Source: a virus | Length of the DNA: 41,499 nucleotides | Virus record (IMG/VR): IMGVR_UViG_3300045988_023006 | Location: 1 to 41,499 of that record | Strand: one strand, 5' to 3' | Shown: positions 1-41,499 of the stretch, piece by piece | Position numbering within the stretch: position 1 is the stretch's first letter | How the letters are laid out: the number at the start of each line of letters is the position of its first letter | The notes under the pieces: model-generated | What the model saw: only the letters and a program-made list of their open reading frames with translations | The model's database searches: none | What the model was told of the DNA's origin: nothing | Program-made: the position numbers and the translations under genes

Positions 1-55
1 CCAGCATCGTCATCATCTGGCTGGTGATCAACGAGCTGCTGTCCATCCTGGAGAA
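1..55. repeat. Terminal direct repeat, identical to 41445..41499 (assembly overlap of a circular molecule)
   Basis: CCAGCATCGTCATCATCTGGCTGGTGATCAACGAGCTGCTGTCCATCCTGGAGAA occurs at both ends, base for base. Confidence 0.95.
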
Positions 56-179
56 TGTGTCGGCCATTGGGGCTCCGGTGCCTGGTTTCCTCCAGGCCCT
101 GCTCAAGAAGTTGAAAGTACACGCTGAGGATACGGCAGCGGACAAGCTGCCGGGAGAGGAGGACAACAACAATGAGTAA
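1..179 (+). CDS. Holin, 3' portion (same gene as 41150..41499, joined across the circular junction)
   Basis: The frame from ATG 41150 continues through the 55-bp overlap to TAA 177-179. The product has hydrophobic helices (..LLVPVLVLVVVMLL.., ..YLVIVAVAAVV.., ..IVIIWLVINELLSILEN..) and an acidic tail. Its stop overlaps the endolysin ATG. Confidence 0.8.
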   Translation, partial: SIVIIWLVINELLSILENVSAIGAPVPGFLQALLKKLKVHAEDTAADKLPGEEDNNNE

Positions 180-855
180 GCGAGTGTACATCAGCCCCAG
201 CGACCAGACGGAAAACCGCTACGCCTGGGGCAATACCAACGAGCACGCCCAGTGCCAGAGGATCGCCGAGGCGGAGGCTGCCGCCCTGCGCCGCAGCGGC
301 GTGGAGGTGAAGCTGGCGGCCTTCGGCACCACCATGGCCCAGCGCTGCGCCGAGTCCGATGCCTGGGGCGCGGACATCCACAACTGCGTCCACACCAACG
401 CCTTTAACGGCAAGGTGTCTGGCACCCGGATGTTTTGCTACAGTGTCCCCGGCAAGGGGTACGACGCCTGCAAGGCGGTGTTTGACCAGCTGGCCCCGCT
501 GACGCCGGGAACGTCTGAAAACATCCAGGCCAACCCCCGGCTGTTCGAGGTGCGTGTACCTAATGCGCCGTCGGTGTACTGCGAGTGCGAGTTCCACGAC
601 GCCGCCGAGGGTGCCAAGTGGATCGTGGAGCACACCACGGATATCGGCGAGGCCATCGCCAAGGGCCTGTGCAAGTATCTGGGCGTGACCTACGTCCCGA
701 CCAAGCAGGAGTCCCCTAAGCCCGCCCAGCCGACCGGCGATAAGCTGTATCGCGTCCAGGTCGGCGCCTTCGCCGTCCGGGAAAACGCCGAGAAGATGCT
801 GAAGCGTTTGAAGGACGCCGGGTTTGACGGGTTCATCCGGGAAGGTTCGAGATGA
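172..855 (+). CDS. Endolysin: N-acetylmuramoyl-L-alanine amidase (Amidase_3-like) with C-terminal SPOR-like domain
   Basis: 227 aa. Amidase_3-type motifs (..CVHTNAFNG.., ..YCECEFHD..). P/Q/K linker, then YRVQVGAFAVRENAEKMLKRLKDAGFDGFI, typical of SPOR repeats. Lies next to the holin. Confidence 0.85.
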   Translation: MSKRVYISPSDQTENRYAWGNTNEHAQCQRIAEAEAAALRRSGVEVKLAAFGTTMAQRCAESDAWGADIHNCVHTNAFNGKVSGTRMFCYSVPGKGYDACKAVFDQLAPLTPGTSENIQANPRLFEVRVPNAPSVYCECEFHDAAEGAKWIVEHTTDIGEAIAKGLCKYLGVTYVPTKQESPKPAQPTGDKLYRVQVGAFAVRENAEKMLKRLKDAGFDGFIREGSR

Positions 856-960
856 TGTGAAGAGAGCGTCACAGTAACTGTCTTAAAAATCTGGACGAAA
901 CCGGGGCAACAATGCGCCGACCCCCTGTTTCCGCCAAGGCTCCGCAAGTCCACGGCGAAT

Positions 961-1209
961 ATGATCGCCATGAATACAAATTACCGAGACATTCGCGCAA
1001 AACTGCGCAGCATGGCCCCTCAACGTGCCATTGATTACATCGCCGCGCTTGATCTTCCGGAAGACGAAGCGTTTTGCATCATCGCGTGCGACGTCAAGCA
1101 ACAATCCAGACAGCAGGTGGCAAACAGGCTGTTTGCGTCGGTCGAGTATGTCAAGAAGCGCCGCCGCAACGGTTACCAAAAGATTGCCGACCATATCAAA
1201 AACCCATAA
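961..1209 (+). CDS. Small HTH regulator, sigma-70 region-4-like
   Basis: 82 aa. ..SRQQVANRLFASVEYVKKRRRNGYQKIADHI resembles region 4.2-type HTH of small phage activators. Followed by a strong terminator. Confidence 0.45.
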   Translation: MIAMNTNYRDIRAKLRSMAPQRAIDYIAALDLPEDEAFCIIACDVKQQSRQQVANRLFASVEYVKKRRRNGYQKIADHIKNP

Positions 1210-1216
1210 AGTAAAG

Positions 1217-1259
1217 ACCCAACAAAGACCTTTTTCAGGCTCTTTGTTGGGTTTTTTTT
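1217..1259 (+). terminator. Rho-independent terminator
   Basis: 12-bp stem ACCCAACAAAGA (1217-1228) / TCTTTGTTGGGT (1241-1252), followed by a T8 run. Confidence 0.85.
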
Positions 1260-1295
1260 GCTGTATTTTATAGATATACAAGGGGGTGCGGCGAA

Positions 1296-1445
1296 ATGAG
1301 CGTAATGGAGCGGCTGTTGGCGTGTGGGTATACGGCGGATATGGCACGTGATATATGCAATCAATACGGATCTGACACCGCCGGATTGCTTCCCCTTGTG
1401 CGCATTGTAGAGCTCTTGCACGACGATAGGCGCGAATATGTATAG
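1296..1445 (+). CDS. Hypothetical 49-aa protein (not in ORF track)
   Basis: ATG 1296 preceded by AAGGGGGTG. Product MSVMERLLACGYTADMARDICNQYGSDTAGLLPLVRIVELLHDDRREYV. Its stop overlaps the next ATG (ATGTATAG). Confidence 0.5.
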   Translation: MSVMERLLACGYTADMARDICNQYGSDTAGLLPLVRIVELLHDDRREYV

Positions 1446-1815
1446 CTACTACAACGAGAACCCAAAAGGGAAAAACACAGGGGACTGTACCGTCAGAGCA
1501 ATATCAAAAGCCACCGGCAAGGACTGGGGCGAGACGTATTTGCGACTGTGCATCCAAGGATATCTTGACGGGGATATGCCGTCTGCAAATGCTTGCTGGG
1601 GCCGGTATCTCCGCAGCATCGGATACCGGCGGTACATCGTACCGGACACTTGCCCGGATTGCTACACGGTGGGACAGTTTGCGGAGGATCACCCGGTAGG
1701 CAACTATATTCTGGCCCTGTCCGGCCATGTGGTTTGCGTGCAAAATGGCACGATCTGGGACAGCTGGGACAGCAGCAACGAGAACGTATTGTATTACTGG
1801 GTTAAGGAGGACTGA
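1438..1815 (+). CDS. Hypothetical protein, possible papain-fold thiol peptidase/acyltransferase
   Basis: 125 aa. Ordered Cys (..NTGDCTVRAIS..), His (..LSGHVVCV..) and Asp (WDSWD), as in C39/BtrH/NlpC-like folds. Motif-level call only. Confidence 0.35.
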   Translation: MYSYYNENPKGKNTGDCTVRAISKATGKDWGETYLRLCIQGYLDGDMPSANACWGRYLRSIGYRRYIVPDTCPDCYTVGQFAEDHPVGNYILALSGHVVCVQNGTIWDSWDSSNENVLYYWVKED

Positions 1816-1817
1816 TT

Positions 1818-2249
1818 ATGGCTTACACACCTTACGGATGGCAGAACCCCTATTATCCACCCCCAATGCAGGATAACCTGATGCAGATGCGGCAAATGCA
1901 GCAACCACAGATGCAATCTCAAATTCCGCAGGCCCTTCAAAATCCGGTGGCGCAGAGCGGTGTACAGTGGGTCAGCGGCGAACAGGAGGCCCGAAACTGG
2001 ATGATCGCGCCCAACGCCGCCGTGGCGTTGTGGGACAGCTCCGCACCGACTGTGTATCTCAAACAGGCCGATGCAAGCGGCAAGCCGACGCTCAAAGTAT
2101 ACGACCTTGTAGAGCGGCTTGCAAGCGCCCCTGACGCGCAGAAAGCGCCCGCTGCGGAATATGTGACCCGTAAAGAGTTCGACGCGCTGGCGGCGCTTGT
2201 GAGCGAAATGAAGGGCAAGAAGCGCAAGGAGGAAAAGAGCGATGAATAA
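1818..2249 (+). CDS. Hypothetical Q/P/M-rich protein
   Basis: 143 aa with RBS AAGGAGG. Low-complexity N-terminus (..MQMRQMQQPQMQSQ..), a globular middle and a K/E-rich tail. Confidence 0.6.
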   Translation: MAYTPYGWQNPYYPPPMQDNLMQMRQMQQPQMQSQIPQALQNPVAQSGVQWVSGEQEARNWMIAPNAAVALWDSSAPTVYLKQADASGKPTLKVYDLVERLASAPDAQKAPAAEYVTRKEFDALAALVSEMKGKKRKEEKSDE

Positions 2250-2442
2250 TCCGTTTTTCGGTGCAATGGGCGGCGGCAACGGCTTTATGCAGATGGTGCA
2301 GCAGTTCCAGCAGTTCAAGGCAAATTTTCATGGCGACCCCAAAGCAGAGGTCGAAAAACTCTTGCAGAGCGGGAAACTCTCACAAGCTCAGCTGAACCAG
2401 TTGCAGCAGATGGCGAAGCAGTTCCAAAGCCTGATGCAGTAA
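2242..2442 (+). CDS. Hypothetical G/M/Q-rich small protein
   Basis: 66 aa. Its start overlaps the upstream stop by 8 nt (translational coupling). Confidence 0.55.
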   Translation: MNNPFFGAMGGGNGFMQMVQQFQQFKANFHGDPKAEVEKLLQSGKLSQAQLNQLQQMAKQFQSLMQ

Positions 2443-2496
2443 GCAAGTTTAAGCAAGTTTAAGCAAGTTTAAGCAAAGTTTAAGCAAAGTGTTTGC
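2440..2496. repeat. Intergenic tandem repeat (10-11-bp unit AAGCAAGTTT / AAGCAAAGTTT, about 5 copies)
   Basis: AAGCAAGTTT x3 (2441-2470), then AAGCAAAGTTT, then AAGCAAAGTGTTTGC. The array begins at the stop codon of the 66-aa gene. Confidence 0.9.
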
Positions 2497-2517
2497 TAAA
2501 TTATTAGGTTAATCAAT

Positions 2518-2531
2518 ATCGTGGCCACGAT
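2518..2531. promoter_or_regulatory. Perfect 14-bp palindrome ATCGTGGCCACGAT (operator-like)
   Basis: Self-complementary 14-mer lying between the tandem repeat and the RBS of the 2563 gene. Confidence 0.5.
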
Positions 2532-2562
2532 TTGATAATAAAAAACTGAAAGGAGTTTTTCT

Positions 2563-3309
2563 ATGTCTCTTTCTTCTGACGGCGCTCCCATGCTGACAAT
2601 GCCCGTGGCACCCACTAACTCCGGCGGCAACGGCGGTTTTGGATGGGATGGTAATGGCAGTTGGTTCATCATCATCCTGTTCCTGTTTGCCTTCCTTGGC
2701 TGGGGTAATAACGGCTGGGGCAACAACGGCGGCAATTCCGGCGGCGTGGTAGACGGCTATGTGCTGTCTTCCGATTTTGCCAACATTGAGCGCAAGATGG
2801 ATCTCATCAACGGTGGGCTGTGCGATGGCTTCTATGCCGCGAACACCACGCTGCTGAACGGCTTTGCCGGTGTCAACCAAAACATGAACAACGGTTTCCA
2901 GACCGCTGAACTGTCTCGCGCCAACCAGCAGGCCGCGCTGATGCAGCAGCTCAACGCCATGCAGATGCAGGCTGCCGAGTGCTGCTGCAACACCCAGCGC
3001 AGCATCGAGGGCGTGCGCTACGACATGGCCGCGCAGGCGTGCGACACGCGCAACACGGTGCAGAACGCGACCCGCGACATCGTGGAAAATCAGAACGCCA
3101 ACAGCCGCGCCATTCTGGACTTCCTGACCAACTCCAAGATGCGCGATCTGGAGAGTGCAAATCAGGAGCTGCGTCTGGCGGCGTCTCAGTCTGCGCAGAA
3201 CAACTATCTTATTTCGCAGCTTCGCCCGTGCCCTTCTCCCGCTTACATTACCTGCAACCCGTGGGCGGGTAGCGGCTATGGTGGATGTGGATCCGGTTGC
3301 GGCTGCTGA
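2563..3309 (+). CDS. Membrane protein with G/N/W-rich N-terminus, Q/N-rich helical core and Cys/Gly-rich tail
   Basis: 248 aa with RBS GAAAGGAG. One predicted TM helix (WFIIILFLFAFLGW). Central heptad-like Q/N/A-rich region containing a CCC triplet. C-terminus GSGYGGCGSGCGC. Confidence 0.65.
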   Translation: MSLSSDGAPMLTMPVAPTNSGGNGGFGWDGNGSWFIIILFLFAFLGWGNNGWGNNGGNSGGVVDGYVLSSDFANIERKMDLINGGLCDGFYAANTTLLNGFAGVNQNMNNGFQTAELSRANQQAALMQQLNAMQMQAAECCCNTQRSIEGVRYDMAAQACDTRNTVQNATRDIVENQNANSRAILDFLTNSKMRDLESANQELRLAASQSAQNNYLISQLRPCPSPAYITCNPWAGSGYGGCGSGCGC

Positions 3310-3390
3310 TAACTGCATAGCATAGCTTTTTGTTGGCAATGTTTTGTTAACGTCAACAAAATGTTCGGCCCCGTGCCGATACTAAACCAA

Positions 3391-3424
3391 AGCGGCGGGG
3401 CAATAGCCCTGCCGCTGATTTTAT
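3391..3424 (+). terminator. Rho-independent terminator
   Basis: AGCGGCGGGGC (3391-3401) / GCCCTGCCGCT (3406-3416), 11 bp with one G-T pair and loop AATA, followed by GATTTTAT. Confidence 0.8.
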
Positions 3425-3438
3425 GAAAGGAGTTTTCT

Positions 3439-3864
3439 ATGCCTGAATACACTGCGATTGCCACGCAGACTGTGGCGGCAAATCAGAATGTGCTTTTTAC
3501 CGAGGCACCGATCCCCTGCACAAAGGGCCTTATCACTCACCGGGTAGGCTCCGGCCTGTTTAACCTTCGCGGCAACTGCTCTCAGTGCCGCGCCCGCTAC
3601 AAGGTGGACTTTATCGGCAACATTGCCGTAAGCACCGGCGGGACCCCAGGCCCCATCTCCGTTGCCATTGCGGTTGACGGTGAACCCCTGCTGTCCTCCG
3701 TTGCGACGGTTACGCCCACGGCTGCGGAGGCGTTTTTTAACGCAGCGGCATCTGAGTACGTTGACGTTACAAAGGGCTGCTGCGCGTCGCTGTCCATCCG
3801 CAACGTGAGCGGCGAAGCCATTGACGTGAGAAACGCGAACCTTATCATTACCAGAGTTTGCTGA
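3439..3864 (+). CDS. All-beta protein resembling C1q/TNF-like jelly-roll domains of exosporium proteins (BclA-CTD / BxpB-ExsF type)
   Basis: 141 aa. Alternating beta-strand pattern (..YKVDFIGNIAVS..PISVAIAVDGEPL..ASLSIRNVSGEAIDVRNANLIITRV). Shares its RBS context with the 2563 gene. Motif-level resemblance only. Confidence 0.4.
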   Translation: MPEYTAIATQTVAANQNVLFTEAPIPCTKGLITHRVGSGLFNLRGNCSQCRARYKVDFIGNIAVSTGGTPGPISVAIAVDGEPLLSSVATVTPTAAEAFFNAAASEYVDVTKGCCASLSIRNVSGEAIDVRNANLIITRVC

Positions 3865-3878
3865 GAAAGGAGAACACA

Positions 3879-4247
3879 ATGGGAATGAAATCTATGTATA
3901 ATCTGCGCGACATGCTCTGCAAGGAGCTTGACGAAATCGCCCGCAAGGGTGAGCTTGGCGCGGGAGACCTCGATATCGCGCATAAGCTGACCGACACCAT
4001 CAAGAACATCGACAAGATCGAGACGCTTGAAGAGGGCGGTTATTTTAGCCGCTATCACGACGACGATATGCGCAATTCGTATGGGAGGGGCGTCTCTTAC
4101 GCGAGACGGCACTATGTCCGCGGGCATTACAGCCGCACGGACGCAACTGAGCATCTGCGCAGCCAGATCAACGATATGATGCGCGAGACTGACGATGACC
4201 GCATCAAGGATGCCCTGCGTCGTGCAATGGACATGATGGAGGAATAA
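3879..4247 (+). CDS. Hypothetical protein (acidic helical ends, basic R/Y/H-rich centre)
   Basis: 122 aa from ATG 3879 (RBS GAAAGGAG at good spacing). The track start at 3858 is less likely. Confidence 0.6.
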   Translation: MGMKSMYNLRDMLCKELDEIARKGELGAGDLDIAHKLTDTIKNIDKIETLEEGGYFSRYHDDDMRNSYGRGVSYARRHYVRGHYSRTDATEHLRSQINDMMRETDDDRIKDALRRAMDMMEE

Positions 4248-4262
4248 AGGGGGTAGGCCCCG

Positions 4263-4571
4263 ATGATCGACGAAAAGGAGCTGCAGCTTTGGATCTCTCG
4301 CCTGGAAACGGAAAAATCCAGCTGGACGAACTACGAAAAGCTGGCGACGCTGTATACCATCCAAAACCAAAACCGTGGGAAGGGCGAGCCGCCGGCGATG
4401 CCGCGATACTCTGCCGCGCCCGCAAAGGAGTACGGAGATAGCGATTTCCTCCGCGCGGTGGCCCGCGTTGACCCGGCCCGTGCGTGGGAAGTGATGGACG
4501 AACTCATGGACAGCTTGAAGGTCGTCAACGAGCGAGTGTATAACAGCGTTATGCGCAAGCTGGAAAAGTGA
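4263..4571 (+). CDS. Hypothetical protein
   Basis: 102 aa, last gene of the cargo cassette. Followed by a bidirectional terminator. Confidence 0.6.
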   Translation: MIDEKELQLWISRLETEKSSWTNYEKLATLYTIQNQNRGKGEPPAMPRYSAAPAKEYGDSDFLRAVARVDPARAWEVMDELMDSLKVVNERVYNSVMRKLEK

Positions 4572-4605
4572 AAAATCCCCCGTCATTTACGGCGGGGGAT
4601 TTTTT
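4571..4605. terminator. Bidirectional rho-independent terminator between convergent genes
   Basis: AAAAATCCCCCG (4571-4582) / CGGGGGATTTTT (4593-4604). A- and T-runs flank a GC stem, so it can work in both directions. Confidence 0.85.
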
Positions 4606-4647
4606 AGGCATATTTGCCCTTTATGTCCATGAAGGTAAAATATGCCT
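4606..4647. other. Candidate attP core: 42-bp near-perfect dyad around a central TC
   Basis: AGGCATATTTGCCCTTTATG-TC-CATGAAGGTAAAATATGCCT. By hand count 17 of 20 positions are symmetric, and the outer 10 bp are perfect. It abuts the integrase stop codon. Confidence 0.35.
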
Positions 4648-5944
4648 AACGCGGTGTTACAAAAAACGCGCCATCGTTGTCTGCATCAATCCGCCTGATG
4701 AAGCGCGTCCAAAATTCCTTTTTTTCGTTCCGCGAGTATGTATCATATTCGCCCAGCCCATCTTTTAATGCGTCAAGGTCTGTCTCTGGCTTTTCCTCCA
4801 CGGTTTCCAGTGCCCTTTTCAAACTCGCGTATTCCGCTTTATAATCGCCAAGCTCAATCAGATCGTTTAGGTATAGCGTTTTTAGCTTGCTCATTTTCTT
4901 TCGTATCGAGTCCGCGCTGTGCGTGGGCTTTTTTTCTGCCTTTTTATAGTACCGATTGTTCCGTTCTGCGATTCCCTCCATCTCGTGTAGTAGGTAGTCT
5001 TCCAGCGCATCTTCTCGGATCCTTTTTGTATGCGGGCAAGCGGAGTTGTCAAACATCCGCGTCCGGCATCGGTAGTATGTATATGTTTTTTTTACGGTTT
5101 CCGATTGCATCGTTTTCCCGCACTCTTTGCAGCGCAATATCCCGGAAAACAGATACACGCGATCCGTGCCAACTCCCGCACAGCGTTGTGACCGCTGGCG
5201 AATAATATCATTTACAAGGTCAAAGTCCTGTTTGCTCACCAGCGCGGGACAGGCATTTTCGATGCCGTACACCTCCCCGATGTAAAGACGGTTCCGGAAA
5301 TAGTTTACATACTTGTTATAAGCCCGGTCAATTCCCCATGTATCAAGCATATATCGCTTTACGGCAAGGACGCTTTTTAGCCGGATAAACGCGGCAAACA
5401 TATCTCGCGCCGCATCTGCCGTGCCGTTATCAATCTGGTATTGCCTGTCCTTGATGGCATAACCTAACGGTGCTTTTGAGCCTGCCGGCTGCCCTTTTGC
5501 CCGTTTCCCATCATTGATAAATTTGATTCGTTCGCTTGTGCGGTCGGCCTCATCTTGCGCAACGGAAAGCATGATATTGACCTTTAATCGCCCGGACGCG
5601 GTGCGCGTCTCGTAGTCCTCTTCCGTCGCTTGCCATGTTACGCCGTATCGGTCGAGCTGCGTTTGCACGTCATAATACCCCGCGACATTGCGGAACCAGC
5701 GGTCAAGCTTAATAAATAGAATCGTGTCTACCTTCCCCGCTTTGCAATCGCCCAGCAGCCGCAGGAGCGCCGGACGTTTTTTATACGGCTTTCGCGCGGA
5801 TATTCCCGCGTCCTCATAGATACCCGCCACGGTCATTTTGTGTTCTTGGGCATATCTTGTCAGCGCATCTCTTTGCTCTTGCAATGACAGGCCATGCCGC
5901 GCCTGTTCGTCGCTCGACACGCGGATATACAGTGCTGCTCTCAT
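4646..5944 (-). CDS. int: Large serine recombinase (phage integrase)
   Basis: 432 aa from ATG 5944 (MRAALYIRVSSDEQ.. is the resolvase catalytic Ser motif). Recombinase domain and Cys-rich zinc-ribbon (..CKECGK..YYRC..). The ATG overlaps the upstream stop (ATGA). Confidence 0.9.
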   Translation of the reverse strand: MRAALYIRVSSDEQARHGLSLQEQRDALTRYAQEHKMTVAGIYEDAGISARKPYKKRPALLRLLGDCKAGKVDTILFIKLDRWFRNVAGYYDVQTQLDRYGVTWQATEEDYETRTASGRLKVNIMLSVAQDEADRTSERIKFINDGKRAKGQPAGSKAPLGYAIKDRQYQIDNGTADAARDMFAAFIRLKSVLAVKRYMLDTWGIDRAYNKYVNYFRNRLYIGEVYGIENACPALVSKQDFDLVNDIIRQRSQRCAGVGTDRVYLFSGILRCKECGKTMQSETVKKTYTYYRCRTRMFDNSACPHTKRIREDALEDYLLHEMEGIAERNNRYYKKAEKKPTHSADSIRKKMSKLKTLYLNDLIELGDYKAEYASLKRALETVEEKPETDLDALKDGLGEYDTYSRNEKKEFWTRFIRRIDADNDGAFFVTPR

Positions 5945-6360
5945 CACCGCCCCCTCCAAAATCCGTAATCTGCGCAATGCAAATCGACATACACGCACCA
6001 CGCGGTCAGTAACACCACCACCACAAATAAAATAAAAATCACGGCGTTGCGGATATGGACACCACGCCGCATAATCTCGATCATGTCTTCCTTTGCGTCA
6101 ACATGGCGCTCCAGCTCGTCGTTTCGCGCCTGCAAGGTCTCCTCGTTCCTTGTCAGCCGTTCGGAAATTCCGAACACCTCGTCAAGTGAGATCCCAAGCG
6201 CCTTGCAGATAGGCGCGACGGTGTAAATAGACGGGGCTTTGGAAAACTTTGAAAAGAAGTTCTGCACGGTGGACAGCGGCACGCCGGAAGTGTCTGAAAT
6301 TTCCTGATAGGTCAGTTTCAATTCTTCTTTGCGGATTTTGCACACCTCTTGGATGTTCAT
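5944..6360 (-). CDS. Membrane-anchored XRE-family HTH protein, translationally coupled to the integrase
   Basis: 138 aa. N-terminal HTH (LTYQEISDTSGVPLSTVQNFF), coiled-coil linker, C-terminal TM helix (AVIFILFVVVVLLTAWCVYV). Confidence 0.75.
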   Translation of the reverse strand: MNIQEVCKIRKEELKLTYQEISDTSGVPLSTVQNFFSKFSKAPSIYTVAPICKALGISLDEVFGISERLTRNEETLQARNDELERHVDAKEDMIEIMRRGVHIRNAVIFILFVVVVLLTAWCVYVDLHCADYGFWRGR

Positions 6361-6529
6361 TTATACCACCTTAATTTCTTCGATTTTCACGCCGCGAAGT
6401 CACAAGATGAGGGCTTGCCGAACCTCGTCGAGCGCTGTCTTATTGCAAGGTTTTGGCGTTGAAATAGTTAAGCAAAGCGGAGTATGGTCAAATCATGCAG
6501 CGGCAACCGCTCCGTGCTGTCTGCACAGA

Positions 6530-6570
6530 GCCCCCGCCGTTGTTGCGGAGACGGCGGGGGCTTTTCTCTT
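6530..6570. terminator. Strong GC hairpin with a T-tract on the + side
   Basis: GCCCCCGCCGT (6530-6540) / ACGGCGGGGGC (6551-6561), then TTTTCTCTT on the + strand. It sits just downstream of the minus-strand 50-aa ORF stop. Confidence 0.55.
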
Positions 6571-6721
6571 ACTTCATACCAAGGAGTTTGCCAAGTTTTC
6601 TTTGCCGCCCCGCTTTGGTCGTGGGAATCCCAGTTGCTTTTGAAATTTTTCTTTTCATCTTTGTGATTCCGAGCGCACGTTTCCAGCTAAAGGACAGGCC
6701 GGGGATTTTGCTTTTTGACAT
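6569..6721 (-). CDS. Small highly basic protein (50 aa, not in ORF track)
   Basis: ATG 6721 with RBS AAGGTGGTG. Product MSKSKIPGLSFSWKRALGITKMKRKISKATGIPTTKAGRQRKLGKLLGMK, in which 15 of 50 residues are K/R. Shows an internal duplication (SWKRALGIT / ISKATGIPT). Confidence 0.5.
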   Translation of the reverse strand: MSKSKIPGLSFSWKRALGITKMKRKISKATGIPTTKAGRQRKLGKLLGMK

Positions 6722-6818
6722 TTGGCACACCACCTTTTATTTTTGTATTTTCTCCCGAACTTTTGTGCAATAATCGACACATAGCCCCGTTACTATCAAT
6801 TATTTGGAGGGACACAAA

Positions 6819-6950
6819 ATGTTGCGCGAAGAAGAAAACCATGCTATTATTATTAGAGAGCGCCTAAAATCTGAGGTGCTATCACTTACTGACAGCCAGG
6901 CGGAATATGTTTTATGGAGGCTAGAATGTTTATTGCAAGAAGAGAATTAA
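6819..6950 (+). CDS. Possible 43-aa ORF (not in ORF track)
   Basis: ATG 6819 after GGAGGG. Product MLREEENHAIIIRERLKSEVLSLTDSQAEYVLWRLECLLQEEN. Overlaps the next gene by 25 nt. Confidence 0.3.
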   Translation: MLREEENHAIIIRERLKSEVLSLTDSQAEYVLWRLECLLQEEN

Positions 6951-7246
6951 ATAATCTGCGGGAAGAAAACCGCAAACTTAAATTGCAGCTTGCAGAGGCG
7001 CAGGAAGCGGAGCGAGAATACAACCGCCGATCTGCCATCATTGACAAAGCGGCGCTTCCGAAATGCAAAAGCATCGCGTGCTCTGGGTGTAAGCATGTTG
7101 TGGTCCGCTATACTACTTGGGGTGGTTGGTACGTTCTTGGCTGCGGGAAAGACAATCCCTGCAAAGACTACGAGCCGACAGACATTACCCCCGAAAAAGC
7201 TGAAGCTATCCGAGAAGCGCTGAACATTCAGTGGCAATATAATTAA
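6926..7246 (+). CDS. Hypothetical coiled-coil / Cys-rich protein
   Basis: 106 aa from ATG 6926 (RBS GGAGG; the track start at 6914 is less likely). C-terminal part ..CSGCKHVVVRY..GCGKDNPC.. Confidence 0.55.
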   Translation: MFIARRELNNLREENRKLKLQLAEAQEAEREYNRRSAIIDKAALPKCKSIACSGCKHVVVRYTTWGGWYVLGCGKDNPCKDYEPTDITPEKAEAIREALNIQWQYN

Positions 7247-7641
7247 CCAGAGAACAAGCAATTCAGCAGAAACCCGAAAACAGCACCTATTGCAGCAACG
7301 AGGCAATCCCTCGCCGTTATAGACCACGCTTGGGAGTTTTCTTTCTGCGCATATGCAAGATAATTAGCCCCTCTTTGGCGAGCAATAAGCCCTCGCTTTT
7401 CGCCATTTACAAGGCAATATGCAAAGCTATGACCGCAGAGTACATCAGCATCATTTTCATTATGCGCGGTTATCAATACGGCATCGGTTCGCGCTTGCTT
7501 TAAAAGCTTTAGCTGCGCCTTTGTCAAAGCGATATACGGGAAGTCATCTTTCTTGTTATCAAGATCGCTTTCCCACTTTTGCCGCTCTGCATCGGTCAAT
7601 ATCTTATCATGCGGATTAGTCGGAATAAAAACATTACTCAT
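7243..7641 (-). CDS. C-terminally membrane-anchored protein co-transcribed with the repressor (candidate superinfection-exclusion/defence gene)
   Basis: 132 aa. Its ATG overlaps the repressor stop (ATGA). C-terminal hydrophobic helix (CLVAAIGAVFGFLLNCLF). No family recognised. Confidence 0.6.
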   Translation of the reverse strand: MSNVFIPTNPHDKILTDAERQKWESDLDNKKDDFPYIALTKAQLKLLKQARTDAVLITAHNENDADVLCGHSFAYCLVNGEKRGLIARQRGANYLAYAQKENSQAWSITARDCLVAAIGAVFGFLLNCLFSG

Positions 7642-8000
7642 AGTACTTGTTTTGCGCTCAATACAATCGGAAGGAGTTTTTCACACTGAGCGTCGGACAA
7701 ATCATCAATAGCTACCAATAGCGCTTTCTTTGCTGCGCTTAAGCCCTCGCCCTCGGTCTTCGGATCGGGGGCTTTTTTTGCGCCATCTTCCGGCAGGATG
7801 GGAAGCTCGTCTCCATCCAGCTCGGCAAGGGTGATGCCGAAATGGTCGGCGATCTTCTGGCGGGTCTTTGGGTGCGGAATAACCTCCCCGCTTTTCCAAT
7901 TCGAAACACTCTGAATGTTTACGCCGATGATTTTTGCAAAACGATACGATGAGTAGCCTTTGCTATCCATGCAAAAATTAAAGTTTAGAGTAAATCCCAT
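7638..8000 (-). CDS. CI-like prophage repressor (XRE-family HTH)
   Basis: 120 aa. HTH YRFAKIIGVNIQSVSNWKSGE, acidic/Pro linker and a helical C-domain. Divergent from the early genes. No SD before ATG 8000 or ATG 7970, so the start is uncertain and the mRNA may be leaderless. Confidence 0.75.
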   Translation of the reverse strand: MGFTLNFNFCMDSKGYSSYRFAKIIGVNIQSVSNWKSGEVIPHPKTRQKIADHFGITLAELDGDELPILPEDGAKKAPDPKTEGEGLSAAKKALLVAIDDLSDAQCEKLLPIVLSAKQVL

Positions 8001-8008
8001 AAAAATAT

Positions 8009-8071
8009 CAGTCGAACTTTGGTTGTTTTGACAGTCGAATTTAGCTTGACTATTAGTCTAACTTCGACTAC
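8009..8071. promoter_or_regulatory. Three operator-like repeats, consensus AGTCGAA(N)TT
   Basis: CAGTCGAACTT 8009-8019 and CAGTCGAATTT 8032-8042 are direct. AACTTCGACTAC 8060-8071 is inverted. They overlap the -35/-10 elements of the rightward promoters. Confidence 0.6.
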
Positions 8072-8074
8072 AAT
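8046..8074 (+). promoter_or_regulatory. Rightward sigma-70-type promoter (PR-like)
   Basis: TTGACT (8046-8051), 17-nt spacer, TACAAT (8069-8074). A second TTGACA at 8028-8033 has a weaker -10 (TATTAG). Confidence 0.55.
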
Positions 8075-8212
8075 AGATGTCGTGGATAGGCAATAAGAGA
8101 CCTGACCACCCCGGCAAATCGAGCTGGTGAGAAACATATAGTTGTCGCAAACTTAGAGTATCACCAATGCTCCAATTTGTCAATATATTTAATCAAAGTT
8201 GGAGGTGAAAAA

Positions 8213-8353
8213 GTGAACGCTACTATTAACGACCGGTTGGAGAACGCTCTGATCGAAGTCGTTGAAAGGTTTGCGGCACAGAGTTCGACCGCCGCAGAGG
8301 TGGAAGCTCTTGCAGCGGTCGCACAGGTGTTGGCTGATATGCAGAAGGGTTAG
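8213..8353 (+). CDS. Hypothetical 46-aa protein in the switch region (not in ORF track)
   Basis: GTG 8213 lies 5 nt after GGAGGTG. Product VNATINDRLENALIEVVERFAAQSSTAAEVEALAAVAQVLADMQKG (helical, acidic). Confidence 0.45.
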   Translation: MNATINDRLENALIEVVERFAAQSSTAAEVEALAAVAQVLADMQKG

Positions 8354-8514
8354 TTTTTGCCGTTAGACAGGGTCAACAGGCGGTCGTAGATTTCCTCGAA
8401 GAAATCAGCAACATTTTTTCCGCCGGCTTTGTCGGCAGATGTTGTTGAGCTTGTCATTTTGGCGATGACGATTTCTTTTGCGATGTCAAGCGCGTAACGC
8501 TTAATAGGATCCAT
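8350..8514 (-). CDS. Hypothetical 54-aa protein in the switch region (not in ORF track)
   Basis: ATG 8514 after AAAGGAGGTG. Product MDPIKRYALDIAKEIVIAKMTSSTTSADKAGGKNVADFFEEIYDRLLTLSNGKN. Its stop overlaps the stop of the convergent 46-aa ORF by 4 nt. Confidence 0.5.
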   Translation of the reverse strand: MDPIKRYALDIAKEIVIAKMTSSTTSADKAGGKNVADFFEEIYDRLLTLSNGKN

Positions 8515-8538
8515 GAGATCACCTCCTTTCTGTACTCC

Positions 8539-8568
8539 ATTTTACTACAGAGCGGAGGAGGTGCACAA
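8539..8568 (-). promoter_or_regulatory. Possible leftward promoter facing the PR-like promoter
   Basis: On the minus strand: TTGTGC (8568-8563), 18-nt spacer, TAAAAT (8544-8539). It lies upstream of the 54-aa ORF RBS. Confidence 0.35.
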
Positions 8569-8573
8569 CAGCA

Positions 8574-8798
8574 ATGAAAGGAGAGGATAAATTGAATTTT
8601 CCTGAAAACCTTGCTCGGCTGCAAGCCGAGCGCGGCGAGACGAATTACCGTCTTGCAAAAGAAATCGACGTATCGCAGACGTCGATCAAAAACTGGAAAG
8701 AGAGCGTGTGCCGCCCTCACCCGCGCCAAGTCAAAAAGCTGGCAAAGCACTACGGCGTTACCGTAGATGCGCTGCTAAAATCCAGCGATGGGCAGTAA
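8574..8798 (+). CDS. Cro-like XRE-family HTH regulator
   Basis: 74 aa. ..NFPENLARLQAERGETNYRLAKEIDVSQTSIKNWKES.. An alternative TTG start at 8592 has a better-spaced AAAGGAGAGG. Confidence 0.75.
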   Translation: MKGEDKLNFPENLARLQAERGETNYRLAKEIDVSQTSIKNWKESVCRPHPRQVKKLAKHYGVTVDALLKSSDGQ

Positions 8799-8904
8799 AA
8801 AAATGCCCCGCCCAATGTTGCAGCATCGAGCGGGACGGCGGAACAAATCTTAGGCTTAGATATGTGTCCTGTGGCTATTTTAGCACAGGGGAAAGGAAAA
8901 GGCA

Positions 8905-9057
8905 ATGAGTAAAAAGCCGGAATACAAAATCATTTGGGTCACGCCCCCCGACCCTGTAAAGCTGGGGACGATCATGGGCGAGATTTACGCCCGTGGAAGA
9001 GGGCTTGAGTTTGTCGGCCTTGTGCCGAACGAGAAGAAGTGTGGAGGTGCGAAATGA
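8905..9057 (+). CDS. Hypothetical 50-aa protein (not in ORF track)
   Basis: ATG 8905 after GAAAGGAAAAGG. Product MSKKPEYKIIWVTPPDPVKLGTIMGEIYARGRGLEFVGLVPNEKKCGGAK. Confidence 0.45.
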   Translation: MSKKPEYKIIWVTPPDPVKLGTIMGEIYARGRGLEFVGLVPNEKKCGGAK

Positions 9058-9152
9058 GCGCGTTTGCATGGGCGCTGACGTATATCGGGGCCGCTACGGT
9101 GAGTTATCTGTTTATGTGGCTGCTGGACAAACTGGACAGGCCGGGGAAGTAA
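9054..9152 (+). CDS. Possible 32-aa membrane peptide (not in ORF track)
   Basis: ATGA overlap with the upstream stop. RBS GGAGGTG. Product MSAFAWALTYIGAATVSYLFMWLLDKLDRPGK (one TM helix). Confidence 0.35.
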   Translation: MSAFAWALTYIGAATVSYLFMWLLDKLDRPGK

Positions 9153-9208
9153 AATTAATAGGGAGGAAAGACGATGCGGGACGTGCTGAAAGCGGCGGGG
9201 CGACCGGT

Positions 9209-9388
9209 ATGAGAAGCGCGATACAGTATAGCGAGCCGGAGCGCCCATTGGAGCCGAAGGACTACGATCTTCCCGTCTGCCCCGTGTGCGGGGAGGAGAC
9301 GGACACCTACTACAAAAACAAGGACGGCGTCATCGTGGGATGCGAGTTTTGCATCGACGCGGTGGACGCATGGGAGGAAAAGGAATGA
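9209..9388 (+). CDS. Small zinc-ribbon protein
   Basis: 59 aa from ATG 9209. Contains two CxxC pairs (CPVCGEE.., CEFCID..). Confidence 0.55.
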   Translation: MRSAIQYSEPERPLEPKDYDLPVCPVCGEETDTYYKNKDGVIVGCEFCIDAVDAWEEKE

Positions 9389-9876
9389 ATATGAGCTTGT
9401 ACCACATCGATCAGGAGCTGGAGAACCTGATCGACCAGGAAACCGGCGAGGTGCTTGATTTTGATGCGTTTGAGGCGCTGCAAATGGCGCGGGACGCCAA
9501 GATCGAGGGCGTACTCTGCTGGACAAAGAATCTGGCGGCGGAGGCAAAGGCTATCCGCGAGGAGGAGAAGGAGCTTGCCGAGCGGCGCAAGGCTATGGAG
9601 AGCAAGCGGGAAAAGCTGCTTGCCTATGCAGAACGGGCGCTGGGCGGCGCGGCGTTCCAGACGGCGCGGTGTGCCGTGACGTATCGCAAAAGCACGGCGG
9701 TGGAGATCACCGACATGGACGCTGTGGTGCAGTGGTGCATGGACAACGGCTACGACGGCAAGATCACCTTTGCCCAGCCCACGGTGAGTAAGACGGACAT
9801 CGCGCCGCTTCTCAAGTCCGGCGTGTCTGTGACCGGCGCGGAGCTGTGCGAGAAGCTGAACATGGGGGTGAAGTGA
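9385..9876 (+). CDS. Siphovirus Gp157-like protein
   Basis: 163 aa from ATG 9385 (ATGA overlap with the upstream stop). N-terminus MSLYHIDQELENLID.. and a coiled coil ..AKAIREEEKELAERRKAMESKREKL.., as in the Gp157 family found next to phage recombinases. Confidence 0.65.
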   Translation: MNMSLYHIDQELENLIDQETGEVLDFDAFEALQMARDAKIEGVLCWTKNLAAEAKAIREEEKELAERRKAMESKREKLLAYAERALGGAAFQTARCAVTYRKSTAVEITDMDAVVQWCMDNGYDGKITFAQPTVSKTDIAPLLKSGVSVTGAELCEKLNMGVK

Positions 9877-10526
9877 TGGATAACATGACGATCTACAATG
9901 CAGTTCGTAGTGTGCCGGACAGCGCCAAAAGCCGCATCGAGGCGGGGCGCTTGAAGGGCAAGACAGACATTAACCCCATGTGGCGCATCAAGGCGCTGAC
10001 AGAGCAGTTTGGGCCCTGCGGCTATGGCTGGAAATACGTTATCACTGACAAGAGGTTGGAGCAGGGCGCAAATGGCGAAGTAGCCGCATTTCTGGACATT
10101 GATCTGTTTGTAAAGGCAGGCTGCGCCTGGTCTGACGCTATCCCCGGCACTGGCGGCAGTGCGTTCGTGGCAAAGGAGAAGAACGGCCCATATACCTCCG
10201 ACGAGTGTTTTAAGATGGCGCTGACTGATGCTATCTCCGTGGCGTGTAAGGCGCTTGGATTTGGGGCGGACGTGTATTGGGACGCCGACAAGAGCAAGTA
10301 TGGCAAGCCGGATAAGTGCAAAAAGAAGCCGGATAACAAGGCAGATGCGCCGATGCTGTGCGAGCATTGCGGACTTCCCATTAAGTCGGTGAAGCGCGGG
10401 GACCGCGTGTATCCCACTAGCGAGATCGCGGAGAACTCCGTGAAGAAGTACGGCAAGCGGCTGTGCTGGGGCTGCATGAAGGCAGCCAACGCGACGGGGA
10501 ATAACCATGCAGCAGATAACGGTTGA
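9876..10526 (+). CDS. Rad52/Sak-family single-strand annealing protein with C-terminal zinc ribbon
   Basis: 216 aa from ATG 9876. ..LTEQFGPCGYGWKY.. and ..CFKMALTDAISVACKALGFGADVYW.. match Rad52/Sak hallmark motifs. C-terminus CEHCG..CWGC. Confidence 0.6.
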   Translation: MDNMTIYNAVRSVPDSAKSRIEAGRLKGKTDINPMWRIKALTEQFGPCGYGWKYVITDKRLEQGANGEVAAFLDIDLFVKAGCAWSDAIPGTGGSAFVAKEKNGPYTSDECFKMALTDAISVACKALGFGADVYWDADKSKYGKPDKCKKKPDNKADAPMLCEHCGLPIKSVKRGDRVYPTSEIAENSVKKYGKRLCWGCMKAANATGNNHAADNG

Positions 10527-11046
10527 TGCGGCGCGGTGGTCGCAGGACAGCGATGGGGCGTGGCTGTGTCTACGTGTGAAGTCTCCAGAGGCGGCAATGG
10601 AGTTGTGCGACACCATAAAGCCGGGGAAGGAGTACACCGCCACCATCAAAGGCAAGGGGCGGAGCCTCGATGCAAATGCCTACGCATGGGTACTGCTGGA
10701 CAAGCTGGCGGCGCACTACGGCGTTGCGAGAGAGAATGTATACCGGCAGGAGATACAGAGCATCGGCGGTGTAAGCGAGGTGCTGTGCCTGCGGGAAAAG
10801 GCGGTGGAAGCGTTCTGCCGGAGCTGGGAGCGGAACGGTATCGGCTGGATGACCGATACCGGCCCCAGCAAGCTCAAGGGCTGCGTAAACGTGACTGTAT
10901 GGTACGGCAGCTCCGTATACGACACGGAGCAGATGGCGCGGCTGATAGACGCCATTGTGCAAGACTGCCGGGATGTCGGCATTGAGACCATGACACCGCG
11001 AGAGCTGGATGCCCTCGTTAGCCGGTGGGGAGAGGTTAGCGTATGA
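10507..11046 (+). CDS. NinB/Orf-like recombination mediator
   Basis: 179 aa. ..KGRSLDANAYAWVLLDKLA.. resembles the lambda NinB RSLDQN..LW motif. Lies between the SSAP and SSB genes. Confidence 0.45.
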   Translation: MQQITVDAARWSQDSDGAWLCLRVKSPEAAMELCDTIKPGKEYTATIKGKGRSLDANAYAWVLLDKLAAHYGVARENVYRQEIQSIGGVSEVLCLREKAVEAFCRSWERNGIGWMTDTGPSKLKGCVNVTVWYGSSVYDTEQMARLIDAIVQDCRDVGIETMTPRELDALVSRWGEVSV

Positions 11047-11321
11047 ACGACAAAAGATGCTTTTTGTGCGGCCGGAATGACACCGGTGACCCGCTGGAGC
11101 GTCACCACATTTTTGGCGGCGCGAATCGGAAGAAAAGCGAGAAGTACGGCCTTGTGGTGTACCTGTGCGGCAATCGCTGCCACCGGAACGGGCGCGGCGC
11201 GGTACACAAGAACGGCGACCAGATGCGCCGTTTGAGACGGTACGGGCAGCTCAAGGCGATGGAGGAGCAGAGATGGACGGAGGCGGACTTTCGCCGCGAA
11301 TTTGGGAAAAGCTATTTATGA
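11043..11321 (+). CDS. Small HNH-type nuclease-like protein (Ref/RecA-dependent-nuclease-like)
   Basis: 92 aa. CFLCG..ERHHIFGGANRKKSEKYGLVVYLC..CH.. is an HNH/zinc-finger pattern. Confidence 0.5.
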   Translation: MNDKRCFLCGRNDTGDPLERHHIFGGANRKKSEKYGLVVYLCGNRCHRNGRGAVHKNGDQMRRLRRYGQLKAMEEQRWTEADFRREFGKSYL

Positions 11322-11334
11322 GAGGAGATAAGAG

Positions 11335-11745
11335 ATGCTGAACAAGATTTTCATCATGGGCCGGTTGACACGCGATCCGGAGCTGCGCAGGACACAGAAC
11401 GGTACAGCCGTCACCAGCTTTACACTGGCGGTAGACCGGGACTTTAAGAACGCGGACGGCACTAAGGACACGGATTTTATTGACGTGGTTGCATGGCGCA
11501 CCACCGCCGAGTTTGTGTCCAAGTATTTCTCCAAGGGGCGCATGGCCGTGGTGGAGGGCCGCTTGCAACTGCGGGACTGGACGGACAAGGACGGCAATAA
11601 GCGCCGGAACGCCGAGGTGCTGGCGGACAACATTTACTTTGGCGATGCCAAGAAGGACGCGGACAGCGGCGCCAAGAAATACGCGGGCGGACAGTTCGGG
11701 GAGGTGGACGAGGACTTCGACACGGACGACGATCCGCCGTTTTGA
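11335..11745 (+). CDS. ssb: Single-stranded DNA-binding protein
   Basis: 136 aa. OB-fold N-terminus (MLNKIFIMGRLTRDPELR..) and an acidic C-terminal tip DDDPPF. Confidence 0.92.
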   Translation: MLNKIFIMGRLTRDPELRRTQNGTAVTSFTLAVDRDFKNADGTKDTDFIDVVAWRTTAEFVSKYFSKGRMAVVEGRLQLRDWTDKDGNKRRNAEVLADNIYFGDAKKDADSGAKKYAGGQFGEVDEDFDTDDDPPF

Positions 11746-11761
11746 TAGGAGGTAGAGCGGC

Positions 11762-11977
11762 ATGGATTACTGGCACAAGCGGTACACCTGCCCATACTTT
11801 ACCAGCAGCGAGAAACGGCGGGTCTGCTGCGAGGGAGGTAGCCGCGTCAGCTTTGAGACGGGCGGCGCGGCATCCCGCTTCATGAGTCAATTCTGTGCCG
11901 GGGCGTGGGAGCATTGCACCATCGAACGGCACCTGACGGCCGAGTACGAAAGGCAGGAAGAAAAGAATGGGGAGTAG
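11762..11977 (+). CDS. Hypothetical Cys-rich protein
   Basis: 71 aa in the replication module. No family recognised. Confidence 0.45.
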   Translation: MDYWHKRYTCPYFTSSEKRRVCCEGGSRVSFETGGAASRFMSQFCAGAWEHCTIERHLTAEYERQEEKNGE

Positions 11978-12010
11978 GCGTATCGCCGAAGGAGTGAGAG
12001 GCGGTGCATA

Positions 12011-12646
12011 GTGGCTCTTGAGTACATCCCCTTTTATTACAGTTATCGCAAGAAATTAGAGAAACTTTCAGATCAAGAGGTAGGTCGGCTTGTACGGGCT
12101 TTGCTGAAATATGGCGAGACCGGAGAGACGGAGGAACTTACGGGACGGGAGTCAATCGCATTTGATTTTATTGCGGACGATATAAATAGGGCGAAAGCGG
12201 CGTATGACGAGAGATGCGCGAAGAACCAGCGCAACATCGAAAAGCGATATGCACGTCGCGAGGGTACGACCGTATACGATGGTATACAATCGAATACGAC
12301 CGTATACGAAACGTACCAAACCAAAGACAAAACCAAAGACAAAACCAAAGATAATACACTCCCACCTAACGGTGTGAGTGATACGCGCGCGAAGCGCTTC
12401 ACGCCACCATCCGCTGATGATGTATCCGCCTATGTTCAGGCGCAGGGCTATCACGTCAACGCAGATCGCTTTGTCGCCTTCTACGAGCAAAAGGGGTGGA
12501 TGGTAGGCAAGAACCGCATGAAAGACTGGAAAGCCGCCGTGCGGAATTGGGAGACGAGGTGGAAGGAGGAACACGGCGATGGACATAACGGCGATGCTGG
12601 AGCACCTGCGAAAAAATGGAATATCCCCGGAGAAGTCGTACTTTGA
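12011..12646 (+). CDS. Replication initiation / replisome-organizer-like protein
   Basis: 211 aa with a GTG start. N-terminus ..YIPFYYSYRKKLEKLSDQEVGRLVRALLKY.. and C-terminus ..FVAFYEQKGWMVGKNRMKDWKAAVRNWE.., typical of DnaD-like phage organizers. Lies upstream of the DnaC-like loader. Confidence 0.5.
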   Translation: MALEYIPFYYSYRKKLEKLSDQEVGRLVRALLKYGETGETEELTGRESIAFDFIADDINRAKAAYDERCAKNQRNIEKRYARREGTTVYDGIQSNTTVYETYQTKDKTKDKTKDNTLPPNGVSDTRAKRFTPPSADDVSAYVQAQGYHVNADRFVAFYEQKGWMVGKNRMKDWKAAVRNWETRWKEEHGDGHNGDAGAPAKKWNIPGEVVL

Positions 12647-13304
12647 GTGCCCGGTCTGCGAGGACAGGGGCTATACGGCCACACGCAGCGCCACCGGGGA
12701 GCTTGTGACCCGTATCTGCCCTTGCCAGATACGCAAGGACAACCAGCGGCGCATTGCGCGTAGCGGGCTATCCGGTCTGCTGGAAAGCTGTACGCTGGAT
12801 ACGTACCAGACGGCGGAGCCGTGGCAGAAGCAGGCAAAGCAGATGGCCGAGGCGTATATCACGGATTGGCGCGGGAAGTGGTTTTATGCCGGTGGGACCC
12901 CCGGCAGCGGGAAAACGCACCTGTGCACGGCGATCTGCGGGAAGCTGATGGAGGCAGGCTTGCCGGTACGGTATATGCAGTGGCGGTCGGACATTCCATC
13001 CATCAAGGCAAAGGTAAACGATGCGGAGCTGTACGCCGATGCCGTTGGAAGGCTGAAAACTATCCGTGTGCTTTACATCGACGACTTTCTCAAGGGAAAC
13101 GTGACGGAGGCTGACCGGAACATTGCCTTTGAAATACTCAACGCACGATACATAAAGCCGGAGTGTGCCACGATCATCAGTTCCGAGCGGACGATAGGAC
13201 AGATATTGGACTGGGACGAGGCGATAGGATCCCGCATTGCGGAGCGCGCGAAGGGCTTTACCATGAGCGTGACGGGCAGCGGAAAGAACTGGAGGTTGCG
13301 ATGA
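12579..13304 (+). CDS. DnaC/IstB-like AAA+ helicase loader
   Basis: 241 aa. Walker A GGTPGSGKTHL, Walker B VLYIDDF, N-terminal CPVCEDRG zinc motif. Confidence 0.85.
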   Translation: MDITAMLEHLRKNGISPEKSYFECPVCEDRGYTATRSATGELVTRICPCQIRKDNQRRIARSGLSGLLESCTLDTYQTAEPWQKQAKQMAEAYITDWRGKWFYAGGTPGSGKTHLCTAICGKLMEAGLPVRYMQWRSDIPSIKAKVNDAELYADAVGRLKTIRVLYIDDFLKGNVTEADRNIAFEILNARYIKPECATIISSERTIGQILDWDEAIGSRIAERAKGFTMSVTGSGKNWRLR

Positions 13305-13513
13305 ACGACGGCGCATGGAAGATCGCGTCCGGCAGGCTGTGCGTGGCCTGCTTGCAGGAGATGGCGGCGGAATACATCATCGAGCCAGCGTTCCACGGCT
13401 GGGCGCGGGGCGTGTGCCAGCGCTGCGGGAAAGACCAGAAACTGACGACGTTCAAGCGTTACACCATGAGCAAGCGCGGACTGGAGAAAAGAGGGTTGTT
13501 GGATGAACAGTGA
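13301..13513 (+). CDS. Hypothetical zinc-binding protein
   Basis: 70 aa from ATG 13301 (RBS GGAGG; ATGA overlap with the upstream stop). Contains C..C and C..C pairs. Confidence 0.5.
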   Translation: MNDGAWKIASGRLCVACLQEMAAEYIIEPAFHGWARGVCQRCGKDQKLTTFKRYTMSKRGLEKRGLLDEQ

Positions 13514-13928
13514 TGATCTGATGCGGCTGGGGCCTGCGGCGCAGAAGCAGGTCATGGAGAAGATGCGCAAGCCCGGAAAGTACAAGGCGCAGAAGACGCG
13601 GCGCGGCAAGCTGACTTTCGACAGCAAGAAGGAGGCGGAGCGCTATGACGCTTTGTTGCTGCTGCAAAATGCCGGGGAGATACGGGGGCTAAAATTGCAG
13701 GTGCGGTACTGCTTGCAAGAGGCGTACACGACATTTGAGGGCGACCGCGTGAAAAGTATCGACTACGTTGCGGACTTCGTGTACGAGCGCAGAGCGGCTC
13801 CTGACAGCTACGGCCAGCGGTACTGGCTGCCGGTAGTGGAGGACGTGAAGGGGATGCGTACCAGCGAGTATGCCATGAAAGCAAAGCTGTTCCGCAGTAG
13901 GTACGGGTTTGCTATACGGGAGGTGTGA
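13503..13928 (+). CDS. DUF1064-like protein (putative PD-(D/E)xK Holliday-junction resolvase type)
   Basis: 141 aa. ..FDSKKEAERYDALLLLQNAGEI..IDYVADFVY..VEDVKGMRTSEYAMKAKLF.. fits the DUF1064 pattern. Confidence 0.6.
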   Translation: MNSDDLMRLGPAAQKQVMEKMRKPGKYKAQKTRRGKLTFDSKKEAERYDALLLLQNAGEIRGLKLQVRYCLQEAYTTFEGDRVKSIDYVADFVYERRAAPDSYGQRYWLPVVEDVKGMRTSEYAMKAKLFRSRYGFAIREV

Positions 13929-13931
13929 AGC

Positions 13932-14540
13932 GTGAAACAACAAATCGCATTGAATGTAGACTGCATGGAGTATATGCGGACGCTTCCGGATAAGGCATTT
14001 GATCTTGCCATTGTAGACCCGCCGTATGGAATTAGCATTCATGATAGTGGACGATTGAAAAAATACAATGCCACTGAAACAAGATGGGACGATGCGACTC
14101 CGGGTGATGTGTATTTTAGCGAATTAAAAAGATGCAGCAAAAACCAAATAATATGGGGGGGGAATTATTACGATCTTCCGCCTTGTAGGGGATTTATTAT
14201 TTGGGACAAAAAGCAGCCGGAAGATATTTCTTTTGCATCTTGCGAATTTGCATGGACTTCTTTCGATACATCTGCGAGAACTTTTTATTACTCGCCGTTG
14301 CAAGAAAAGGGGCAAAGAATACATCCAACGCAAAAGCCCGTGGCATTGTATGAGTGGCTGCTGATTAAGTACGCCAAAGAAGGCTGGCGCATACTGGATA
14401 CACACTTGGGAAGTGGAAGCAGCAGGATAGCGGCCTACAACCTCGGCTTTGAGTTTGTGGGGTGCGAGATCGAACCGACATATTTCCAACTGCAGGAACA
14501 GCGGTTTGCGGAACATACGGCGCAAGAAAGGTTGTGGTGA
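13932..14540 (+). CDS. DNA methyltransferase, N6_N4_Mtase family (beta class)
   Basis: 202 aa with a GTG start. Motif IV VDPPYG, ..IHPTQKPVALYEWLL.., motif I LDTHLGSGSS. Visibly AT-richer than its flanks. Confidence 0.8.
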   Translation: MKQQIALNVDCMEYMRTLPDKAFDLAIVDPPYGISIHDSGRLKKYNATETRWDDATPGDVYFSELKRCSKNQIIWGGNYYDLPPCRGFIIWDKKQPEDISFASCEFAWTSFDTSARTFYYSPLQEKGQRIHPTQKPVALYEWLLIKYAKEGWRILDTHLGSGSSRIAAYNLGFEFVGCEIEPTYFQLQEQRFAEHTAQERLW

Positions 14541-14543
14541 CGC

Positions 14544-14819
14544 ATGGGAACGCAGCATTTGAGCCGGGACGACCGGATTTTTATGGACGGAAAGCGCAGA
14601 GGTACGCAGGAGTGCATGGACATGGTGGCGATGGCACTCATCGACAAGTGCGGCTGGCACGTCCAGGAGGAGACGCCGGACAGCCGCGACACGTTGAGTA
14701 TCGCGTACCTGTACGAGTGTCTGGAAAAGATCACACAGGAGATCAACGAAGGCCGCATCAAGCGGAAGCACATCAAGGACGTGCTGAAGGACGAGTGCGG
14801 CGTGGTGTTTGGAGATTGA
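14544..14819 (+). CDS. Hypothetical protein, paralogue of 19815..20108
   Basis: 91 aa. ..GTQECMDMVAMALIDKCGWHVQEETPDSRDTLSIAYLYECL.. aligns with ..GTKQCMDNVSCVLLDKCGFHVREETADEHDTRSLEYLQQCL.. Confidence 0.6.
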   Translation: MGTQHLSRDDRIFMDGKRRGTQECMDMVAMALIDKCGWHVQEETPDSRDTLSIAYLYECLEKITQEINEGRIKRKHIKDVLKDECGVVFGD

Positions 14820-14820
14820 T

Positions 14821-15501
14821 ATGAAAGTTTTGGAGTTATTTGCCGGGACACGGAGCATTGGCAAAGCGTTTGAAGCGCGTGGGCACGAAGTGTTTTCTGT
14901 CGAGTGGGACAAGCACTTTGAAAACATTGACTTGTATGCCGACATCATGACGGTCACGGCTGATGACATCGTTCAGCGGTTTGGAAGGCCGGATGTGATA
15001 TGGGCAAGCCCGGACTGCACGACATTCAGCATTGCGGCAATCAGCCATCACAGGCGCAAGAACGCCGTTACCGGCAATCTTGATCCTGTCAGCGATTATG
15101 CAAGATTCTGTGATGTGGTCGATCAACATGTTTTACATCTTATCCGTGAGCTGAAACCGAAGTTTTACTTCATCGAAAATCCCAGTGGCGGTATGAGGAA
15201 GATGACGTGGATGCAGGGGCTTCCCCGTTATACGGTTACATACTGCCAGTATGGTGACACAAGAATGAAGCCAACTGACATCTGGACAAACCATCCTAAT
15301 CCGCAGTTTAAGCCGATTTGCAAAAACGGTGATCCGTGCCACGAAAGAAGCCCAAGAGGGGCAACCATCAGGAAGGCAAAGCAAATGGGTATCATCCTTC
15401 CCCGTGGTGGAACAAGTGCGCTGAAGAACAGTATGGAAAGGTCAAAGATTCCTCCCGCCCTGTGCGAACACATCGTGGACATTTGCGAGGGGGGGGAGTG
15501 A
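14821..15501 (+). CDS. Compact C5-cytosine DNA methyltransferase-like protein
   Basis: 226 aa from ATG 14821. Motif I LELFAGTRS, a catalytic-Cys motif ASPDCTTFS (non-canonical, DC instead of PC), and an ENV-like FIENPSGG. Confidence 0.6.
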   Translation: MKVLELFAGTRSIGKAFEARGHEVFSVEWDKHFENIDLYADIMTVTADDIVQRFGRPDVIWASPDCTTFSIAAISHHRRKNAVTGNLDPVSDYARFCDVVDQHVLHLIRELKPKFYFIENPSGGMRKMTWMQGLPRYTVTYCQYGDTRMKPTDIWTNHPNPQFKPICKNGDPCHERSPRGATIRKAKQMGIILPRGGTSALKNSMERSKIPPALCEHIVDICEGGE

Positions 15502-15502
15502 A

Positions 15503-15913
15503 ATGTCACAGTCTGTTAAAGCACCATTTAAGCTTTCGTATACGCAGCCATCATTAGATTGGTTTGAGACTATCAACGTAGAGATCAAGCCAGACGACTA
15601 CTGTTACTTTAAGCTCCAGCGGAGATATGGCACTGACTGGTGGCTTATCGGACAAAATCCGCCCCCAGAAAATTCTACACAGCGCGAATGGTCGGAAACA
15701 GAGCTCGGGAGAATTTCCTGCCGTGACATTGCAAAGTTTGTTGAGTGGGCGAGAATTGACGGCGGTGGAAGCAAAAATGTTGAAATCTCGGCAATTAGTG
15801 GAGCTTTCGACCTTCTTCGCGAAATTAAAGCGCTTTTGCTTAACCCCGGCATCGCCAAAGCTATGGCGGAGCAATGGGGAGGAGACATTAGGGAATGTGA
15901 GGGGAGACAATGA
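15503..15913 (+). CDS. Hypothetical protein
   Basis: 136 aa, wedged between two methyltransferase genes with overlapping stops and starts. Confidence 0.55.
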   Translation: MSQSVKAPFKLSYTQPSLDWFETINVEIKPDDYCYFKLQRRYGTDWWLIGQNPPPENSTQREWSETELGRISCRDIAKFVEWARIDGGGSKNVEISAISGAFDLLREIKALLLNPGIAKAMAEQWGGDIRECEGRQ

Positions 15914-16356
15914 ACAACGATTTAATGTTTTCGTCAAAATCTGAAATGTGGGAGACCCCGCAAGCCTTCTTTGACGACCTCAACAACCTCTTCCAATTTA
16001 CGCTGGATGCCTGCGCAACGCCAGAAAACGCGAAATGCGAACGCTATTTCACTCCAGAGATGGACGGGCTGAAACAGAACTGGGACGGCGTTGTGTGGTG
16101 CAATCCCCCATACGGACGCGGCGTTGGGGCGTGGGTAGAGAAAGCACATCGAACCGCCGAGGAATCAGACGCAACGGTTGTTATGCTGCTTCCGGCGAGG
16201 ACGGATACCGCTTGGTTCCACGATTACTGCTACAACGACAAATATGCAACCATCAATTTCGTGCGTGGGAGATTAAAGTTCGGTGGAGAAAAGAACAGTG
16301 CCCCATTCCCAAGCATGGTTGTGATTTTTCGCCGCCCCGCGAAAGCGCTACATTAG
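15910..16356 (+). CDS. Phage N6-adenine DNA methyltransferase (T1/Dam-phage type)
   Basis: 148 aa. ..WETPQAFFDDLNNLFQFTLDACA..NAKC.., NPPYG and ..LLPARTDTAWFH..GRLKF.. are hallmark motifs of the small phage Dam family. Confidence 0.8.
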   Translation: MNNDLMFSSKSEMWETPQAFFDDLNNLFQFTLDACATPENAKCERYFTPEMDGLKQNWDGVVWCNPPYGRGVGAWVEKAHRTAEESDATVVMLLPARTDTAWFHDYCYNDKYATINFVRGRLKFGGEKNSAPFPSMVVIFRRPAKALH

Positions 16357-16362
16357 GGAGGA

Positions 16363-16554
16363 ATGACCATGTACATCGGAGACCCATTTAGCTGGAAGCC
16401 TGCCGCATTTAAGGGCAGTAACGGCATTATGAGCGTGACCACGAAAGAGACGACTGCGCACGGGCGCGTCGTCTATATCAACGAGGCGCACCGCTACTTT
16501 ACGGCGGAGGCGGATATCAACGGAAATAAGCTCAGAGAGAGCTTTAAATTTTAA
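16363..16554 (+). CDS. Hypothetical protein
   Basis: 63 aa with RBS GGGAGGAATG upstream. Confidence 0.5.
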   Translation: MTMYIGDPFSWKPAAFKGSNGIMSVTTKETTAHGRVVYINEAHRYFTAEADINGNKLRESFKF

Positions 16555-16577
16555 CAAAAATCAGGAGGAATTTCATC

Positions 16578-16868
16578 ATGAACAACAATCAGGACTACAT
16601 CGTTCGCTGCGACCGCGCAGGCGTGTTTTTCGGCAAGATCAAGGAGCGCAACGGCTCCGAGGTCACCATGACCGAGGTTCGCAAGCTGTGGAACTGGGAC
16701 GGCGCGTGTGCCGTGGAGCAGTTGGCGCAGGACGGTACGAAAGCCCCGGGCAACTGCCGTTTTACCGTGACGATCCCCGAAATGACCGTGCTGGGAGCGA
16801 TCCAGATCATCCCGTGCACAGATGCGGCATCTGCGTCGCTCCGCGGCGTAAAGGAGTGGAAGAGATGA
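16578..16868 (+). CDS. Hypothetical protein
   Basis: 96 aa with RBS AGGAGG. ..VRKLWNWDGACAVEQLAQDG.. Confidence 0.55.
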   Translation: MNNNQDYIVRCDRAGVFFGKIKERNGSEVTMTEVRKLWNWDGACAVEQLAQDGTKAPGNCRFTVTIPEMTVLGAIQIIPCTDAASASLRGVKEWKR

Positions 16869-17626
16869 CACTTCATGAGAAGATCAAAGCCTTCTTGTCT
16901 GTGAACTACGGCTCCGGCGACGGCTACGGCTCCGGCTACGGCGACGGCTCCGGCTCCGGCTACGGCGACGGCGACGGCTACGGCTACGGCGACGGCTCCG
17001 GCTCCGGCTCCGGCTACGGCTCCGGCTACGGCGACGGCTCCGGCTCCGGCTCCGGCTACGGCGACGGCTCCGGCTCCGGCTACGGCTCCGGCTACGGCGA
17101 CGGCTACGGCTCCGGCTACGGCGACGGCTCCGGCTCCGGCTACGGCTCCGGCGACGGAATTAAGAGTTTCAACCGGGAAACGGTCTATCAAATCGACGGT
17201 GTCAATACGCTGATTCGTTCCGTGCGCGGCAACACTGCGCACGGGGCAATCGTGAACGTCGATTTGACGCTCACGCCGTGCTACATCGTCAAGCAGGGCA
17301 ATCTTTTTGCACACGGCGAAACGCTGCGCGAGGCAATGGAGGCGCTGCGAGAAAAGCTATTTGAGGATATGCCGGAAGATGAGCGCATTGATGCGTTCCT
17401 GCGAGAGACAGACCGCGAGAAAACGTATCCGACGCAGTATTTTTACGGCTGGCATCACCGTTTGACCGGCTCATGCGACATGGGGCGAAAGCAGTTTGCC
17501 CGAGACCACGGTGTAGACCTCGAGCACGGCATGATGACGCTGACGGAGTTTTTGGAGTTGACGAAAAATGCTTATGGTGGCGACGTGATCCGAAAAACGA
17601 TTAGTAAGATGCAGGAGGTGGAGTGA
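16865..17626 (+). CDS. Protein with an N-terminal (G/S)-Y-G-D low-complexity repeat and a globular C-terminal domain
   Basis: 253 aa from ATG 16865 (ATGA overlap with the upstream stop). About 83 residues are built only of G, S, Y and D. The C-domain is ordinary (..YFYGWHHRLTGSCDMGRKQFARDHGVDL..). Confidence 0.7.
   Translation: MTLHEKIKAFLSVNYGSGDGYGSGYGDGSGSGYGDGDGYGYGDGSGSGSGYGSGYGDGSGSGSGYGDGSGSGYGSGYGDGYGSGYGDGSGSGYGSGDGIKSFNRETVYQIDGVNTLIRSVRGNTAHGAIVNVDLTLTPCYIVKQGNLFAHGETLREAMEALREKLFEDMPEDERIDAFLRETDREKTYPTQYFYGWHHRLTGSCDMGRKQFARDHGVDLEHGMMTLTEFLELTKNAYGGDVIRKTISKMQEVE
16907..17157 (+). repeat. Coding micro/minisatellite (GGCTCCGGCTACGGCGAC-type 6/12/18-nt units)
   Basis: About 250 nt composed of GGC-TAC/TCC/GAC codon permutations. 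Its shadow ORF on the opposite strand reads (AGAVAV)n. Confidence 0.9.
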
Positions 17627-18141
17627 TGGTTTCGGACGAAACATTGAAAAAGCTGCAAGAGCAAATTGCGGCATGGCCAATGACGCAGCGGTTCGTGGTG
17701 CAGCAGCTCATTGAGGACTACCGGAGGAATCGAGAGGACCTGCGCGCCTACAAGGCGACGGGGTTGAAACCGGAGGAAGTTCTGCCGAAAGATAAGGCAG
17801 ACGAGATCGCACTGAAGCTGATGCGTCTTGCTGATTTAGAAAGCCTTTGCAACTATACCCGCTTGCGCGAGCTGGCCGAGGCCGACAAGGACGGTCGGCT
17901 GGTGGTGCTGCCGTGCAAGGCGGGAGATACGGTGTATGAGGTTACAAGTCGAAAAACCATAAGCGAATACCGAGTAAAGGCAATTCGCGTGGAATTGTTT
18001 TGTACATTCATTGAATGGGATATCGTAGCCGGGTTTGTTGATAAATCCATTTTCGGCGTACCGGTCGATGAAATCGGCAAGACCGTATTCCTCACCCGCG
18101 AGGAGGCGGAGAACGCATTGGGGGCGATGAAGGATGACTGA
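17626..18141 (+). CDS. Hypothetical protein
   Basis: 171 aa from ATG 17626 (TGATG overlap with the upstream stop). Confidence 0.55.
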   Translation: MVSDETLKKLQEQIAAWPMTQRFVVQQLIEDYRRNREDLRAYKATGLKPEEVLPKDKADEIALKLMRLADLESLCNYTRLRELAEADKDGRLVVLPCKAGDTVYEVTSRKTISEYRVKAIRVELFCTFIEWDIVAGFVDKSIFGVPVDEIGKTVFLTREEAENALGAMKDD

Positions 18142-18328
18142 ATTAAGGCATTGCCCATTTTGTGGCGGTGAAGCGGTTATAAACGTCAACCCGGACGCAG
18201 TGGAGGACACGCAAGGTAGACGTTGGGCGTATAATGCCGTGTGCATTAGGTGTTGCGCAACGTCAGGTCTTACATATACGCCCAAAAAGGCTAAAGAAGT
18301 ATGGAACAGGAGGGCTGACAATGGGTGA
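18134..18328 (+). CDS. Lar-family restriction-alleviation-like zinc-ribbon protein
   Basis: 64 aa. CPFCGGEA..VCIRCCA..EVWNRR pattern, as in Lar-like proteins. Confidence 0.5.
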   Translation: MTELRHCPFCGGEAVINVNPDAVEDTQGRRWAYNAVCIRCCATSGLTYTPKKAKEVWNRRADNG

Positions 18329-18575
18329 ATACATTGAGCGCCGCACGGCAATTGAGCATTTGAACGTTTGGTGCGGCGGGTGTGGAAGCGCGGTGGAATG
18401 CATCCTCGCAGAGCCCGCCGATGATGTGGCCCCGGTGGTGCGGTGCAGGGATTGCAAGCACAGCTACGAGGATTTGGGTGGTCTGTACTGCTCCTACGGC
18501 CCGTGCGTGGATTGCGTGGTGCCAGAGGACTTTTTCTGCCAATACGGAGAACGGAGGGCAAGCGATGGCGAATAA
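18321..18575 (+). CDS. Cys-rich hypothetical protein (VVRC-x2-C-x-H ... FC-x2-GER family)
   Basis: 84 aa from ATG 18321. Shares motifs with the 19215..19571 product. Confidence 0.55.
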   Translation: MGEYIERRTAIEHLNVWCGGCGSAVECILAEPADDVAPVVRCRDCKHSYEDLGGLYCSYGPCVDCVVPEDFFCQYGERRASDGE

Positions 18576-18726
18576 AAATGATATGCTGGAAGCCTTAGAG
18601 GAGATCGAGAACGGTATGATCCGCATTAAGGAGAAGCGGAGCATTTGGCAGAATAGCCTTGTATATGCGCTCTGCCAAGCTGTGCGGCTGCTGCTGATAG
18701 ACAAAATCAAGGAAGGGCGGAAATGA
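18565..18726 (+). CDS. Hypothetical 53-aa protein
   Basis: ATG 18565 lies inside the longer track ORF 18382..18726. RBS GGAGGG. Confidence 0.45.
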   Translation: MANKNDMLEALEEIENGMIRIKEKRSIWQNSLVYALCQAVRLLLIDKIKEGRK

Positions 18727-18729
18727 GGA

Positions 18730-19008
18730 TTGAGTATCTATGTAAACTTTGACCACATGATTGACTATCTCAGGAAAGTTCGTCAGAGCAGAAACATTAA
18801 CAACTCACCATACATGGATAATGCTTTGCTCAATATGCAGCAACTTTTAGAATTTGACATATACAATCCAATATTGTTCGATTATGTCGAAATTGGGGGT
18901 TGCGACGGTTGCGCGTGGAATGGCGTTCGGCATCAGCGGTGTTCGTGCTGCCGCAGAAACAGATCGTTGAAAGACGGATATACCAAAGGGAGGGCGGGCA
19001 ATGGCTGA
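18730..19008 (+). CDS. Hypothetical protein (AT-rich gene)
   Basis: 92 aa with a TTG start per the track. The 5' two-thirds are visibly AT-rich. Cys-rich C-terminus. Confidence 0.45.
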   Translation: MSIYVNFDHMIDYLRKVRQSRNINNSPYMDNALLNMQQLLEFDIYNPILFDYVEIGGCDGCAWNGVRHQRCSCCRRNRSLKDGYTKGRAGNG

Positions 19009-19210
19009 TTTTATCGAGGTGCATCAACTGAGCAAGCCACGGTTGGTCAACCTGGACTGGGTGGAAGATATTTGGCCAACGGAGAATGGGACGCAGATTT
19101 ATTTTGCGTTTACCAGCCCTGATGCTACGTCACAGGATTTTATAACAACAGATGAAAGCTACGACAAGATCAAACGCATTATAGCCTATCAGCGGGTCGA
19201 AAGGGGGTAA
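19001..19210 (+). CDS. Hypothetical protein
   Basis: 69 aa. Its ATG overlaps the upstream gene end. Confidence 0.5.
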   Translation: MADFIEVHQLSKPRLVNLDWVEDIWPTENGTQIYFAFTSPDATSQDFITTDESYDKIKRIIAYQRVERG

Positions 19211-19214
19211 AAAG

Positions 19215-19571
19215 ATGGCACAAAGGTTGATTGATGCTGATCAAATGGCCGTGGACGAATCCGAGGCCTATATGTCTGCACAGGTGCAGATTACAGACGA
19301 TTTGAAATGGCTTGTAAACTTTGCCGCACACAGCAAAATCCAGAGGCTCATAGCCGATACACCCACCGTAGACGCAGAGGTCGTGGTGCGCTGCAAGGAG
19401 TGCGAACACGCCGAACGGTATGAGCGGACAGATGGAACCGCAGGCTATTACTGCGGACACCCGCAAAACACTTTCGTCTATGGTGATCGCTGGGATCGTG
19501 TATTCAAACCGGCAAAAGAGGCGGATGATTTTTGCAGCAGCGGAGAACGGAAGGAAGGTGTGGAATGTTAA
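19215..19571 (+). CDS. Cys-rich hypothetical protein (same family as 18321..18575)
   Basis: 118 aa. ..VVRCKECEHAE..YYC..DDFCSSGERKE.. Confidence 0.55.
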   Translation: MAQRLIDADQMAVDESEAYMSAQVQITDDLKWLVNFAAHSKIQRLIADTPTVDAEVVVRCKECEHAERYERTDGTAGYYCGHPQNTFVYGDRWDRVFKPAKEADDFCSSGERKEGVEC

Positions 19572-19852
19572 TTTGCACTTGCCCTAACGAGCTGGAATGT
19601 CCCGTATTATTATCAGATGTGGTGTGTGTTCCGTGGTGCGAATATCTATGCGAAGGATCTCCCATCAAGGAAAGGACGGTGACGGCGATGATTGATGAAT
19701 GCAAGTGGATGCAAGACGAGGTTTGCGTCAACGCAGATTGCCCGGCGTGTGCGGACTTCTGCCCAGTGGCAAATACACCGGGCGTATGCAAATACGAGGA
19801 AAGGGGTGATAGCGATGCTCAAAAGGGCAAACGGCAGACCGGTGCCAAATAA
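19565..19852 (+). CDS. Cys-rich hypothetical protein
   Basis: 95 aa from ATG 19565 (RBS GGAAGGTG). By hand count 14 Cys, including ..CPACADFCP..GVCKYEERG. Confidence 0.5.
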   Translation: MLICTCPNELECPVLLSDVVCVPWCEYLCEGSPIKERTVTAMIDECKWMQDEVCVNADCPACADFCPVANTPGVCKYEERGDSDAQKGKRQTGAK

Positions 19853-20108
19853 TCCGGCCAAGGCCTACGAGCTGGGCCGCCTGGATGGCACCAAACAATG
19901 CATGGACAATGTTTCCTGCGTGCTGCTGGACAAGTGCGGATTCCATGTGCGGGAGGAGACGGCGGACGAGCACGACACCCGCAGCCTGGAATACTTACAG
20001 CAGTGCCTTGTGGAGCTGGTGGAGGCCAAAAACAACGGATACATCAAGATGACCGACATTGAAAAGGCTCTGCGGGGCGAATATAAGATGGTAAACAGCG
20101 CGGAGTAA
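19815..20108 (+). CDS. Hypothetical protein, paralogue of 14544..14819
   Basis: 97 aa from ATG 19815 (RBS GAGGAAAGGGGTG). See the alignment noted for the 14544 gene. Confidence 0.55.
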   Translation: MLKRANGRPVPNNPAKAYELGRLDGTKQCMDNVSCVLLDKCGFHVREETADEHDTRSLEYLQQCLVELVEAKNNGYIKMTDIEKALRGEYKMVNSAE

Positions 20109-20118
20109 AGGAGGGGAA

Positions 20119-20583
20119 ATGAGCAAAAAGGCGACACTGCCTTATGATGTGCGGTTGGAGTGCATTGCTTATGTGCGTGGATATCCGCGCCGGGTGCGGG
20201 CGTATCGAGAGGCCCGGGCGGAGATACTGGGCGGGACGCATAGCGACGCAGAGGGCATGCCAAGAGGACAAGGCATCGGCAGACCCGCCGAGAGCAAGGC
20301 GGAGCAGCTGGCCGCCATAGAGAACTGGCCGGAAACCAAGAAAATGCGGGCGGTGGAATATGCCATAGACCGCTGCGGGCTGGATTTGGAGAGCGAGAGC
20401 GTCCGCAAGCAGCTTACACAGGGGATCATGCGCAACTGTCAGGGCAAGCACAAGTATTCCCGCAACAAGATCATTGTACCGGGGATCAGCGAGAGAACAT
20501 TCAGCAGGAGGAAAGAACAGTTTTTGCACGACATCGCCATATATTGCGGATTTGCTGAAAAAGTTGGCACAAATTCCACTTAA
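20119..20583 (+). CDS. ArpU/RinA-like late-gene transcriptional activator
   Basis: 154 aa. Last gene before the packaging module. C-terminal HTH-like ..ISERTFSRRKEQFLHDIAIYCG... Motif- and position-based call. Confidence 0.5.
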   Translation: MSKKATLPYDVRLECIAYVRGYPRRVRAYREARAEILGGTHSDAEGMPRGQGIGRPAESKAEQLAAIENWPETKKMRAVEYAIDRCGLDLESESVRKQLTQGIMRNCQGKHKYSRNKIIVPGISERTFSRRKEQFLHDIAIYCGFAEKVGTNST

Positions 20584-20588
20584 TGATG

Positions 20589-20597
20589 TGCTACAAT
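20589..20597 (+). promoter_or_regulatory. Extended -10 element TGCTACAAT (candidate late promoter)
   Basis: TGnTAnAAT-type sequence 6 nt after the activator stop. No good -35, as expected for an activator-dependent or extended -10 promoter. Confidence 0.4.
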
Positions 20598-20860
20598 AGG
20601 TACAGTGGATGATAGGACATGGTCATTCACGCGATTTCCCAATCATCACTTTTCCTCCCTTCTGTGCGCCGCCGGTATCGGGCGCACCTTACGGCACCGA
20701 AAGGTCATACCGGCACAAACAGCCTGTAGGGAAACCTATGGGCTGTTGTTATATGCCGTGCGCTCGTTGCACCCCGCGATCCGGGGCGGGAGGTCGCACC
20801 TCCCACACGGCACCAACAGGACCCCTCGCACCTCTCAACGATGTGACCCAGAGGGGACAT
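20598..20860 (+). ncRNA. Highly structured non-coding leader / candidate cis-regulatory RNA with a tRNA-like acceptor/T-arm minihelix
   Basis: Contains several strong helices, including a 13-bp GAAA-capped hairpin (20718-47). The element at 20755-20815 ends in an unpaired A plus CCA. ACGGCACC motifs recur. An anti-SD CCCCTC (20822-27) faces GAGGGG (20851-56). The overlapping ORF translation is P/C/R-rich junk. Confidence 0.5.
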
Positions 20861-21718
20861 ATGCGGTATAGGTGCCCCGTAAGGGGAGACCTCAGCACGT
20901 CAGTGGTAGAGGACAACTACGATCCTGTTTTACCGGCAGAGCCGAAGAGCAAACTGGGCGATGTGTACCAGCTTGGAGACCATCGCCTTATGTGCGGAGA
21001 TAGCACGTCTTTGGCAGACGTACAGAAGCTCTTGGGGGGGGCACAAATGGATTTGCTGCTCACAGACCCCCCGTACAATGTGGACTATCAGGGCACCGCC
21101 GGGAAGATTAAGAACGACAATATGGAGGATACGGCCTTCAGGCGTTTCCTGACGGATGCTTTCTCCAATGCGGCGATGGTCATGAAGCCCGGTGCTCCGT
21201 TCTACATCTGGCATGCAGACAGCGAGGGGTATAACTTCCGAGGCGCGTGCAGAGATGCGATGCTGCGTGTCCGGCAGTGCCTGATCTGGGTGAAAAACTC
21301 CCTTGTTATGGGGAGACAGGATTTCCAGTGGAAACATGAGCCTTGCCTGTATGGTGAGAGCGAGATTGAAGAGGAAGCGCATGAACCTTGTCTATACGGA
21401 TGGACGGAAGGCAAGAAGCACTATTTCTTCAAGAACCGCAGGCAGACAACTGTGCTGAATTTCGATAAGCCTGTCAAGTCTGCGGAGCATCCGACCATGA
21501 AGCCGATTAAGCTGTTTGATTACCAGATGCAGTGCTCCAGTAAGCCGGGTGAGAATGTTCTCGACCTGTTCGCTGGATCTGGAACAACGATCATGGCAGC
21601 GGAGCAGAATGGCAGACACGCTTTCTGCATGGAGTATGACCCGAAGTATGCCGATGTCATTATTGATCGATGGGAAAAGTTTACCGGAGAAAAGGCGGTA
21701 CTTCTGCATGACGATTGA
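20861..21718 (+). CDS. DNA methyltransferase, N6_N4_Mtase family
   Basis: About 285 aa from ATG 20861 (the start is uncertain; GTG 20903 is an alternative). ..GDVYQLGDHRLMCGDST.., LLTDPPYNV, ..EHPTMKPIKLF.., LDLFAGSGTT. Confidence 0.8.
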   Translation: MRYRCPVRGDLSTSVVEDNYDPVLPAEPKSKLGDVYQLGDHRLMCGDSTSLADVQKLLGGAQMDLLLTDPPYNVDYQGTAGKIKNDNMEDTAFRRFLTDAFSNAAMVMKPGAPFYIWHADSEGYNFRGACRDAMLRVRQCLIWVKNSLVMGRQDFQWKHEPCLYGESEIEEEAHEPCLYGWTEGKKHYFFKNRRQTTVLNFDKPVKSAEHPTMKPIKLFDYQMQCSSKPGENVLDLFAGSGTTIMAAEQNGRHAFCMEYDPKYADVIIDRWEKFTGEKAVLLHDD

Positions 21719-21813
21719 AGAGGCGCGGGCGATCATCGAAAAAACAAGCAGCCCGCACCTAAAGCGGGACATGGAGAAGTTTATTAAACGCCAGCAGAGA
21801 AAGGAGGGCGCGT

Positions 21814-22182
21814 ATGGCAAGGCCAAGAAAGGAAATAGACCAGAAGCAGTTCGAAAACCTCTGCGGCCTGCAATGCACGCTTGAAGAGATCTGCGGCTGG
21901 TTTGGTGTGACCGATAAAACATTGGATAGTTGGTGTAAACGCACCTATCATGCCAGTTTTTCCGAGGTATTTAAGCAAAAGCGAGGAGCGGGGAAAATTT
22001 CGCTGCGGAGAAGTCAGTGGCAGCTTGCGGCAAAGAACGCAAGCATGGCAATTTGGCTGGGGAAACAGTACCTTGGGCAGCGCGATATTGTTGAGCTGGG
22101 TTTGCCGGCAGACAACACGCAGGAGGACGCTTTGAGCGTGAGCCTGCGTGAAATGGCAGAAGGGTTGGAGAGCGATGATTAG
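21814..22182 (+). CDS. terS: Terminase small subunit
   Basis: 122 aa with RBS GGAGGG. N-terminal HTH (..LEEICGWFGVTDKTLDSWCKR..). Lies immediately upstream of TerL. Confidence 0.7.
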   Translation: MARPRKEIDQKQFENLCGLQCTLEEICGWFGVTDKTLDSWCKRTYHASFSEVFKQKRGAGKISLRRSQWQLAAKNASMAIWLGKQYLGQRDIVELGLPADNTQEDALSVSLREMAEGLESDD

Positions 22183-23404
22183 CCCGAAGCAGCAGAAAAT
22201 CCTTGCTTTCCCCTATTCCAAGTATGATGCACTGATCTGCGACGGTGCTGTGCGTTCCGGCAAGACTTCCATCATGATGTGGGCGTTCGTCCGCTGGGCG
22301 ATGGAGAATTTCAGCGGTCAGCGCTTCGGTGTGTGTGGCCGCACGGTGGATAGCTGCACCAAGAACATCATCGTGCCGTTTACGGCGATGAGCTTGGCAA
22401 AGGAGCGCTATATCATCCGCTGGCGGCGCGGCGACAAGGTAATGGAAGTGCGGCGCGGAGCCGTGACGAATTACTTTGAAGTGTTCGGTGGAAAGGACGA
22501 GGCAAGCTATACGCTGATCCAAGGCCGCACGCTGGCGGGGGTGCTGCTGGACGAGGTGGTGCTGATGCCGCGCTCGTTTGTGGAACAGGCATTGACCCGC
22601 TGTTCAGTAGACGGCGCAAAGCTGTGGTTTTCCTGCAACCCGGGGAGCCCACAGCACTGGTTTTATACAGAGTGGATCAAGCGGCACAAAGAGCGCAACG
22701 CTCTGTATCTGCACTTTGAGATGACGGACAACCCCGGCCTGAGCGAAAAGACGCTGGAGCGCTACCAGAACATGTTTACCGGTGTGTTCTACGACCGATA
22801 TATCCGTGGATTGTGGGTGCTGGCCGAGGGTCTGGTATACGACTTTGGCGAGGAAAACATCGTGGACGATGTGCCGGAGAGCGGGGAATATTACATTTCC
22901 TGCGACTACGGCACGCTGAACCCATTTTCTGCTGGTTTGTGGTGCTGGGACGGCAAGACGGCCACCCGCATCCGGGAGTATTACTACTCCGGGCGGGAAG
23001 AACACAGAAACAAGACTGACGAGGAATATTATACGGAGTTGGAGAAGCTGGTGGGAGAGCTGCCGGTGATAAGCGTCATCGTGGACCCGTCGGCGGCGTC
23101 CTTCATCGAGGTTATCAAGCGGCACGGGAAGTTCAAGGTGCGCAAGGCGGTCAATGACGTGCTGCCGGGCATCGCCACCACGGCGAGGTATCTGCGCAGC
23201 GGTGCGCTGAAGATACACAGGTCGTGTAAAGACGCCATTCGGGAATTCGGCCTCTACCGCTGGGACGAAAAATCCACAGAGGACAGGCCAATTAAGGAGA
23301 ACGACCACGCGATGGATGATACACGTTACTTTGCAATGACAGTATTGCGCCGGAAAGTGCGGGATGATAACGGGGAGAAATACATCCCCCTGTGGGAGAG
23401 GTGA
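22175..23404 (+). CDS. terL: Terminase large subunit (PBSX/Terminase_3-like)
   Basis: 409 aa from ATG 22175. Walker A ..CDGAVRSGKTS.., a Walker B-like LLDEV, and a C-terminal nuclease region with DHAMDDTRY. Confidence 0.9.
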   Translation: MISPKQQKILAFPYSKYDALICDGAVRSGKTSIMMWAFVRWAMENFSGQRFGVCGRTVDSCTKNIIVPFTAMSLAKERYIIRWRRGDKVMEVRRGAVTNYFEVFGGKDEASYTLIQGRTLAGVLLDEVVLMPRSFVEQALTRCSVDGAKLWFSCNPGSPQHWFYTEWIKRHKERNALYLHFEMTDNPGLSEKTLERYQNMFTGVFYDRYIRGLWVLAEGLVYDFGEENIVDDVPESGEYYISCDYGTLNPFSAGLWCWDGKTATRIREYYYSGREEHRNKTDEEYYTELEKLVGELPVISVIVDPSAASFIEVIKRHGKFKVRKAVNDVLPGIATTARYLRSGALKIHRSCKDAIREFGLYRWDEKSTEDRPIKENDHAMDDTRYFAMTVLRRKVRDDNGEKYIPLWER

Positions 23405-23408
23405 TAGC

Positions 23409-24749
23409 TTGCTGACATATCAGGACTTGCTCGCCGTGGGCGAGAACGAACAGGACCGAATGGATTTTATCCGGCGGGTCATCAATGAGCACAAAGGCTC
23501 TGCGGCTTACCGGTTCGCGGTAGACGCACAGCGATATTACGACGGCGAGAATCCCACCATCAGCCGGTATGAGAAGATCATCTATGACCTTCAGGGACGC
23601 GCCCACCGGGACATGTACACGGCAAACCACAAACTCATGTCAAGTTTCTTTGGATTTGTCGTGCGGCAGGAGGCAAACTATCTGCTGGGCAACGGCGTGA
23701 CCTTTCAGAAGAGGGAGACAAAGGCCAGACTGGGCGCTGACTTTGACCAGCGGGTCAAGGACGCAGGCAAGAGCGCCCTGGTATGCGGCGTGGCGTTCGG
23801 GTTCTTCAACCTGGACCGGGTTCAGGTGTTCGAGCTGACCGAGTTTGCGCCCCTTTACGACGAGGAAAACGGTGCCTTGATGGCCGGTGTGCGGTTCTGG
23901 CAAGTGGCAGACGATAAGCCGCTTCGTGCCACGCTGTACGAGCTGGACGGATACACCGAGTACATCCAGCGCAGCGGGGAGAACATGACCGTGCTGACGG
24001 ACAAACAACGGTACAAGGTCAATGTCCGCACGGACGGCCTGGGCGCGGAGACCATTCTGGACGGTGACAATTATCCTGGATTTCCGATTGTCCCTCTGAA
24101 AAACGGCAAAAACTGCCGGTCGGAGCTGCGGGGACGGCGGAACACCGTGGACGCGCTGGACCTGGTCTGCTCCAACATGGTAAACAACGTGGACGAGGGC
24201 AACCTCATCTATTGGGTGCTGACCAATGCGGGCGGCATGAATGACTTGGACGACGTGAAGTTTTTGGAGCGTATCAAGACCCTCCACGTGGCCCACACCG
24301 ATGACGAAGTGAACGCAGAGCCGCACACCATCGAGGCCCCCTTTGAGGGCACTAACGCAACCATTGACATGCTCAAGCGCAAGCTGTACGAGGATTTTCA
24401 GGCGTTTGACAGCGCCGCCGTGAGCGCAGGCAATCAGACGGCCACGGCCATCAAGGCCAGCTATGTGCCGCTGGACCTGAAAGTTGACGACTTCGAAAGC
24501 GACGTCACCGATTTTATCCAAGGCATCCTGGCGCTGGCCGGGGCGGACGATACGCCCAGCTATACCCGCAGCCAGATTATCAATAAGCCCGAAGAAACCC
24601 AGACCGTTCTGATGGGCGCGGAATACTACGATGATGAGTACATCACCAAGAAGTTGCTAACCATCAATGGTGACATTGACCAGTACGAGGACATGGCAAA
24701 GCGGAAGGCGGCAGAAGAGATTGACCGGAGCCAAATGGAGGTGGAATGA
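23409..24749 (+). CDS. Portal protein (SPP1 gp6-like)
   Basis: About 446 aa from TTG 23409 (RBS GGAGAGGTG). Supported by size, its position after TerL, and an acidic C-terminus. Confidence 0.8.
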   Translation: MLTYQDLLAVGENEQDRMDFIRRVINEHKGSAAYRFAVDAQRYYDGENPTISRYEKIIYDLQGRAHRDMYTANHKLMSSFFGFVVRQEANYLLGNGVTFQKRETKARLGADFDQRVKDAGKSALVCGVAFGFFNLDRVQVFELTEFAPLYDEENGALMAGVRFWQVADDKPLRATLYELDGYTEYIQRSGENMTVLTDKQRYKVNVRTDGLGAETILDGDNYPGFPIVPLKNGKNCRSELRGRRNTVDALDLVCSNMVNNVDEGNLIYWVLTNAGGMNDLDDVKFLERIKTLHVAHTDDEVNAEPHTIEAPFEGTNATIDMLKRKLYEDFQAFDSAAVSAGNQTATAIKASYVPLDLKVDDFESDVTDFIQGILALAGADDTPSYTRSQIINKPEETQTVLMGAEYYDDEYITKKLLTINGDIDQYEDMAKRKAAEEIDRSQMEVE

Positions 24750-25030
24750 TGGGAGCAATATCTAAGATTGCTGAAAAGTGCATGGCGTGCCCCAACGTTG
24801 ATAAATGCTCTCACAAGCGGATGGAGGCATGCGCCAATTACGAGCATAGGAATATGGCCGAATCACTAGCGATGCCATCAAAATCAGATATGGCAGCCAC
24901 CGTTCTCCGCGAAACGGTCAATACGATTGTCGATGGGCAGGTTGTGAAGGTTTACAAGGACGAGATTGAAAAAACACTATATAAGCACTTGTATGATGGC
25001 TTGGGTTGCGGATTTATCAATGGCGCATAG
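24746..25030 (+). CDS. Hypothetical protein
   Basis: 94 aa, between the portal and MuF genes. Confidence 0.5.
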   Translation: MMGAISKIAEKCMACPNVDKCSHKRMEACANYEHRNMAESLAMPSKSDMAATVLRETVNTIVDGQVVKVYKDEIEKTLYKHLYDGLGCGFINGA

Positions 25031-25041
25031 GGTGGCGAGAT

Positions 25042-26559
25042 ATGGCGAAAACGGACGAAGGCCACAAGCTGACCGACAAGGAGCTTTCGAAGCTGGAGCG
25101 GCGCATTACGAAACTTTACCGCGAAGCCGGGAAGGAATTGCAAGGAACCATCGACGCATATTTTGAGCAATTTAAAAAGCGCGATGAGGAAATGAAAGCG
25201 CTGATCGGCACGGTGCAGAACGGCAAGGAGTGGACGGAGGCCGACTATAAGCAATGGCGGCTCAATCAGATCGGTCGAGGGGAACGCTATCAGGCCATGC
25301 GCGACAAGGTGGCGCACCGCGTCACCGATGCGAACGCCGTGGCGGTGTCCTACACCAACGATGCAACGCCCGGTATCTACTCACTGAACCGCAACTATGC
25401 GGCGTACACCATCGAGAGCGTGGCTGGGGATGTAGGCTTTGATCTGTGGGACGAGCAGACGGTGAAGCGCCTGGTTGTGGAGCAGCCGGGGCTGATGCCG
25501 TATTACCCCAAAAATAGAGCATTGAAACGCGGCATTGCCCTTGCGTATGGCAAGAAGCAAATCACGGCCAGCGTCACCAGCTCCATCTTGCAGGGGAAAA
25601 GCATCAAGCACATGGCGGACGACCTGCAAAAACGTATCACCACCATGAGCCGCAATAGCGCTATCCGCACCGCGAGAACCGCCGTCACCGGCGCACAGAA
25701 CGCCGGACGCATGGACAGCTACGCAGCGGCGGAGAAAATTGGCATCAAGCTCAAAAAACAATGGCTGGCCACGCTGGACAACCGGACGCGGCATTCACAC
25801 GCCATGCTGGACGGCGAAAAGGTAGATCAAGATAAGAAATTCTCCAACGGCTGCCGCTTTCCGGGCGATCCGCAGGGGCCAGCGTGGGAGATCTACAACT
25901 GCCGCTGCACGCTTGTTGCGGATGTGGATGGGGTAGATACCTCCACAGGGCAAAGACGCGCCAAAAACCCCGTTACAGGCGAAACAGAGGTTATTTCTGA
26001 CATGACCTATTCCGAGTGGGCGGAGCAGAAGCAAGCGGAAGACGCTGCGGCCTGGAATACATACATGAAGAAGGGCCGCAACCTTTCCACTGATACAAAA
26101 CAGTGGCAGGAATACAAATCGGTTCTGGGAAACAAAGTTCCAAACACGGTTGAGAAGTTCCAGAATTTGAAGTATAATGAACCTGATAAGTGGGCCCAAC
26201 TGAAAACCATGAAACGGCAAACCGTTTTTGTGAATAACGCCGAATGTGTGACAACGCCTAAAAAATACACCGGGTATTTCCTGAAAGATGGCGCAAAACA
26301 CGCGGATCAATTTTTTGATGTTGGCTATACAGCGGATAACCCATTGCAGCTGCGTTATGATATGGCACGGCAGTTTGATATGAGCAAGGCTGTTGATGTG
26401 CAGGAGTTAAATGGCGGTGCGATAATGTTTAATATCTACATGACACTTGGAGTTACAAAACAGCGCACTTTTTTAACGGGATGGATTCAAGATACACCGG
26501 ATAGCAAACCGAGGATCGTAACCGGATTCAGAAAAAACAAGGAGAATTCGCATGATTAA
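25042..26559 (+). CDS. Minor head protein, Phage_Mu_F / SPP1 gp7 family, with a ~210-aa C-terminal extension
   Basis: 505 aa from ATG 25042. MuF hallmark ..NRTRHSHAMLDGEKV..FPGDPQGPAWEIYNCRCTL... An extra linker plus compact domain follows after roughly nt 25915. Confidence 0.85.
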   Translation: MAKTDEGHKLTDKELSKLERRITKLYREAGKELQGTIDAYFEQFKKRDEEMKALIGTVQNGKEWTEADYKQWRLNQIGRGERYQAMRDKVAHRVTDANAVAVSYTNDATPGIYSLNRNYAAYTIESVAGDVGFDLWDEQTVKRLVVEQPGLMPYYPKNRALKRGIALAYGKKQITASVTSSILQGKSIKHMADDLQKRITTMSRNSAIRTARTAVTGAQNAGRMDSYAAAEKIGIKLKKQWLATLDNRTRHSHAMLDGEKVDQDKKFSNGCRFPGDPQGPAWEIYNCRCTLVADVDGVDTSTGQRRAKNPVTGETEVISDMTYSEWAEQKQAEDAAAWNTYMKKGRNLSTDTKQWQEYKSVLGNKVPNTVEKFQNLKYNEPDKWAQLKTMKRQTVFVNNAECVTTPKKYTGYFLKDGAKHADQFFDVGYTADNPLQLRYDMARQFDMSKAVDVQELNGGAIMFNIYMTLGVTKQRTFLTGWIQDTPDSKPRIVTGFRKNKENSHD

Positions 26560-26707
26560 CGAATATGACCGTGTAAAAATCATTGAGACAGGCGATGTCG
26601 GTATTGTTGTTGATATCCGGGAGACCAACGGCACGTTTTGTCTTGTTGAACGAGACGGTGACAATGAACTATTCGACTGCGCTGAAAGCGAACTGGAAAA
26701 ACTATGA
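26552..26707 (+). CDS. 51-aa SH3-like small protein (not in ORF track), candidate immunity partner of the MuF C-terminal domain
   Basis: ATG 26552 lies 6 nt after AAGGAGA and overlaps the MuF stop. Its own stop overlaps the next ATG. Product MINEYDRVKIIETGDVGIVVDIRETNGTFCLVERDGDNELFDCAESELEKL. Confidence 0.55.
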   Translation: MINEYDRVKIIETGDVGIVVDIRETNGTFCLVERDGDNELFDCAESELEKL

Positions 26708-27102
26708 AAGTTGATTTCACAGACAACTCCAAAGAAGTCCTCGCTGCCATGCATGAGGCCGCTGCCAGGGCGCTGGAAAAGTGCGGGCTGGTTGCAGAGG
26801 GCTATGCGAAAAAGCTCTGCCCCGTGGACACCGGTAATCTGCGCAACAGCATTACCCATACGGTAGACGAGCAGGAACCGGCAGCGATCATCGGGACAAA
26901 CAATGAATATGCCGCGTATGTGGAATTAGGTACCGGCAAATACGCGGAGGGCGGACGGCCGACGCCGTGGGTGTATCAGGACGCAAAAGGAAACTGGCAC
27001 ATGACCCACGGACAGCGGGCGCAGCCGTTTTTGAAACCTGCTGTTGCCGACCATGCCGCGCAGTATCGGGACATTTTGGAAAGTGAGCTGAAAAATGGAT
27101 GA
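26704..27102 (+). CDS. HK97 gp10-family protein
   Basis: 132 aa. ..PVDTGNLRNSI..YAAYVELGT..AQPFLKPA.. matches gp10-family motifs. Confidence 0.6.
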   Translation: MKVDFTDNSKEVLAAMHEAAARALEKCGLVAEGYAKKLCPVDTGNLRNSITHTVDEQEPAAIIGTNNEYAAYVELGTGKYAEGGRPTPWVYQDAKGNWHMTHGQRAQPFLKPAVADHAAQYRDILESELKNG

Positions 27103-27394
27103 GAATACAAGAAAAGCGATACACAATTTATCGGAAGAAATTGAACGGTTTGGAAGCGTTTTGTCCGAAGCTCTGATTGAAGCGGTGAATGCTCTTCGTG
27201 ACGCCTTTCCCGAATTCAAGGATGGTTGCGAAAACATCGTTGCTGGATTAGCGGGCTTTGTTGATAAAGCCATGAAAGCGATTCGAAATAGAGAAAGAGA
27301 GCGCAGAAAGTGGAGAAAAGCGCCTAACGCTCCCATTTTCCAATTGCTGCTGGATAAAAGAAAGAGGGTGCATCGGTGCAGGAACAACTGTTGA
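27095..27394 (+). CDS. Hypothetical protein
   Basis: 99 aa, helical with a basic tail. Confidence 0.5.
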   Translation: MDENTRKAIHNLSEEIERFGSVLSEALIEAVNALRDAFPEFKDGCENIVAGLAGFVDKAMKAIRNRERERRKWRKAPNAPIFQLLLDKRKRVHRCRNNC

Positions 27395-27528
27395 CACCGA
27401 AAAAAGTTGAGGATATCGAGTCCGTGCTGGCCAAGGGCGACCGGGTGGAGCTGATACCAGTCAAAGACGGCGTAAAAGTTATAAAAATAAAACGGGAGGA
27501 GATAAGGAAAATTGGAAAGAGAGTGTAG
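27376..27528 (+). CDS. Possible 50-aa protein (not in ORF track)
   Basis: GTG 27376 after AAGAGGGTG. Product VQEQLLTPKKVEDIESVLAKGDRVELIPVKDGVKVIKIKREEIRKIGKRV. Confidence 0.35.
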   Translation: MQEQLLTPKKVEDIESVLAKGDRVELIPVKDGVKVIKIKREEIRKIGKRV

Positions 27529-27787
27529 TAGATTAATGTGCCCATTGCAAGACAATACTATGAATACATCAGATTGTCAGTGCACCGACACTTGCGAATG
27601 GTTTACTCCTAAGTTAATTCTCTGTTCATTCTGCAATACATTCCAGGCAACACAAGAAATAAGCGGGAAGCCAGTTTGCGGATTCTGTAAAACACAGATT
27701 GATATGAACAATCAATTATCAAAATTGCGGCAAGAAATTGATACAGGATTTAAAATACTGGAAAAGCAAATTTCATATAAACTTTAA
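27512..27787 (+). CDS. Cys-rich zinc-ribbon / coiled-coil protein in an AT-rich islet
   Basis: 91 aa (the start may be an internal Met). ..CSFCNTF..PVCGFCKTQ.. then a coiled coil. The gene is markedly AT-richer than its neighbours. Confidence 0.5.
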   Translation: MERECSRLMCPLQDNTMNTSDCQCTDTCEWFTPKLILCSFCNTFQATQEISGKPVCGFCKTQIDMNNQLSKLRQEIDTGFKILEKQISYKL

Positions 27788-27834
27788 AATAAATATCGTT
27801 TGGCGCTGATAAACGTTTCAGTGCAACGACCAAG

Positions 27835-27873
27835 CGGGGTCAGTTACCGAGGATTTCTCGGTGGCTGGCCCCG
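27835..27873 (+). promoter_or_regulatory. Long 17-bp hairpin upstream of the scaffold gene
   Basis: CGGGGTCAGTTACCGAG-gattt-CTCGGTGGCTGGCCCCG (includes G-T pairs). Followed by a weaker hairpin plus T-run and by TATACAAT. Confidence 0.5.
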
Positions 27874-27963
27874 TATATTTTCGATAAAACCCGCGAGGTA
27901 CAGCGGTTTTTATACAATCTATCGCCGCGACGAACTGCGGACGAAGGAAAGGAAGATAGAAAA

Positions 27964-28569
27964 ATGGCACTTACACGCAAACTTTTGAAGGGGATGGGTC
28001 TCACCGACGAACAGGTGGACACCATCATCGAAGCGCATACCGACACCGTGGACGGATTGAAGGCGGATGTGAGCCGTTACAAGGCGGACGCGGAGAAGTT
28101 GCCCACAGTCCAGAAGGAATTGGACGACCTGAAAGCCGCCGGGGACGGCGGTTACAAGGAGAAGTATGAGAAGGAGCACAAGGCCTTTGACGACTTCAAG
28201 GCGGACATCACCGCAAAGGAGACCAAGGCCGCCAAAGAAAAGGCGGTAAAAGCCTATTACGAAAGCAAGAACATCACCGGCGACAATCTAACTATTGCTC
28301 TGCGCGGCAGCGGCGCGGAGATCGACGGCGTGGAGCTGGACGGCGACAAGATCAAGGACACCGCCGCTCTGGATGCGCTTGTGAGCGGTGCTTTTGCAAA
28401 GCTGGTCTCCACTACCACCACGAAGGGTGCCAATATCGCAAACCCTCCGGCGGGCGGAAGCCCCGGCACGATGACGAAAGCGGACATCTACAAAAAGGAC
28501 GATCACGGCCACTATATGCTGTCCGCATCTGAGCGACAGAAAGCGCTTATGGAAAACCAAATTACTTAA
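27964..28569 (+). CDS. Scaffolding protein (Phage_GP20-like)
   Basis: 201 aa. K/E/D/A-rich and helical. Lies immediately upstream of the capsid gene. Confidence 0.7.
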   Translation: MALTRKLLKGMGLTDEQVDTIIEAHTDTVDGLKADVSRYKADAEKLPTVQKELDDLKAAGDGGYKEKYEKEHKAFDDFKADITAKETKAAKEKAVKAYYESKNITGDNLTIALRGSGAEIDGVELDGDKIKDTAALDALVSGAFAKLVSTTTTKGANIANPPAGGSPGTMTKADIYKKDDHGHYMLSASERQKALMENQIT

Positions 28570-28587
28570 CAAGAAAGGATGAATTAC

Positions 28588-29517
28588 ATGGCTGCTACGA
28601 AAGTTGAGAGCCTGACCAACCCCCGCGATTCCCTGCCCAATACCTATACCAGCGTGACCGCCCGAGAGGTGGATTTCGTCACCCGTTTCAATGACAACTG
28701 GGATGCGCTGCGCAACATTATGGGCATTATGCGCCCCATCCGCAAGGCCCCCGGCACAAGCCTGATTTCTTACACCGCTGATGTGGCCCTGGAGGACGGC
28801 GACGTCGGCGCTGGCGAGGTGATCCCTTACAGCAAGGCGACGATTACCCAAGCGACCAAGGACGACCTGTCCATCAAGAAGTATGCAAAGGCTGTTCCTA
28901 TCGAGGACGTTGACAAGTATGGTGCAGAGATCGCGGTGGAGAAGAGCGACGACGCTTTTCTGACCAAGCTCCAGAATGTGGTCCTTGGCAATTTCTATAC
29001 TTTCCTGAACACCGGTTCTCTCACCGGAACCGCCGCAACCTGGCAGGCGGCACTTGCAAAGGCTCAGGGCGAAGTGCTGAACAAGTTTGCTGGTATGGCA
29101 AAAGACGTTACCTCCGTTGTGGGATTTGCTAACATCCTGGACGCATACGACTATCTGGGTGCTGCGGATATTTCCGTCCAGACCCAGTTCGGCCTGAACT
29201 ATGTCAAGGACTTCATGGGGTACTCCACGCTGTTCCTGTTGCCCACCACCGTTTCCGGCAATAACGCTATTGCTCGCAACACTGTGATCGCAACGCCTGT
29301 GGAGAACATCGACCTGTACTATGCAGACCCCGGCGACAGCGAGTTTGCCAGACTGGGCCTGAATTACACCGTGCAGGGCGAGACAAACCTGATCGGTTTC
29401 CACGCCCAGGGTAATTACAGCACCGCCGTGGGCGAGAGTTACGCCATCATGGGCATGAAGCTGTGGGCTGAGTACTTGGACGGCATCGCCAAAATCACGG
29501 TCACCCCGGCCCCTTAA
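28588..29517 (+). CDS. Major capsid protein
   Basis: 309 aa from ATG 28588 (a better RBS spacing than ATG 28579). Supported by position, size and composition typical of siphovirus major capsid proteins. Confidence 0.8.
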   Translation: MAATKVESLTNPRDSLPNTYTSVTAREVDFVTRFNDNWDALRNIMGIMRPIRKAPGTSLISYTADVALEDGDVGAGEVIPYSKATITQATKDDLSIKKYAKAVPIEDVDKYGAEIAVEKSDDAFLTKLQNVVLGNFYTFLNTGSLTGTAATWQAALAKAQGEVLNKFAGMAKDVTSVVGFANILDAYDYLGAADISVQTQFGLNYVKDFMGYSTLFLLPTTVSGNNAIARNTVIATPVENIDLYYADPGDSEFARLGLNYTVQGETNLIGFHAQGNYSTAVGESYAIMGMKLWAEYLDGIAKITVTPAP

Positions 29518-29795
29518 GCGCGCGCCTCTCGGGGCTGACGATTGGCGCGCTGACACTGACTCCGGCGTTTGACCCAGACACGACGGAGTATACAGCCACA
29601 ACGACAAACGCGACCAACACGGTAACCGCGACCCCGGAGGACGCAAGCGCCACAGTGACCATCCTCAACGGAGAGACGCCTGTTGAAAACGGCACTGCGG
29701 CCACCTGGGCGACCGGAGCCAACACTTTGACTGTGAACGTGAAAAACGGCACGGCGGAGAAAGTATATACCGTGACCGTAACCAAATCGGCGTAA
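29511..29795 (+). CDS. -1 frame extension of the capsid gene encoding a cadherin-like/Ig-like beta-sandwich domain (no start codon of its own)
   Basis: The -1 frame is open from 29472 to TAA 29793-95. Product ..LTIGALTLTPAFDPDTTEYTATTTNATNTVTATPEDASATVTILNGE..GANTLTVNVKNGTAEKVYTVTVTK. Slip-prone C-CCT-TAA sits at the capsid stop, followed by a GC hairpin. Confidence 0.6.
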   Translation, partial: PLSARLSGLTIGALTLTPAFDPDTTEYTATTTNATNTVTATPEDASATVTILNGETPVENGTAATWATGANTLTVNVKNGTAEKVYTVTVTKSA

Positions 29796-29807
29796 AAGGA
29801 GGACAGC

Positions 29808-30230
29808 GTGATGCTTGAAACGGTTTTGCAGAATTTGAACAACTGGTTTTTAGTTCCGGACGGCGTCCACGCCGGGGAGTTCACTGTGCAGGGCGGGCAG
29901 ATCACGCTGCCCTTTCTGCAAACCGGCCAGTATTTCCGGGTGGTGGGTTCCGTATTCAATGACGGGCTCCACCAGTACCCGGTGGCAGACCTGACCGACG
30001 AGACGTTTACCGGCTCCGTGTGGGCGCTGGCTGTTCCGAAGGCGGTGATTGAATTGGCCGAAGAAATCGACGCATGGCAGACGAAGAACGGGGATCCAGG
30101 GCCGTTTACCTCAGAATCATTTGGCGGCTACTCCTACAGCAAAGCCACCAACGCCAGCGGCATGGCCGTCGGCTGGCAGGATGTATTCAAGAGCCGCCTG
30201 AACGACTGGCGGAGAATTAGGGGGATCTGA
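29808..30230 (+). CDS. Head-tail connector/adaptor protein
   Basis: About 140 aa (GTG 29808 or ATG 29811). First gene after the capsid. Confidence 0.5.
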   Translation: MMLETVLQNLNNWFLVPDGVHAGEFTVQGGQITLPFLQTGQYFRVVGSVFNDGLHQYPVADLTDETFTGSVWALAVPKAVIELAEEIDAWQTKNGDPGPFTSESFGGYSYSKATNASGMAVGWQDVFKSRLNDWRRIRGI

Positions 30231-30580
30231 TGAGCCTTTTAGATGATTTTTCCCGCACCTGTGTATTCATGGAAAAACGCCGGGTATCGGACGGTGCGGG
30301 CGGTCACTTTGTAGAGTGGGTGGAGGGCGCTGAGTTCACCAACTACCAGGCACTGGATACCTCCATGGAGGCCCGCAGAGCGGAAAAAGAAGGCGTGACC
30401 AGCCTGTATTCCGTCCTGGTAGACAAGGCCATGCCCATCGAGTACAACGACGTGTTCAAAGACAAGACCACCGGCGAAACCTACCGCGTGACCTCAAATC
30501 CGGAGAACAAGCAGGCCCCCAAGTCCTCCACGATGCAGCTAAAATACTTTACGGCGGAAAGGTGGGCGTTGACCACATGA
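30230..30580 (+). CDS. Head closure / head-tail joining protein
   Basis: 116 aa with a TGATG overlap at its start. Position and size match SPP1 gp16-like proteins. Confidence 0.5.
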   Translation: MSLLDDFSRTCVFMEKRRVSDGAGGHFVEWVEGAEFTNYQALDTSMEARRAEKEGVTSLYSVLVDKAMPIEYNDVFKDKTTGETYRVTSNPENKQAPKSSTMQLKYFTAERWALTT

Positions 30581-30945
30581 CCAAAAACAAAGCCCTCTAC
30601 GCCTGGTTCAACGAGTTCATGCCCTTCTACCGAGCGTCCAGCGTGCCAGACGATGTGGTCATGCCTTATGGCACCTATGAGTATATCGACAGCGCTTTTG
30701 ATGCCGGGGAGGTCGGCCTGACGGTCAATCTGTGGTTCCGCACGGAGAGCGAAGCTGTCCCAGACGAGAAGGCCCAGGAGTTGTCCAAGCGCATCGGCTA
30801 CGGTGGCGTGTATCTGCCCTGCGACGAGGGCTATATCTGGCTCAAGCGCGGTTCCCCCTGGTGCCAAAGCCTAACCTATGAGGAAGACCCGGCCATTAAG
30901 CGCCGGTACATCAACATTACCGCTGAATACCTGACATTCAGCTGA
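30577..30945 (+). CDS. Tail completion / tail terminator-like protein
   Basis: 122 aa from ATG 30577 (the track start is GTG 30562). Lies immediately upstream of the major tail gene. Confidence 0.45.
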   Translation: MTKNKALYAWFNEFMPFYRASSVPDDVVMPYGTYEYIDSAFDAGEVGLTVNLWFRTESEAVPDEKAQELSKRIGYGGVYLPCDEGYIWLKRGSPWCQSLTYEEDPAIKRRYINITAEYLTFS

Positions 30946-30958
30946 AAGGAGACCCAAT

Positions 30959-31537
30959 ATGGGCAAATTTACCGCGATCCCGCAGAGCACCTTTGAGGAA
31001 TTGCAGCTCGACGCGGGTGTCATCCTGAAAAACTTTACCCCGGCTACTCCCGCCGCACCGAAGGACGAGGACATTGTGTGTGCCACAACCGGCGGCATCA
31101 ATGTGTCTTGCGTCCCTACTTACTCCGACATGGGAGAGGACGTGGACAACTGCCCTGTGAATATGATGGAACTGAAGCATCTGGACGGTTGGGATTGCAA
31201 GATGGCCTTTACCTCCCTTGGAACATCCACGGAGTCCATCCGGCTGGCCCTGGGCGCGGCAGACATTGACACTACCGACAGGAGCAAAATCACCCCCCGG
31301 CGAGACCTGAAGCAGACCGACTTTGCAGACCTGTGGTGGGTTGGCGACCGGGCCGACGGCGGAATGGTGGCTATCTGCCTGAAAAACGCCCTGTCCACCG
31401 GCGGCTTTACTCTCCAGACCACCAAAAACGGCAAGGGCAAGGTGAGCGTGGAGCTGACCGGCCATGTGTCCATGTCCGCTCAGGACGAGATGCCCATGGA
31501 GTTTTACAGCGCGGCTCCTGCGGAGGTGGGCGGCTGA
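30959..31537 (+). CDS. Major tail protein
   Basis: 192 aa with RBS AAAGGAG. Lies before the chaperone/tape-measure genes. No sheath gene is present. Confidence 0.7.
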   Translation: MGKFTAIPQSTFEELQLDAGVILKNFTPATPAAPKDEDIVCATTGGINVSCVPTYSDMGEDVDNCPVNMMELKHLDGWDCKMAFTSLGTSTESIRLALGAADIDTTDRSKITPRRDLKQTDFADLWWVGDRADGGMVAICLKNALSTGGFTLQTTKNGKGKVSVELTGHVSMSAQDEMPMEFYSAAPAEVGG

Positions 31538-31935
31538 TGAAACTATCTGACGTAAAAGGTGATCGCACCCTGGAAGTAATCGCAGATCTGATCGAGCCAA
31601 TCTGCAACATTGCGGAGGACGAGAACGCCGCCGCCCTTTTTAAGCGGGAACAACTGCCGGATGGCATGACAGCCAAGAAGTTCCTTTTACAGAAGGCAAA
31701 AAAGGCCGTTCCCGCCCTTCTGCGCGGTCATAAGGGCGATGTAATCTCCATCCTGTCCTCCATTGAGGGAACAAGCCCGGAGGCTTACACGGGCGCTCTG
31801 AGTCTGGTAAAACTGACCAAGGATTTTATTGACCTGATGACAGACGAAGCGTTCACGGAACTTTTTATCTCAGCGCAGAGCACAGAAAAACTCTCTGGCT
31901 CTGCGCAGGAGAATACCAAGGCCCCCGTAGCGTAA
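31537..31935 (+). CDS. Tail assembly chaperone (gpG analogue)
   Basis: 132 aa from ATG 31537 (ATGA overlap with the upstream stop). Acidic. Lies directly upstream of the tape measure gene. Confidence 0.65.
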   Translation: MKLSDVKGDRTLEVIADLIEPICNIAEDENAAALFKREQLPDGMTAKKFLLQKAKKAVPALLRGHKGDVISILSSIEGTSPEAYTGALSLVKLTKDFIDLMTDEAFTELFISAQSTEKLSGSAQENTKAPVA

Positions 31936-32189
31936 AGGCGTTCCTGCGGTATGCCCTTGCCCGCGCCAAACAGGACAGCGTGGACAAGGCATACCGGGTC
32001 TATGTGACAGACGCGCTCAAAGCAATCGCGGAAAACACGGCGCGGTACGTGGGGGGCGGCTATATCAAGGCGCGGTATGCCGACCTCATAGAGCCGAAGC
32101 CAGAGGAAACCAGGACGCCGGAGCAGATCGTTGACCGAATGAAAGAAAAAATCGCAAAGGTCGGAGGTGAGGACAATAAACCTGTTTGA
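31887..32189 (+). CDS. -1 frame extension of the chaperone (gpGT analogue)
   Basis: The -1 frame is open across the G stop and continues to 32189. Candidate slip site GAAAAAC at 31885-31891 (Lys AAA re-pairing on the A-run). Confidence 0.5.
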   Translation, partial: KTLWLCAGEYQGPRSVKAFLRYALARAKQDSVDKAYRVYVTDALKAIAENTARYVGGGYIKARYADLIEPKPEETRTPEQIVDRMKEKIAKVGGEDNKPV

Positions 32190-34191
32190 CTTGTATGCAA
32201 AAATTACGCTGGACACCAGCGGATACGAAAATGGGCTGGACAATGCTTCCGGCAAAGCGTCCGGCTTTGCCGACAAGTTGAAAAGCGGCCTTGCTACTGC
32301 GGCAAAGGTGGGAGCTGCGGCTTTGACAGCAGCGGCTACTGGCATGGCGGCGCTGACAAAGGCGTCCATTGACCAATATGCCGAGTATGAGCAATTAGTG
32401 GGTGGCGTCGATACCCTCTTTAAGACTGCATCGGACAAGGTGCAGGAGTACGCCGCAAACGCATACAAGACGGCTGGCATGAGCGCCAACGAATATATGG
32501 ACACGGTGACCAGCTTTTCGGCCTCCCTGCTCCAGAGCCTTGGCGGAGATACAGAAAAAGCAGCTCAAAAGGCGGACCAGGCCATCACCGACATGGCAGA
32601 CAACGCCAATAAGATGGGCACCGGCATGGAGATGATACAGAACGCCTATCAGGGTTTTGCAAAGCAGAACTACACCATGCTGGACAACCTAAAACTCGGG
32701 TATGGCGGCACCAAAGAGGAAATGGAGCGTCTGCTTGCGGACGCGGAGAAGCTGTCTGGGCAGAAGTTTGATATTTCATCTTACTCCGACATCGTAGACG
32801 CCATCCATGTGGTGCAGACGGAAATGGGCATTACCGGGACAACGGCAAAAGAGGCTGCGTCTACTATTCAGGGCAGCGTCAGCGCGGCAAAGTCCGCATG
32901 GAGCAACCTGATAACCGGCATTGCAGCCGACAACGCAGACCTTGATACGCTGATTGGCAATTTTGTCAGCAGCGTGGAGACGGCGGCTGGAAATATTATT
33001 CCGCGCGTTAGTGTCATGTTGGGCGGCATTTCACAGCTTGTTACATCTGCATCTACCACTATTATCCCGATGGTCATAACAACCATCACAGACAACCTGC
33101 CTGCGCTTTTGCAGGCGGCGGTTGCGCTTGTCGGCGCATTGGGACAGGGTATCATTGATAGCCTACCTGCAATTACGCAAGCAGCAATCGACATTCTTTT
33201 CTTCCTTGCGAATGGCCTGATAGAAAACCTGCCCACGCTTATTGACGGCATTGTGCAAGTGACTTTGACGATTGTGCAGATGCTGACAAGCCCGGACTTT
33301 TTGACGCAACTCATTGAAACGGCAATCTTGCTGATTATGACGCTTGCGCAGGGCCTGATTGACGCGATTCCGCAGCTTATCGCGGCAGTACCTATGATTA
33401 TTGGCAACTTGCTCGCCGCAATCATTGTAGAGCTGCCGAACATTATCCAGATGGGCATTGATCTTCTGTTTGCGCTGATTGACGGAATTATCAAGTGCAT
33501 CCCGGAGCTGGTCGCGGCAGTCCCTACGCTGATTATTGCGTTCGTCAACGGCATCGTGAACAACCTTGACAAGATCATCCTTGCAGCGCCGCAGATCATT
33601 GTATCGCTGATTACCGGCATTATCGGGGCAATCCCGGAATTGATTGCAGCCGTCCCGCGCGTTATCGCTGCTATTGCCGACACAATCAGAAACTACGACT
33701 GGGGCGGCATCGGTAGAAACATCGTTCAGGGGCTGAAAGACGGTATCGCCGGAATGTGGGACAATATCAAGGATTGGTTCAACGAAAAGGTGAATAGCCT
33801 TGTCGGCGGCGTGAAGCGCATTTTGGGCATCCACTCCCCTTCCAAGGTCTTTGCCGGAATCGGCGGTTTCATGGCCGAAGGTCTGGGCGAAGGCTTTAGC
33901 GATGAATTCGCGTCTGTGAAAAATGACATTGAAGGCAGCATGAATTTTGACGCTGGAACCATTACAGCAGATGCAAACATCAGCAGAAACTATACAAGTG
34001 GCTCTTACGGAGCGGCAAGCACAAGCGGGGGTGGCGATTCCGGCAGAATTGTAATGCTGCTGGAACAGTATTTGCCTATGTTGGCAAATATGAAAGTCAT
34101 CATGGACAGTGGCCAGGTTATCGGTTTGCTTGCCCCAGGCATGGATGAAGAACTGGCCAAAATCAATGCAAGGAAGGCAAGGGCTGTATGA
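32167..34191 (+). CDS. Tape measure protein
   Basis: 674 aa with a GTG start per the track. Helical N-terminus and long hydrophobic A/I/L-rich repeats (..IPELIAAVP.. recurs). Confidence 0.9.
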   Translation: MRTINLFDLYAKITLDTSGYENGLDNASGKASGFADKLKSGLATAAKVGAAALTAAATGMAALTKASIDQYAEYEQLVGGVDTLFKTASDKVQEYAANAYKTAGMSANEYMDTVTSFSASLLQSLGGDTEKAAQKADQAITDMADNANKMGTGMEMIQNAYQGFAKQNYTMLDNLKLGYGGTKEEMERLLADAEKLSGQKFDISSYSDIVDAIHVVQTEMGITGTTAKEAASTIQGSVSAAKSAWSNLITGIAADNADLDTLIGNFVSSVETAAGNIIPRVSVMLGGISQLVTSASTTIIPMVITTITDNLPALLQAAVALVGALGQGIIDSLPAITQAAIDILFFLANGLIENLPTLIDGIVQVTLTIVQMLTSPDFLTQLIETAILLIMTLAQGLIDAIPQLIAAVPMIIGNLLAAIIVELPNIIQMGIDLLFALIDGIIKCIPELVAAVPTLIIAFVNGIVNNLDKIILAAPQIIVSLITGIIGAIPELIAAVPRVIAAIADTIRNYDWGGIGRNIVQGLKDGIAGMWDNIKDWFNEKVNSLVGGVKRILGIHSPSKVFAGIGGFMAEGLGEGFSDEFASVKNDIEGSMNFDAGTITADANISRNYTSGSYGAASTSGGGDSGRIVMLLEQYLPMLANMKVIMDSGQVIGLLAPGMDEELAKINARKARAV

Positions 34192-34850
34192 TAGGAAAAG
34201 TATTTTTTGACGGAAAAGACACTTACACAGAATACGGCCTGCTTCTTGCGAGCAAGTCCATTTCTTTGCCGGAAGTCCGCACGAATATGATTGATGTTCC
34301 GGGCCGGGACGGTCTGCTGGACGCTTCCGAGGTGTTGACCGGCGAAGTGACCTACAAAAACCGCACCATTGTACTGAAGCTCACCGGCGTGGACACGGTT
34401 AGCGGCAAGAAATGGCCTGCCACAATTTCTGACTTTTGCAACAAAGTCCACGGAAAGCGCGTGAAAGTGACCTTCCCCGAGGACACCGCCCATTATTACA
34501 GTGGGCGGTGCTCCGTTGGGCAGGTGGAGCTTGTCAAAATAAAGCAGACAATACCTGTTACTGTTGATTGCGATCCGTGGAAATACAAGAACGCAAAAAC
34601 CACGGTCACGGGGACCGTGCCCGAATCGGGCACGCTGTCCCTGACCCTGGCCAACGAGCGCCGGCCGGCGGTGCCCACCGTGGAGGTGTCGGCGGCTGCA
34701 ACGCTGACCCTCGGCGGCAAGGACATCGCGGTGGCAGCCGGCAGCCATCGCAGCCTGGACATCCGTCTGGCGGCGGGCAGCAACACCCTTGCCGTCACGG
34801 CCGCAGCCGGGACCACAGTGTCCGTCACCTATCAGGAGGCATCGCTATGA
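34188..34850 (+). CDS. Distal tail protein (Dit)
   Basis: 220 aa. N-terminus ..FDGKDTYTEYGLLL..IDVPGRDG.. is typical of the siphovirus tail family. ATGA overlap with the tape measure stop. Confidence 0.75.
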   Translation: MIGKVFFDGKDTYTEYGLLLASKSISLPEVRTNMIDVPGRDGLLDASEVLTGEVTYKNRTIVLKLTGVDTVSGKKWPATISDFCNKVHGKRVKVTFPEDTAHYYSGRCSVGQVELVKIKQTIPVTVDCDPWKYKNAKTTVTGTVPESGTLSLTLANERRPAVPTVEVSAAATLTLGGKDIAVAAGSHRSLDIRLAAGSNTLAVTAAAGTTVSVTYQEASL

Positions 34851-36652
34851 GCTACACTGGCGCGGTATGCGGCAAGGCTATTGCCGGGCTTGCCGTCTGT
34901 GGCACGGACCCCCAGGAGACTGCGCAGGGCTTTGTCGGTTATCAACTGCGTTACGGGGATTACATCCTGTACGATCCGCGCGGCGCCAACGAGACGGACC
35001 GGCTGCGCGCCTCGGCGGCGTCGGTGGACCTTACCGCCGGCAAGGCGGGCTCCATGGCGTTCACGCTGCCGCCGGATCACCCCTACCGGGACAAGCTGCC
35101 CTATATGCGCCCCGGGCTGGAACTGCTGCAGGGCCGCTATGTGGTGTGGCGGGGCCGCATCACCTCCCAGGTGTGCGATTTCACCAACAGCCTGAAGATA
35201 TCGGCGGAGGGCATCATGGCCGTGCTGAACGATACCACAGTGCCACCGTTCACGTTTCCGGACGATTTCGCCGATGAGGCAGACTATCAGGCGGCCGCCA
35301 ACAGCGGCAACGTGGTGGATTACCTGTTCCGCTGGCTCCTGACGCAGCACAATGCCAAGGCCTCAGCCGAACAGCAGATCAAGCCCGGCGTGTGTACGGT
35401 GACGGATGCCAACAACTACATCACCCGCAGTTCCACCAAGTATCTTACCACCATGGATGCCCTGACCTCCAGGCTTTCCGGATCGTCCCTGGGCGGGTAT
35501 CTGCTGATCCGCTACGAGTCGGACGGCAACTACCTGGATTACTACGCAGATCTTCCGCTCACCAATGCCCAGGCCGTTACCTTCGGGGCAAACCTCCTGG
35601 ACCTGGAGCGCCAGCTCACCGGCACCGGCATCTACACCGCCATCCTGCCGGTGGGCAAGGACGGCCTGACCATCACGGAGTTGGCCGACGGAGATCTAAC
35701 GGACGATCTGGTCAAGGAGGGCCCTTACGTCTGGTCTCGGGCGGCCGTCCAGAAGTACGGCTGGATATGCCCCGGTCCCACAGACTGGCAGGACGTCACC
35801 GTTGCCGCGAATCTCCAGTCTTATGCGGCGGCCCGGCTGGCCACATCCGGCTGGGCACTGGAGGAATCCATCACCTGCAAGGCCATCGACCTACACGTTA
35901 CGGATGCCGCTGTCGCTGCCTGGCGGGTAGGCCGGTACACCATGCTGGCCACCACGCCCCACGGCATCCGGGCGGCCATGCCTCTGCTGCAAATGCACAT
36001 TGATCTCTTGGACCCGGCGCAGACCACCGTCACCATGGGCCGGACGCGGCGTACCTTTACCGGCGACGTGGAGGACGAGCGCAACCGCGTATCCCAGGGC
36101 ATGGAGGAGGTACGGCAGGAGACCGAGGAGCGGATCAACACCGTGCAGCAGATCCTCACCGAACGTATGACGCAGATCTCCCAATCGGACCGGCAGATCC
36201 TCCTGGAGGCGCTGGAGCAATATGTGGAGATCGGGGATTTCGAGTCCTACAAGCGTGTCATGGATGCCACACTGGCCGTTCTCCCCGACCAGATCCGCAT
36301 GGAGGTCTCTGAGGAGATCACGGAGCAGGTGGAGGACGCCACCGGAGACATCCGGCAGTCCGTCCGCACCATGAACCAGTATATGTCCTTCACGGCCGCC
36401 ATGGGGATGTTGCTGGGCAGTGAGGGCGATCCCGTGAAAGTGCAGATCAACAACCAGGGCCTGAACATCCTCCGGGAGACGCTGGCTCTGCTATCCATCA
36501 ATCAGCGGGGCGTATACACGCCATCTCTGTATATCCGCCCCATGGACCCGGACGATCCCACCGCCGGGTGCCTGTATCTGGGCAATCTGGTGGTCCGGGT
36601 GAACCCGGACGGCTCCGTGGTAGGCGCGAGGGGGGTGAATGCCAATGGGTGA
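34847..36652 (+). CDS. Tail-associated protein (Tal / prophage tail endopeptidase-like)
   Basis: 601 aa from ATG 34847 (ATGA overlap; the track ORF starts spuriously at 34568). Supported by its position after Dit. Confidence 0.7.
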   Translation: MSYTGAVCGKAIAGLAVCGTDPQETAQGFVGYQLRYGDYILYDPRGANETDRLRASAASVDLTAGKAGSMAFTLPPDHPYRDKLPYMRPGLELLQGRYVVWRGRITSQVCDFTNSLKISAEGIMAVLNDTTVPPFTFPDDFADEADYQAAANSGNVVDYLFRWLLTQHNAKASAEQQIKPGVCTVTDANNYITRSSTKYLTTMDALTSRLSGSSLGGYLLIRYESDGNYLDYYADLPLTNAQAVTFGANLLDLERQLTGTGIYTAILPVGKDGLTITELADGDLTDDLVKEGPYVWSRAAVQKYGWICPGPTDWQDVTVAANLQSYAAARLATSGWALEESITCKAIDLHVTDAAVAAWRVGRYTMLATTPHGIRAAMPLLQMHIDLLDPAQTTVTMGRTRRTFTGDVEDERNRVSQGMEEVRQETEERINTVQQILTERMTQISQSDRQILLEALEQYVEIGDFESYKRVMDATLAVLPDQIRMEVSEEITEQVEDATGDIRQSVRTMNQYMSFTAAMGMLLGSEGDPVKVQINNQGLNILRETLALLSINQRGVYTPSLYIRPMDPDDPTAGCLYLGNLVVRVNPDGSVVGARGVNANG

Positions 36653-38441
36653 GCTGTACGGCTCCAAATCCACATACGGCTGGCAGCTGTGGCTTGGGTA
36701 TACCATCCAGCAATCCCGCAGCAACAACCGCAGCACCATTGCCCTGTCGCTGCAGATCTACGACGGCACCGGCGAGAGCTATAACCAGGCGGCCAACAGC
36801 TGCTATTACGTCTTACAGGGCACCAAGGTGTACCATCCCTACAGCTACACCGCCAAGGGCTGGTACGATCTGGGCACCAAGACCATCACCGTGGACCACG
36901 ATGCCAAGGGCGAGGCCACGGTAACACTGTCCGCTGAGTGGCACAGCGGCTTTACCTCTCAATGGACGCCAGCGTCTCTGTCTGTATCCGGCAAGGTCAC
37001 GCTGCCTACCATCCCCCGGGCATCCTCTTTGGCTGTCCCGGCCCTGACGTTGGGCAGCCCTGCCACACTGACCGTCACCAAGGCAGACAGCAGCTACACA
37101 CACAAGATCACCTACGCCTGGGGCACGCACTCCGGCGTGGTGTCAGCAGAGACGGGCGCGACGTCCATTACCTGGACGCCGCCCCTGGAACTGGCCAGCG
37201 ACATCCCCAACGCCGCCAGCGGTGTGGGTACCCTGACCATTACCACATACAGCGGTGATACGGCCTTGGGCAGTCAGTCCTATAGCTTTGCCGCCTCCGT
37301 GCCCTCCAGCGCGGCCCCTGTGGCCACCGTGGCGCTCTCGGACGCTGGGGGGTATGCAGATACCTACGGAGCCTACGTGCAGACCAAGAGCCGCCTAAAG
37401 GCCGTCACGACGGCCAACGGGAAATACGGGGCGACGGTCAAGGGCTATACCCTGGCTATCTCCGGCCTGACGGCCACCGGGGCCACAGCCACTACTGGCG
37501 CGCTGCCGGAGTCCGGCGCGGTGGCCTATGCCGTCACCGTTACAGACTCCCGGGGGCTGTCCACCATCCTACGAGGGACCATCACCGTGCTGCCCTACGC
37601 CGCGCCCGGTGTGCGATCCATCAGCACCGCCCGCTGTGATGCAGACGGCACGGACAACCCCGCCGGAGATCATGCCAAGGTGTCCTTTGTGGGCGCGGTG
37701 GCGCCGCTGGCCAGCCAGAACACGGCCGCCTATGTCATCCGCTACCGGGCCCAGGGGGCGGACACCTGGAGCTCCCAGGCCGTGCCGGACGCCGCCGGGC
37801 AGTATACACCCAGCGCCTACGGCGTCATCCCGGCCGCGGTGGACACCGTCTATGAGGTGTGCATAGCCGTCACCGACGCACTGGGCAGCACAGCCAGCCT
37901 GATTGTGGTGCTGCCATCGGCGCAGGTGCTGTTCCGGACGGCGCCGGCTGTGGACGGTCTGTCCATCGGCCAGTATCTGACCGAGGCGGCCACGCTGATT
38001 GTGGGCGGACTCATCAAGCACCTGAAGCTGCCCGGTCCCGCGGCGGTGTTGTTCGACGGCAAGTCCCTCCTGGACTACCTCCACCCCGTCGGCAGCATCT
38101 ACCAGTCCACGGATGCCACGCCTCCAGCGGACCTGTTTGGCGGCACCTGGGAGCAGATCAAGGACAGGTTCCTCTTGGCGTCAGGCGACTCCCACGCGGC
38201 TGGCTCCACCGGCGGCGAGGAGGAGCACATCCTGACGGCGGCGGAGATGGCAAACCACACCCACGGCTACGATTACACGGGCCAGAGCATTACGGAGGGC
38301 GTCAACGCCATCCGCCTGTATCAGGCCGCGAGTACCCAGTACAACGCTTACACGGGCAAGGCCACGTCCAACTGCGGCGGCCAGGCCCACAACAATATGC
38401 CGCCGTACCTGGCCGTGTACACATGGCGCAGGACGGCATAA
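36639..38441 (+). CDS. Tail fibre / receptor-binding protein
   Basis: About 600 aa (ATG 36645 is better spaced from its RBS). The N-terminal part resembles siphovirus DUF859. The C-terminus ..HPVGSIYQS..LFGGTWEQIKDRFLLA..GGEEEHILT..MANHTH..HNNMPPYLAVYTWRRTA is tail-collar/baseplate-type. Confidence 0.7.
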   Translation: MPMGELYGSKSTYGWQLWLGYTIQQSRSNNRSTIALSLQIYDGTGESYNQAANSCYYVLQGTKVYHPYSYTAKGWYDLGTKTITVDHDAKGEATVTLSAEWHSGFTSQWTPASLSVSGKVTLPTIPRASSLAVPALTLGSPATLTVTKADSSYTHKITYAWGTHSGVVSAETGATSITWTPPLELASDIPNAASGVGTLTITTYSGDTALGSQSYSFAASVPSSAAPVATVALSDAGGYADTYGAYVQTKSRLKAVTTANGKYGATVKGYTLAISGLTATGATATTGALPESGAVAYAVTVTDSRGLSTILRGTITVLPYAAPGVRSISTARCDADGTDNPAGDHAKVSFVGAVAPLASQNTAAYVIRYRAQGADTWSSQAVPDAAGQYTPSAYGVIPAAVDTVYEVCIAVTDALGSTASLIVVLPSAQVLFRTAPAVDGLSIGQYLTEAATLIVGGLIKHLKLPGPAAVLFDGKSLLDYLHPVGSIYQSTDATPPADLFGGTWEQIKDRFLLASGDSHAAGSTGGEEEHILTAAEMANHTHGYDYTGQSITEGVNAIRLYQAASTQYNAYTGKATSNCGGQAHNNMPPYLAVYTWRRTA

Positions 38442-38454
38442 AGGGGGGTTACAG

Positions 38455-38985
38455 ATGGCGCTAAAAAAGACAAATTATGTAAACGGGAAAACGGTTATAA
38501 CTGCGGAAAACTTAAACGATATACAAGATGCAATTATCGCACTGGAAAGCGCTGGTGATGACGGCACTCACCCCGTTTATTACATTGTCCTTGCTGGCAG
38601 CTACCCAAACTACACCTGCCCGGTGGCGATGGCCGACATCAAGGCGGCGTATGAGGCGGGTAAGGTGCTGGAATGCCGGTGCGCGATGGGACCATACACC
38701 GCAACGCTGCCACTATTCGTCCCAATGCCCAGTGCAAACACATGGATATTCTCCGGCTCCGGTGCGCTGACCGCAATGGATTTCCCGGCGCAATCGCTGA
38801 CTATCGCCATCGTCAATGGCACCGTGCAGGCAAGTGATACGCGACTGGCATCCAAAGATGATATCCCCGCCGCTCTGCCCAATCCCAACGCTCTGACGGT
38901 TAAGATTGGCAGCACTATCGTGACTTATGATGGCAGCAGCGCCCAGACCGTGGAGATAGCGGACGGCACGGAGGTGAGTTACTGA
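38455..38985 (+). CDS. Fibre-associated hypothetical protein
   Basis: 176 aa. The N-terminus ..NYVNGKTVITAENLNDIQDAIIALE.. is common at fibre protein N-termini. Confidence 0.55.
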   Translation: MALKKTNYVNGKTVITAENLNDIQDAIIALESAGDDGTHPVYYIVLAGSYPNYTCPVAMADIKAAYEAGKVLECRCAMGPYTATLPLFVPMPSANTWIFSGSGALTAMDFPAQSLTIAIVNGTVQASDTRLASKDDIPAALPNPNALTVKIGSTIVTYDGSSAQTVEIADGTEVSY

Positions 38986-40835
38986 TGCAAAAGAAACTGT
39001 ATGAAGAAGCCTCCGTACAGGCGATTGCAAACGCCATCCGGGCAAAGAACGGCGAGGCGACCACCTACAAAATCGGGGAGATGGCAGATGCTGTGCGGGC
39101 GCTCTCCGGGAGCGAAGCAGTCGAATGGCATCAGTGCCCGGAAGCGGTACGCAATTACCTTGCCAACGTGACCTATGACCCGAGCGACTATACGTCCTCG
39201 GCCATTGAGACCTATGCCACAGGAGACGTGCAGAGCAACCCAAACGGCGTGCAGGCTGGCGGGGTAGCGCACTACAACGAGGTGCCAAACGTAGAGACGC
39301 CGTGGGCAGCAGGCGGAAAGGCCGGGACGTTGAAACCACTGGATGCCGTGCGATGGATCAAATCGCCGACGCGGAACGCGAGAGACCTTGGAGGGTGGCC
39401 ATGCGACGGGGGAACAGTACAATACGGCAAGTTGTTCCGCGGCGGTGAGGTGGCAACGAGCGACACGGAGTTTGTTAGGACACTGCACGACGAAATCGGC
39501 ATCCGCGCCGAGCTGGAACTGCAGGGGACGGATGTGGCAGAGGATTACTCTGTAATCGGATCGGATGTGGACTTCTGTTGCCCGACGGATGGAGGTTCCT
39601 ACTGGGCCTACTATTCCATCACAAGCAAAGCGTCTATGAGACAGGCGTTCCGTTTTATCTTTGACAGCGTCGCCAGAGGCAGACCTGTGTATTTCCACTG
39701 CTCAGCTGGGGCGGACCGGACCGGCACAATCGCGTGCTTGATCGAGGCACTCCTCGGCATGAGCCAGAGTGACATTGACCGGGATTACGAGTTGACATCC
39801 TTCAACGGAGCTACCTATTTGCGCAAACGCTGTGGCCGCGAGTACGCAACAGATCAGTGGGAGTGTGGCTACAAAAACCTGATTACAGCGATCACCGCAC
39901 TCAGCGGTCAGACATTCCGCGATAAGGTGATAAATTACATTGCCTCGCTCGGTTTTACCGCAGCGGAGATCAATGGATTCCGCGCGGCCATGATCGATGG
40001 TACGCCTGAGACGGTATCGCCCGTTGTGGCGACGTACACGGTAAGTAAGTCCATCAGCGGTGCGGAGATCAGCAACAGCGCGACAAGCGCGACGCAATAT
40101 CAGCCGTACTCGGCAGAGATCGCACCGACCGGCGGGAAGGTCATCAGCAGCGTAAAAGTCATGATGGGAGGGCAAGACGTCACAGCGGAAGTATTTTCCG
40201 GGACGCAAGCGATCCGGCGGTACGCTGTGACCAAAACGCTGAAAAACTGCACGATCGACAACGCAAAAAAAGCGGCAGTAGACGGAGAAGGGTATGGCGC
40301 GACGATCACTCCCGTAGGCGGGTATACGCTTACCGGGGCGACGATAACAATCGTGATGGGAGGTGTCGACGTGTCGACATATTATTCTGGGGGCAAAATC
40401 GCGATCCCAAGTGTGACCGGGGACATTGCTATCACAGTGACGGCAGTGCCAACAACATCGGCTTATACAAACCTATTTGATCCAAGTGGCATCCACGCAG
40501 GATATCGTATCAACAGCGGCGCGGCGCTGGAAGCCAACTCTTCGCAGAATGTATCGAACAATATTGATCTCGGCGGAAGCGGCGTAACCGTGCGCATAAA
40601 AGGGTCTAAAGCAAACACGGATGCGTCAACATATCGAATCTGCTACTTCAACGGGAACAACTGGACCGGAGCAATACACCTTCAAAATGCTGATGGGTAC
40701 GCTTATGATGCCGTAACAGACACGATTACTTTCACGAGCAGCAGCAATGTGCTTCACACAAAGCTCAGGTTCAGTTATCCTTCGACAACAGATTCGGCGG
40801 CGATTGTGGTGACGGTCAACGAGCCGATTACATAA
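38985..40835 (+). CDS. Tail fibre-like protein carrying a tyrosine-phosphatase-fold (Y_phosphatase3-like, CX5R) domain, two Ig-like repeats and a C-terminal beta-rich domain
   Basis: 616 aa. Fibre-type N-terminus (..AIANAIRAKNGEATTYKIGEMADAVRAL). ..NARDLGGW.. and VYFHCSAGADRTGT (39696-39725 encodes HCSAGADRTG). Repeated ..ITP.GGY.L....I.V.MGG.DV.. modules. Confidence 0.7.
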   Translation: MQKKLYEEASVQAIANAIRAKNGEATTYKIGEMADAVRALSGSEAVEWHQCPEAVRNYLANVTYDPSDYTSSAIETYATGDVQSNPNGVQAGGVAHYNEVPNVETPWAAGGKAGTLKPLDAVRWIKSPTRNARDLGGWPCDGGTVQYGKLFRGGEVATSDTEFVRTLHDEIGIRAELELQGTDVAEDYSVIGSDVDFCCPTDGGSYWAYYSITSKASMRQAFRFIFDSVARGRPVYFHCSAGADRTGTIACLIEALLGMSQSDIDRDYELTSFNGATYLRKRCGREYATDQWECGYKNLITAITALSGQTFRDKVINYIASLGFTAAEINGFRAAMIDGTPETVSPVVATYTVSKSISGAEISNSATSATQYQPYSAEIAPTGGKVISSVKVMMGGQDVTAEVFSGTQAIRRYAVTKTLKNCTIDNAKKAAVDGEGYGATITPVGGYTLTGATITIVMGGVDVSTYYSGGKIAIPSVTGDIAITVTAVPTTSAYTNLFDPSGIHAGYRINSGAALEANSSQNVSNNIDLGGSGVTVRIKGSKANTDASTYRICYFNGNNWTGAIHLQNADGYAYDAVTDTITFTSSSNVLHTKLRFSYPSTTDSAAIVVTVNEPIT

Positions 40836-40836
40836 A

Positions 40837-40857
40837 AGGAGGGCGATTAGCCCTCCT
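40837..40857 (-). terminator. Hairpin whose T-tract lies on the minus strand
   Basis: AGGAGGGC-gatta-GCCCTCCT. On the minus strand it is followed by TTTTAT; on the plus strand by GCTTGA. Confidence 0.5.
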
Positions 40858-40930
40858 GCTTGAGCGCCTGCGTTATCAGGTGCTCGATGTAGTTTGAGAC
40901 GCTGCGGTCCTCCGCTTCTGCGGCGGCCCG
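40847..40930 (-). pseudogene. Start-less remnant resembling the C-terminal half of a ribbon-helix-helix (CopG/Arc-type) protein
   Basis: The minus frame reads ..RAAAEAEDRSVSNYIEHLITQALKQEG*, with its stop inside the hairpin. No ATG, GTG or TTG occurs in-frame upstream. Confidence 0.35.
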
Positions 40931-41113
40931 GTGATTGTCACAGTCAACGAGGAAATCGTTAACAAACAGGTGTGGGTGGGTACCCCCATGCAGTTCGGCA
41001 ATGAGATCAAGCAGAACATGGCCAATGTCTTTGTGCAGGCCCCCAACGGCACCCTGTACACCATCGCCGTGGACAACAGCGGCAATCTGTCGGCCACGGC
41101 ATTCACGCAGTAA
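40931..41113 (+). CDS. Small protein, possibly an orphaned fibre C-terminal module
   Basis: 60 aa with a GTG start. ..VIVTVNEEIVNKQ.. echoes the last residues of the preceding fibre (..AIVVTVNEPIT). GC3-rich from about 40970. Confidence 0.45.
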   Translation: MIVTVNEEIVNKQVWVGTPMQFGNEIKQNMANVFVQAPNGTLYTIAVDNSGNLSATAFTQ

Positions 41114-41149
41114 TCACGCCGCCCAGAGCGGCAGGAAAGGAGATTTTAC

Positions 41150-41499
41150 ATGAAAGAAAACACGATCAAGGCCGCGCTGGCGGCCGCGCTGGGGGCGCTG
41201 TGCGCCTACGGAGTGCAGCTGCTGGTGCCGGTGCTGGTGCTGGTGGTGGTGATGCTGCTGGACTACGCCACGGGCATGACCAAGGCATGGAACGCCGGGG
41301 AGCTGTCCTCCCGGGTGGGCCTGCGGGGCATCCTGAAGAAGGTGGGCTACTTGGTCATCGTCGCCGTGGCCGCTGTGGTAGACTGGCTGCTGCGCTACGG
41401 AGCCGACACCCTGGGCTGGGACTGGCCGGTGGAGTTCCTGTTTGCCAGCATCGTCATCATCTGGCTGGTGATCAACGAGCTGCTGTCCATCCTGGAGAA
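41150..41499 (+). CDS. Holin, 5' portion (continues at 56..179 of the window)
   Basis: ATG 41150 after GAAAGGAG. MKENTIKAALAAALGALCAYGVQLLVPVLVLVVVMLLDYATG.. with TM helices. The frame is open to the window end. Confidence 0.8.
   Translation, partial: MKENTIKAALAAALGALCAYGVQLLVPVLVLVVVMLLDYATGMTKAWNAGELSSRVGLRGILKKVGYLVIVAVAAVVDWLLRYGADTLGWDWPVEFLFASIVIIWLVINELLSILE
41445..41499. repeat. Terminal direct repeat, identical to 1..55
   Basis: Same 55-mer as the window start. The holin reading frame is continuous across the junction. Confidence 0.95.

What the first reader, a model, noticed from the sequence alone, without database searches (positions are those of the whole stretch)
961..4571. 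3.6-kb self-contained cargo (moron) cassette between the endolysin and attP/integrase, encoding surface/spore-coat-like oddities
Seen: nine same-strand genes fill the slot between the lysis genes and the candidate attP. In the integrated prophage this cassette would be the extreme end, the classical moron position. The cassette has its own punctuation.
- A small sigma-region-4-like HTH (961..1209) with a strong terminator (1217-1259).
- A coupled block of 49-aa, 125-aa Cys/His peptidase-like, 143-aa Q/P/M-rich and 66-aa G/M/Q-rich proteins.
- An iteron-like tandem repeat plus a palindrome.
- A 248-aa membrane protein with a Cys/Gly tail, followed by a terminator (3391-3424).
- A 141-aa TNF/C1q-like all-beta protein.
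- Two further unknowns (122 and 102 aa), then a bidirectional terminator.

None of these is a recognisable virion, lysis, replication or known defence gene.

Inference: this is a lysogen-expressed conversion module. Low-complexity Q/G-rich proteins, a Cys-rich membrane protein and a BclA-CTD-like jelly roll together recall spore-coat/exosporium or cell-surface layers. The phage may therefore remodel the host or spore surface. Alternatively the set may be an uncharacterised exclusion system.
Basis: partly seen in the sequence, partly recalled or inferred. Interest (0 to 1): 0.7.

Follow-up and report, generated by a model that had tools for sequence, protein, structure and literature searches.

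The report
Mobile coat-like gene cassette in gut phages
The nine genes between the endolysin and the integration site are real and belong to a conserved, movable accessory gene block found in well over a hundred gut-phage sequences; its parts resemble spore-surface proteins, but its function is unknown and it is probably not a spore- or lysogeny-specific add-on.

Summary
All nine + strand ORFs, three terminators, the tandem repeat, the palindrome and attP are present as described. attP was mapped to window 4626-4628.

None of g2-g9 reaches a curated Pfam or NCBIfam cut-off, and none matches PADLOC or a solved structure by sequence.

The genes are not a random set of morons. The order g3-g4-g5-g6-g7-g8(-g9) recurs in about 140 loci.

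The block sits in at least four genomic contexts:
- after the endolysin, as here;
- between the tail fibre and holin genes;
- inside the head operon, in most IMG/VR hits, between the minor head protein and the scaffold;
- in virulent Clostridium perfringens phages, where near-identical relatives lack it.

A reduced core (g6 plus a DUF7841 protein) occurs in crAss-like phages.

A sigma-region-4-type HTH gene and an intrinsic terminator about 30-50 nt before the first gene travel with the block.

AlphaFold and Foldseek support two fold assignments. g7 is a TNF/C1q jelly roll closest to the exosporium proteins F-BclA, ExsFA/BxpB and BclA. g3 is a minimal Cys-His-Asp, papain-like enzyme with no close structural relative.

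The "self-contained cargo cassette" reading is supported. The "lysogen-expressed spore-surface conversion" reading is weakened.

My best guess, at low confidence, is a late-expressed, membrane-anchored, Cys-rich self-assembling protein set.

The parts
961..1209 (+). g1: 82-aa sigma-70 region-4-type HTH, regulator candidate of the cassette
   Evidence: ORF. Sigma70_r4 E 0.012, below the Pfam cut-off; SigZ/ECF region-4 stretch weak. Positional equivalents upstream of g4 elsewhere: the L013 protein passes Pfam Sigma70_r4 (35 bits), the CPD1 protein hits Sigma70_r4_2 at 6e-5, and 72 IMG/VR loci carry a similar small HTH ORF.
1217..1259 (+). intrinsic terminator after g1, 36 nt before g2
   Evidence: Sequence. 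Fold -25.7 kcal/mol, z -6.7, followed by T8. An equivalent hairpin plus T-run lies upstream of the g2/g3/g4 block in 65 of 102 loci, against 0 of 91 coding controls.
1296..1445 (+). g2: 49-aa protein, present only in the g1-g2-g3 variant of the cassette
   Evidence: No family match.
1438..1815 (+). g3: 125-aa predicted minimal papain-like Cys-His-Asp enzyme (peptidase, amidase or transglutaminase type)
   Evidence: phrog_3754 at 7e-35. D16, C17, H97 and D108 are invariant in 11 and in 121 sequences. AF2 model pLDDT 94.5, with Cys17 at a helix N-terminus and His97/Asp108 on strands. No significant PDB match; the weak hits are enriched for papain-like proteases and deubiquitinases. Its position within the cassette varies.
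1818..2249 (+). g4: 143-aa core protein with a Q/P/Y-rich N-tail, a small conserved domain (invariant K82), a helix and a K/E-rich tail
   Evidence: phrog_21718 at 7e-31. Found in 17 of 18 first loci. 2018 clusters at 50% identity with E<=1e-3. Alignment. No PDB or Pfam match.
2242..2442 (+). g5: 66-aa M/Q/G-rich helical protein; the same slot is filled by family F5 in other variants
   Evidence: phrog_22984 at 5e-23. Synteny. Composition.
2440..2487 (.). tandem repeat TAAGCAAGTT x4.7 between g5 and g6
   Evidence: The same intergenic slot holds an HNH endonuclease gene in Dulem virus 33.
2513..2535 (.). palindrome (core ATCGTGGCCACGAT) upstream of g6, a possible operator or promoter spacer
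   Evidence: Function is inferred only.
2563..3309 (+). g6: 248-aa hallmark membrane protein with a Gly-rich N-end, one TM helix flanked by GWGNNGWG, a long helical region with invariant CCC, a P-x-P-x-P segment and a Cys/Gly tail
   Evidence: phrog_16490 at 2e-44. The exact protein is on >=1000 contigs. The family extends to C. perfringens and crAss-like phages. Alignment and invariants. Hydrophobic segment at residues 30-48. No PDB match.
3391..3416 (+). terminator-like hairpin between g6 and g7
   Evidence: Fold -24.8 kcal/mol, z -4.0.
3439..3864 (+). g7: 141-aa TNF/C1q-like jelly roll with an invariant CC motif; the slot is filled by the unrelated Cys-rich beta protein F14 in other variants
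   Evidence: phrog_20016 at 4e-50. AF2 pLDDT 87.8, pTM 0.81. Foldseek PDB top hits are the F-BclA C-terminal domain, ExsFA/BxpB and BclA (E 2e-7 to 3e-5, TM 0.65-0.76), followed by TNF/C1q proteins. BFVD holds many 130-145-aa phage proteins of this fold, some named 'BclA protein'. Invariant C114-C115. g7 and F14 are not detectably homologous.
3879..4247 (+). g8: 122-aa protein with helical ends and an R/Y/D/G-rich middle; related to F63/F64, and the slot is filled by a DUF7841 protein (F15) in other variants
   Evidence: phrog_28802 at 9e-10. The ATG start has a good RBS. hhalign g8~F63 gives prob 53% and F63~F64 gives 90%. F15 matches Pfam DUF7841.
4263..4571 (+). g9: 102-aa helical protein, last gene of this variant
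   Evidence: g9-like proteins occur in C. perfringens phages, and a remnant is kept in phiCP39-O.
4571..4604 (.). bidirectional terminator closing the cassette and the integrase gene
   Evidence: The combined 4565-4650 stretch folds at -44 kcal/mol on the + strand (z -9.1) and -36 on the - strand.
4605..4648 (.). attP: inverted repeat with the crossover at about 4626-4628
   Evidence: Homology to the integrase-side (spo0A) and g9-side prophage junctions breaks at 4626-4628.
172..855 (+). context: Amidase_3 + SPOR endolysin, end of the late operon
4646..5944 (-). context: large serine recombinase (integrase)

Best explanation
The region is one copy of a widespread, mobile accessory operon of gut-phage genomes.

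**Conserved plan**
- A small sigma-region-4-type HTH gene comes first.
- An intrinsic terminator follows, about 30-50 nt before the first gene of the operon.
- Then come g4 (Q/P/Y-rich tail plus a small domain), a small M/Q-rich helical protein (g5), the membrane protein g6 (one TM helix, a long helical region with an invariant CCC, and a Cys/Gly tail), a small Cys-bearing beta-sandwich (g7, a TNF/C1q jelly roll here) and a helical protein with an R/Y/D/G-rich middle (g8).
- A papain-like Cys-His-Asp enzyme (g3) sits at a variable position.

**Shown**
- The genes exist, are conserved and are syntenic.
- The block moves between genomic slots and is dispensable in C. perfringens phages.
- The g3 and g7 folds are supported by prediction.
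- The HTH and terminator travel with the block.

**Inferred mechanism**
- The products are made in high copy, mainly late in lytic growth.
- g6 anchors in the cytoplasmic membrane.
- g6, g7 (as a trimer, like other TNF-fold proteins) and the low-complexity partners g4, g5 and g8 self-assemble into a Cys-rich proteinaceous layer or complex.
- g3 trims or cross-links this assembly.
- The assembly uses the same kinds of parts as a spore exosporium but is not tied to spores.
- It would change the envelope of the infected or lysogenic cell, for example by excluding other phages, tuning lysis or protecting released material. It is not part of the virion proper.
For: **Conservation and synteny**
- The order g3-g4-g5-g6-g7-g8(-g9) holds in 18 genome and phage loci, down to 26% identity of g6.
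- It also holds in most of the 120 IMG/VR loci. The exact order g3 g4 g5 g6 g7 F63 was seen 40 times and g4 g5 g6 g7 F63 19 times.

**Mobility**
- After the endolysin and before the integrase: window, L001-L006, L012-L014.
- Between the tail fibre and holin genes: L007.
- Inside the head operon, as TerL-portal-minor head-[block]-tRNA-scaffold-MCP.
- In C. perfringens phages with no integrase seen in the regions examined.
- In a crAss-like phage next to the holin.

**Dispensability**
- CPD1 and PMQ04 carry the block (HMM); four further relatives carry at least the g6 homolog (tblastn).
- phiCP39-O lacks g4 to F14 and keeps a g9-like remnant, with flanks 92-95% identical. phiCP26F, 13O, 34O and 9O gave no g6 hit.

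**Late expression (indirect evidence)**
- The g3 start overlaps the minor-head stop by 1 nt in 40 of 46 loci.
- The crAss g6 homolog carries recoded in-frame stops, with the conserved Cys tail encoded after the stop. The review PMC10136315 states that recoding marks late structural and lysis genes.

**Own regulation**
- A hairpin plus T-run lies upstream in 65 of 102 loci against 0 of 91 controls, at a median of 30 nt from the start codon.
- 72 loci carry an HTH ORF, and the Sigma70_r4 match is significant in L013.

**High-copy, structural character**
- g2 and g4-g9 have strong ribosome-binding sites.
- The Cys motifs are invariant.
- The sequences are rich in low-complexity segments.

**Folds**
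- g7.
- g3.

**Localisation**
- None of the products except g6 has a strongly hydrophobic N-terminal segment (hydropathy only, no signal-peptide predictor was run). Partners of g6 would therefore have to meet it on the cytoplasmic side, or after lysis.
Against: - There is no expression, localisation or interaction data of any kind.
- g6 topology is ambiguous, because few charges flank the TM helix.
- g4, g5, g6, g8 and g9 were not modelled, so the assembly step is conjecture.
- Only g6 and a DUF7841 protein are demonstrably shared with crAss-like phages. The 'core' may therefore act without g4, g5 or g7.
- The head-operon position and the translational coupling to the minor head protein equally fit a virion-associated role.
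- The strong terminator just upstream leaves it unclear how the operon is transcribed.
- A TNF-like fold alone is common in phage receptor-binding, decoration and cement proteins.
Confidence: 0.35

Rival explanations
1. Virion-associated accessory set. g7 would be a trimeric capsid or tail decoration or adhesin. The low-complexity and membrane-active proteins (g4, g5, g6, g8) would be capsid-internal or ejection ('cargo') proteins, matured by the g3 peptidase. This is comparable in logic to decoration proteins, or to packaged accessory proteins such as the P1 Dar set (background knowledge).
For: - In the largest group the block sits between the minor head protein and the scaffold/MCP genes, with g3 translationally coupled to the minor head gene.
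- The ribosome-binding sites are strong.
- TNF-like jelly rolls are frequent in phage particle proteins (cyanophage A4 portal-tail hit).
- Dispensability is typical of decoration and cargo proteins.
- Two g4 relatives weakly hit phiKZ internal head proteins (E 0.0015, not significant).
Against: - The block keeps its composition while moving between head, tail/lysis and post-lysis slots and between sipho-like and crAss-like phages with unrelated particles.
- It has its own HTH and an upstream terminator, which insulates it from the operon it sits in.
- g6 has a classical TM helix.
- All the matching PHROG families are 'unknown function', not structural.
Confidence: 0.22
2. One reading: a lysogen-expressed conversion module that remodels the host or spore surface, with exosporium- or coat-like proteins supplied by the prophage.
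For: - In this phage the cassette is the outermost block of the prophage, next to attP.
- It has its own terminators and HTH.
- g7's best structural matches are exosporium proteins.
- The Cys-rich and Q-rich composition resembles coat proteins.
- The prophage integrates at the 3' end of spo0A by a large serine recombinase, so the host has the sporulation master regulator.
- All of the products except g6 appear cytoplasmic, as coat and exosporium proteins are in the mother cell (hydropathy only; the comparison is background knowledge).
Against: - The same block lies inside late head operons, coupled to a head gene.
- It is present in C. perfringens phages with no integrase in the regions examined.
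- It is also present in a Selenomonas contig, and its core in crAss-like phages (Crassvirales), whose hosts do not sporulate (host biology is background knowledge).
- GC content does not differ from the rest of the phage.
- There are no sequence-level matches to any coat or exosporium family.
Confidence: 0.15
3. Lysis or egress accessory. g6 would act like an i-spanin or lysis-timing membrane protein (N-terminal TM, coiled coil, Cys), with the other products as partners.
For: - The block is adjacent to holin/endolysin genes in the window, L007, L009, L012, L014, the C. perfringens phages (about 3 kb downstream) and crAss-like cr115_1, where it follows a holin and a LysB/FtsL-like protein.
- In some Bacteroidota-type loci a lipobox plus C-terminal TM protein lies two genes upstream (cluster 28).
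- g8 hits an Rz-like spanin PHROG weakly (E 0.003).
Against: - Most loci place the block in the head operon, not by the lysis genes.
- The hosts of the full cassette are mostly Clostridia, which are generally monoderm (background knowledge), where spanins are not needed.
- No lipoprotein partner is encoded in the cassette.
- It is dispensable in plaque-forming phages.
- The weak 'spike glycoprotein' and haemagglutinin hits are not significant (E 1.3-9) and lie in the long helical region, so they look like coiled-coil noise.
Confidence: 0.1
4. Superinfection-exclusion or other anti-competitor system.
For: - It is an accessory, mobile, membrane-anchored component sitting in moron-type slots.
- Known exclusion genes such as HK97 gp15 sit inside late operons (background knowledge).
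Against: - Known exclusion systems are one or two small proteins (background knowledge).
- There is no PADLOC hit.
- Six strongly translated, structural-looking proteins are not expected for exclusion.
Confidence: 0.08

Closest known systems
Morons / lysogenic-conversion cassettes of temperate phages (Hendrix-Juhala sense; lysin-to-attachment-site cargo of Firmicutes siphophages)
   Same: - It is an extra block inserted between conserved modules.
- It is present or absent among close relatives.
- It is bounded by terminators.
- Here it lies in the lysin-attP slot at the prophage end.
   Different: - It is a six- to nine-gene operon with deeply conserved internal order across very different phages.
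- It is also found in phages with no integrase in sight, and inside head operons with translational coupling.
- GC content is not distinct.
- Expression in lysogens is untested.
Bacillus exosporium proteins ExsFA/BxpB, BclA C-terminal domain and F-BclA of F-ENA appendages (PDB 7r1m, 8d02, 1wck, 9h38; Sleutel et al. 2025, PMC12357932)
   Same: - g7 has the same TNF/C1q-like jelly-roll fold and a similar size (TM 0.65-0.76).
- It is produced without a strongly hydrophobic N-terminal segment.
- It is accompanied by Cys-rich partners.
   Different: - Identity is 9-17%, with no sequence-family match.
- There is no collagen-like region.
- It is encoded by phages, including phages of non-sporulating hosts.
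- In other cassette variants the slot is filled by an unrelated beta protein (F14).
Papain-like (clan CA) cysteine peptidases / transglutaminase-type enzymes, e.g. the C39 bacteriocin-processing domain or spore-coat Tgl
   Same: - The Cys-His-Asp set is invariant, with Cys at a helix N-terminus and His/Asp on adjacent strands, at about 125 aa.
- It is co-encoded with Q-rich and K-rich proteins that could be substrates (inference).
   Different: - No significant sequence or structure match to any known member.
- The activity is unknown.
Two-component spanins (i-spanin Rz type)
   Same: g6 has an N-terminal TM helix followed by a long helical region with conserved Cys, and is often near lysis genes.
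   Different: - There is no o-spanin partner.
- The hosts are mostly Clostridia, generally monoderm.
- The gene is not tied to the lysis cassette.
- It is a much larger conserved protein with a Gly/Trp-flanked TM and a Cys/Gly tail.

Membership tests
Moron / accessory cargo cassette | Present or absent between otherwise near-identical phages, and lies between conserved modules | tested here: met
   C. perfringens phages: CPD1 and PMQ04 carry the block (HMM), and four further relatives carry the g6 homolog. phiCP39-O (HMM-checked) lacks it, and phiCP26F/13O/34O/9O show no g6 hit. Flanks are 92-95% identical. At least four different insertion contexts were found.
Moron / accessory cargo cassette | Own terminator and promoter | tested here: inconclusive
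   The terminators are strong and conserved. Only consensus-level promoter candidates were found, and the upstream terminator leaves about 30-40 nt before the first gene.
Moron / accessory cargo cassette | Expressed from the repressed prophage | not testable with these tools
   No transcriptome data. Indirect evidence points to late lytic expression in other phages.
Moron / accessory cargo cassette | Base composition distinct from the host phage | tested here: not met
   GC is 0.52-0.565 across 1-5 kb, within the range of the rest of the window.
BclA-C / ExsFA-BxpB exosporium jelly-roll proteins | TNF/C1q-like jelly-roll fold | tested here: met
   AF2 pLDDT 87.8. The top Foldseek PDB hits are 9h38, 9h3d, 7r1m, 8d02 and 1wck.
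BclA-C / ExsFA-BxpB exosporium jelly-roll proteins | Sequence-level family membership | tested here: not met
   No Pfam, NCBIfam or PDB sequence or profile hit. Structural alignments show 9-17% identity.
BclA-C / ExsFA-BxpB exosporium jelly-roll proteins | Collagen-like repeat region (BclA type), or location in a spore exosporium | tested here: not met
   g7 is 141 aa with no G-x-y repeats. The gene is phage-borne. Localisation is not testable.
Papain-like cysteine peptidase (clan CA, incl. C39) | Conserved catalytic Cys and His (plus Asp/Asn) on the papain topology | tested here: met
   C17, H97 and D108 are invariant in 121 sequences. Cys lies at a helix N-terminus, and His and Asp lie on strands.
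Papain-like cysteine peptidase (clan CA, incl. C39) | Significant similarity to a known member | tested here: not met
   Best Foldseek E is 0.18, with papain-like hits at TM <=0.40. No Pfam or PDB sequence hit.
Spanin (i-spanin/o-spanin) | Partner outer-membrane lipoprotein gene, and a diderm host | tested here: not met
   No ORF with a strongly hydrophobic N-terminal (lipoprotein-signal-like) segment was seen in the cassette. Host bins are Oscillospiraceae/Clostridia.
Known anti-phage defence systems | Match to a PADLOC model | tested here: not met
   0 hits for all nine proteins.
Sigma-70 region 4 HTH (g1) | Pfam Sigma70_r4 at or above the gathering score | tested here: inconclusive
   g1 scores 15.5 bits against a cut-off of 24.1. 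The positional equivalent in L013 scores 35 bits, and the CPD1 equivalent hits Sigma70_r4_2 at 6e-5.

The most novel reading that the evidence does not exclude
Tailed phages of gut anaerobes carry a portable 'coat kit'. This would be a membrane anchor (g6), an exosporium-type TNF-fold trimer (g7), low-complexity matrix proteins (g4, g5, g8) and a papain-like processing or cross-linking enzyme (g3), switched on by its own small sigma-like HTH. The kit would build a cross-linked proteinaceous shell in the infected cell, around membranes, progeny particles or, in spore-formers, the forespore. It would be a virus-encoded analogue of exosporium assembly that affects phage persistence or transmission. 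In this phage it would be combined with integration into spo0A.
Probability: 0.12. Interest if true: 0.85.

Novelty: categorically new. Interest (0 to 1): 0.62.

Why it matters
**Abundance and spread**
- The exact g6 protein is on at least 1000 contigs, and g9 is listed in 939 index blocks of the contig collection.
- The g4 family has about 2000 clusters at 50% identity.
- The cassette spans temperate Oscillospiraceae phages, cultured C. perfringens phages and, in reduced form, crAss-like phages.

**Unknown function**
- Every member is annotated as 'hypothetical' or with a chance label. The crAss-like g6 homolog, for example, is called 'spike protein/glycoprotein'.

**What a defined function would give**
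- It would annotate thousands of gut-virome genes at once.
- It could reveal a new late or accessory phage function built from spore-surface-like parts.

**Testability**
- The presence/absence polymorphism in cultured C. perfringens phages makes the question directly testable.
- The spo0A integration site gives this phage a possible link to sporulation control.

Tried and rejected
- **Family searches:** Pfam, NCBIfam, PADLOC and PHROGs on all nine proteins returned only unknown-function PHROGs.
- **PDB by sequence or profile:** searches for g3, g7, g4 and g6 found nothing significant. The weak 'spike glycoprotein' and haemagglutinin hits to g6 (E 1.3-9) lie in the long helical region and look like coiled-coil noise, which probably explains the crAss annotation.
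- **Foldseek for g3:** no hit with E<0.1, so C39 or transglutaminase membership is rejected as unproven.
- **Profile-profile tests:** g7~F14, g8~F15, g5~F5 and g1~F11 were all negative, so these are called positional analogues rather than homologs. Only F63~F64 (90%) and g8~F63 (53%) show any signal.
- **crAss gp44 against the F14 and g7 profiles:** negative.
- **Alignment-based locus search with the g6 alignment:** failed because no stretch was conserved enough. It was replaced by a DNA motif scan for GWGNNGWGN.
- **First terminator scan:** it required perfect stems and missed bulged hairpins. It was redone with RNAfold.
- **Integrase look-up:** the first look-up from the GTG start found nothing. 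The ATG start worked.
- **Literature searches:** DUF7841, the C. perfringens phages, crAss 'spike protein' and phage BclA gave no functional study of these genes.
- **'Random set of morons':** rejected on synteny.
- **'Known defence system':** rejected on PADLOC.
- **'Spanin':** considered and down-weighted.
- **Small HExxH proteins near the block:** one set belongs to the head-tail region and is not part of the cassette.

Full report

Yes. The ORF list gives nine consecutive + strand ORFs:

| Gene | Coordinates | Length |
|---|---|---|
| g1 | 961-1209 | 82 aa |
| g2 | 1296-1445 | 49 aa |
| g3 | 1438-1815 | 125 aa |
| g4 | 1818-2249 | 143 aa |
| g5 | 2242-2442 | 66 aa |
| g6 | 2563-3309 | 248 aa |
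| g7 | 3439-3864 | 141 aa |
| g8 | 3879-4247 | 122 aa |
| g9 | 4263-4571 | 102 aa |

- For g8 the ATG at 3879 has the ribosome-binding site. An upstream TTG would give 129 aa.
- g2 and g4-g9 have strong Shine-Dalgarno sequences. g2/g3 and g4/g5 overlap.
- The block lies between an Amidase_3+SPOR endolysin at 172-855 and a large serine recombinase on the minus strand.
- Three terminators fold far better than shuffled controls:
  - 1217-1259: -25.7 kcal/mol, z -6.7, followed by T8.
  - 3391-3416: -24.8 kcal/mol, z -4.0.
  - 4571-4604: bidirectional.
- The tandem repeat TAAGCAAGTT x4.7 lies at 2440-2487. A palindrome around 2513-2535 lies between g5 and g6.
- No curated Pfam, NCBIfam or PADLOC match exists for g2-g9. 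g3-g8 fall in PHROG families of unknown function at E <= 1e-9; g9 matches one only weakly (E 3.6e-4), and g2 matches nothing.
- g1 resembles sigma-70 region 4 only below threshold.

**2. attP and the prophage end**

- Exact-protein look-ups recovered both integrated junctions.
- On one side, the integrase gene end overlaps by 4 nt the end of a 253-aa Response_reg+Spo0A_C gene (L143, L145, L147, L151).
- On the other side, g9 is followed directly by host genes (L154, L156, L157).
- Homology to window 4401-4800 breaks at 4626-4628. This is inside the inverted repeat 4605-4648.
The cassette is the outermost block of the prophage, and the phage integrates at the 3' end of spo0A.

**3. The genes are one conserved unit**

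- A genome scan with g6 gave 17 loci in Oscillospiraceae, Clostridia, Lachnospiraceae, Bacilli, Selenomonas and Phocaeicola bins.
- tblastn and neighbourhood clustering showed the same order g3-g4-g5-g6-g7-g8(-g9), even where g6 is only 26% identical.
- Dulem virus 33, at about 70% nucleotide identity, has the same order. It carries an HNH endonuclease inserted exactly at the g5-g6 repeat region.
- A DNA motif scan of IMG/VR for the g6 motif GWGNNGWGN gave 120 loci. With HMMs of each family, the order g3 g4 g5 g6 g7 F63 was seen 40 times and g4 g5 g6 g7 F63 19 times. Most other architectures are loci cut short at a locus end.
- Some slots are filled by alternative families:
  - g5 or F5.
  - g7 or the Cys-rich beta protein F14.
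  - g8/F63/F64 or the DUF7841 protein F15.
- Profile-profile tests relate F63 to F64, and more weakly g8 to F63. They do not relate g7 to F14 or g8 to F15.
- g3 is placed before g4, after the HTH, or after g8 in different variants.
- The families are large. The exact g6 protein is on at least 1000 contigs, and g4 has 2018 50%-identity clusters at E<=1e-3.

**4. The unit is mobile and dispensable**

The block occupies different slots:
- After the endolysin and before the integrase: window, L001-L006, L012-L014.
- Between tail-fibre genes and the holin/CHAP endolysin: L007.
- After lysis genes and before early genes on the same strand: L009 and the C. perfringens phages CPD1 and PMQ04.
- In the majority of IMG/VR loci, inside the head operon as TerL - portal - minor head protein - [block] - tRNA (or RAGATH-21) - scaffold - major head protein - adaptor.

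Further points:
- In 40 of 46 head-operon loci the g3 start overlaps the minor-head stop by one base.
- Among C. perfringens siphophages whose flanks are 92-95% identical, CPD1 and PMQ04 carry the block (HMM). 17DYC, XP41-N3, HMD-PC1 and CPQ4 carry at least the g6 homolog.
- phiCP39-O lacks g4 to F14 and keeps only a g9-like remnant, gp44. phiCP26F, 13O, 34O and 9O gave no g6 hit and cover only 63-68% of the region.
- A reduced core is present in crAss-like phages. In cr115_1 the order is holin, a LysB/FtsL-like protein, a DUF7841 protein (1.9e-42) and a full-architecture g6 homolog.
- That g6 homolog is read through two in-frame stops, and the conserved Cys/Gly tail is encoded after the second. 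A Crassvirales review states that such recoding marks late structural and lysis genes (PMC10136315).

**5. The unit carries its own regulatory punctuation**

- A hairpin (dG <= -12 kcal/mol) followed by a T-run lies within 260 nt upstream of the g2/g3/g4 block in 65 of 102 loci. The figure is 0 of 91 for equal-sized coding controls. The median distance to the start codon is 30 nt.
- A small HTH ORF precedes it. 72 IMG/VR loci have one similar to that of L104, and in 47 of them it ends 60-120 nt before g4.
- The L013 equivalent passes the Pfam Sigma70_r4 threshold, and the CPD1 equivalent hits Sigma70_r4_2 at 6e-5.
- The window's g1 plus terminator is therefore part of the cassette, not of the lysis operon.
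- How transcription enters g2/g4 is open. It could be a promoter overlapping the terminator, for example TTGTTG-17-TTTATA in the window (by eye). It could also be regulated read-through.
- Short direct repeats sit near the start in L104 (AGTCATAG x3) and between g5 and g6 in the window.

**6. What the proteins look like**

- **g7.** The AlphaFold2 model has pLDDT 87.8 and pTM 0.81 and is all-beta.
  - Its best PDB matches are the F-BclA C-terminal domain (9h38, E 2e-7), ExsFA/BxpB (7r1m, 8d02, 9h3d) and BclA (1wck, 3twi), at TM 0.65-0.76. EDA, 4-1BBL and C1q domains follow.
  - BFVD holds many stand-alone 130-145-aa phage proteins of this fold, some already named 'BclA protein'.
  - C114-C115 are invariant.
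- **g3.** The model has pLDDT 94.5.
  - D16, C17, H97 and D108 are invariant in 121 sequences.
  - Cys17 starts a helix, and His97 and Asp108 lie on neighbouring strands.
  - No PDB hit is significant. The weak hits are mostly papain-like proteases and deubiquitinases.
- **g6.**
  - It has a Gly-rich N-end and one TM helix flanked by GWGNNGWG.
  - A long helical region carries the conserved GLCDGFY motif and the invariant CCC.
  - It ends with SQ..Q, P-x-P-x-P and a Cys/Gly tail.
- **g4.** It has a Q/P/Y-rich N-tail, a roughly 55-aa domain with invariant K82, a YVT..EFDAL helix and a K/E tail.
- **g8-type proteins.** They have helical ends and an R/Y/D/G-rich middle with a recurring RRGV.GTG.Y motif (by eye).
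- **Hydrophobic N-termini.** Only g6 has a strongly hydrophobic segment. No signal-peptide predictor was run.

**7. Interpretation**

*Firmly supported:* this is a self-contained, mobile, dispensable accessory operon with conserved internal order and its own HTH and terminator.

*Weakened:* the idea that it is specifically a lysogen-expressed spore or cell-surface conversion module. The same block sits in late head operons, in phages with no integrase in sight, and in part in phages of non-sporulating Bacteroidota.

- The prophage-end position.
- The spo0A integration site.
- The exosporium-type fold of g7.
- The coat-like composition.

*My best mechanistic guess (confidence about 0.35):*
- The products are made in high copy, mainly late.
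- g6 anchors in the membrane and, with g7 trimers and the low-complexity partners, forms a Cys-rich assembly.
- g3 processes or cross-links that assembly.
- The assembly changes the infected-cell envelope rather than the virion.

*Rivals:*
- Virion-associated decoration or cargo proteins: 0.22.
- Lysogenic or spore-surface conversion: 0.15.
- Lysis accessory or spanin-like function: 0.10.
- Exclusion: 0.08.

None can be excluded without expression and localisation data.

**8. Novelty**

- No paper in the searchable library describes these genes.
- Existing labels are 'hypothetical', 'BclA protein' or 'spike protein/glycoprotein'.
- The kind of element, a phage accessory cassette, is known. A conserved multi-gene block of this composition matches no described phage module.
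- I therefore rate it categorically new in content. The function remains unproven.

Noticed in passing
window 4605-4648 (attP); loci L143, L145, L147, L151 at 9296-10057: The prophage integrates at the 3' end of the host spo0A gene. The serine integrase gene end overlaps by 4 nt the end of a 253-aa Response_reg+Spo0A_C gene. The crossover maps to window 4626-4628. The g9-side junctions show two different host flanks (L154 against L156/L157), which was not resolved. Whether Spo0A's C-terminus is altered, or the element excises during sporulation, was not examined.
   Followed up: partly
window 38985-40835: A 616-aa tail-region protein carries a Y_phosphatase3 domain (HCSAGADRTG, a CX5R phosphatase motif). 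Close relatives carry a Pect-lyase_RHGA_epim tail protein in the same place, which suggests swapping of the receptor-binding module.
   Followed up: no
L001 6873-7424 (Dulem virus 33); window 2440-2535: An endonuclease gene is inserted on the opposite strand between g5 and g6, exactly where the window has the tandem repeat and palindrome. Other loci have insertions inside the cassette: L044 has a 280-aa ORF between g6 and g7, and L056 has two reverse ORFs between g3 and g4.
   Followed up: partly
L034 4127-4198, L075 9464-9531, L101 2616-2692: In head-operon loci the cassette is followed by a tRNA gene or, in L101, by a RAGATH-21 RNA (86.9 bits), before the scaffold gene.
   Followed up: partly
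L020 3406-4326 (crAss-like cr115_1 gp43): The g6 homolog is read through two in-frame stop codons, and the family's conserved Cys/Gly tail is encoded after the second stop. The neighbouring lysis-regulator-like gene has eight in-frame stops.
   Followed up: yes
L011 1986-5002 (Lachnospiraceae MAG contig): A full cassette variant (g4 F5 g6 F14 F15 g3) appears with an EF-G fragment upstream and SecD/SecF-like genes downstream, identified by eye. No phage genes were seen in the stretch examined. It may be a remnant, a domesticated copy or a mis-assembly.
   Followed up: no
L142 6429-6665 (phiCP39-O gp44) vs L021 7971-10304: Cassette-negative C. perfringens phage phiCP39-O keeps a 78-aa remnant matching the g9-like gene. 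This suggests the cassette was lost by deletion rather than never acquired.
   Followed up: yes
L104 6090-6145: Three direct repeats of AGTCATAG lie between the conserved terminator and the g4 start codon. They could be a binding site for the upstream HTH protein.
   Followed up: no
L104 5510-5815 and equivalents: In head-operon loci a 101-aa protein with an N-terminal TM helix and a coiled coil sits between g3 and the HTH gene. It has no Pfam match, and there is no counterpart in the window.
   Followed up: partly
L017 7755-8210, L026, L074, L087: Bacteroidota-type variants (g6 with F14) have a 143-151-aa HECGH-motif protein four to five genes downstream. It may be a metallopeptidase counterpart of g3.
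   Followed up: no

Follow-up and report, generated by a model that had tools for sequence, protein, structure and literature searches.

What lies between the end of one open reading frame and the recognizable part of a DNA methylase gene in this phage, and why is it so densely structured? An earlier note on the window (the whole 41,499-nt stretch of viral DNA that was analysed) saw some 260 nt of structured RNA here and offered two options: a cis-acting switch gating the methylase, terminase and head genes, or a stand-alone non-coding RNA. Comparison with related phages favours the second, in the form of a structured RNA array with variable downstream cargo. We suspect that positions 20589-20896 form the opening part of an operon of non-coding phage RNAs and not a leader that evolved for the late genes. 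In order, the operon would comprise an extended -10 promoter, a structured leader of about 150 nt, a 58-nt cloverleaf with A-CCA and a 47-nt hairpin which, judged by its sequence, is of the known abiF-motif kind and is an orphan here within a phage tRNA-like array.

A conserved promoter box and a structured leader

The presumed transcription unit opens with an extended -10-like promoter box, TGCTACAAT, at 20589-20597 on the + strand, 6 nt after the upstream ORF, whose TAA stop at 20581-20583 was checked in the sequence. The earlier note had placed the box correctly, and the pattern TGnTAnAAT is kept in 24 of 24 distinct upstream variants (as TGCTACAAT in 21, TGGTAAAAT in two and TGCTAAAAT in one). 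The box went unlisted in the output of a two-hexamer promoter scan because it has no -35 match, and transcription is likely to start near 20602-20605. A sigma-54-like reading of TGGCAC-N5-TTCCA upstream of the box was dropped by eye, its spacing being wrong. The upstream ORF itself (20119-20583) had been taken for an ArpU-like late activator, an assignment that profile searches do not bear out: it has no match in Pfam (E <= 10), PHROGs, NCBIfam or PDB sequences, ArpU and RinA included. Its AF2 model (pLDDT 76.9) gave sigma factors as the best, insignificant matches among PDB folds (E of at least 0.5) and, among viral folds, entries described as 'transcriptional activator/regulator' at E values of 0.03-0.07, also insignificant, a weak fold hint that the protein may be sigma-like or a transcription regulator.

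Downstream of the conserved box, a leader at 20605-20750 is common to more than 100 gut-phage contigs and has no match in Rfam. The region as a whole folds with a z-score of -3.5, and the score is the same for the + and minus strands; a minus-strand RNA was ruled out by the G.U pairs, the orientation of the abiF motif and the neighbouring tRNAs, all of which fit the + strand. The view that the region is a non-coding structured RNA of the + strand is supported.

Pairing in the leader was counted over a set of 80 variants (all elements that follow lie on the + strand). At its 5' end, the leader alignment and the MFE fold agree on a hairpin, i', in which GTGGATGA (20605-20612) pairs with TCATTCAC (20623-20630). 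This pairing is retained in all three leader forms despite their unrelated loops, with variation from G-C to G.U. The helix previously drawn for this segment, joining 20605-20613 to 20641-20649, is disrupted in 32 of the 80 variants, the conserved partner of 20605-20612 being 20623-20630. The alignment then shows a pyrimidine-rich tract, CACUUUUCCUCCCUUCU (20647-20663), whose CCUCC core is kept in all leader forms and resembles an anti-Shine-Dalgarno sequence. Helix ii follows as a 6-bp stem, TGCGCC/GGCGCA (20665-20686), that is near-invariant and therefore yields no covariation signal; it had been described with a seventh pair (GTGCGCC 20664-20670 with GGCGCAC 20681-20687), and the letters do pair in the window, but the outermost G-C is A.C in 76 of the 80 variants. 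The loop of helix ii, GCCGGUA (20671-20677), can pair with UACCGGC at 20708-20714 to form a pseudoknot or an alternative helix, and 10 of 12 variant cells keep this pairing through a G.U or U.G wobble, while two break it (G.A, A.C).

Helix iii of the earlier description, a 13-bp hairpin at 20718-20747 capped by a GAAA tetraloop, is confirmed in both position and loop; UUGUUAUAU comes next, and the variation of the helix preserves pairing. The changes run from U.G to U-A or C-G, from G.U to G-C or A-U and from U-A to C-G; with one double change set aside, they are wobble-to-Watson-Crick changes only. The GNRA loop appears as GAAA, GGAA, GAGA or GUGA across variants, and a divergent form (L358, L368, L376 and L378) carries a GUUAU or GGUAU pentaloop. 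Two G.U pairs of helix iii are compatible with the + strand only, as are the wobble-compatible substitutions in helix iii and in the long-range pairing from the helix ii loop. The mutually exclusive folds once envisaged around GCCGTG fare less well, since ACGGCACC occurs at 20691 in just 6 of the 80 variants and the pairings are not conserved.

A tRNA-like cloverleaf and an orphan abiF-motif hairpin

Beyond the leader, at 20755-20815 on the + strand, lies a 58-nt cloverleaf tRNA-like unit, element iv. The pairs reported earlier are present, with GCCGTG/CACGGC followed by A and CCA and enclosing CCCCG..CGGGG and GGGAG-GTCGCAC-CTCCC, and the proposed tRNA shape with discriminator A and CCA is upheld by cloverleaf covariation and RNAalifold. 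The unit was, however, said to have no D arm, and the comparative cloverleaf has a D-like stem of 2-3 bp; the other arms are an acceptor-like stem of 6 bp, an anticodon-like stem of 4-5 bp and a T-like stem of 5 bp with the loop GUCGCAC, and the 3' end consists of discriminator A 20812 and an encoded CCA at 20813-20815. Alignment A4, assembled with a T-arm-anchored regular expression, holds 33 distinct sequences in 5 variants. In it, 10 of 18 pairs are compensatory (both sides changed), 96.3% of cells are paired, none of 500 shuffles pairs as well, and the compensatory changes preserve all four stems across variants. RNAalifold yields the cloverleaf independently, and the MFE structure has a frequency of 0.70.

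Element iv nevertheless departs from a canonical tRNA. ARAGORN reports 0 tRNA genes in the window, and a search of 20400-21100 gives no tRNA (RF00005) match at E <= 10. The T-like loop reads GUCGCAC against the canonical UUCRANY; the D-like arm, with its loop UCGUU, does not present G18G19; the anticodon-like loop, which is the 5-nt CGAUC in the window, reads ACGAUCA in relatives and has no U33; and the encoded CCA is not conserved, many relatives having CAA, CCU or nothing at this place. Set beside RF00005, the unit is alike in its four helices in cloverleaf order, its closing acceptor-like stem, its discriminator A, its encoded CCA in this window and its occupation of a tRNA slot in an array, and differs in an acceptor of 6 bp rather than 7 and a D-like stem of just 2-3 bp. 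A role involving RNase P, RNase Z or a CCA-adding enzyme is a reasonable inference from its position, but with its non-canonical T-like loop, and not being recognized as a tRNA, the unit would be a candidate substrate at most.

The setting of element iv in relatives is that of one unit within arrays of tRNA and tRNA-like genes. Across the more than 100 contigs, variable units come after the leader, beginning with G behind an AUAU spacer; element iv and the hairpin belong to this cargo, as do tRNAs and other tRNA-like units. Many cargo units exceed the Rfam tRNA gathering score, and some have no anticodon arm. Of 110 distinct arrays, 21 hold element iv together with the hairpin, 46 element iv alone and 43 neither. 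The hairpin, present in many distinct phage contigs, is placed precisely: an ARAGORN tRNA begins exactly 7 nt after its stem in 16 loci and a few nt further in three others, and genuine tRNA 3' ends lie directly upstream of it in L037 and L058. An acceptor-closure heuristic for tRNA-like units downstream of the hairpin gave about 0.5 false matches per sequence on AbiF-linked controls, and its counts were dropped. A terminator closes the array wherever its end was inspected; in L099 this is a terminator-like hairpin that is followed by a separately led ParB-methylase gene. Literature searches turned up no description of AbiF antitoxin hairpins that stand as orphans within tRNA arrays of phages.

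The hairpin of the window occupies 20815-20861 (+ strand), with an outer stem (20822-20827/20851-20856), an inner stem (20829-20831/20843-20845), the loop CUCUCAACGAU, a 3' bulge ACCCA and a tail ACAUAU. By sequence and covariation it is an abiF-motif hairpin, the kind of RNA that serves as antitoxin to AbiF/Abi_2, which runs against the earlier impression that the region resembled no known RNA class. The Rfam search proposed then gives nothing at the gathering threshold on the window; below it, RF03085 (abiF) matches at full length with 27.1 bits (E = 0.014 in a 701-nt search of 20400-21100; gathering score 37), and cmscan covers all 37 model positions with 20822-20857, including the same 13-nt core, CCUCUCAACGAUG. 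A score below the threshold seems to belong to the subfamily, because the AbiF-adjacent hairpin of L102, from the same subfamily, also reaches just 27.8 bits; in a 47.5-kb abiF search at E <= 1 that included AbiF-adjacent copies, L102 was listed with that score and two other such copies, L052 and L119, were unlisted. The inner stem CAC/GUG differs from the Rfam consensus AGC/GCU by two compensatory pairs, and the Rfam model appears to miss a large subfamily. Covariance model R1, built from 18 hairpins that all lie upstream of Abi_2 genes in bacterial genomes (alignment A2, one 3'-arm register), matches 20815-20861 with 69.9 bits (E about 1e-18), its sole match in the 41.5-kb window. All six outer-stem pairs are compensatory and 99.1% of cells are paired, a result that none of 500 shuffles equalled. 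Most hairpins were found by an exact 14-mer, so that loop conservation is partly by construction; a small, independently ascertained sample comprises 17 hairpins, 7 of them distinct. The pairing of CCCCTC (20822-20827) with GAGGGG (20851-20856), which had been noticed and read as a switch that hides a Shine-Dalgarno sequence, is thus real, but it is the hairpin's own covarying outer stem. A CRISPR-DR36 match at 20875-20887 (14.7 bits, E = 1.9) was set aside as just the CCCC-GUAA-GGGG hairpin of a cut cloverleaf unit.

AbiF/Abi_2 is a widespread abortive-infection HEPN RNase toxin, and its RNA antitoxin was characterized only in 2025; these HEPN toxins and their antitoxin ncRNAs make up type III-like toxin-antitoxin and abortive-infection systems. 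AbiF has also been proposed to be ancestral to Cas13, which has the anticodon loops of tRNAs as its collateral targets. An RNA with abiF motifs, RCd22, neutralizes AbiF in trans by direct binding, and neutralization is lost with stem-breaking mutations and not with compensatory ones (PMC12373285). AbiF is likewise bound and inhibited by its ncRNA AbiFr, which it is reported to process (PMC12737573). In the literature, binding and neutralization of the toxin are documented only for RCd22/AbiFCd and PbAbiF/AbiFr, whose motif the hairpin of the window shares. In a scan of bacterial genomes, 55 of 103 true hairpins are followed by an AbiF ORF that begins about 46-100 nt beyond the first letter of the 14-nt loop motif ACCTCTCAACGATG, and such ORFs match Pfam Abi_2 (PF07751; E = 6e-57 and 6e-48). 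In the AbiF-linked copies, a TTGACA-17-TATAAT promoter ends some 7 nt ahead of AACAGGAC, and the stem runs on into a U-run. Many Bacillota of the gut have the subfamily with inner stem CAC/GUG and bulge NCCCA immediately in front of Abi_2 genes.

The phage hairpin resembles these RNAs (AbiFr, RCd22) in its 6-bp outer stem, 1-nt 5' bulge, 3-bp inner stem, 11-nt loop and 3' bulge of 5-6 nt, and scores below the gathering threshold as the whole subfamily seems to do. It differs in its surroundings. It has neither the promoter of its own nor the U-run terminator that are typical of AbiF cassettes, it sits between tRNA-like units of a phage RNA array, and it consists of a single motif where RCd22 has two. 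It is also an orphan: the window encodes no AbiF, as tblastn found none in its 41.5 kb and a 36-sequence AbiF profile gave no match to it at E <= 10. In place of a linked toxin gene, its neighbours are the CCA of the cloverleaf upstream and a cut unit and the methylase downstream.

The contact with the methylase gene

The cut unit is a remnant of a second cloverleaf. Alignment with L016, L078, L022 and L099 identifies positions 20863-20896 (+ strand) as its 5' acceptor strand and its D-like arm, CCCC-GUAA-GGGG; the intact unit of relatives is 92 nt long, ends in AUGCCGC-A-CCA and folds as a cloverleaf (z = -3.75). The remnant runs into a junction with 9 nt of microhomology, GACCUCAGC, at 20888-20896, where overlapping BLAST blocks break at 20896 and 20888. 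Relative to L099 and L185, the window lacks about 690 nt, which held the remainder of the second cloverleaf unit, the terminator, the intergenic leader and the methylase's ParB-like N-domain. The same junction occurs on 4 assembled contigs, found through the exact methylase protein, of which L390 is 100% identical; the exact 28-mer spanning it is absent from the viral and metagenome collections.

Downstream lies an N-terminally truncated N6/N4 DNA methylase ORF of 285 aa (20861-21718, + strand), with matches to Pfam N6_N4_Mtase (1.9e-23) and PHROG 498 (1.2e-113); its relatives bear a ParB N-domain. The ATG at 20861 is where the earlier note put it, public assemblies call the gene there, and similarity to methylases starts near 20888-20900, in keeping with the former estimate of about 20900. 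The first 9 codons and the Shine-Dalgarno sequence (GAGG, 20851-20854, 6 nt upstream of the ATG) lie inside the RNA units. Alignment with relatives thus indicates that the contact between array and methylase is a microhomology-mediated deletion of about 690 nt, and the 3' arm of the hairpin doubles as the methylase Shine-Dalgarno sequence because that deletion brought the array up against a methylase gene with no ParB part. The coupling of hairpin and methylase is a secondary accident, a deletion scar, and not a regulatory design. Because the downstream unit has been cut, RNase P would be unable to release the 3' end of the hairpin in this phage, and the hairpin would stay on the methylase mRNA.

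Possible functions of the array

In the explanation that we favour, with a probability of roughly 0.55, the locus is the front end of a phage RNA operon whose orphan hairpin acts in trans as an antitoxin mimic against AbiF of the host. The primary transcript would be cut by the tRNA-maturation machinery, with 3' processing of the cloverleaf (by RNase Z after the discriminator, or by trimming to the encoded CCA) setting the 5' end of the hairpin and, in intact relatives, RNase P cleavage at G+1 of whichever unit follows, tRNA or tRNA-like, setting its 3' end. The small RNA so released would have ends that nearly coincide with those of the native AbiF antitoxin RNA, which are defined by a promoter and a terminator, and would keep the host's abortive-infection toxin inactive during infection or induction. 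The phage encodes no AbiF, and the presence of AbiF in its host is presumed. Both the antitoxin function and the processing by RNase P and RNase Z are inferred from sequence. A more tentative extension, possible if doubtful, is that gut phages of this group maintain, where their packaging region begins, a hypervariable array of counter-defence RNAs, in which one promoter and leader and a set of tRNA-shaped scaffolds serve interchangeable small RNAs, the AbiF mimic and tRNA-like decoys among them. RNase P and RNase Z punctuation would deliver these RNAs, and tRNA-like units with altered or missing anticodon arms might be decoys or cleavage-resistant substitutes against HEPN or anticodon nucleases.

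Several other accounts have to be weighed against antitoxin mimicry. We regard as unlikely that the hairpin belongs to RNA metabolism unrelated to defence, either as punctuation for processing and stability or by recruiting AbiF as a processing nuclease. Such a role would suit the fixed 6-nt spacing between the hairpin and +1 of the next tRNA, its contact with upstream tRNA or tRNA-like 3' ends and the reported processing by AbiF of its own ncRNA (PMC12737573), but the same loop, bulge and architecture recur in tRNA-free copies whose only conserved neighbour is an Abi_2 gene, and 89 of the 110 leader-bearing arrays lack the hairpin, which therefore is not needed for array processing. The converse of that count, just 21 of 110 arrays with a hairpin, speaks against the mimic reading as well. 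Quite unlikely, too, is a cis-acting leader or switch, in which 20600-20860 would adopt alternative folds and 20822-20827 would sequester the Shine-Dalgarno sequence, so that transcription or translation of the methylase, packaging and head genes is controlled. The window has no + strand terminator-like site between the promoter box and terS, methylase translation is probably affected by the hairpin, whose 3'-arm GAGG serves the ATG at 20861, and helix iii with the UUGUUAUAU that follows it is weakly attenuator-like. Against these points, the methylase linkage is a lineage-specific deletion; relatives have a terminator-like hairpin, as in L099, and a separate leader before the full ParB-methylase; the cargo after the same leader or hairpin varies among tRNAs, tRNA-like units and AbiF genes; neither the proposed alternative pairings, with the copy of ACGGCACC at 20691, nor helix i are conserved; and what covers the Shine-Dalgarno sequence is a conserved element, the outer stem of a hairpin which in other genomes stands before tRNAs or AbiF genes. 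The long structured 5' region upstream of packaging genes does recall the riboswitch and attenuator leaders of phage late operons, from which the locus differs in having no conserved gene linkage, no conserved alternative pairing and no Rfam leader match.

It is improbable that the elements are decaying relics, in which case element iv would be a tRNA pseudogene and the hairpin what remains of an AbiF cassette after loss of its toxin gene, both now without function. The window does contain one clear relic, the cut unit at 20863-20896, and cargo units of relatives have lost anticodon arms; even so, compensatory changes maintain the four stems of element iv and the stem of the hairpin, and the hairpin has been inserted between units at a precise, repeated spacing, free of the cassette promoter and U-run, in many distinct contigs. 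That ORF 20609-21718 encodes a real N-terminal extension of the methylase can be given almost no weight. Its frame is open from 20609 in the window and free of stops in most closely related leader variants, but it has no family match before residue ~148, the indels that separate leader variants are not divisible by three and so shift shared sequence from one frame to another, substitutions track base-pairing and not codons, the leader of relatives leads to tRNAs or terminators, and gene callers start at 20861. The absence of coding capacity claimed for these ~260 nt is borne out by the same observations.

Antitoxin mimicry by a phage RNA would have company. Blower et al. are said to have described, in 2012, a pseudo-ToxI RNA of phage PhiTE that acts against ToxIN. 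Orphan DarG-like antitoxins of T4-like phages (PMC11825919) are likewise phage copies of a host defence antitoxin without the toxin, and ToxI is, in addition, an RNA supplied in trans. Pseudo-ToxI differs from the RNA of the window in consisting of tandem 36-nt pseudoknot repeats that arose as an escape-mutant expansion, whereas here a single hairpin, with a presumed function, is embedded in a tRNA-like array. For the mode of release there are other models: T4 species 1 and 2 RNAs are small stable RNAs that share a transcript with phage tRNA clusters and owe their maturation to RNase P, and tRNA-linked release of small RNAs is also known from the tRNA-miRNA units of MHV68 and from mascRNA. All of these are non-tRNA or tRNA-like RNAs interleaved with tRNA genes, and in the window, too, the ends would be set by tRNA-processing enzymes at acceptor stems ending in N-CCA. 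The window differs in its cloverleaf of just 58 nt with a non-canonical T-like loop and in a presumed cargo that is a defence antitoxin motif.

For annotation, the consequence is a correction: what looked like a leader of the methylase gene is a deletion scar. The array itself is an under-described locus, with an RNA cargo of tRNA-like units, some of which have no anticodon arm. If the mimic reading is true, it would represent a natural RNA-based counter-defence to AbiF, comparable to pseudo-ToxI.

The AbiF antitoxin hairpin

AbiF (Abi_2), an abortive-infection HEPN RNase that its ncRNA AbiFr inhibits, has been proposed as a Cas13 ancestor (PMC12737573). In cis and in trans alike, the abiF-motif RNA RCd22 neutralises AbiF through direct binding; stem-breaking mutations abolish this neutralisation and compensatory ones do not (PMC12373285). 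Both the motif and its antitoxin role are already known. We find that the hairpin at 20815-20861 is an orphan member of this antitoxin-hairpin family. Although the whole window has no Rfam match at the gathering threshold, a permissive search of 20400-21100 returned a single notable one, abiF RNA (RF03085) at 20822-20857, which falls below the gathering score of 37 (27.1 bits, E = 0.014) and spans the full model with an identical 13-nt CCUCUCAACGAUG core. A copy adjacent to AbiF itself, in viral locus L102, scores only 27.8 bits, so that scoring below threshold is a trait of the subfamily. When a covariance model was trained on 18 AbiF-adjacent bacterial hairpins and no others, it gave one match in the window, at 20815-20861 (69.9 bits; E ~1e-18, such E-values being rough). 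The earlier note had been unable to match the RNA to any known class; its 3' hairpin is abiF RNA.

Scanning viral contigs for ACCTCTCAACGATG yielded 120 loci, about 85 of which have the same hairpin, with outer stems that differ yet remain complementary. Among 60 distinct hairpins, outer-stem pairs changed on both sides in 6/6 cases, 99.1% of alignment cells form pairs, and neither shuffles nor slid registers approached this; most hairpins were collected by exact words, so that apparent loop conservation is inflated, and the independently ascertained set is small. Three viral loci (L052, L102 and L119, the last 96% identical to L052) carry a sigma-70-type promoter, the hairpin, a U-run and an AbiF ORF in that order, the ORFs 3' of the hairpin being Pfam Abi_2 (E = 6e-57 in L052, 6e-48 in L102). 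With one genome scanned per bacterial species, 103 true hairpins were found, and in 55 an AbiF ORF starts ~46-100 nt 3' of the first base of the 14-nt motif ACCTCTCAACGATG. These AbiF-linked hairpins nearly always have TTGACA-17-TATAAT ending ~7 nt before AACAGGAC. By two queries, about 45 bacterial hairpins (L227, L237, L238, L246, L257, L270 and others) have no AbiF downstream, and at least 12 of them retain promoter and U-run. Such AbiF-less hairpins might be orphan antitoxins, belong to divergent toxins or reflect truncation by locus ends. The window itself has no AbiF, either by tblastn (E < 1e-3) or by a 36-sequence AbiF profile run against all six-frame ORFs (E <= 10), and its hairpin is therefore an orphan.

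A shared leader and its array of tRNA-like units

The upstream ORF (20119-20583) ends in TAA at 20581-83 and is followed by an extended -10 box, TGCTACAAT at 20589-97, both as first described; the TGnTAnAAT pattern is retained in 24/24 distinct upstream variants. The label "ArpU-like late activator" finds no support in Pfam, PHROGs, NCBIfam or PDB sequences, and homologues of the ORF are all unnamed. Structural matches to its AF2 model (pLDDT 76.9) are all insignificant, those in the PDB being mostly sigma factors (E >= 0.5) and the viral ones "transcriptional activator/regulator" (E 0.03-0.07). The ORF may have a regulatory role.

The leader (20605-20750) is common to more than 100 viral contigs by two pattern scans, and we aligned 80 distinct sequences; a search for an Rfam match to it found none. 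The 317-nt stretch containing it is more stably folded than its shuffles, on either strand (z = -3.5), and G.U pairs of the leader are compatible with the + strand only. GTGGATGA (20605-12) pairs with 20623-30 in every leader form despite unrelated intervening loops; the originally proposed helix i, with its partner at 20641-49, is broken in 32 of the 80 variants. Helix ii (20664-70 with 20681-87) and helix iii (20718-47, 13 bp with a GAAA cap) lie where they had been placed. The former is nearly invariant across the 80 leaders and thus gives no covariation signal. Changes in helix iii are confined to U.G to U-A or C-G, G.U to G-C or A-U, and one U-A to C-G, and its tetraloops are all GNRA except in one divergent form with a pentaloop. 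Pairing of GCCGGUA (20671-77) with UACCGGC (20708-14), which keeps a standard pair via wobble in ten of 12 variant cells and is broken in two, suggests a pseudoknot or alternative helix. The proposed mutually exclusive folds are not conserved, ACGGCACC occurring at 20691 in just 6/80 variants. A pyrimidine tract, CACUUUUCCUCCCUUCU (20647-20663), keeps its anti-Shine-Dalgarno-like CCUCC core in all three leader forms and could, if the leader were released as an sRNA, pair with ribosome-binding sites; GUAGGGAAACCU in helix iii is reminiscent of the 16S helix-45 region.

As the earlier note held, the region is non-coding, because ORF 20609 has no family match N-terminal to its methylase Pfam domain (which starts at residue 148), indels between leader variants are not multiples of three, so that a common sequence is read in differing frames, and substitutions across the region track base-pairing rather than codons.

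What follows UUGUUAUAU differs between contigs sharing the leader: tRNAs, tRNA-like units, element iv, the abiF hairpin or other N-CCA-ending cloverleaf units, with array units starting with G after an AUAU-type spacer. The 110 distinct arrays comprise 21 with element iv and hairpin, 46 with element iv alone and 43 with neither. The tRNA-like cargo has normal acceptor, D and T arms, its anticodon arm being missing or swapped for unrelated inserts, and seven such units exceed the Rfam tRNA gathering score (45-57 bits). They can directly follow the leader (L134:589-646, also L124, L125, L126, L136 and L195), and one armless-anticodon unit is 58 nt long. In other phage groups an ARAGORN tRNA lies exactly 7 nt past the hairpin stem in 16 loci and a few nt farther in three more, and a true tRNA 3' end lies directly upstream of the hairpin in L037 and L058. 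Several hairpin-adjacent tRNAs look atypical, such as that of L091, with a 4-base anticodon call, and the 82-nt tRNA-Gly(CCC) directly after the hairpin at L001:3109-3190 (GenBank phage record MT835513.1), which has additional nucleotides near its anticodon stem and its variable region. Many arrays (L124-L217) also carry a conserved stretch, GAGGCCGGGTAGCACCCGGACACTGTGAGACCGTTCGTCGTGGCTCACATGGAAATGACAATG, ~90-200 nt past the first cargo unit. Related contigs match Rfam SpF41 sRNA (L146:189-295, minus strand; 53.3 against a gathering score of 52) and, sub-threshold, gut-2 RNA (L072:11033-11079, plus strand; 30.4 against 39.8).

Element iv (20755-20815) ends in CACGGC-A-CCA, as reported. Across 33 distinct versions, falling into five variants, it keeps a 6-bp closing stem, a D-like helix of 2-3 bp, an anticodon-like arm of 4-5 bp and a 5-bp T-like arm whose loop is GUCGCAC. 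Pairing holds in 96.3% of cells, pairs changed on both sides in 10/18 cases, and 0/500 shuffles were as good. RNAalifold returned the same cloverleaf unprompted, and in the window it is the MFE fold (ensemble frequency 0.70). The tRNA shape and A-CCA end are as the earlier note described; the encoded CCA is not conserved in relatives. Unlike in a tRNA, the T, D and anticodon loops of element iv are not canonical; the Rfam tRNA model does not call it, and ARAGORN calls nothing in the whole window. Our confidence in the structures and identities of hairpin and cloverleaf is high, much above that in the proposed function of the hairpin. A near-identical 12-mer, TCGCACCTC(C/T)CA, occurs in the T-like arm (20793-20804) and in the hairpin (20826-20837); the repeat is an identical 11-mer in L001-type arrays and is not retained in three other element-iv variants.

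A deletion joins the array to the methylase

Alignment with its relatives L099 and L185 breaks the window into two blocks that share 9 nt (GACCTCAGC, 20888-20896) and leave ~690 nt of the relative unaligned. The overlap is a microhomology at a deletion junction, and the window methylase arose by that deletion. The L099 array closes with a strong terminator-like hairpin, followed by ~230 nt and a full ParB-methylase gene; the region missing from the window corresponds to L099:3402-4097. The deletion took with it the terminator and the 3' two-thirds of a 92-nt cloverleaf unit, and cost the methylase both its own intergenic leader and its ParB-like N-domain. What is left is a 285-aa ORF that begins at ATG 20861 within the RNA units and is found on four assembled contigs, one 100% identical across 6.9 kb; the exact junction 28-mer was not found in viral and metagenome collections. 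The apparent leader of the late operon is therefore a deletion scar. CCCCTC (20822-27) does pair with GAGGGG (20851-56) directly before the ATG, but this stem is the hairpin's own and Shine-Dalgarno sequestration its by-product. A conserved block, GTGTAGCCCATGTTTGAGAG...GGGTAAAGACTGTTACTGTAGCCAAGGGGTGGGGGCTGG, absent from the window, sits immediately 5' of the full-length ParB-methylase gene at L099:3790-3865 (on the minus strand of that locus), likewise in L022 and L030, and may be a further structured leader.

Proposed use of the hairpin by the phage

A cis-acting switch for the downstream genes, as first proposed, is unlikely given that the cargo behind the leader is variable, relatives have a terminator, the methylase contact is of deletion origin and the alternative pairings are not conserved; the hairpin probably influences methylase translation in the window's lineage alone. 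Somewhat less doubtful is a role in RNA processing or stability with no connection to defence, or AbiF co-opted as a processing enzyme. That these RNAs are relics without function is improbable in view of the covariation in hairpin and cloverleaf, and a protein-coding ORF 20609 is scarcely credible after the frame analysis of leader variants.

One orphan abiF RNA, in a cyanophage, has already received a passing mention (PMC9964418). Our searches of the literature, whose coverage is incomplete, turned up nothing on this subfamily, on systematic orphan copies among the units of phage tRNA and tRNA-like arrays, or on processing-based delivery. Rince and colleagues reportedly observed in 2000 (FEMS Microbiol Lett 182:185) that phage 712 is shielded from AbiF by a region of the DNA of lactococcal phage sk1, which may be an earlier example of an anti-AbiF element carried by a phage.

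We suspect that tRNA-processing enzymes cut the array transcript. At AbiF loci the RNA would begin at (A)ACAGGAC, as set by the promoter, and stop a few nt past GACAU, as set by the U-run; phage arrays would have these nucleotides between the upstream unit's discriminator or CCA and the next unit's G+1. Since these boundaries match, processing would yield nearly the same small RNA as an AbiF locus. The most plausible use of the hairpin, to which we give a probability of roughly 0.55, is as an antitoxin mimic: much like pseudo-ToxI, an analogous mimic, it would be deployed by a phage without the toxin against any AbiF of its host.

What the first reader, a model, noticed from the sequence alone, without database searches (positions are those of the whole stretch)
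25915..26707. MuF head protein with an extra C-terminal domain plus an overlapping 51-aa ORF: putative virion-delivered polymorphic toxin/immunity pair
Seen:
- The MuF/SPP1-gp7 hallmark (..NRTRHSHAMLDGEKV..FPGDPQGPAWEIYNCRCTL..) ends near 25915, but the ORF runs ~210 more codons.
- First comes a K/E/W-rich linker (..WQEYKSVLGNKVPNTVEKFQNLKYNEPDKWAQLK..).
- Then comes a compact ~120-aa domain (KKYTGYFLKDGAKHADQFFDVGYTADNPL...TFLTGWIQDTPDSKPRIVTGFR).
- Overlapping the stop is a 51-aa ORF absent from the track (MINEYDRVKIIETGDVGIVVDIRETNGTFCLVERDGDNELFDCAESELEKL). It has its own AAGGAGA RBS and looks like a small SH3-like barrel.

Established: MuF proteins of temperate Firmicutes phages form a polymorphic-toxin family with variable C-terminal toxin domains followed by a small immunity gene. 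gp7/MuF proteins are packaged in the capsid and ejected with the DNA.

Inference: the pair is a capsid-delivered effector plus a protector. From memory the two sequence patterns resemble the DUF6883 / DUF4926 families, neither of which has a known activity. I could not verify this.
Basis: partly seen in the sequence, partly recalled or inferred. Interest (0 to 1): 0.65.

Follow-up and report, generated by a model that had tools for sequence, protein, structure and literature searches.

The report
Phage head-protein RNase toxin with immunity gene
A temperate gut-bacterial phage carries, fused to its MuF minor head protein, a predicted RNA-cutting toxin domain followed by a tiny partner gene that probably neutralises it; this is a clear but ordinary example of an already described swappable phage toxin/immunity cassette.

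Summary
ORF 25042-26559 (+) is a MuF/SPP1-gp7 minor head protein with a 214-residue C-terminal extension. A conserved 51-aa ORF (26552-26707) overlaps its stop by 8 nt and has its own RBS.

The C-terminal domain is a DUF6883-type domain: 23-26 bits against a cutoff of 27, and close homologues carry PF21814. Its confident model (pLDDT 91) best matches the BECR tRNase toxin CdiA-CT Kp342. Invariant K, Y, H, R and T residues fit that enzyme's active-site set.

The 51-aa protein is predicted to be an SH3/KOW-like barrel and is under purifying selection. It does not reach Pfam DUF4926 at any usable threshold.

Among 80 viral contigs whose MuF core is 87-100% identical, at least 14 alternative C-termini diverge just after an MTYxEWA junction. 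Most extended types have their own small downstream ORF. MuFs without an extension abut the next gene directly.

The architecture is already published (Zhang 2012, Iyer 2017, Jamet 2017, and a 2026 preprint naming DUF6883 "BECR-Tox3"). It is a new member of a known kind. Toxicity, neutralisation and capsid delivery remain untested.

The parts
25042..26559 (+). MuF-toxin fusion gene (505 aa from ATG 25042; an upstream TTG at 25006 is also in frame)
   Evidence: ORF list and sequence. Pfam Phage_Mu_F plus DUF6883. PHROG 115 minor head protein, E 2.5e-44.
25558..25914 (+). MuF / SPP1-gp7 domain (aa 173-291)
   Evidence: PF04233 E 3.8e-18, 66.7 bits against a cutoff of 29.6. TIGR01641 43.3 bits against a cutoff of 39.65.
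26002..26022 (+). Junction motif MTYSEWA: the last residues shared by all cassette types and the left recombination boundary
   Evidence: C-termini of 80 related MuFs diverge immediately after M[TS]Y[AS]EWA. Nucleotide homology to phages with other cassettes ends at window 26021-26041, or at 25944 in L038.
26023..26190 (+). K/E/W-rich helical linker that travels with the DUF6883 domain
   Evidence: It is conserved with the toxin domain even on a different MuF scaffold (L013) and in the prophage remnant (L003). GC falls from about 57% to about 43% starting here.
26150..26178 (+). Sigma-70-like promoter match (TTGAGA-17-TATAAT, 11/12) inside the linker coding sequence; a possible internal promoter for the small ORF (hypothesis)
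   Evidence: Found. It is the best or only >=9/12 match in the roughly 710-nt cassette in all 10 homologous loci, with the -10 hexamer TATAAT in 9 of 10. Function is not shown.
26191..26556 (+). C-terminal DUF6883 / BECR-fold domain, a predicted RNase toxin. The Pfam match covers nt 26245-26529.
   Evidence: PF21814 at 26.1 bits, E 1e-5. AF2 pLDDT 91 with four helices followed by four strands. Foldseek top hit 6CP9 CdiA-CT Kp342, prob 1.0, TM 0.62. K25, Y29 and H37 are invariant and R108 and T111 nearly so (numbering of the 122-aa query).
26539..26545 (+). Shine-Dalgarno AAGGAGA of the small ORF, 6 nt before its ATG
   Evidence: Read directly from the sequence.
26552..26707 (+). 51-aa SH3/KOW-like small ORF, the putative cognate immunity protein
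   Evidence: Conserved gene calls P0034-P0039. AF2 best model pLDDT 92 with five strands, although only 1 of 5 models was confident. Foldseek matches SH3/KOW/Tudor barrels. dN/dS 0.12-0.22. It lies immediately after the toxin domain in all 11 comparison loci carrying it: L001, L003, L009-L016 and L041.
26704..27102 (+). HK97-gp10-like / tail-completion gene: the right flank of the cassette, not part of it
   Evidence: PF04883 E 2.5e-10 and PHROG 5. In short-MuF phages this gene overlaps the MuF stop directly.

Best explanation
The locus is a toxin/immunity cassette inserted at a recombination hot spot. The hot spot lies between the MuF minor-head-protein core and the gp10-like gene of a temperate siphovirus-type phage of gut Clostridia (Oscillospiraceae-like hosts).

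Shown here:
- The MuF core is fused, through a conserved MTYSEWA junction and a helical linker, to a DUF6883-type domain.
- That domain is confidently predicted to have a BECR (Barnase/EndoU/Colicin/RelE) fold.
- The 51-aa gene that follows is translationally coupled to it. It is conserved and is gained, lost or exchanged together with the toxin domain.

Inferred:
- The domain is a metal-independent endoribonuclease. Its nearest solved relative cuts the acceptor stem of uncharged tRNA-Ile, so it is most likely a tRNase. Catalysis would use the K-Y-T triad plus His and Arg.
- The SH3-like 51-aa protein binds the domain and blocks it in the producing cell, so late phage protein synthesis is not poisoned.
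- The MuF part anchors the fusion to the portal inside the capsid, as SPP1 gp7 does, so the toxin enters the next cell with the DNA.
- There the toxin either damps host translation or defence, or harms cells that lack the immunity gene.
- A conserved promoter-like site inside the linker coding sequence may let lysogens make the immunity protein constitutively (hypothesis).
For: - Domains: PF04233, plus PF21814 just under its cutoff. Homologues at 59-85% identity are annotated PF21814.
- Fold: AF2 model pLDDT 91. Best PDB match is CdiA-CT Kp342, 6CP9 (prob 1.0, TM 0.62). Best viral matches are the C-termini of 'minor capsid proteins'.
- Active site: K25-x3-Y29-x7-H37 are invariant, and R108-x2-T111 are nearly so (absent only from one truncated homologue). 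They sit in the N-terminal helices and the last strand. This is the same residue set and placement as Kp342 K157/Y160/H170/R252/T255 (PMC9086364). It also fits Iyer's His-in-helix plus C-terminal Thr rule for phage BECR domains (PMC5512222).
- Cassette behaviour: 80 contigs with a near-identical MuF core carry at least 14 C-terminal types. Short MuFs have no extra ORF, and most extended types have their own type-specific small ORF. L038 is 99% identical in the flanks yet carries another cassette. GC drops across 26000-26700.
- Portability: the same linker and toxin occur on a different MuF (L013). The toxin plus partner also occur behind a non-MuF head-module carrier (L016).
- Partner gene: it is conserved with dN/dS 0.12-0.22. 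Toxin and partner identities co-vary (Mantel r 0.50, p 0.001). In-frame toxin-partner fusions, P0013 and P0146, act as Rosetta-stone evidence for interaction.
- Temperate phage: large serine recombinase at 4646-6001.
- Literature: the DUF6883 / MuF / downstream small-gene architecture has been described.
Against: - No experiment exists on this domain family. RNase activity, target, toxicity, binding and packaging are all inferred.
- The Pfam DUF6883 score is slightly below the gathering threshold.
- Correspondence of the catalytic residues rests on sequence pattern and secondary-structure position. No structural superposition could be inspected.
- The partner is not a detectable DUF4926. Its model was confident in only one of five AF2 runs.
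- Toxin/partner co-variation is also expected from simple genetic linkage.
- In-frame toxin-immunity fusions are awkward for a delivered toxin, because it would arrive with its inhibitor attached.
- Some extended cassette types (535 and 548 aa, metallopeptidase-like) have no partner ORF. Not every extension in this slot therefore behaves as a classical toxin.
Confidence: 0.78

Rival explanations
1. Same molecules, different role. The fusion is a 'polyvalent protein'-type early effector (Iyer 2017). It is injected to cut host or defence RNAs, such as tRNAs, mRNAs or CRISPR RNAs, for the benefit of the infecting phage. It is not a weapon between bacteria. The small protein merely keeps it silent during assembly.
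For: - The alternative cassettes at the same slot are typical polyvalent-protein domains: ADP-ribosyltransferases, zincin-like HExxH peptidases and nucleases.
- BFVD fold matches include a metallopeptidase-linked copy and polyvalent-protein entries.
- Iyer et al. place PBECR-MuF fusions in this class.
- The partner gene is translationally coupled to late genes.
Against: - Nothing here distinguishes the two roles.
- Retention of toxin plus partner in a decayed prophage fits a role for the bacterium as well.
- So does a conserved internal promoter-like site that could give lysogens immunity.
Confidence: 0.35
2. The toxin domain plus the 51-aa gene act mainly as a selfish toxin-antitoxin-like (addiction or abortive-infection) module. 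It happens to reside in the MuF gene and is expressed from the internal promoter in lysogens.
For: - The module persists without the MuF core in a prophage remnant seen on 22 contigs.
- A promoter-like site is conserved in 10 of 10 loci just upstream of the domain.
- Fused toxin-partner forms recall fused TA systems.
Against: - No conserved start codon or RBS exists for a free toxin domain downstream of the promoter-like site. Met 26209 is not conserved.
- In 19 of the 80 viral contigs, and in most of the genome loci, the domain is in frame with MuF.
- The remnant may simply be decay in progress.
Confidence: 0.12
3. The 51-aa protein is not an inhibitor. It is an adaptor or targeting subunit, since SH3/KOW-like barrels often bind ribosomes, RNA or RNA polymerase. 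Alternatively it is a small head or neck structural protein.
For: - Fold matches are to KOW, Tudor and MutS2-SH3 domains that dock onto ribosomes or polymerases.
- In-frame fusion to the toxin in two lineages is easier to explain for a cofactor than for an inhibitor.
Against: - The ORF is absent from closely related phages with short MuFs, so it is not structurally required.
- It is replaced by unrelated small ORFs whenever the toxin type changes, which is the pattern expected of cognate immunity genes.
- It follows the toxin into a non-MuF context.
Confidence: 0.1
4. The C-terminal domain is a catalytically inert RNA- or DNA-binding or structural extension of the head protein. Iyer et al. proposed this for the inactive PBECR domain of phage Mu gpF.
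For: Inactive BECR domains fused to MuF exist. The Pfam score is sub-threshold.
Against: - K, Y and H are invariant and R and T nearly so across homologues down to 47% identity.
- The domain is dispensable and is swapped for enzymes in sibling phages.
- A dedicated partner gene accompanies it.
Confidence: 0.05

Closest known systems
MuF polymorphic toxins of temperate phages (Jamet et al. 2017, PMC5576092; earlier noted by Zhang et al. 2012)
   Same: N-terminal MuF domain in the packaging/head module. Variable C-terminal toxin domain. A small ORF (<150 aa) immediately downstream. Temperate Firmicute gut phage. Nucleases are the commonest toxin class.
   Different: Jamet's text names cd13442, Ntox50 and EndoU_bacteria as example toxin domains; neither DUF6883 nor DUF4258 appears there. 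Here the polymorphism is resolved within one near-clonal phage population: at least 14 cassette types behind one junction motif.
BECR-Tox3 / DUF6883 with downstream DUF4926 (bioRxiv 10.64898/2026.08.28.747851)
   Same: A DUF6883-type domain at the C-terminus of a Phage_Mu_F protein, followed by a conserved small gene. Assigned to the colicin-like BECR RNase branch.
   Different: The window's domain scores just under the Pfam threshold. The downstream 51-aa protein is not detectable as DUF4926. It belongs to an unannotated SH3-like family with short (51-52 aa) and long (60-68 aa) forms.
CdiA-CT/CdiI of Klebsiella pneumoniae 342 (PDB 6CP9) and E. coli 3006 (6CP8)
   Same: 6CP9 is the best structural match. 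Both have helices followed by a four-stranded sheet. The same residue set is present (Lys, Tyr, His, Arg, Thr) with the R-x2-T spacing. Both are toxin domains at the C-terminus of a delivery protein with an adjacent immunity gene.
   Different: 14-18% sequence identity. Delivery is by a phage head protein rather than a type V secretion filament. The immunity protein here is a 51-aa five-strand barrel, whereas CdiI-Kp342 is listed with one helix and nine strands. Substrate and EF-Tu dependence are unknown here.
PBECR-MuF fusions among polyvalent proteins (Iyer et al. 2017, PMC5512222)
   Same: A phage BECR RNase domain fused to MuF. It is predicted to be packaged and injected. It has the His in an N-terminal helix plus a C-terminal Thr/Ser signature.
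   Different: This is a simple two-domain protein rather than a large multi-effector protein. It has a dedicated partner gene, which the polyvalent-protein model does not require.
Apk2 MuF toxins with IapK/Aph1 immunity (PMC12226406)
   Same: The only experimentally validated MuF toxins. The C-terminal domain is toxic in E. coli, and a downstream protein neutralises it by binding.
   Different: The activity is different ((p)ppApp synthetase rather than a predicted RNase). There are two immunity genes, whereas here there is one.

Membership tests
MuF / SPP1 gp7 minor head protein (PF04233, TIGR01641) | Match to the family HMM above the curated cutoff | tested here: met
   PF04233 66.7 bits against 29.6. 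TIGR01641 43.3 bits against 39.65.
MuF / SPP1 gp7 minor head protein (PF04233, TIGR01641) | Position in the head/packaging module after terminase and portal | tested here: met
   The order terminase large subunit 22148-23404, portal 23364-24749, MuF 25042-26559 is read from the ORFs. The terminase and portal identities come from synteny with the Pfam-labelled and annotated genes of L001, L007 and L008; these two window ORFs were not themselves scanned.
MuF / SPP1 gp7 minor head protein (PF04233, TIGR01641) | Packaged in the capsid via the portal and released on ejection | not testable with these tools
   Known for SPP1 gp7 from the literature (cited). Needs virion proteomics.
MuF polymorphic toxin (Jamet 2017) | C-terminal extension carrying a toxin-type domain | tested here: met
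   A 214-aa extension ending in a DUF6883 / BECR-fold domain.
MuF polymorphic toxin (Jamet 2017) | C-terminus variable among proteins that share the N-terminal domain | tested here: met
   At least 14 C-terminal types among 80 contigs with an 87-100% identical core. L038 has 99% identical flanks and a different cassette.
MuF polymorphic toxin (Jamet 2017) | Small ORF immediately downstream, linked to the presence of the toxin domain | tested here: met
   The 51-aa ORF overlaps the toxin stop. It is absent from short-MuF phages and is type-specific in most other cassettes.
MuF polymorphic toxin (Jamet 2017) | Encoded by a temperate phage or prophage | tested here: met
   Large serine recombinase (Resolvase + Zn_ribbon_recom) at 4646-6001. 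Related copies lie inside bacterial MAG contigs.
MuF polymorphic toxin (Jamet 2017) | Toxicity of the C-terminal domain and neutralisation by the downstream protein | not testable with these tools
   Requires expression and rescue assays.
DUF6883 (PF21814) = BECR-Tox3 | Pfam score at or above the gathering threshold (27 bits) | tested here: inconclusive
   23.0, 24.6 and 26.1 bits depending on the fragment. Homologues at 47-85% identity are annotated PF21814.3.
DUF6883 (PF21814) = BECR-Tox3 | BECR alpha/beta fold: N-terminal helices followed by a four-stranded antiparallel sheet | tested here: met
   AF2 elements H2-16, H23-30, H38-43, H51-61, E68-72, E78-86, E92-100, E108-114 at pLDDT 91. Foldseek match to 6CP9, prob 1.0.
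DUF6883 (PF21814) = BECR-Tox3 | Conserved downstream DUF4926 partner, as stated in the preprint | tested here: not met
   A conserved partner exists but it is not DUF4926 by HMM.
DUF4926 (PF16277), for the 51-aa ORF | Match to the family HMM | tested here: not met
   No hit for the window ORF at E<=10. Four of 50 family members give weak hits, best E 0.0013, none near the 29.1-bit cutoff. None of 73 relatives is annotated PF16277. A profile-profile test against a genuine DUF4926 alignment could not be run.
Kp342/EC3006-type BECR tRNase (PDB 6CP9 / 6CP8) | Lys-Tyr-Thr triad plus essential His and Arg | tested here: inconclusive
   K25, Y29 and H37 are invariant and R108 and T111 nearly so, in matching secondary-structure elements. 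Compare K157/Y160/H170/R252/T255. No residue-level superposition was available.
Kp342/EC3006-type BECR tRNase (PDB 6CP9 / 6CP8) | Cleavage of the tRNA-Ile(GAU) acceptor stem; EF-Tu/EF-Ts/GTP dependence (Kp342) | not testable with these tools
   Biochemistry is needed.

The most novel reading that the evidence does not exclude
Three linked claims go beyond what is published.

1. The 51-aa protein founds a previously undescribed SH3-like immunity family for DUF6883/BECR-Tox3 toxins. It is distinct from DUF4926 and has short and long forms that track toxin subtypes.
2. It is expressed in lysogens from a conserved promoter embedded in the toxin's own linker codons (the ...LKYN... motif encodes TATAAT). 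This would parallel the constitutive internal immunity promoters recalled from the literature for nuclease-colicin operons (not checked here).
3. A single gut phage population keeps at least 14 interchangeable effector/immunity cassettes at one junction. That makes it a natural system for measuring the population dynamics of virion-delivered toxins.
Probability: 0.3. Interest if true: 0.5.

Novelty: new member of a known kind. Interest (0 to 1): 0.3.

Why it matters
MuF toxins are abundant in human-gut Firmicute phages, but only the (p)ppApp-synthetase type has been tested experimentally.

This locus offers a compact RNase-type example of about 115 aa with a 51-aa partner. The catalytic residues are clearly predicted. 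Natural negative controls exist: sibling phages with no cassette or with another cassette in 99%-identical flanks. That makes toxicity, rescue and virion-delivery experiments easy to design.

Scientifically it adds detail rather than a new principle. The architecture and its interpretation are already in the literature.

Tried and rejected
- PADLOC gave no hit for any of the three proteins. NCBIfam added nothing beyond the gp7 domain apart from spurious OXA beta-lactamase matches far below cutoff.
- A sequence-profile search of the toxin alignment against PDB chains found nothing meaningful; the best E was 0.23. Only fold comparison links the domain to 6CP9.
- I tried to obtain a genuine DUF4926 sequence for a profile-profile test. 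Accession PV491271 (Enterococcus phage, PMC12590732) is not in the phage collection. The syntenic 75-aa protein of the related phage LG62 turned out to be DUF4314-like, not DUF4926, and hhalign against the family profile gave 0.9% probability. This was a dead end, so a remote DUF4926 relationship remains open.
- The idea that homologues of 100-214 aa represent free-standing toxin genes was mostly rejected. Many lie on contigs under 2 kb or begin at internal Met codons of MuF fusions. The exceptions are the prophage remnant L003-L006 and the non-MuF carrier in L016.
- The overall promoter and terminator counts in 25000-28000 are no higher than in shuffled sequence. Only the conservation of one site is notable.
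Full report
**1. Observation**

The + strand ORF running from 25006 (TTG) or 25042 (ATG) to 26559 encodes a 505-aa protein, counted from the ATG.
- Pfam Phage_Mu_F covers aa 173-291, i.e. nt 25558-25914 (66.7 bits, cutoff 29.6). TIGR01641 phageSPP1_gp7 also passes its cutoff. PHROG 115 'minor head protein' matches at E 2.5e-44.
- A 51-aa ORF (26552-26707) starts inside the last codons of the MuF gene (ATGATTAA, 8-nt overlap). AAGGAGA lies 6 nt upstream of its ATG.
- That ORF ends in ATGA, which overlaps the start of an HK97-gp10-like / tail-completion gene at 26704-27102. The three genes therefore form a translationally coupled chain.

**2. The C-terminal domain**

*Family.* Pfam DUF6883 (PF21814) matches aa 402-496 at 23-26.1 bits (E 1e-4 to 1e-5). 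This is just under the 27-bit cutoff. Thirty-three close homologues (47-100% identity) were found in the 5.8-billion-protein collection, and many carry PF21814.3 in precomputed annotation.

*Conserved residues.* An alignment of 19 homologues shows invariant C19, K25, Y29, F30, L31, H37, F41, F42 and others. P107, R108, I109, T111 and R114 are nearly invariant (numbering of the 122-aa query window:26191-26556).

*Fold.* AlphaFold2 on this alignment gave pLDDT 91 and pTM 0.81, with four helices followed by a four-stranded sheet.
- Foldseek against the PDB gave chains of 6CP9 as the only convincing match (prob 1.0, TM 0.62-0.65, 14-18% identity). [quoted passage not shown]
- Against predicted viral structures, the best matches are the C-terminal parts of 473-497-aa 'minor capsid proteins' and a metallopeptidase-linked copy.

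*What 6CP9 is.* CdiA-CT Kp342 is a BECR-fold tRNase that cleaves the acceptor stem of uncharged tRNA-Ile(GAU). Its active site is K157, Y160, H170, R252, T255, described as a Lys-Tyr-Thr triad plus His and Arg. It needs EF-Tu, EF-Ts and GTP (PMC9086364).

*Inference on catalysis.* The window's K25-x3-Y29-x7-H37 lies in the N-terminal helices. R108-x2-T111 lies in the last strand. This reproduces the Kp342 residue set and its placement. It also fits the 'His in an N-terminal helix, Thr/Ser near the C-terminus' rule that Iyer et al. give for phage BECR domains. No residue-level superposition could be inspected, so the correspondence is inference.

*Literature.* A 2026 preprint independently renames DUF6883 'BECR-Tox3' and places it in the colicin-like BECR branch. 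It notes frequent fusion to Phage_Mu_F and a conserved downstream small gene, which it calls DUF4926.

**3. The 51-aa ORF**

*It is a real gene.*
- It is called at 75-98% identity in other assemblies.
- A profile of seven members found 57 cluster representatives at E<=1e-3 among 1.8 billion proteins. Nearly all are 50-70 aa.
- Pairwise dN/dS is 0.12-0.22 where dS is not saturated.

*Fold.* The best AF2 model (pLDDT 92) is a five-stranded barrel. Four of the five models were poor, so the fold rests on one model plus weak HMM hints. Foldseek matches KOW, Tudor and SH3-like barrels. Weak sub-threshold Pfam hits go to SH3-like families: MSSS, NifZ and DUF2098.

*It is not demonstrably DUF4926.*
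- The window ORF has no hit even at E<=10.
- Only 4 of 50 family members give weak DUF4926 hits, the best at E 0.0013.
- None of 73 relatives in the large collection is annotated PF16277.

I could not obtain a genuine DUF4926 alignment for a profile-profile test. A remote relationship is therefore neither shown nor excluded.

**4. Linkage of the two genes**

In all 11 comparison loci that carry the toxin domain, the small ORF follows immediately. It either overlaps the toxin stop or starts within a few bases of it. The loci are eight genome loci from gut Clostridia/Oscillospiraceae MAGs plus L001, L003 and L041.
- A short form (51-54 aa) and a long form (60-68 aa, with an insertion of the type ...EKGVPGGWG...) track toxin subtypes.
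- Pairwise identities of toxin and partner correlate (Mantel r 0.50, p 0.001). Physical linkage alone would also produce some correlation.
- In L013 the same linker and toxin sit on a clearly different MuF N-terminus.
- In L016 the toxin is on a 158-aa protein that begins MRFNPYHDPSNGQF. The upstream 507-aa ORF, which I take to be prohead-protease-like, repeats that motif. The 60-aa partner follows the toxin, and then comes a 387-aa ORF I take to be the major capsid protein. Both gene identities in L016 are my reading of the sequences, not scanned.
- Two lineages have the toxin and partner fused in frame: P0013 in L001 and P0146. This is Rosetta-stone evidence for interaction, but it is awkward for a simple 'delivered toxin' picture.
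- A decayed prophage seen on 22 contigs retains only linker, toxin, partner, gp10-like and scaffold genes next to host glycoside-hydrolase and ABC-transporter genes.

**5.

Using MuF residues 1-330 as query, 422 related stretches were found in IMG/VR. The best 80 (87-100% identical in the core) were fetched.

Extending each ORF shows that the proteins are colinear up to the motif M[TS]Y[AS]EWA and then diverge completely. The types are:
- DUF6883: 19 contigs.
- Two ADP-ribosyltransferase types, both PF03496 (E 4e-16 and 1.5e-32).
- Six different HExxH metallopeptidase-like tails.
- A CdiA_C-like nuclease type.
- Two HNHP-motif types.
- A helical 454-aa type.
- No extension at all (335-339 aa in the viral contigs; 326 aa in Dulem virus 33).

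The region downstream behaves as expected for cognate partners:
- In the short MuFs the stop overlaps the gp10-like start (gap of -4 or +2 nt), so there is no extra ORF.
- Most extended types have their own unrelated small ORF of 34-102 aa.
- The 535- and 548-aa metallopeptidase-like types have none.
- Flavonifractor phage Chenonceau has a weak DUF4258-like tail followed by a 69-aa ORF.
- Dulem virus 33 has a short MuF directly followed by the gp10-like gene.

Nucleotide comparison places the left boundary at window 26021-26041 and the right boundary at 26703-26772. L038 is 99% identical on both flanks but carries a different cassette. GC falls from about 57% to about 42% across 26000-26700.

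The C-terminus is therefore not a conserved structural part of MuF. It is an exchangeable cassette that includes the small ORF.

**6. Context**

- The window encodes a large serine recombinase (4646-6001, minus strand).
- It encodes an Amidase_3+SPOR endolysin (172-855).
- It encodes a DNA methylase (20609-21718).
- ORFs at 22148-23404 and 23364-24749 correspond by synteny to the terminase large subunit and portal genes of related loci.
- Downstream structural ORFs follow; they were not examined.

I read this as a temperate siphovirus-like phage of about 41 kb; the recombinase supports the temperate part, while the morphotype is inferred from relatives and not tested. Relatives come from human and animal gut Clostridia.

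**7. Mechanism**

Shown: the domain architecture, the predicted fold, the conserved residues, the coupling of the two genes, and the cassette behaviour.

Inferred:
- The domain is a metal-independent endoRNase, most plausibly a tRNase.
- The 51-aa barrel binds and blocks it in the producer cell.
- MuF carries the fusion into the capsid through the portal, as SPP1 gp7 does, and it enters the next cell with the DNA. This follows the literature cited.

Two biological roles remain open and are not mutually exclusive. One is an inter-bacterial or lysogeny-modulating toxin (Jamet 2017). The other is an early anti-host or anti-defence effector (Iyer 2017).

One extra lead concerns a sigma-70-like site at 26150-26178 (TTGAGA-17-TATAAT, 11/12).
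- It is the best or only match of at least 9/12 within the cassette in all 10 homologous loci examined.
- The -10 hexamer is formed by the Tyr-Asn codons of the conserved LKYN motif and is TATAAT in 9 of 10 loci.
- Elsewhere in the cassettes TAT is used for 71% of Tyr codons and AAT for 63% of Asn codons.
- If functional, the site would give lysogens constitutive immunity. This would parallel the internal immunity promoters I recall for nuclease-colicin operons. That parallel is from memory and was not checked here.

**8. Comparison and novelty**

The locus meets every computationally testable criterion of a MuF polymorphic toxin. It fits the published DUF6883/BECR-Tox3 description, except that the partner is not detectable as DUF4926.

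It works like CdiA-CT/CdiI Kp342 at the level of fold and probable chemistry. It is not a member of that system, because the delivery route differs and the immunity proteins are unrelated.

Experimentally, only Apk2-type MuF toxins have been validated. I rate this locus a new member of a known kind, of modest interest.

The points that go beyond the literature are:
- the separate SH3-like partner family;
- the conserved internal promoter-like site;
- the in-frame toxin-partner fusions;
- the fine-scale picture of at least 14 cassettes exchanged behind one junction motif in a near-clonal phage population.

Noticed in passing
window 26150-26178 (+); homologous positions in L001, L003, L009, L011-L015, L041: A sigma-70-like promoter match (TTGAGA-17-TATAAT, 11/12) lies inside the linker coding sequence. 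It is the best or only >=9/12 match within the roughly 710-nt cassette in all 10 loci. The -10 hexamer is built from the Tyr-Asn codons of the conserved LKYN motif. It may be an internal promoter for the immunity gene in lysogens.
   Followed up: partly
L017-L096 (IMG/VR contigs, mostly from dataset 3300045988); junction at window 26002-26041: Eighty viral contigs with an 87-100% identical MuF core carry at least 14 alternative C-terminal cassettes after the motif M[TS]Y[AS]EWA. These include two ADP-ribosyltransferase types, six HExxH peptidase-like tails, a CdiA_C-like nuclease, two HNHP-motif types, and no extension. L038 has 99% identical flanks and a different cassette.
   Followed up: yes
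L042 and L050-type loci (MuF of 535 and 548 aa): Two metallopeptidase-like extension types have no partner ORF: the MuF stop overlaps the gp10-like start. The CdiA_C-like nuclease type (489-493 aa) has a 110-157 nt gap with no convincing ORF of 30 aa or more. Not all cassettes at this slot fit the toxin-plus-immunity pattern.
   Followed up: no
L001 5960-6645 (also L002); protein P0146: In L001 the MuF reading frame breaks at an A8 run, splitting MuF from the linker and toxin. The toxin domain there is fused in frame to the small SH3-like domain (214-aa product P0013). P0146 shows an independent in-frame fusion. These could be assembly errors, slippage sites or genuine fused toxin-immunity proteins.
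   Followed up: partly
L003-L006 (6001-6676) and L010: This is a prophage remnant. The terminase, portal and MuF core are replaced by host glycoside-hydrolase and ABC-transporter genes. The linker plus DUF6883 domain (175 aa), the 51-aa ORF and the gp10-like and scaffold genes persist. It was seen on 22 contigs from several human gut samples.
   Followed up: partly
L016 644-4167: The DUF6883 domain sits on a 158-aa protein that begins MRFNPYHDPSNGQF. The upstream 507-aa ORF, which looks prohead-protease-like, repeats that motif (LRYNPYHDPSNGRF). The 60-aa partner follows the toxin, and then comes a 387-aa ORF that looks like a major capsid protein (neither identity was scanned). The NPYHD..G.F motif may be an alternative capsid-targeting tag.
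   Followed up: no
window 27103-27841: This is a second low-GC (32-49%) variable slot between the gp10-like gene and the scaffold gene. It holds small ORFs at 27095-27394, 27376-27528 and 27512-27787 (Cys-rich), and ends with a strong terminator-like hairpin at 27834-27874. Homology to sibling phages breaks here as well.
   Followed up: no
window 24746-25030 (+): A 94-aa Cys-rich ORF between the portal and MuF genes has no Pfam match. It was not examined further.
   Followed up: no
L007 3961-4508 (Flavonifractor phage Chenonceau): The MuF of this cultured phage (annotated only as 'head morphogenesis') ends in a weak DUF4258-like tail (E 0.015), a family placed in the colicin-like BECR branch. 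A 69-aa acidic ORF follows. It is probably another unannotated MuF toxin/immunity pair in an isolated phage that could be tested directly.
   Followed up: partly

Follow-up and report, generated by a model that had tools for sequence, protein, structure and literature searches.

The last gene of the tail module in a viral genome from IMG/VR (record IMGVR_UViG_3300045988_023006; the window, that is, the whole stretch of DNA analyzed, comprises 41,499 nucleotides) encodes a protein of 616 amino acids (aa) with an embedded cysteine phosphatase domain. The protein is probably an example of an unstudied, widespread kind of enzyme-armed phage tail protein. The explanation that we favor, at about even chances, is that it is displayed on the virion and acts as a phosphomonoesterase on phosphorylated cell-envelope polymers; we infer its virion location, its activity and its substrate from the sequence. 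In the same explanation, and held with the same half confidence, the phage would be a temperate siphovirus of a gut host of the Oscillospiraceae type. Its head genes show 77% nucleotide identity to Flavonifractor phage Chenonceau, and a scan of a genome collection with a single protein yielded one locus, in an Oscillospiraceae MAG. As a single-protein query retrieves close relatives only, the host assignment is approximate.

Position of the gene in the tail operon

The gene (38985..40835, +; ORF list, Pfam PF13350, AF2) starts with ATG and lies exactly where the first-pass annotation of the window, which saw in it the final large ORF among the tail genes, had placed it. Tail genes are found 5′ and lysis genes 3′ of it, the order being TMP-Dit-Tal-DUF859-176aa-target-holin-amidase (Pfam, PHROG, and ORF list), with the 616-aa gene as the target. 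Hence, it is the final gene of a siphovirus tail module, just ahead of the holin and endolysin genes. The sequence, read directly, has a Shine-Dalgarno motif GGAGGTG at 38970-38976 ahead of the ATG at 38985 (38970..38987, +), and this ATG overlaps the TGA stop of the upstream ORF by 1 nt, an overlap that couples translation of the gene to that of the tail operon. Neither a signal peptide in the protein nor a promoter of its own directly ahead of the gene was found (scan and sequence reading).

Upstream, the tape measure (32167-34191) and Dit (34188-34850) genes are followed by a gene for a Prophage_tail (Tal-like) protein (34850..36652, +, start codon uncertain; Pfam PF06605, PHROG 3558) and by one for a tail protein with DUF859 and Gp10_C domains (36639..38441, +; Pfam, PHROG 372), which marks the upstream edge of a variable slot. 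The 176-aa ORF in between (38455..38985, +) had no informative PHROGs family. It corresponds to the N-terminal domain of collagen/esterase fiber proteins, here encoded by itself: over residues 27-158 of a 686-aa collagen+GDSL protein, whose gene lies directly 5′ of the phosphatase homologue in a related locus (L054), the identity is 51% (E 1e-42).

Directly 3′ of the stop codon is a G+C-rich hairpin, AGGAGGGC-gatta-GCCCTCCT (40837..40857, no strand assigned). The terminator scan reported it on the minus strand only, and the plus-strand sequence downstream is not T-rich. The hairpin and about 300 nt separate the gene from the lysis genes; a 60-aa ORF, which has no homologue in any related locus, sits there ahead of the holin. 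The holin gene (41150..41499, +; Phage_holin_4_1, Pfam E 2.4e-32, junction translation) runs over the circular junction to window position 179, and is followed by the endolysin gene (172..855, +; Amidase_3 + SPOR, Pfam). Such adjoining lysis genes would be equally expected for a lysis accessory protein.

The phosphatase domain and its catalytic residues

The AF2 model of the whole 616-aa protein has a mean pLDDT of 83.6. Residues 126-340 (39360..40004, +) form a Y_phosphatase3 / PtpB-like cysteine phosphatase domain, as supported by Pfam, a PDB profile search, and Foldseek. The match to PF13350 (Y_phosphatase3) has E 8.3e-25 and 88.6 bits, with a gathering cut-off of 22.2; the family profile matched the Clostridioides difficile PTP 8dhi among PDB sequences (E 5e-14); and the model matched 8dhi/8dhj and Mycobacterium tuberculosis PtpB (2oz5/1ywf) with Foldseek probability 1.0 and a target TM-score of 0.5-0.6, at an identity to these solved PtpB-like structures of only 15-20%. 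The assignment is far above chance and fully supported, as the HMM, the profile, and the fold agree, and the Y_phosphatase3-type fold proposed from motifs in the first-pass annotation is thereby confirmed. The protein and the two solved enzymes belong to the same Pfam family and share the fold. We found no publication for the PDB entries 8DHI/8DHJ. PtpB-like enzymes are ∼250-300 aa long and secreted or cytoplasmic, whereas here the domain is embedded in a 616-aa protein of a phage structural module.

The motifs noted earlier are indeed present. The N-terminal signature of the family, NARDLGGW (N131-W138; 39375..39398, +), aligns with NFRDLGG of 8dhi, and its pattern N-x-RD-x-GG is found in 195 of 196 distinct homologues. 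The P-loop HCSAGADRTG (H238-G247) maps to 39696..39725 (+). Both the N-x-RDLGG motif and the P-loop HC-x2-G-x-DR-[TA]-G with its in-loop Asp are common to this protein and PtpB-like enzymes. By the signature of atypical lipid phosphatases (ALP) in PMC6409689, Cys239 is the predicted nucleophile and Asp244 the predicted in-loop acid/base, while Arg245 would bind phosphate.

The first-pass annotation had named non-conserved catalytic residues in homologues as evidence that would speak against it. We looked for such changes and found the P-loop Cys, Asp, and Arg kept in all 196 distinct homologues, with the pattern HC-x2-G-[A/M]-DR-[TA]-[GA], which removes this objection. Among 58 aligned homologues (48-95% identity), H238, C239, G242, D244, R245, and T246 are invariant. 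Even in the more distant cluster representatives (n = 148) Cys is kept in 148 and the in-loop Asp in 146, and nearly all retain C, D, and R together. The best explanation of this joint purifying selection is catalysis. The phosphatase looks intact and may be an active phosphomonoesterase, a prediction that shares its even chances with the display on the virion.

In the ALP motif HCXXGKDR[TA]G, the in-loop Asp is the acid/base and the in-loop Lys binds phosphoinositide substrates (PMC6409689). By contrast, the Lys position is occupied here by Ala243, by Ala or Met in every close homologue (196/196), and by Ala in 133 of the 147 P-loops counted among the more distant representatives. In the absence of this Lys, we do not file the protein under atypical lipid phosphatases. 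The PTP-like phytase family PF14566 gave no match at E ≤ 0.1 in Pfam. Two candidates were discarded. The counterpart of PtpB D82 (‘CCPTDGG’), considered as the general acid, is unconserved among homologues, and the invariant in-loop D244 was preferred (PMC6409689). The sole whole-protein match in PHROGs, to a ‘thymidylate synthase’ family (E 0.003 over the P-loop), is spurious.

Flanking modules and related loci

The phosphatase is surrounded by modules of very different conservation. The helical N-terminal segment, residues 1-45 (38985..39119, +), is a mosaic and a putative virion-attachment adaptor, with a mean pairwise identity of 0.40 (10th percentile 0.09) among 58 homologues whose core identity is ∼0.6-0.68. 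At least six N-terminal types occur across 46 loci, with no clear covariation between the type and the upstream neighbor. The segment matches only PHROG 29123, a family without an assigned function (E 1.5e-5), and yielded no tblastn match in 50,697 GenBank phages, so the earlier description of a typical fiber N-terminus found no confirmation. The following region, residues 46-125 (WHQCPEAVRNYL...LKPLD..RW; 39120..39359, +), is conserved (identity 0.68). It comprises a helical part (residues 46-82) and a conserved linker of low model confidence (residues 83-118; pLDDT <50 at 83-86 and 88-118), with W48, C51, P86, N98, P101, T105, G114, P118, D120, and R123 invariant.

Downstream of the phosphatase, residues 341-489 (40005..40451, +) contain two tandem beta-rich repeats, seen both as an internal repeat and as strands in the model. 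The copies (∼364-410 and 426-474) are 33% identical (E 2e-6), and one homologue (P0055) has an extra copy. The repeats reported earlier are thus real and beta-rich; their ‘Ig-like’ label lacks a supporting Pfam model, the best being Big_12 with E 0.05. The BFVD matches of this region are beta-sandwich domains of tail proteins. The C-terminal domain, residues 490-616 plus stop (40452..40835, +), had been described as beta-rich, and a separate model confidently shows a beta-sandwich (pLDDT 93). It is a putative cell-surface-binding domain, and its identity among the 58 homologues is 0.30 (10th percentile 0.13). No significant PDB neighbor was found for it, the best being a Cna-type adhesin sandwich (E 0.038). 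Nothing usable came out of permissive Pfam scans with the repeats, the C-terminal domain, and the N-terminus; for the former two, there was also no informative PHROGs family and no match to a known receptor-binding or carbohydrate-binding fold.

Overall, the core (residues 46-489) is about 60-68% identical among homologues; the first 45 residues and the distal beta-sandwich, by contrast, are mosaic; receptor-binding proteins likewise have mosaic ends around a conserved body. Neither a trimerization element (coiled coil, beta-helix, or collagen) nor fiber repeats are visible in the 616-aa protein, hence it may not be a classical fiber but a monomer with a decorative or accessory role. Classical spikes, in contrast, have a beta-helix or another obvious trimerizing shaft.

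In 45 non-redundant viral loci, the gene lies between tail/fiber genes (collagen-like, DUF859, esterase) and lysis genes. The two upstream ORFs include Collagen (14), DUF859 (5), Gp10_C (4), CBM_5_12 (3), and GDSL (2) proteins, as well as Sipho_Gp37, Prophage_tail, and Phage_fiber_rpt, and the three downstream ORFs include Amidase_2 (18), Amidase_3 (7), and 21 holins. The position is likewise conserved in the P0028 loci, and in one locus (L002) M23 and C39-like peptidase genes are directly 3′ of the phosphatase homologue. In MT835537, a close relative that shares the flanks of the gene at 80% and 90% nucleotide identity, the former being the 3′ end of the DUF859 + Gp10_C gene, the slot carries genes for a CBM_5_12 protein and a 602-aa Pect-lyase/Beta_helix protein instead of the phosphatase gene. 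By this comparison of sequences, the slot appears as a swappable cassette, in which the phosphatase protein is interchangeable with a depolymerase-type spike. Enzyme-bearing fibers and spikes (beta-helix depolymerases, SGNH/GDSL esterases) occupy the same slot and have the same build, with an N-terminal anchor, an enzyme, and a variable distal domain; collagen-like and esterase fiber proteins co-occur with the phosphatase gene, as in loci of enzyme-bearing fibers. The tail-fiber-like nature proposed earlier is therefore indirectly but well supported by the operon coupling, the position in the 45 loci, the mosaic ends, the beta-helix protein in the MT835537 slot, and fusions of relatives to fiber domains.

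These fusions, found across the phosphatase subfamily, involve Phage_fiber_rpt (P0218, P0192), collagen (P0285, a weak match), GDSL esterases (P0242, P0276), and Metallophos (P0272); in another locus (L088), a Metallophos+Big_2 protein is encoded two genes from a fiber-repeat+phosphatase protein. The family is large, with hundreds of sequence clusters (∼327) on record and members on 191 viral contigs or more. Signal peptides were predicted in 14 of 148 representatives, consistent with an extracellular role, and some bacterial relatives have signal peptides or pilin-like N-termini.

No cultured phage was found to carry the gene, GenBank phages yielding just two weak, irrelevant matches. The match in ‘Enterococcus phage Efs 1-1-1’ was rejected as context, since this 250-aa phosphatase stands alone, is no fiber protein, and comes from a contig that is unverified. 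True homologues of the same architecture (27-59% identity, ∼600 aa) include DAF86419.1 of Siphoviridae sp. ctCNm48 and UniProt A0A8S5QN55, A0A8S5V632, and A0A8S5T7U1. Public databases name homologues ‘tyrosine phosphatase family protein’; for the uncultured-virome entries, this name is automatic, and the function, location, and context are undescribed. We found no study of phage-tail phosphatase proteins or their homologues, in agreement with the earlier statement that no characterized fiber has such a domain, although homologues are auto-annotated in databases. The cysteine phosphatase fold is not among the virion enzymes reviewed in PMC6116005, nor did we find it elsewhere in literature searches. 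That review does list virion enzymes acting on teichoic acid, namely the glycerophosphodiesterase of Lactobacillus phage Ld17 and phi29 gp12 (PMC6116005).

Possible function and alternatives

Overall, the interpretation given in the first-pass annotation is partly supported. The module order, with an exchangeable N-terminal adaptor, a conserved neck, the PtpB-like phosphatase, two beta-repeats, and a variable distal beta-sandwich, suggests how a virion-displayed enzyme could act. The distal domain and the repeats would anchor the virion to a cell-envelope glycopolymer. Cys239 would then serve as the nucleophile, with Arg245 and the P-loop backbone binding phosphate and Asp244 as the acid/base, and terminal phosphates (phosphomonoesters) would be taken off a phosphorylated wall polysaccharide, a teichoic-acid-like polymer, or a glycolipid. 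This could expose the receptor, or the enzyme could modify or destroy it, as depolymerases and esterases do in the same slot.

Cysteine-based phosphatases hydrolyze monoesters or terminal anhydrides, whereas the linkages in teichoic acids are mainly phosphodiesters, which these enzymes do not cleave; a direct attack on the diesters is therefore chemically unlikely. The metallophosphoesterases beside or fused to the phosphatase in relatives suggest a two-enzyme route. Glucan phosphatases, laforin and SEX4/LSF2, combine a cysteine phosphatase with carbohydrate-binding modules and remove phosphomonoesters from polysaccharides. They are eukaryotic, intracellular, and of the DSP subfamily, so the likeness is a mechanistic analogy, and we claim no sequence relationship. 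Two further points count against the preferred reading: to our knowledge, abundant surface phosphomonoesters are undocumented for these hosts, and a thiol enzyme is prone to oxidation when carried on a particle outside the cell.

Alternatively, the protein could be a lysis-stage accessory outside the virion, made late, leaving through the holin lesion, and dephosphorylating wall polymers or lipid carriers, thus helping the endolysin or keeping progeny from re-adsorbing to debris. The holin and endolysin genes always adjoin, M23 and C39-like peptidase genes follow directly in L002, the 616-aa protein has no signal peptide, and a catalytic domain followed by variable, binding-like C-terminal domains mimics an endolysin. 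We consider this unlikely, as the gene is coupled to the upstream fiber-domain gene, the hairpin and about 300 nt lie between it and the lysis genes, a mosaic N-terminal adaptor would be useless to a soluble enzyme, MT835537 has a beta-helix spike protein in the same slot, and relatives are fused to Phage_fiber_rpt and collagen. According to Pfam, the protein contains neither a peptidoglycan hydrolase nor a known wall-binding domain, and the phage encodes a separate Amidase_3+SPOR endolysin.

The domain could also bind without turnover, as a lectin-like, phosphate-recognizing pocket anchoring the virion to phosphorylated wall polymers. Phosphate binding itself is done by the P-loop and Arg, the ALP lysine is missing, the equivalent of the PtpB D82 loop acid is unconserved in the alignment, and pseudo-phosphatases are common in the PTP superfamily. 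Known pseudo-phosphatases, however, usually lack the Cys, whereas here Cys and the in-loop Asp persist throughout the close set and nearly throughout the distant one, and selection on C, D, and R jointly is best explained by catalysis. This makes a binding-only module rather unlikely too.

Ejection of the protein with the DNA, followed by dephosphorylation of host proteins (BY-kinases, Ser/Thr/Tyr signaling, abortive-infection kinases) or membrane lipids, is improbable. In its favor, the nearest enzymes with solved structures dephosphorylate proteins or lipids, PtpB among them being a secreted effector, and eukaryotic viruses package cysteine phosphatases, such as vaccinia VH1 and the baculovirus PTP. 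Yet the 616-aa length, the two beta-repeats, and the hypervariable distal beta-sandwich that follow the enzyme constitute a surface-binding build, the phosphoinositide-binding Lys is absent, the signal peptides and pilin-like N-termini of bacterial relatives indicate extracellular action, and the gene sits 3′ of Tal, away from genes for internal or ejection proteins. A moron with a phytase-like role, or one releasing dietary or host-mucus phosphate to the benefit of the lysogen, is very improbable: Y_phosphatase3 enzymes can be promiscuous, one member being phytase-active (PMC6409689), and P0272, a secreted enzyme, is chromosomally encoded in a housekeeping neighborhood of Bacteroidota type, but our gene has neither a signal peptide nor its own promoter, is embedded in a late structural operon, and keeps strictly to the fiber slot over 45 loci, unlike morons.

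Returning to the virion-displayed phosphatase, we tentatively extend it, with somewhat less confidence, to a first recognized class of virion-borne cysteine phosphatases, a large tail family of gut-anaerobe phages that would edit Gram-positive envelope phosphates during adsorption, in some phages together with neighboring or fused metallophosphodiesterases and esterases; the anoxic gut could make an exposed thiol enzyme workable. Known virion enzymes for receptor access are glycosidases, lyases, esterases/deacetylases, peptidoglycan hydrolases, and a few phosphodiesterases. Thus, a cysteine phosphatase, expected to hydrolyze phosphomonoesters rather than to cleave glycosidic, ester, or phosphodiester bonds, would, if this holds, be a new chemistry among them, and phosphorylated surface polymers would serve as receptors for phages, or as barriers to them, in the little-studied Oscillospiraceae and their relatives among the gut Firmicutes. 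The distal domains could then provide ready-made probes, and the phosphatases enzymatic tools, with which to take apart the envelopes of uncultured-like anaerobes. As the family is abundant in human-gut viromes, it could matter for the prediction of gut-phage host range. The PtpB-like fold, familiar mainly from a virulence effector, would have a large extracellular, non-signaling branch with the P-loop HCxxGADR.

The phosphatase domain and its catalytic residues

The plus-strand ORF at 38985-40835 and its 616-aa product are listed in our ORF calls exactly as in the first-pass annotation. In the Pfam search, PF13350 (Y_phosphatase3, PtpB-like cysteine phosphatases) covered residues ∼128-337 with E 8.3e-25 and 88.6 bits (threshold 22.2 bits); matches to other cysteine phosphatase families were weaker and below threshold. 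A PDB sequence search matched the protein to PtpB of M. tuberculosis and to the C. difficile PTP 8dhi, and a profile built from 58 homologues found 8dhi with E 5e-14, both the N-x-RDLGG motif and the P-loop being aligned. The AlphaFold2 model had a mean pLDDT of 83.6, with values mostly of 82-96 within the phosphatase domain, and its top Foldseek neighbours in the PDB were 8dhi/8dhj and PtpB (2oz5/1ywf), with probability 1.0. Hence, the phosphatase fold proposed earlier from motifs was recovered by both profile and structure searches, and the P-loop (H238-C-S-A-G-A-D-R-T-G247) was found at the same coordinates, nt 39696-39725.

A database search with the protein yielded over 3,300 significant relatives, of which the top 120 were full-length, 47-95% identical, and without exception carried PF13350. 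Invariant in the alignment of 58 sequences are H238, C239, G242, D244, R245, and T246, and also N131, R133, D134, G136, G137, and W138. The loop has the form HC-x2-G-[A/M]-DR-[TA]-[GA] in all 196 distinct sequences. The first-pass annotation had considered a binding-only pseudo-phosphatase, whose homologues would not conserve the catalytic residues; the Cys, Asp, and Arg are kept in 196 of 196. As judged from the alignments, their joint invariance argues for catalysis over a dead binding module, and a pseudo-enzyme is disfavored, since both Cys and Asp are invariant. The protein is probably an active enzyme.

In the signature of atypical lipid phosphatases (ALP), HCXXGKDR[TA]G, the Asp serves as acid/base and the Lys has an important part in substrate binding (PMC6409689). 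Compared to this signature, the 196 distinct sequences all retain the Asp and none has the Lys, which places the protein in PF13350 and outside the ALP subgroup. Its substrate would therefore be expected to be something other than phosphoinositides.

Apart from the catalytic C239, four cysteines, C51, C140, C251, and C422, are invariant in the 58 homologues. C140 belongs to a GGWxCDGG motif, and C251 lies twelve residues past the nucleophile. The four could be partners with a structural or a redox-protective role.

Position of the gene, exchange of its slot, and protein layout

As the first and last 55 bases of the window are identical (1-55 and 41445-41499), it represents a complete, circularly assembled temperate siphovirus genome of ∼41.4 kb, with G+C of 55%. 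The likely integrase is a large serine recombinase (4646-6001, minus strand). The structural module comprises genes for the large terminase, portal, Mu-F-like minor head, major head, major tail, tape measure, and Dit proteins, followed by a Prophage_tail/Tal-like protein and a DUF859+Gp10_C tail protein. Just upstream of the terminase, there is a DNA methyltransferase gene (20609-21718; PHROG 498, with a ParB-like N-terminal match).

The ATG of the phosphatase gene shares one base with the TGA of the preceding 176-aa ORF (38455-38985) and has a strong Shine-Dalgarno sequence, GGAGGTG, 8 nt upstream. Two bases past the stop codon starts a G+C-rich, perfect 8-bp hairpin (40837-40857), reported by the terminator scan on the minus strand only, the plus-strand sequence beyond it being not T-rich; it stands between the tail operon and the lysis genes. 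Further on are a 60-aa orphan ORF (40931-41113), a Phage_holin_4_1 holin split by the assembly junction (41150-41499, continuing to 179), and an Amidase_3+SPOR endolysin (172-855). The phosphatase gene is therefore the final gene of the tail operon, directly ahead of the lysis cassette.

The GenBank record MT835537, from a human faecal virome, is similar to the window in the 3′ end of the DUF859 gene (80% nucleotide identity) and in the holin-endolysin region (90%), and between these flanks the two have nothing in common. The exchanged stretch, 38447-41135 in the window and 8390-12566 in MT835537 (locus L006), carries the 176-aa ORF, the phosphatase gene, and the 60-aa ORF in the former, and four ORFs of 387, 172 (CBM_5_12), 602, and 203 aa in the latter. 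The 602-aa protein matches Pect-lyase_RHGA_epim / Beta_helix in Pfam, and the pectate-lyase beta-helix is the classic fold of tailspike depolymerases. No other single finding argues as strongly as this exchange for a receptor-binding or receptor-modifying position of the phosphatase protein.

The 176-aa protein aligns at 51% identity (E 1e-42) with the first ∼130 residues of a 686-aa protein that adjoins a phosphatase homologue on the upstream side in another locus (L054) and is comprised of this N-domain, a collagen-like segment, and a GDSL esterase. Only the N-domain remains in the window, as a protein of its own whose gene is translationally coupled to that of the phosphatase; it may serve the phosphatase protein as an adaptor or be what a truncation left behind. 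The 60-aa ORF begins with MIVTVNEEIV, reminiscent of ..VVTVNEPIT at the conserved C-terminus of the phosphatase protein, and may be a scar from an earlier distal-domain exchange; none of the 85 related loci has a homologue of it, and its one PHROG match, to PHROG 574, is weak.

The AlphaFold2 model and the alignments delineate five parts of the phosphatase protein: a helical N-terminal segment (residues 1-45), a conserved part (46-125) that is helical up to residue 82 and continues as a conserved low-confidence linker, the phosphatase (126-340), two beta-rich repeats (341-489; mutual identity 33%, E 2e-6), of which one homologue has a third copy, and a beta-sandwich (490-616; pLDDT 93 when modelled separately). 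Among the 58 homologues, the mean pairwise identity is 0.68, 0.59, and 0.59 in the three core parts, 0.40 (10th percentile 0.09) in the N-terminal segment, and 0.30 (10th percentile 0.13) in the C-terminal domain, and there are at least six mutually unrelated N-terminal types. This combination of a conserved body and exchangeable ends is what one would expect in receptor-binding tail proteins, whose proximal end has to suit the particle while the distal one has to suit the host surface. No solved structure is a significant neighbor of the C-terminal domain; in BFVD, the repeats and the sandwich are similar to beta-sandwich modules from Dit, tail-tube extensions, tail fibres, and SGNH-esterase tail proteins.

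Relatives in other elements

At least 191 viral contigs in IMG/VR carry a relative of the phosphatase protein. We reduced 85 loci to 46 with proteins less than 90% identical, 45 of them from other elements, called plus-strand neighbors, and scanned three ORFs downstream and two upstream of the phosphatase gene with Pfam. Downstream, we found Amidase_2 (18 times), Amidase_3 (7), 21 holins of five families, and also SPOR, SLH, PG_binding, SH3_3, M23, and GH25; upstream, Collagen (14), DUF859 (5), Gp10_C (4), CBM_5_12 (3), GDSL lipase (2), and also Sipho_Gp37, Prophage_tail, Phage_fiber_rpt, and YadA_head. The locus of a 59%-identical homologue (P0028) has the same order as the window: DUF859/Gp10_C, three small ORFs, phosphatase, holin, and Amidase_3+SPOR. 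A 49%-identical one (P0096) resides in a quite different element, right after capsid and collagen-like genes and ahead of M23 and C39-like peptidases. Such contexts indicate that the phosphatase gene is a mobile module, always at the fibre/lysis boundary. At L002 (3199-21860 of a 1.78-Mb contig), the order is terminase, a 637-aa protein, capsid, a collagen-like protein, the 49%-identical phosphatase protein, M23 peptidase, a C39-like/Cu_amine_oxidN1 protein, and a 3292-aa LPD-domain polyvalent protein, with a rolling-circle Rep gene upstream.

With residues 120-345 as the query, an exhaustive search gave 8,237 clusters at E ≤ 1e-3, of which 327 reached E ≤ 1e-30. The 148 representatives retrieved have a median length of 609 aa; 133 of the 147 P-loops counted read HCxxGADR, 14 of 148 representatives have classical signal peptides, and in four the phosphatase domain occurs two or three times in tandem. 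Among unusual members, Pfam scans revealed fusions with Phage_fiber_rpt (P0218, P0192), a weak collagen segment (P0285), and GDSL esterase (P0242, P0276). Across P0141, P0259, P0284, P0228, and P0272, we observed tandem repetition of the phosphatase domain in two or three copies, its placement behind a pilin-type N-terminal methylation motif (P0228), and a calcineurin-like metallophosphoesterase fused to two phosphatase domains (P0272). The gene for P0272 has Bacteroidota-like housekeeping genes around it, and its product has the look of a secreted bacterial enzyme. P0218 comes from a 98-kb phage-like contig and is two genes away from a Metallophos+Big_2 protein; in this region (L088, 8001-14359), a 1032-aa Phage_fiber_rpt+phosphatase protein comes first, then a 302-aa ORF and a 781-aa Metallophos+Big_2 protein, so that two distinct phosphoesterase folds apparently share one structural operon. 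Taken together, these sequences mark an extracellular branch of the PtpB-like family, repeatedly built by phages into fibre-type proteins and sometimes adjoined by a phosphodiesterase-type enzyme.

Possible role on the virion

The window encodes a well conserved, apparently catalytically competent cysteine phosphatase in a conserved tail-fibre slot, and the protein is likely carried on the virion. A lysis accessory acting outside the virion would agree with the adjoining lysis genes. It is disfavored by the coupling of the phosphatase gene to a fibre gene, the mosaic N-terminus, the equivalence of the slot to that of a spike protein, and the fibre fusions in relatives. An ejected effector is made less likely by how the protein is built, by the lack of the lipid-binding Lys, and by the relatives that are extracellular; operon structure and position speak against a moron.

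Enzyme-armed tail proteins in swappable slots are well known. Homologues have entered public databases under names assigned automatically, among them [quoted passage not shown], "protein-tyrosine phosphatase", and "hypothetical protein"; none of the cultured phages in GenBank has such a gene, and full-text literature searches turned up no earlier description of phosphatases with this fold in phage tails. The cysteine phosphatase is a catalytic class new to these tail proteins. A comprehensive review of virion enzymes includes glycerophosphodiesterase and teichoic-acid-degrading appendages and no phosphatase (PMC6116005).

We would give about even chances to a phosphorylated envelope polymer or lipid as the substrate. 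The thiol-phosphate intermediate of PTP chemistry needs a terminal phosphate; therefore, removal of phosphomonoesters or terminal anhydride phosphates is expected, not depolymerization of teichoic-acid diesters. Since the domain alone cannot depolymerize, three roles are likely: it could unmask a receptor, locally shift the surface charge, or destroy the receptor on debris or lysogens. Where diesters form the barrier, one may speculate, given the Metallophos neighbors and fusions in relatives, that a diesterase would make a monoester, which the phosphatase would then take off. The identified samples are human-gut and Hadza metagenomes, and an exposed thiol enzyme is plausible in the anoxic gut.
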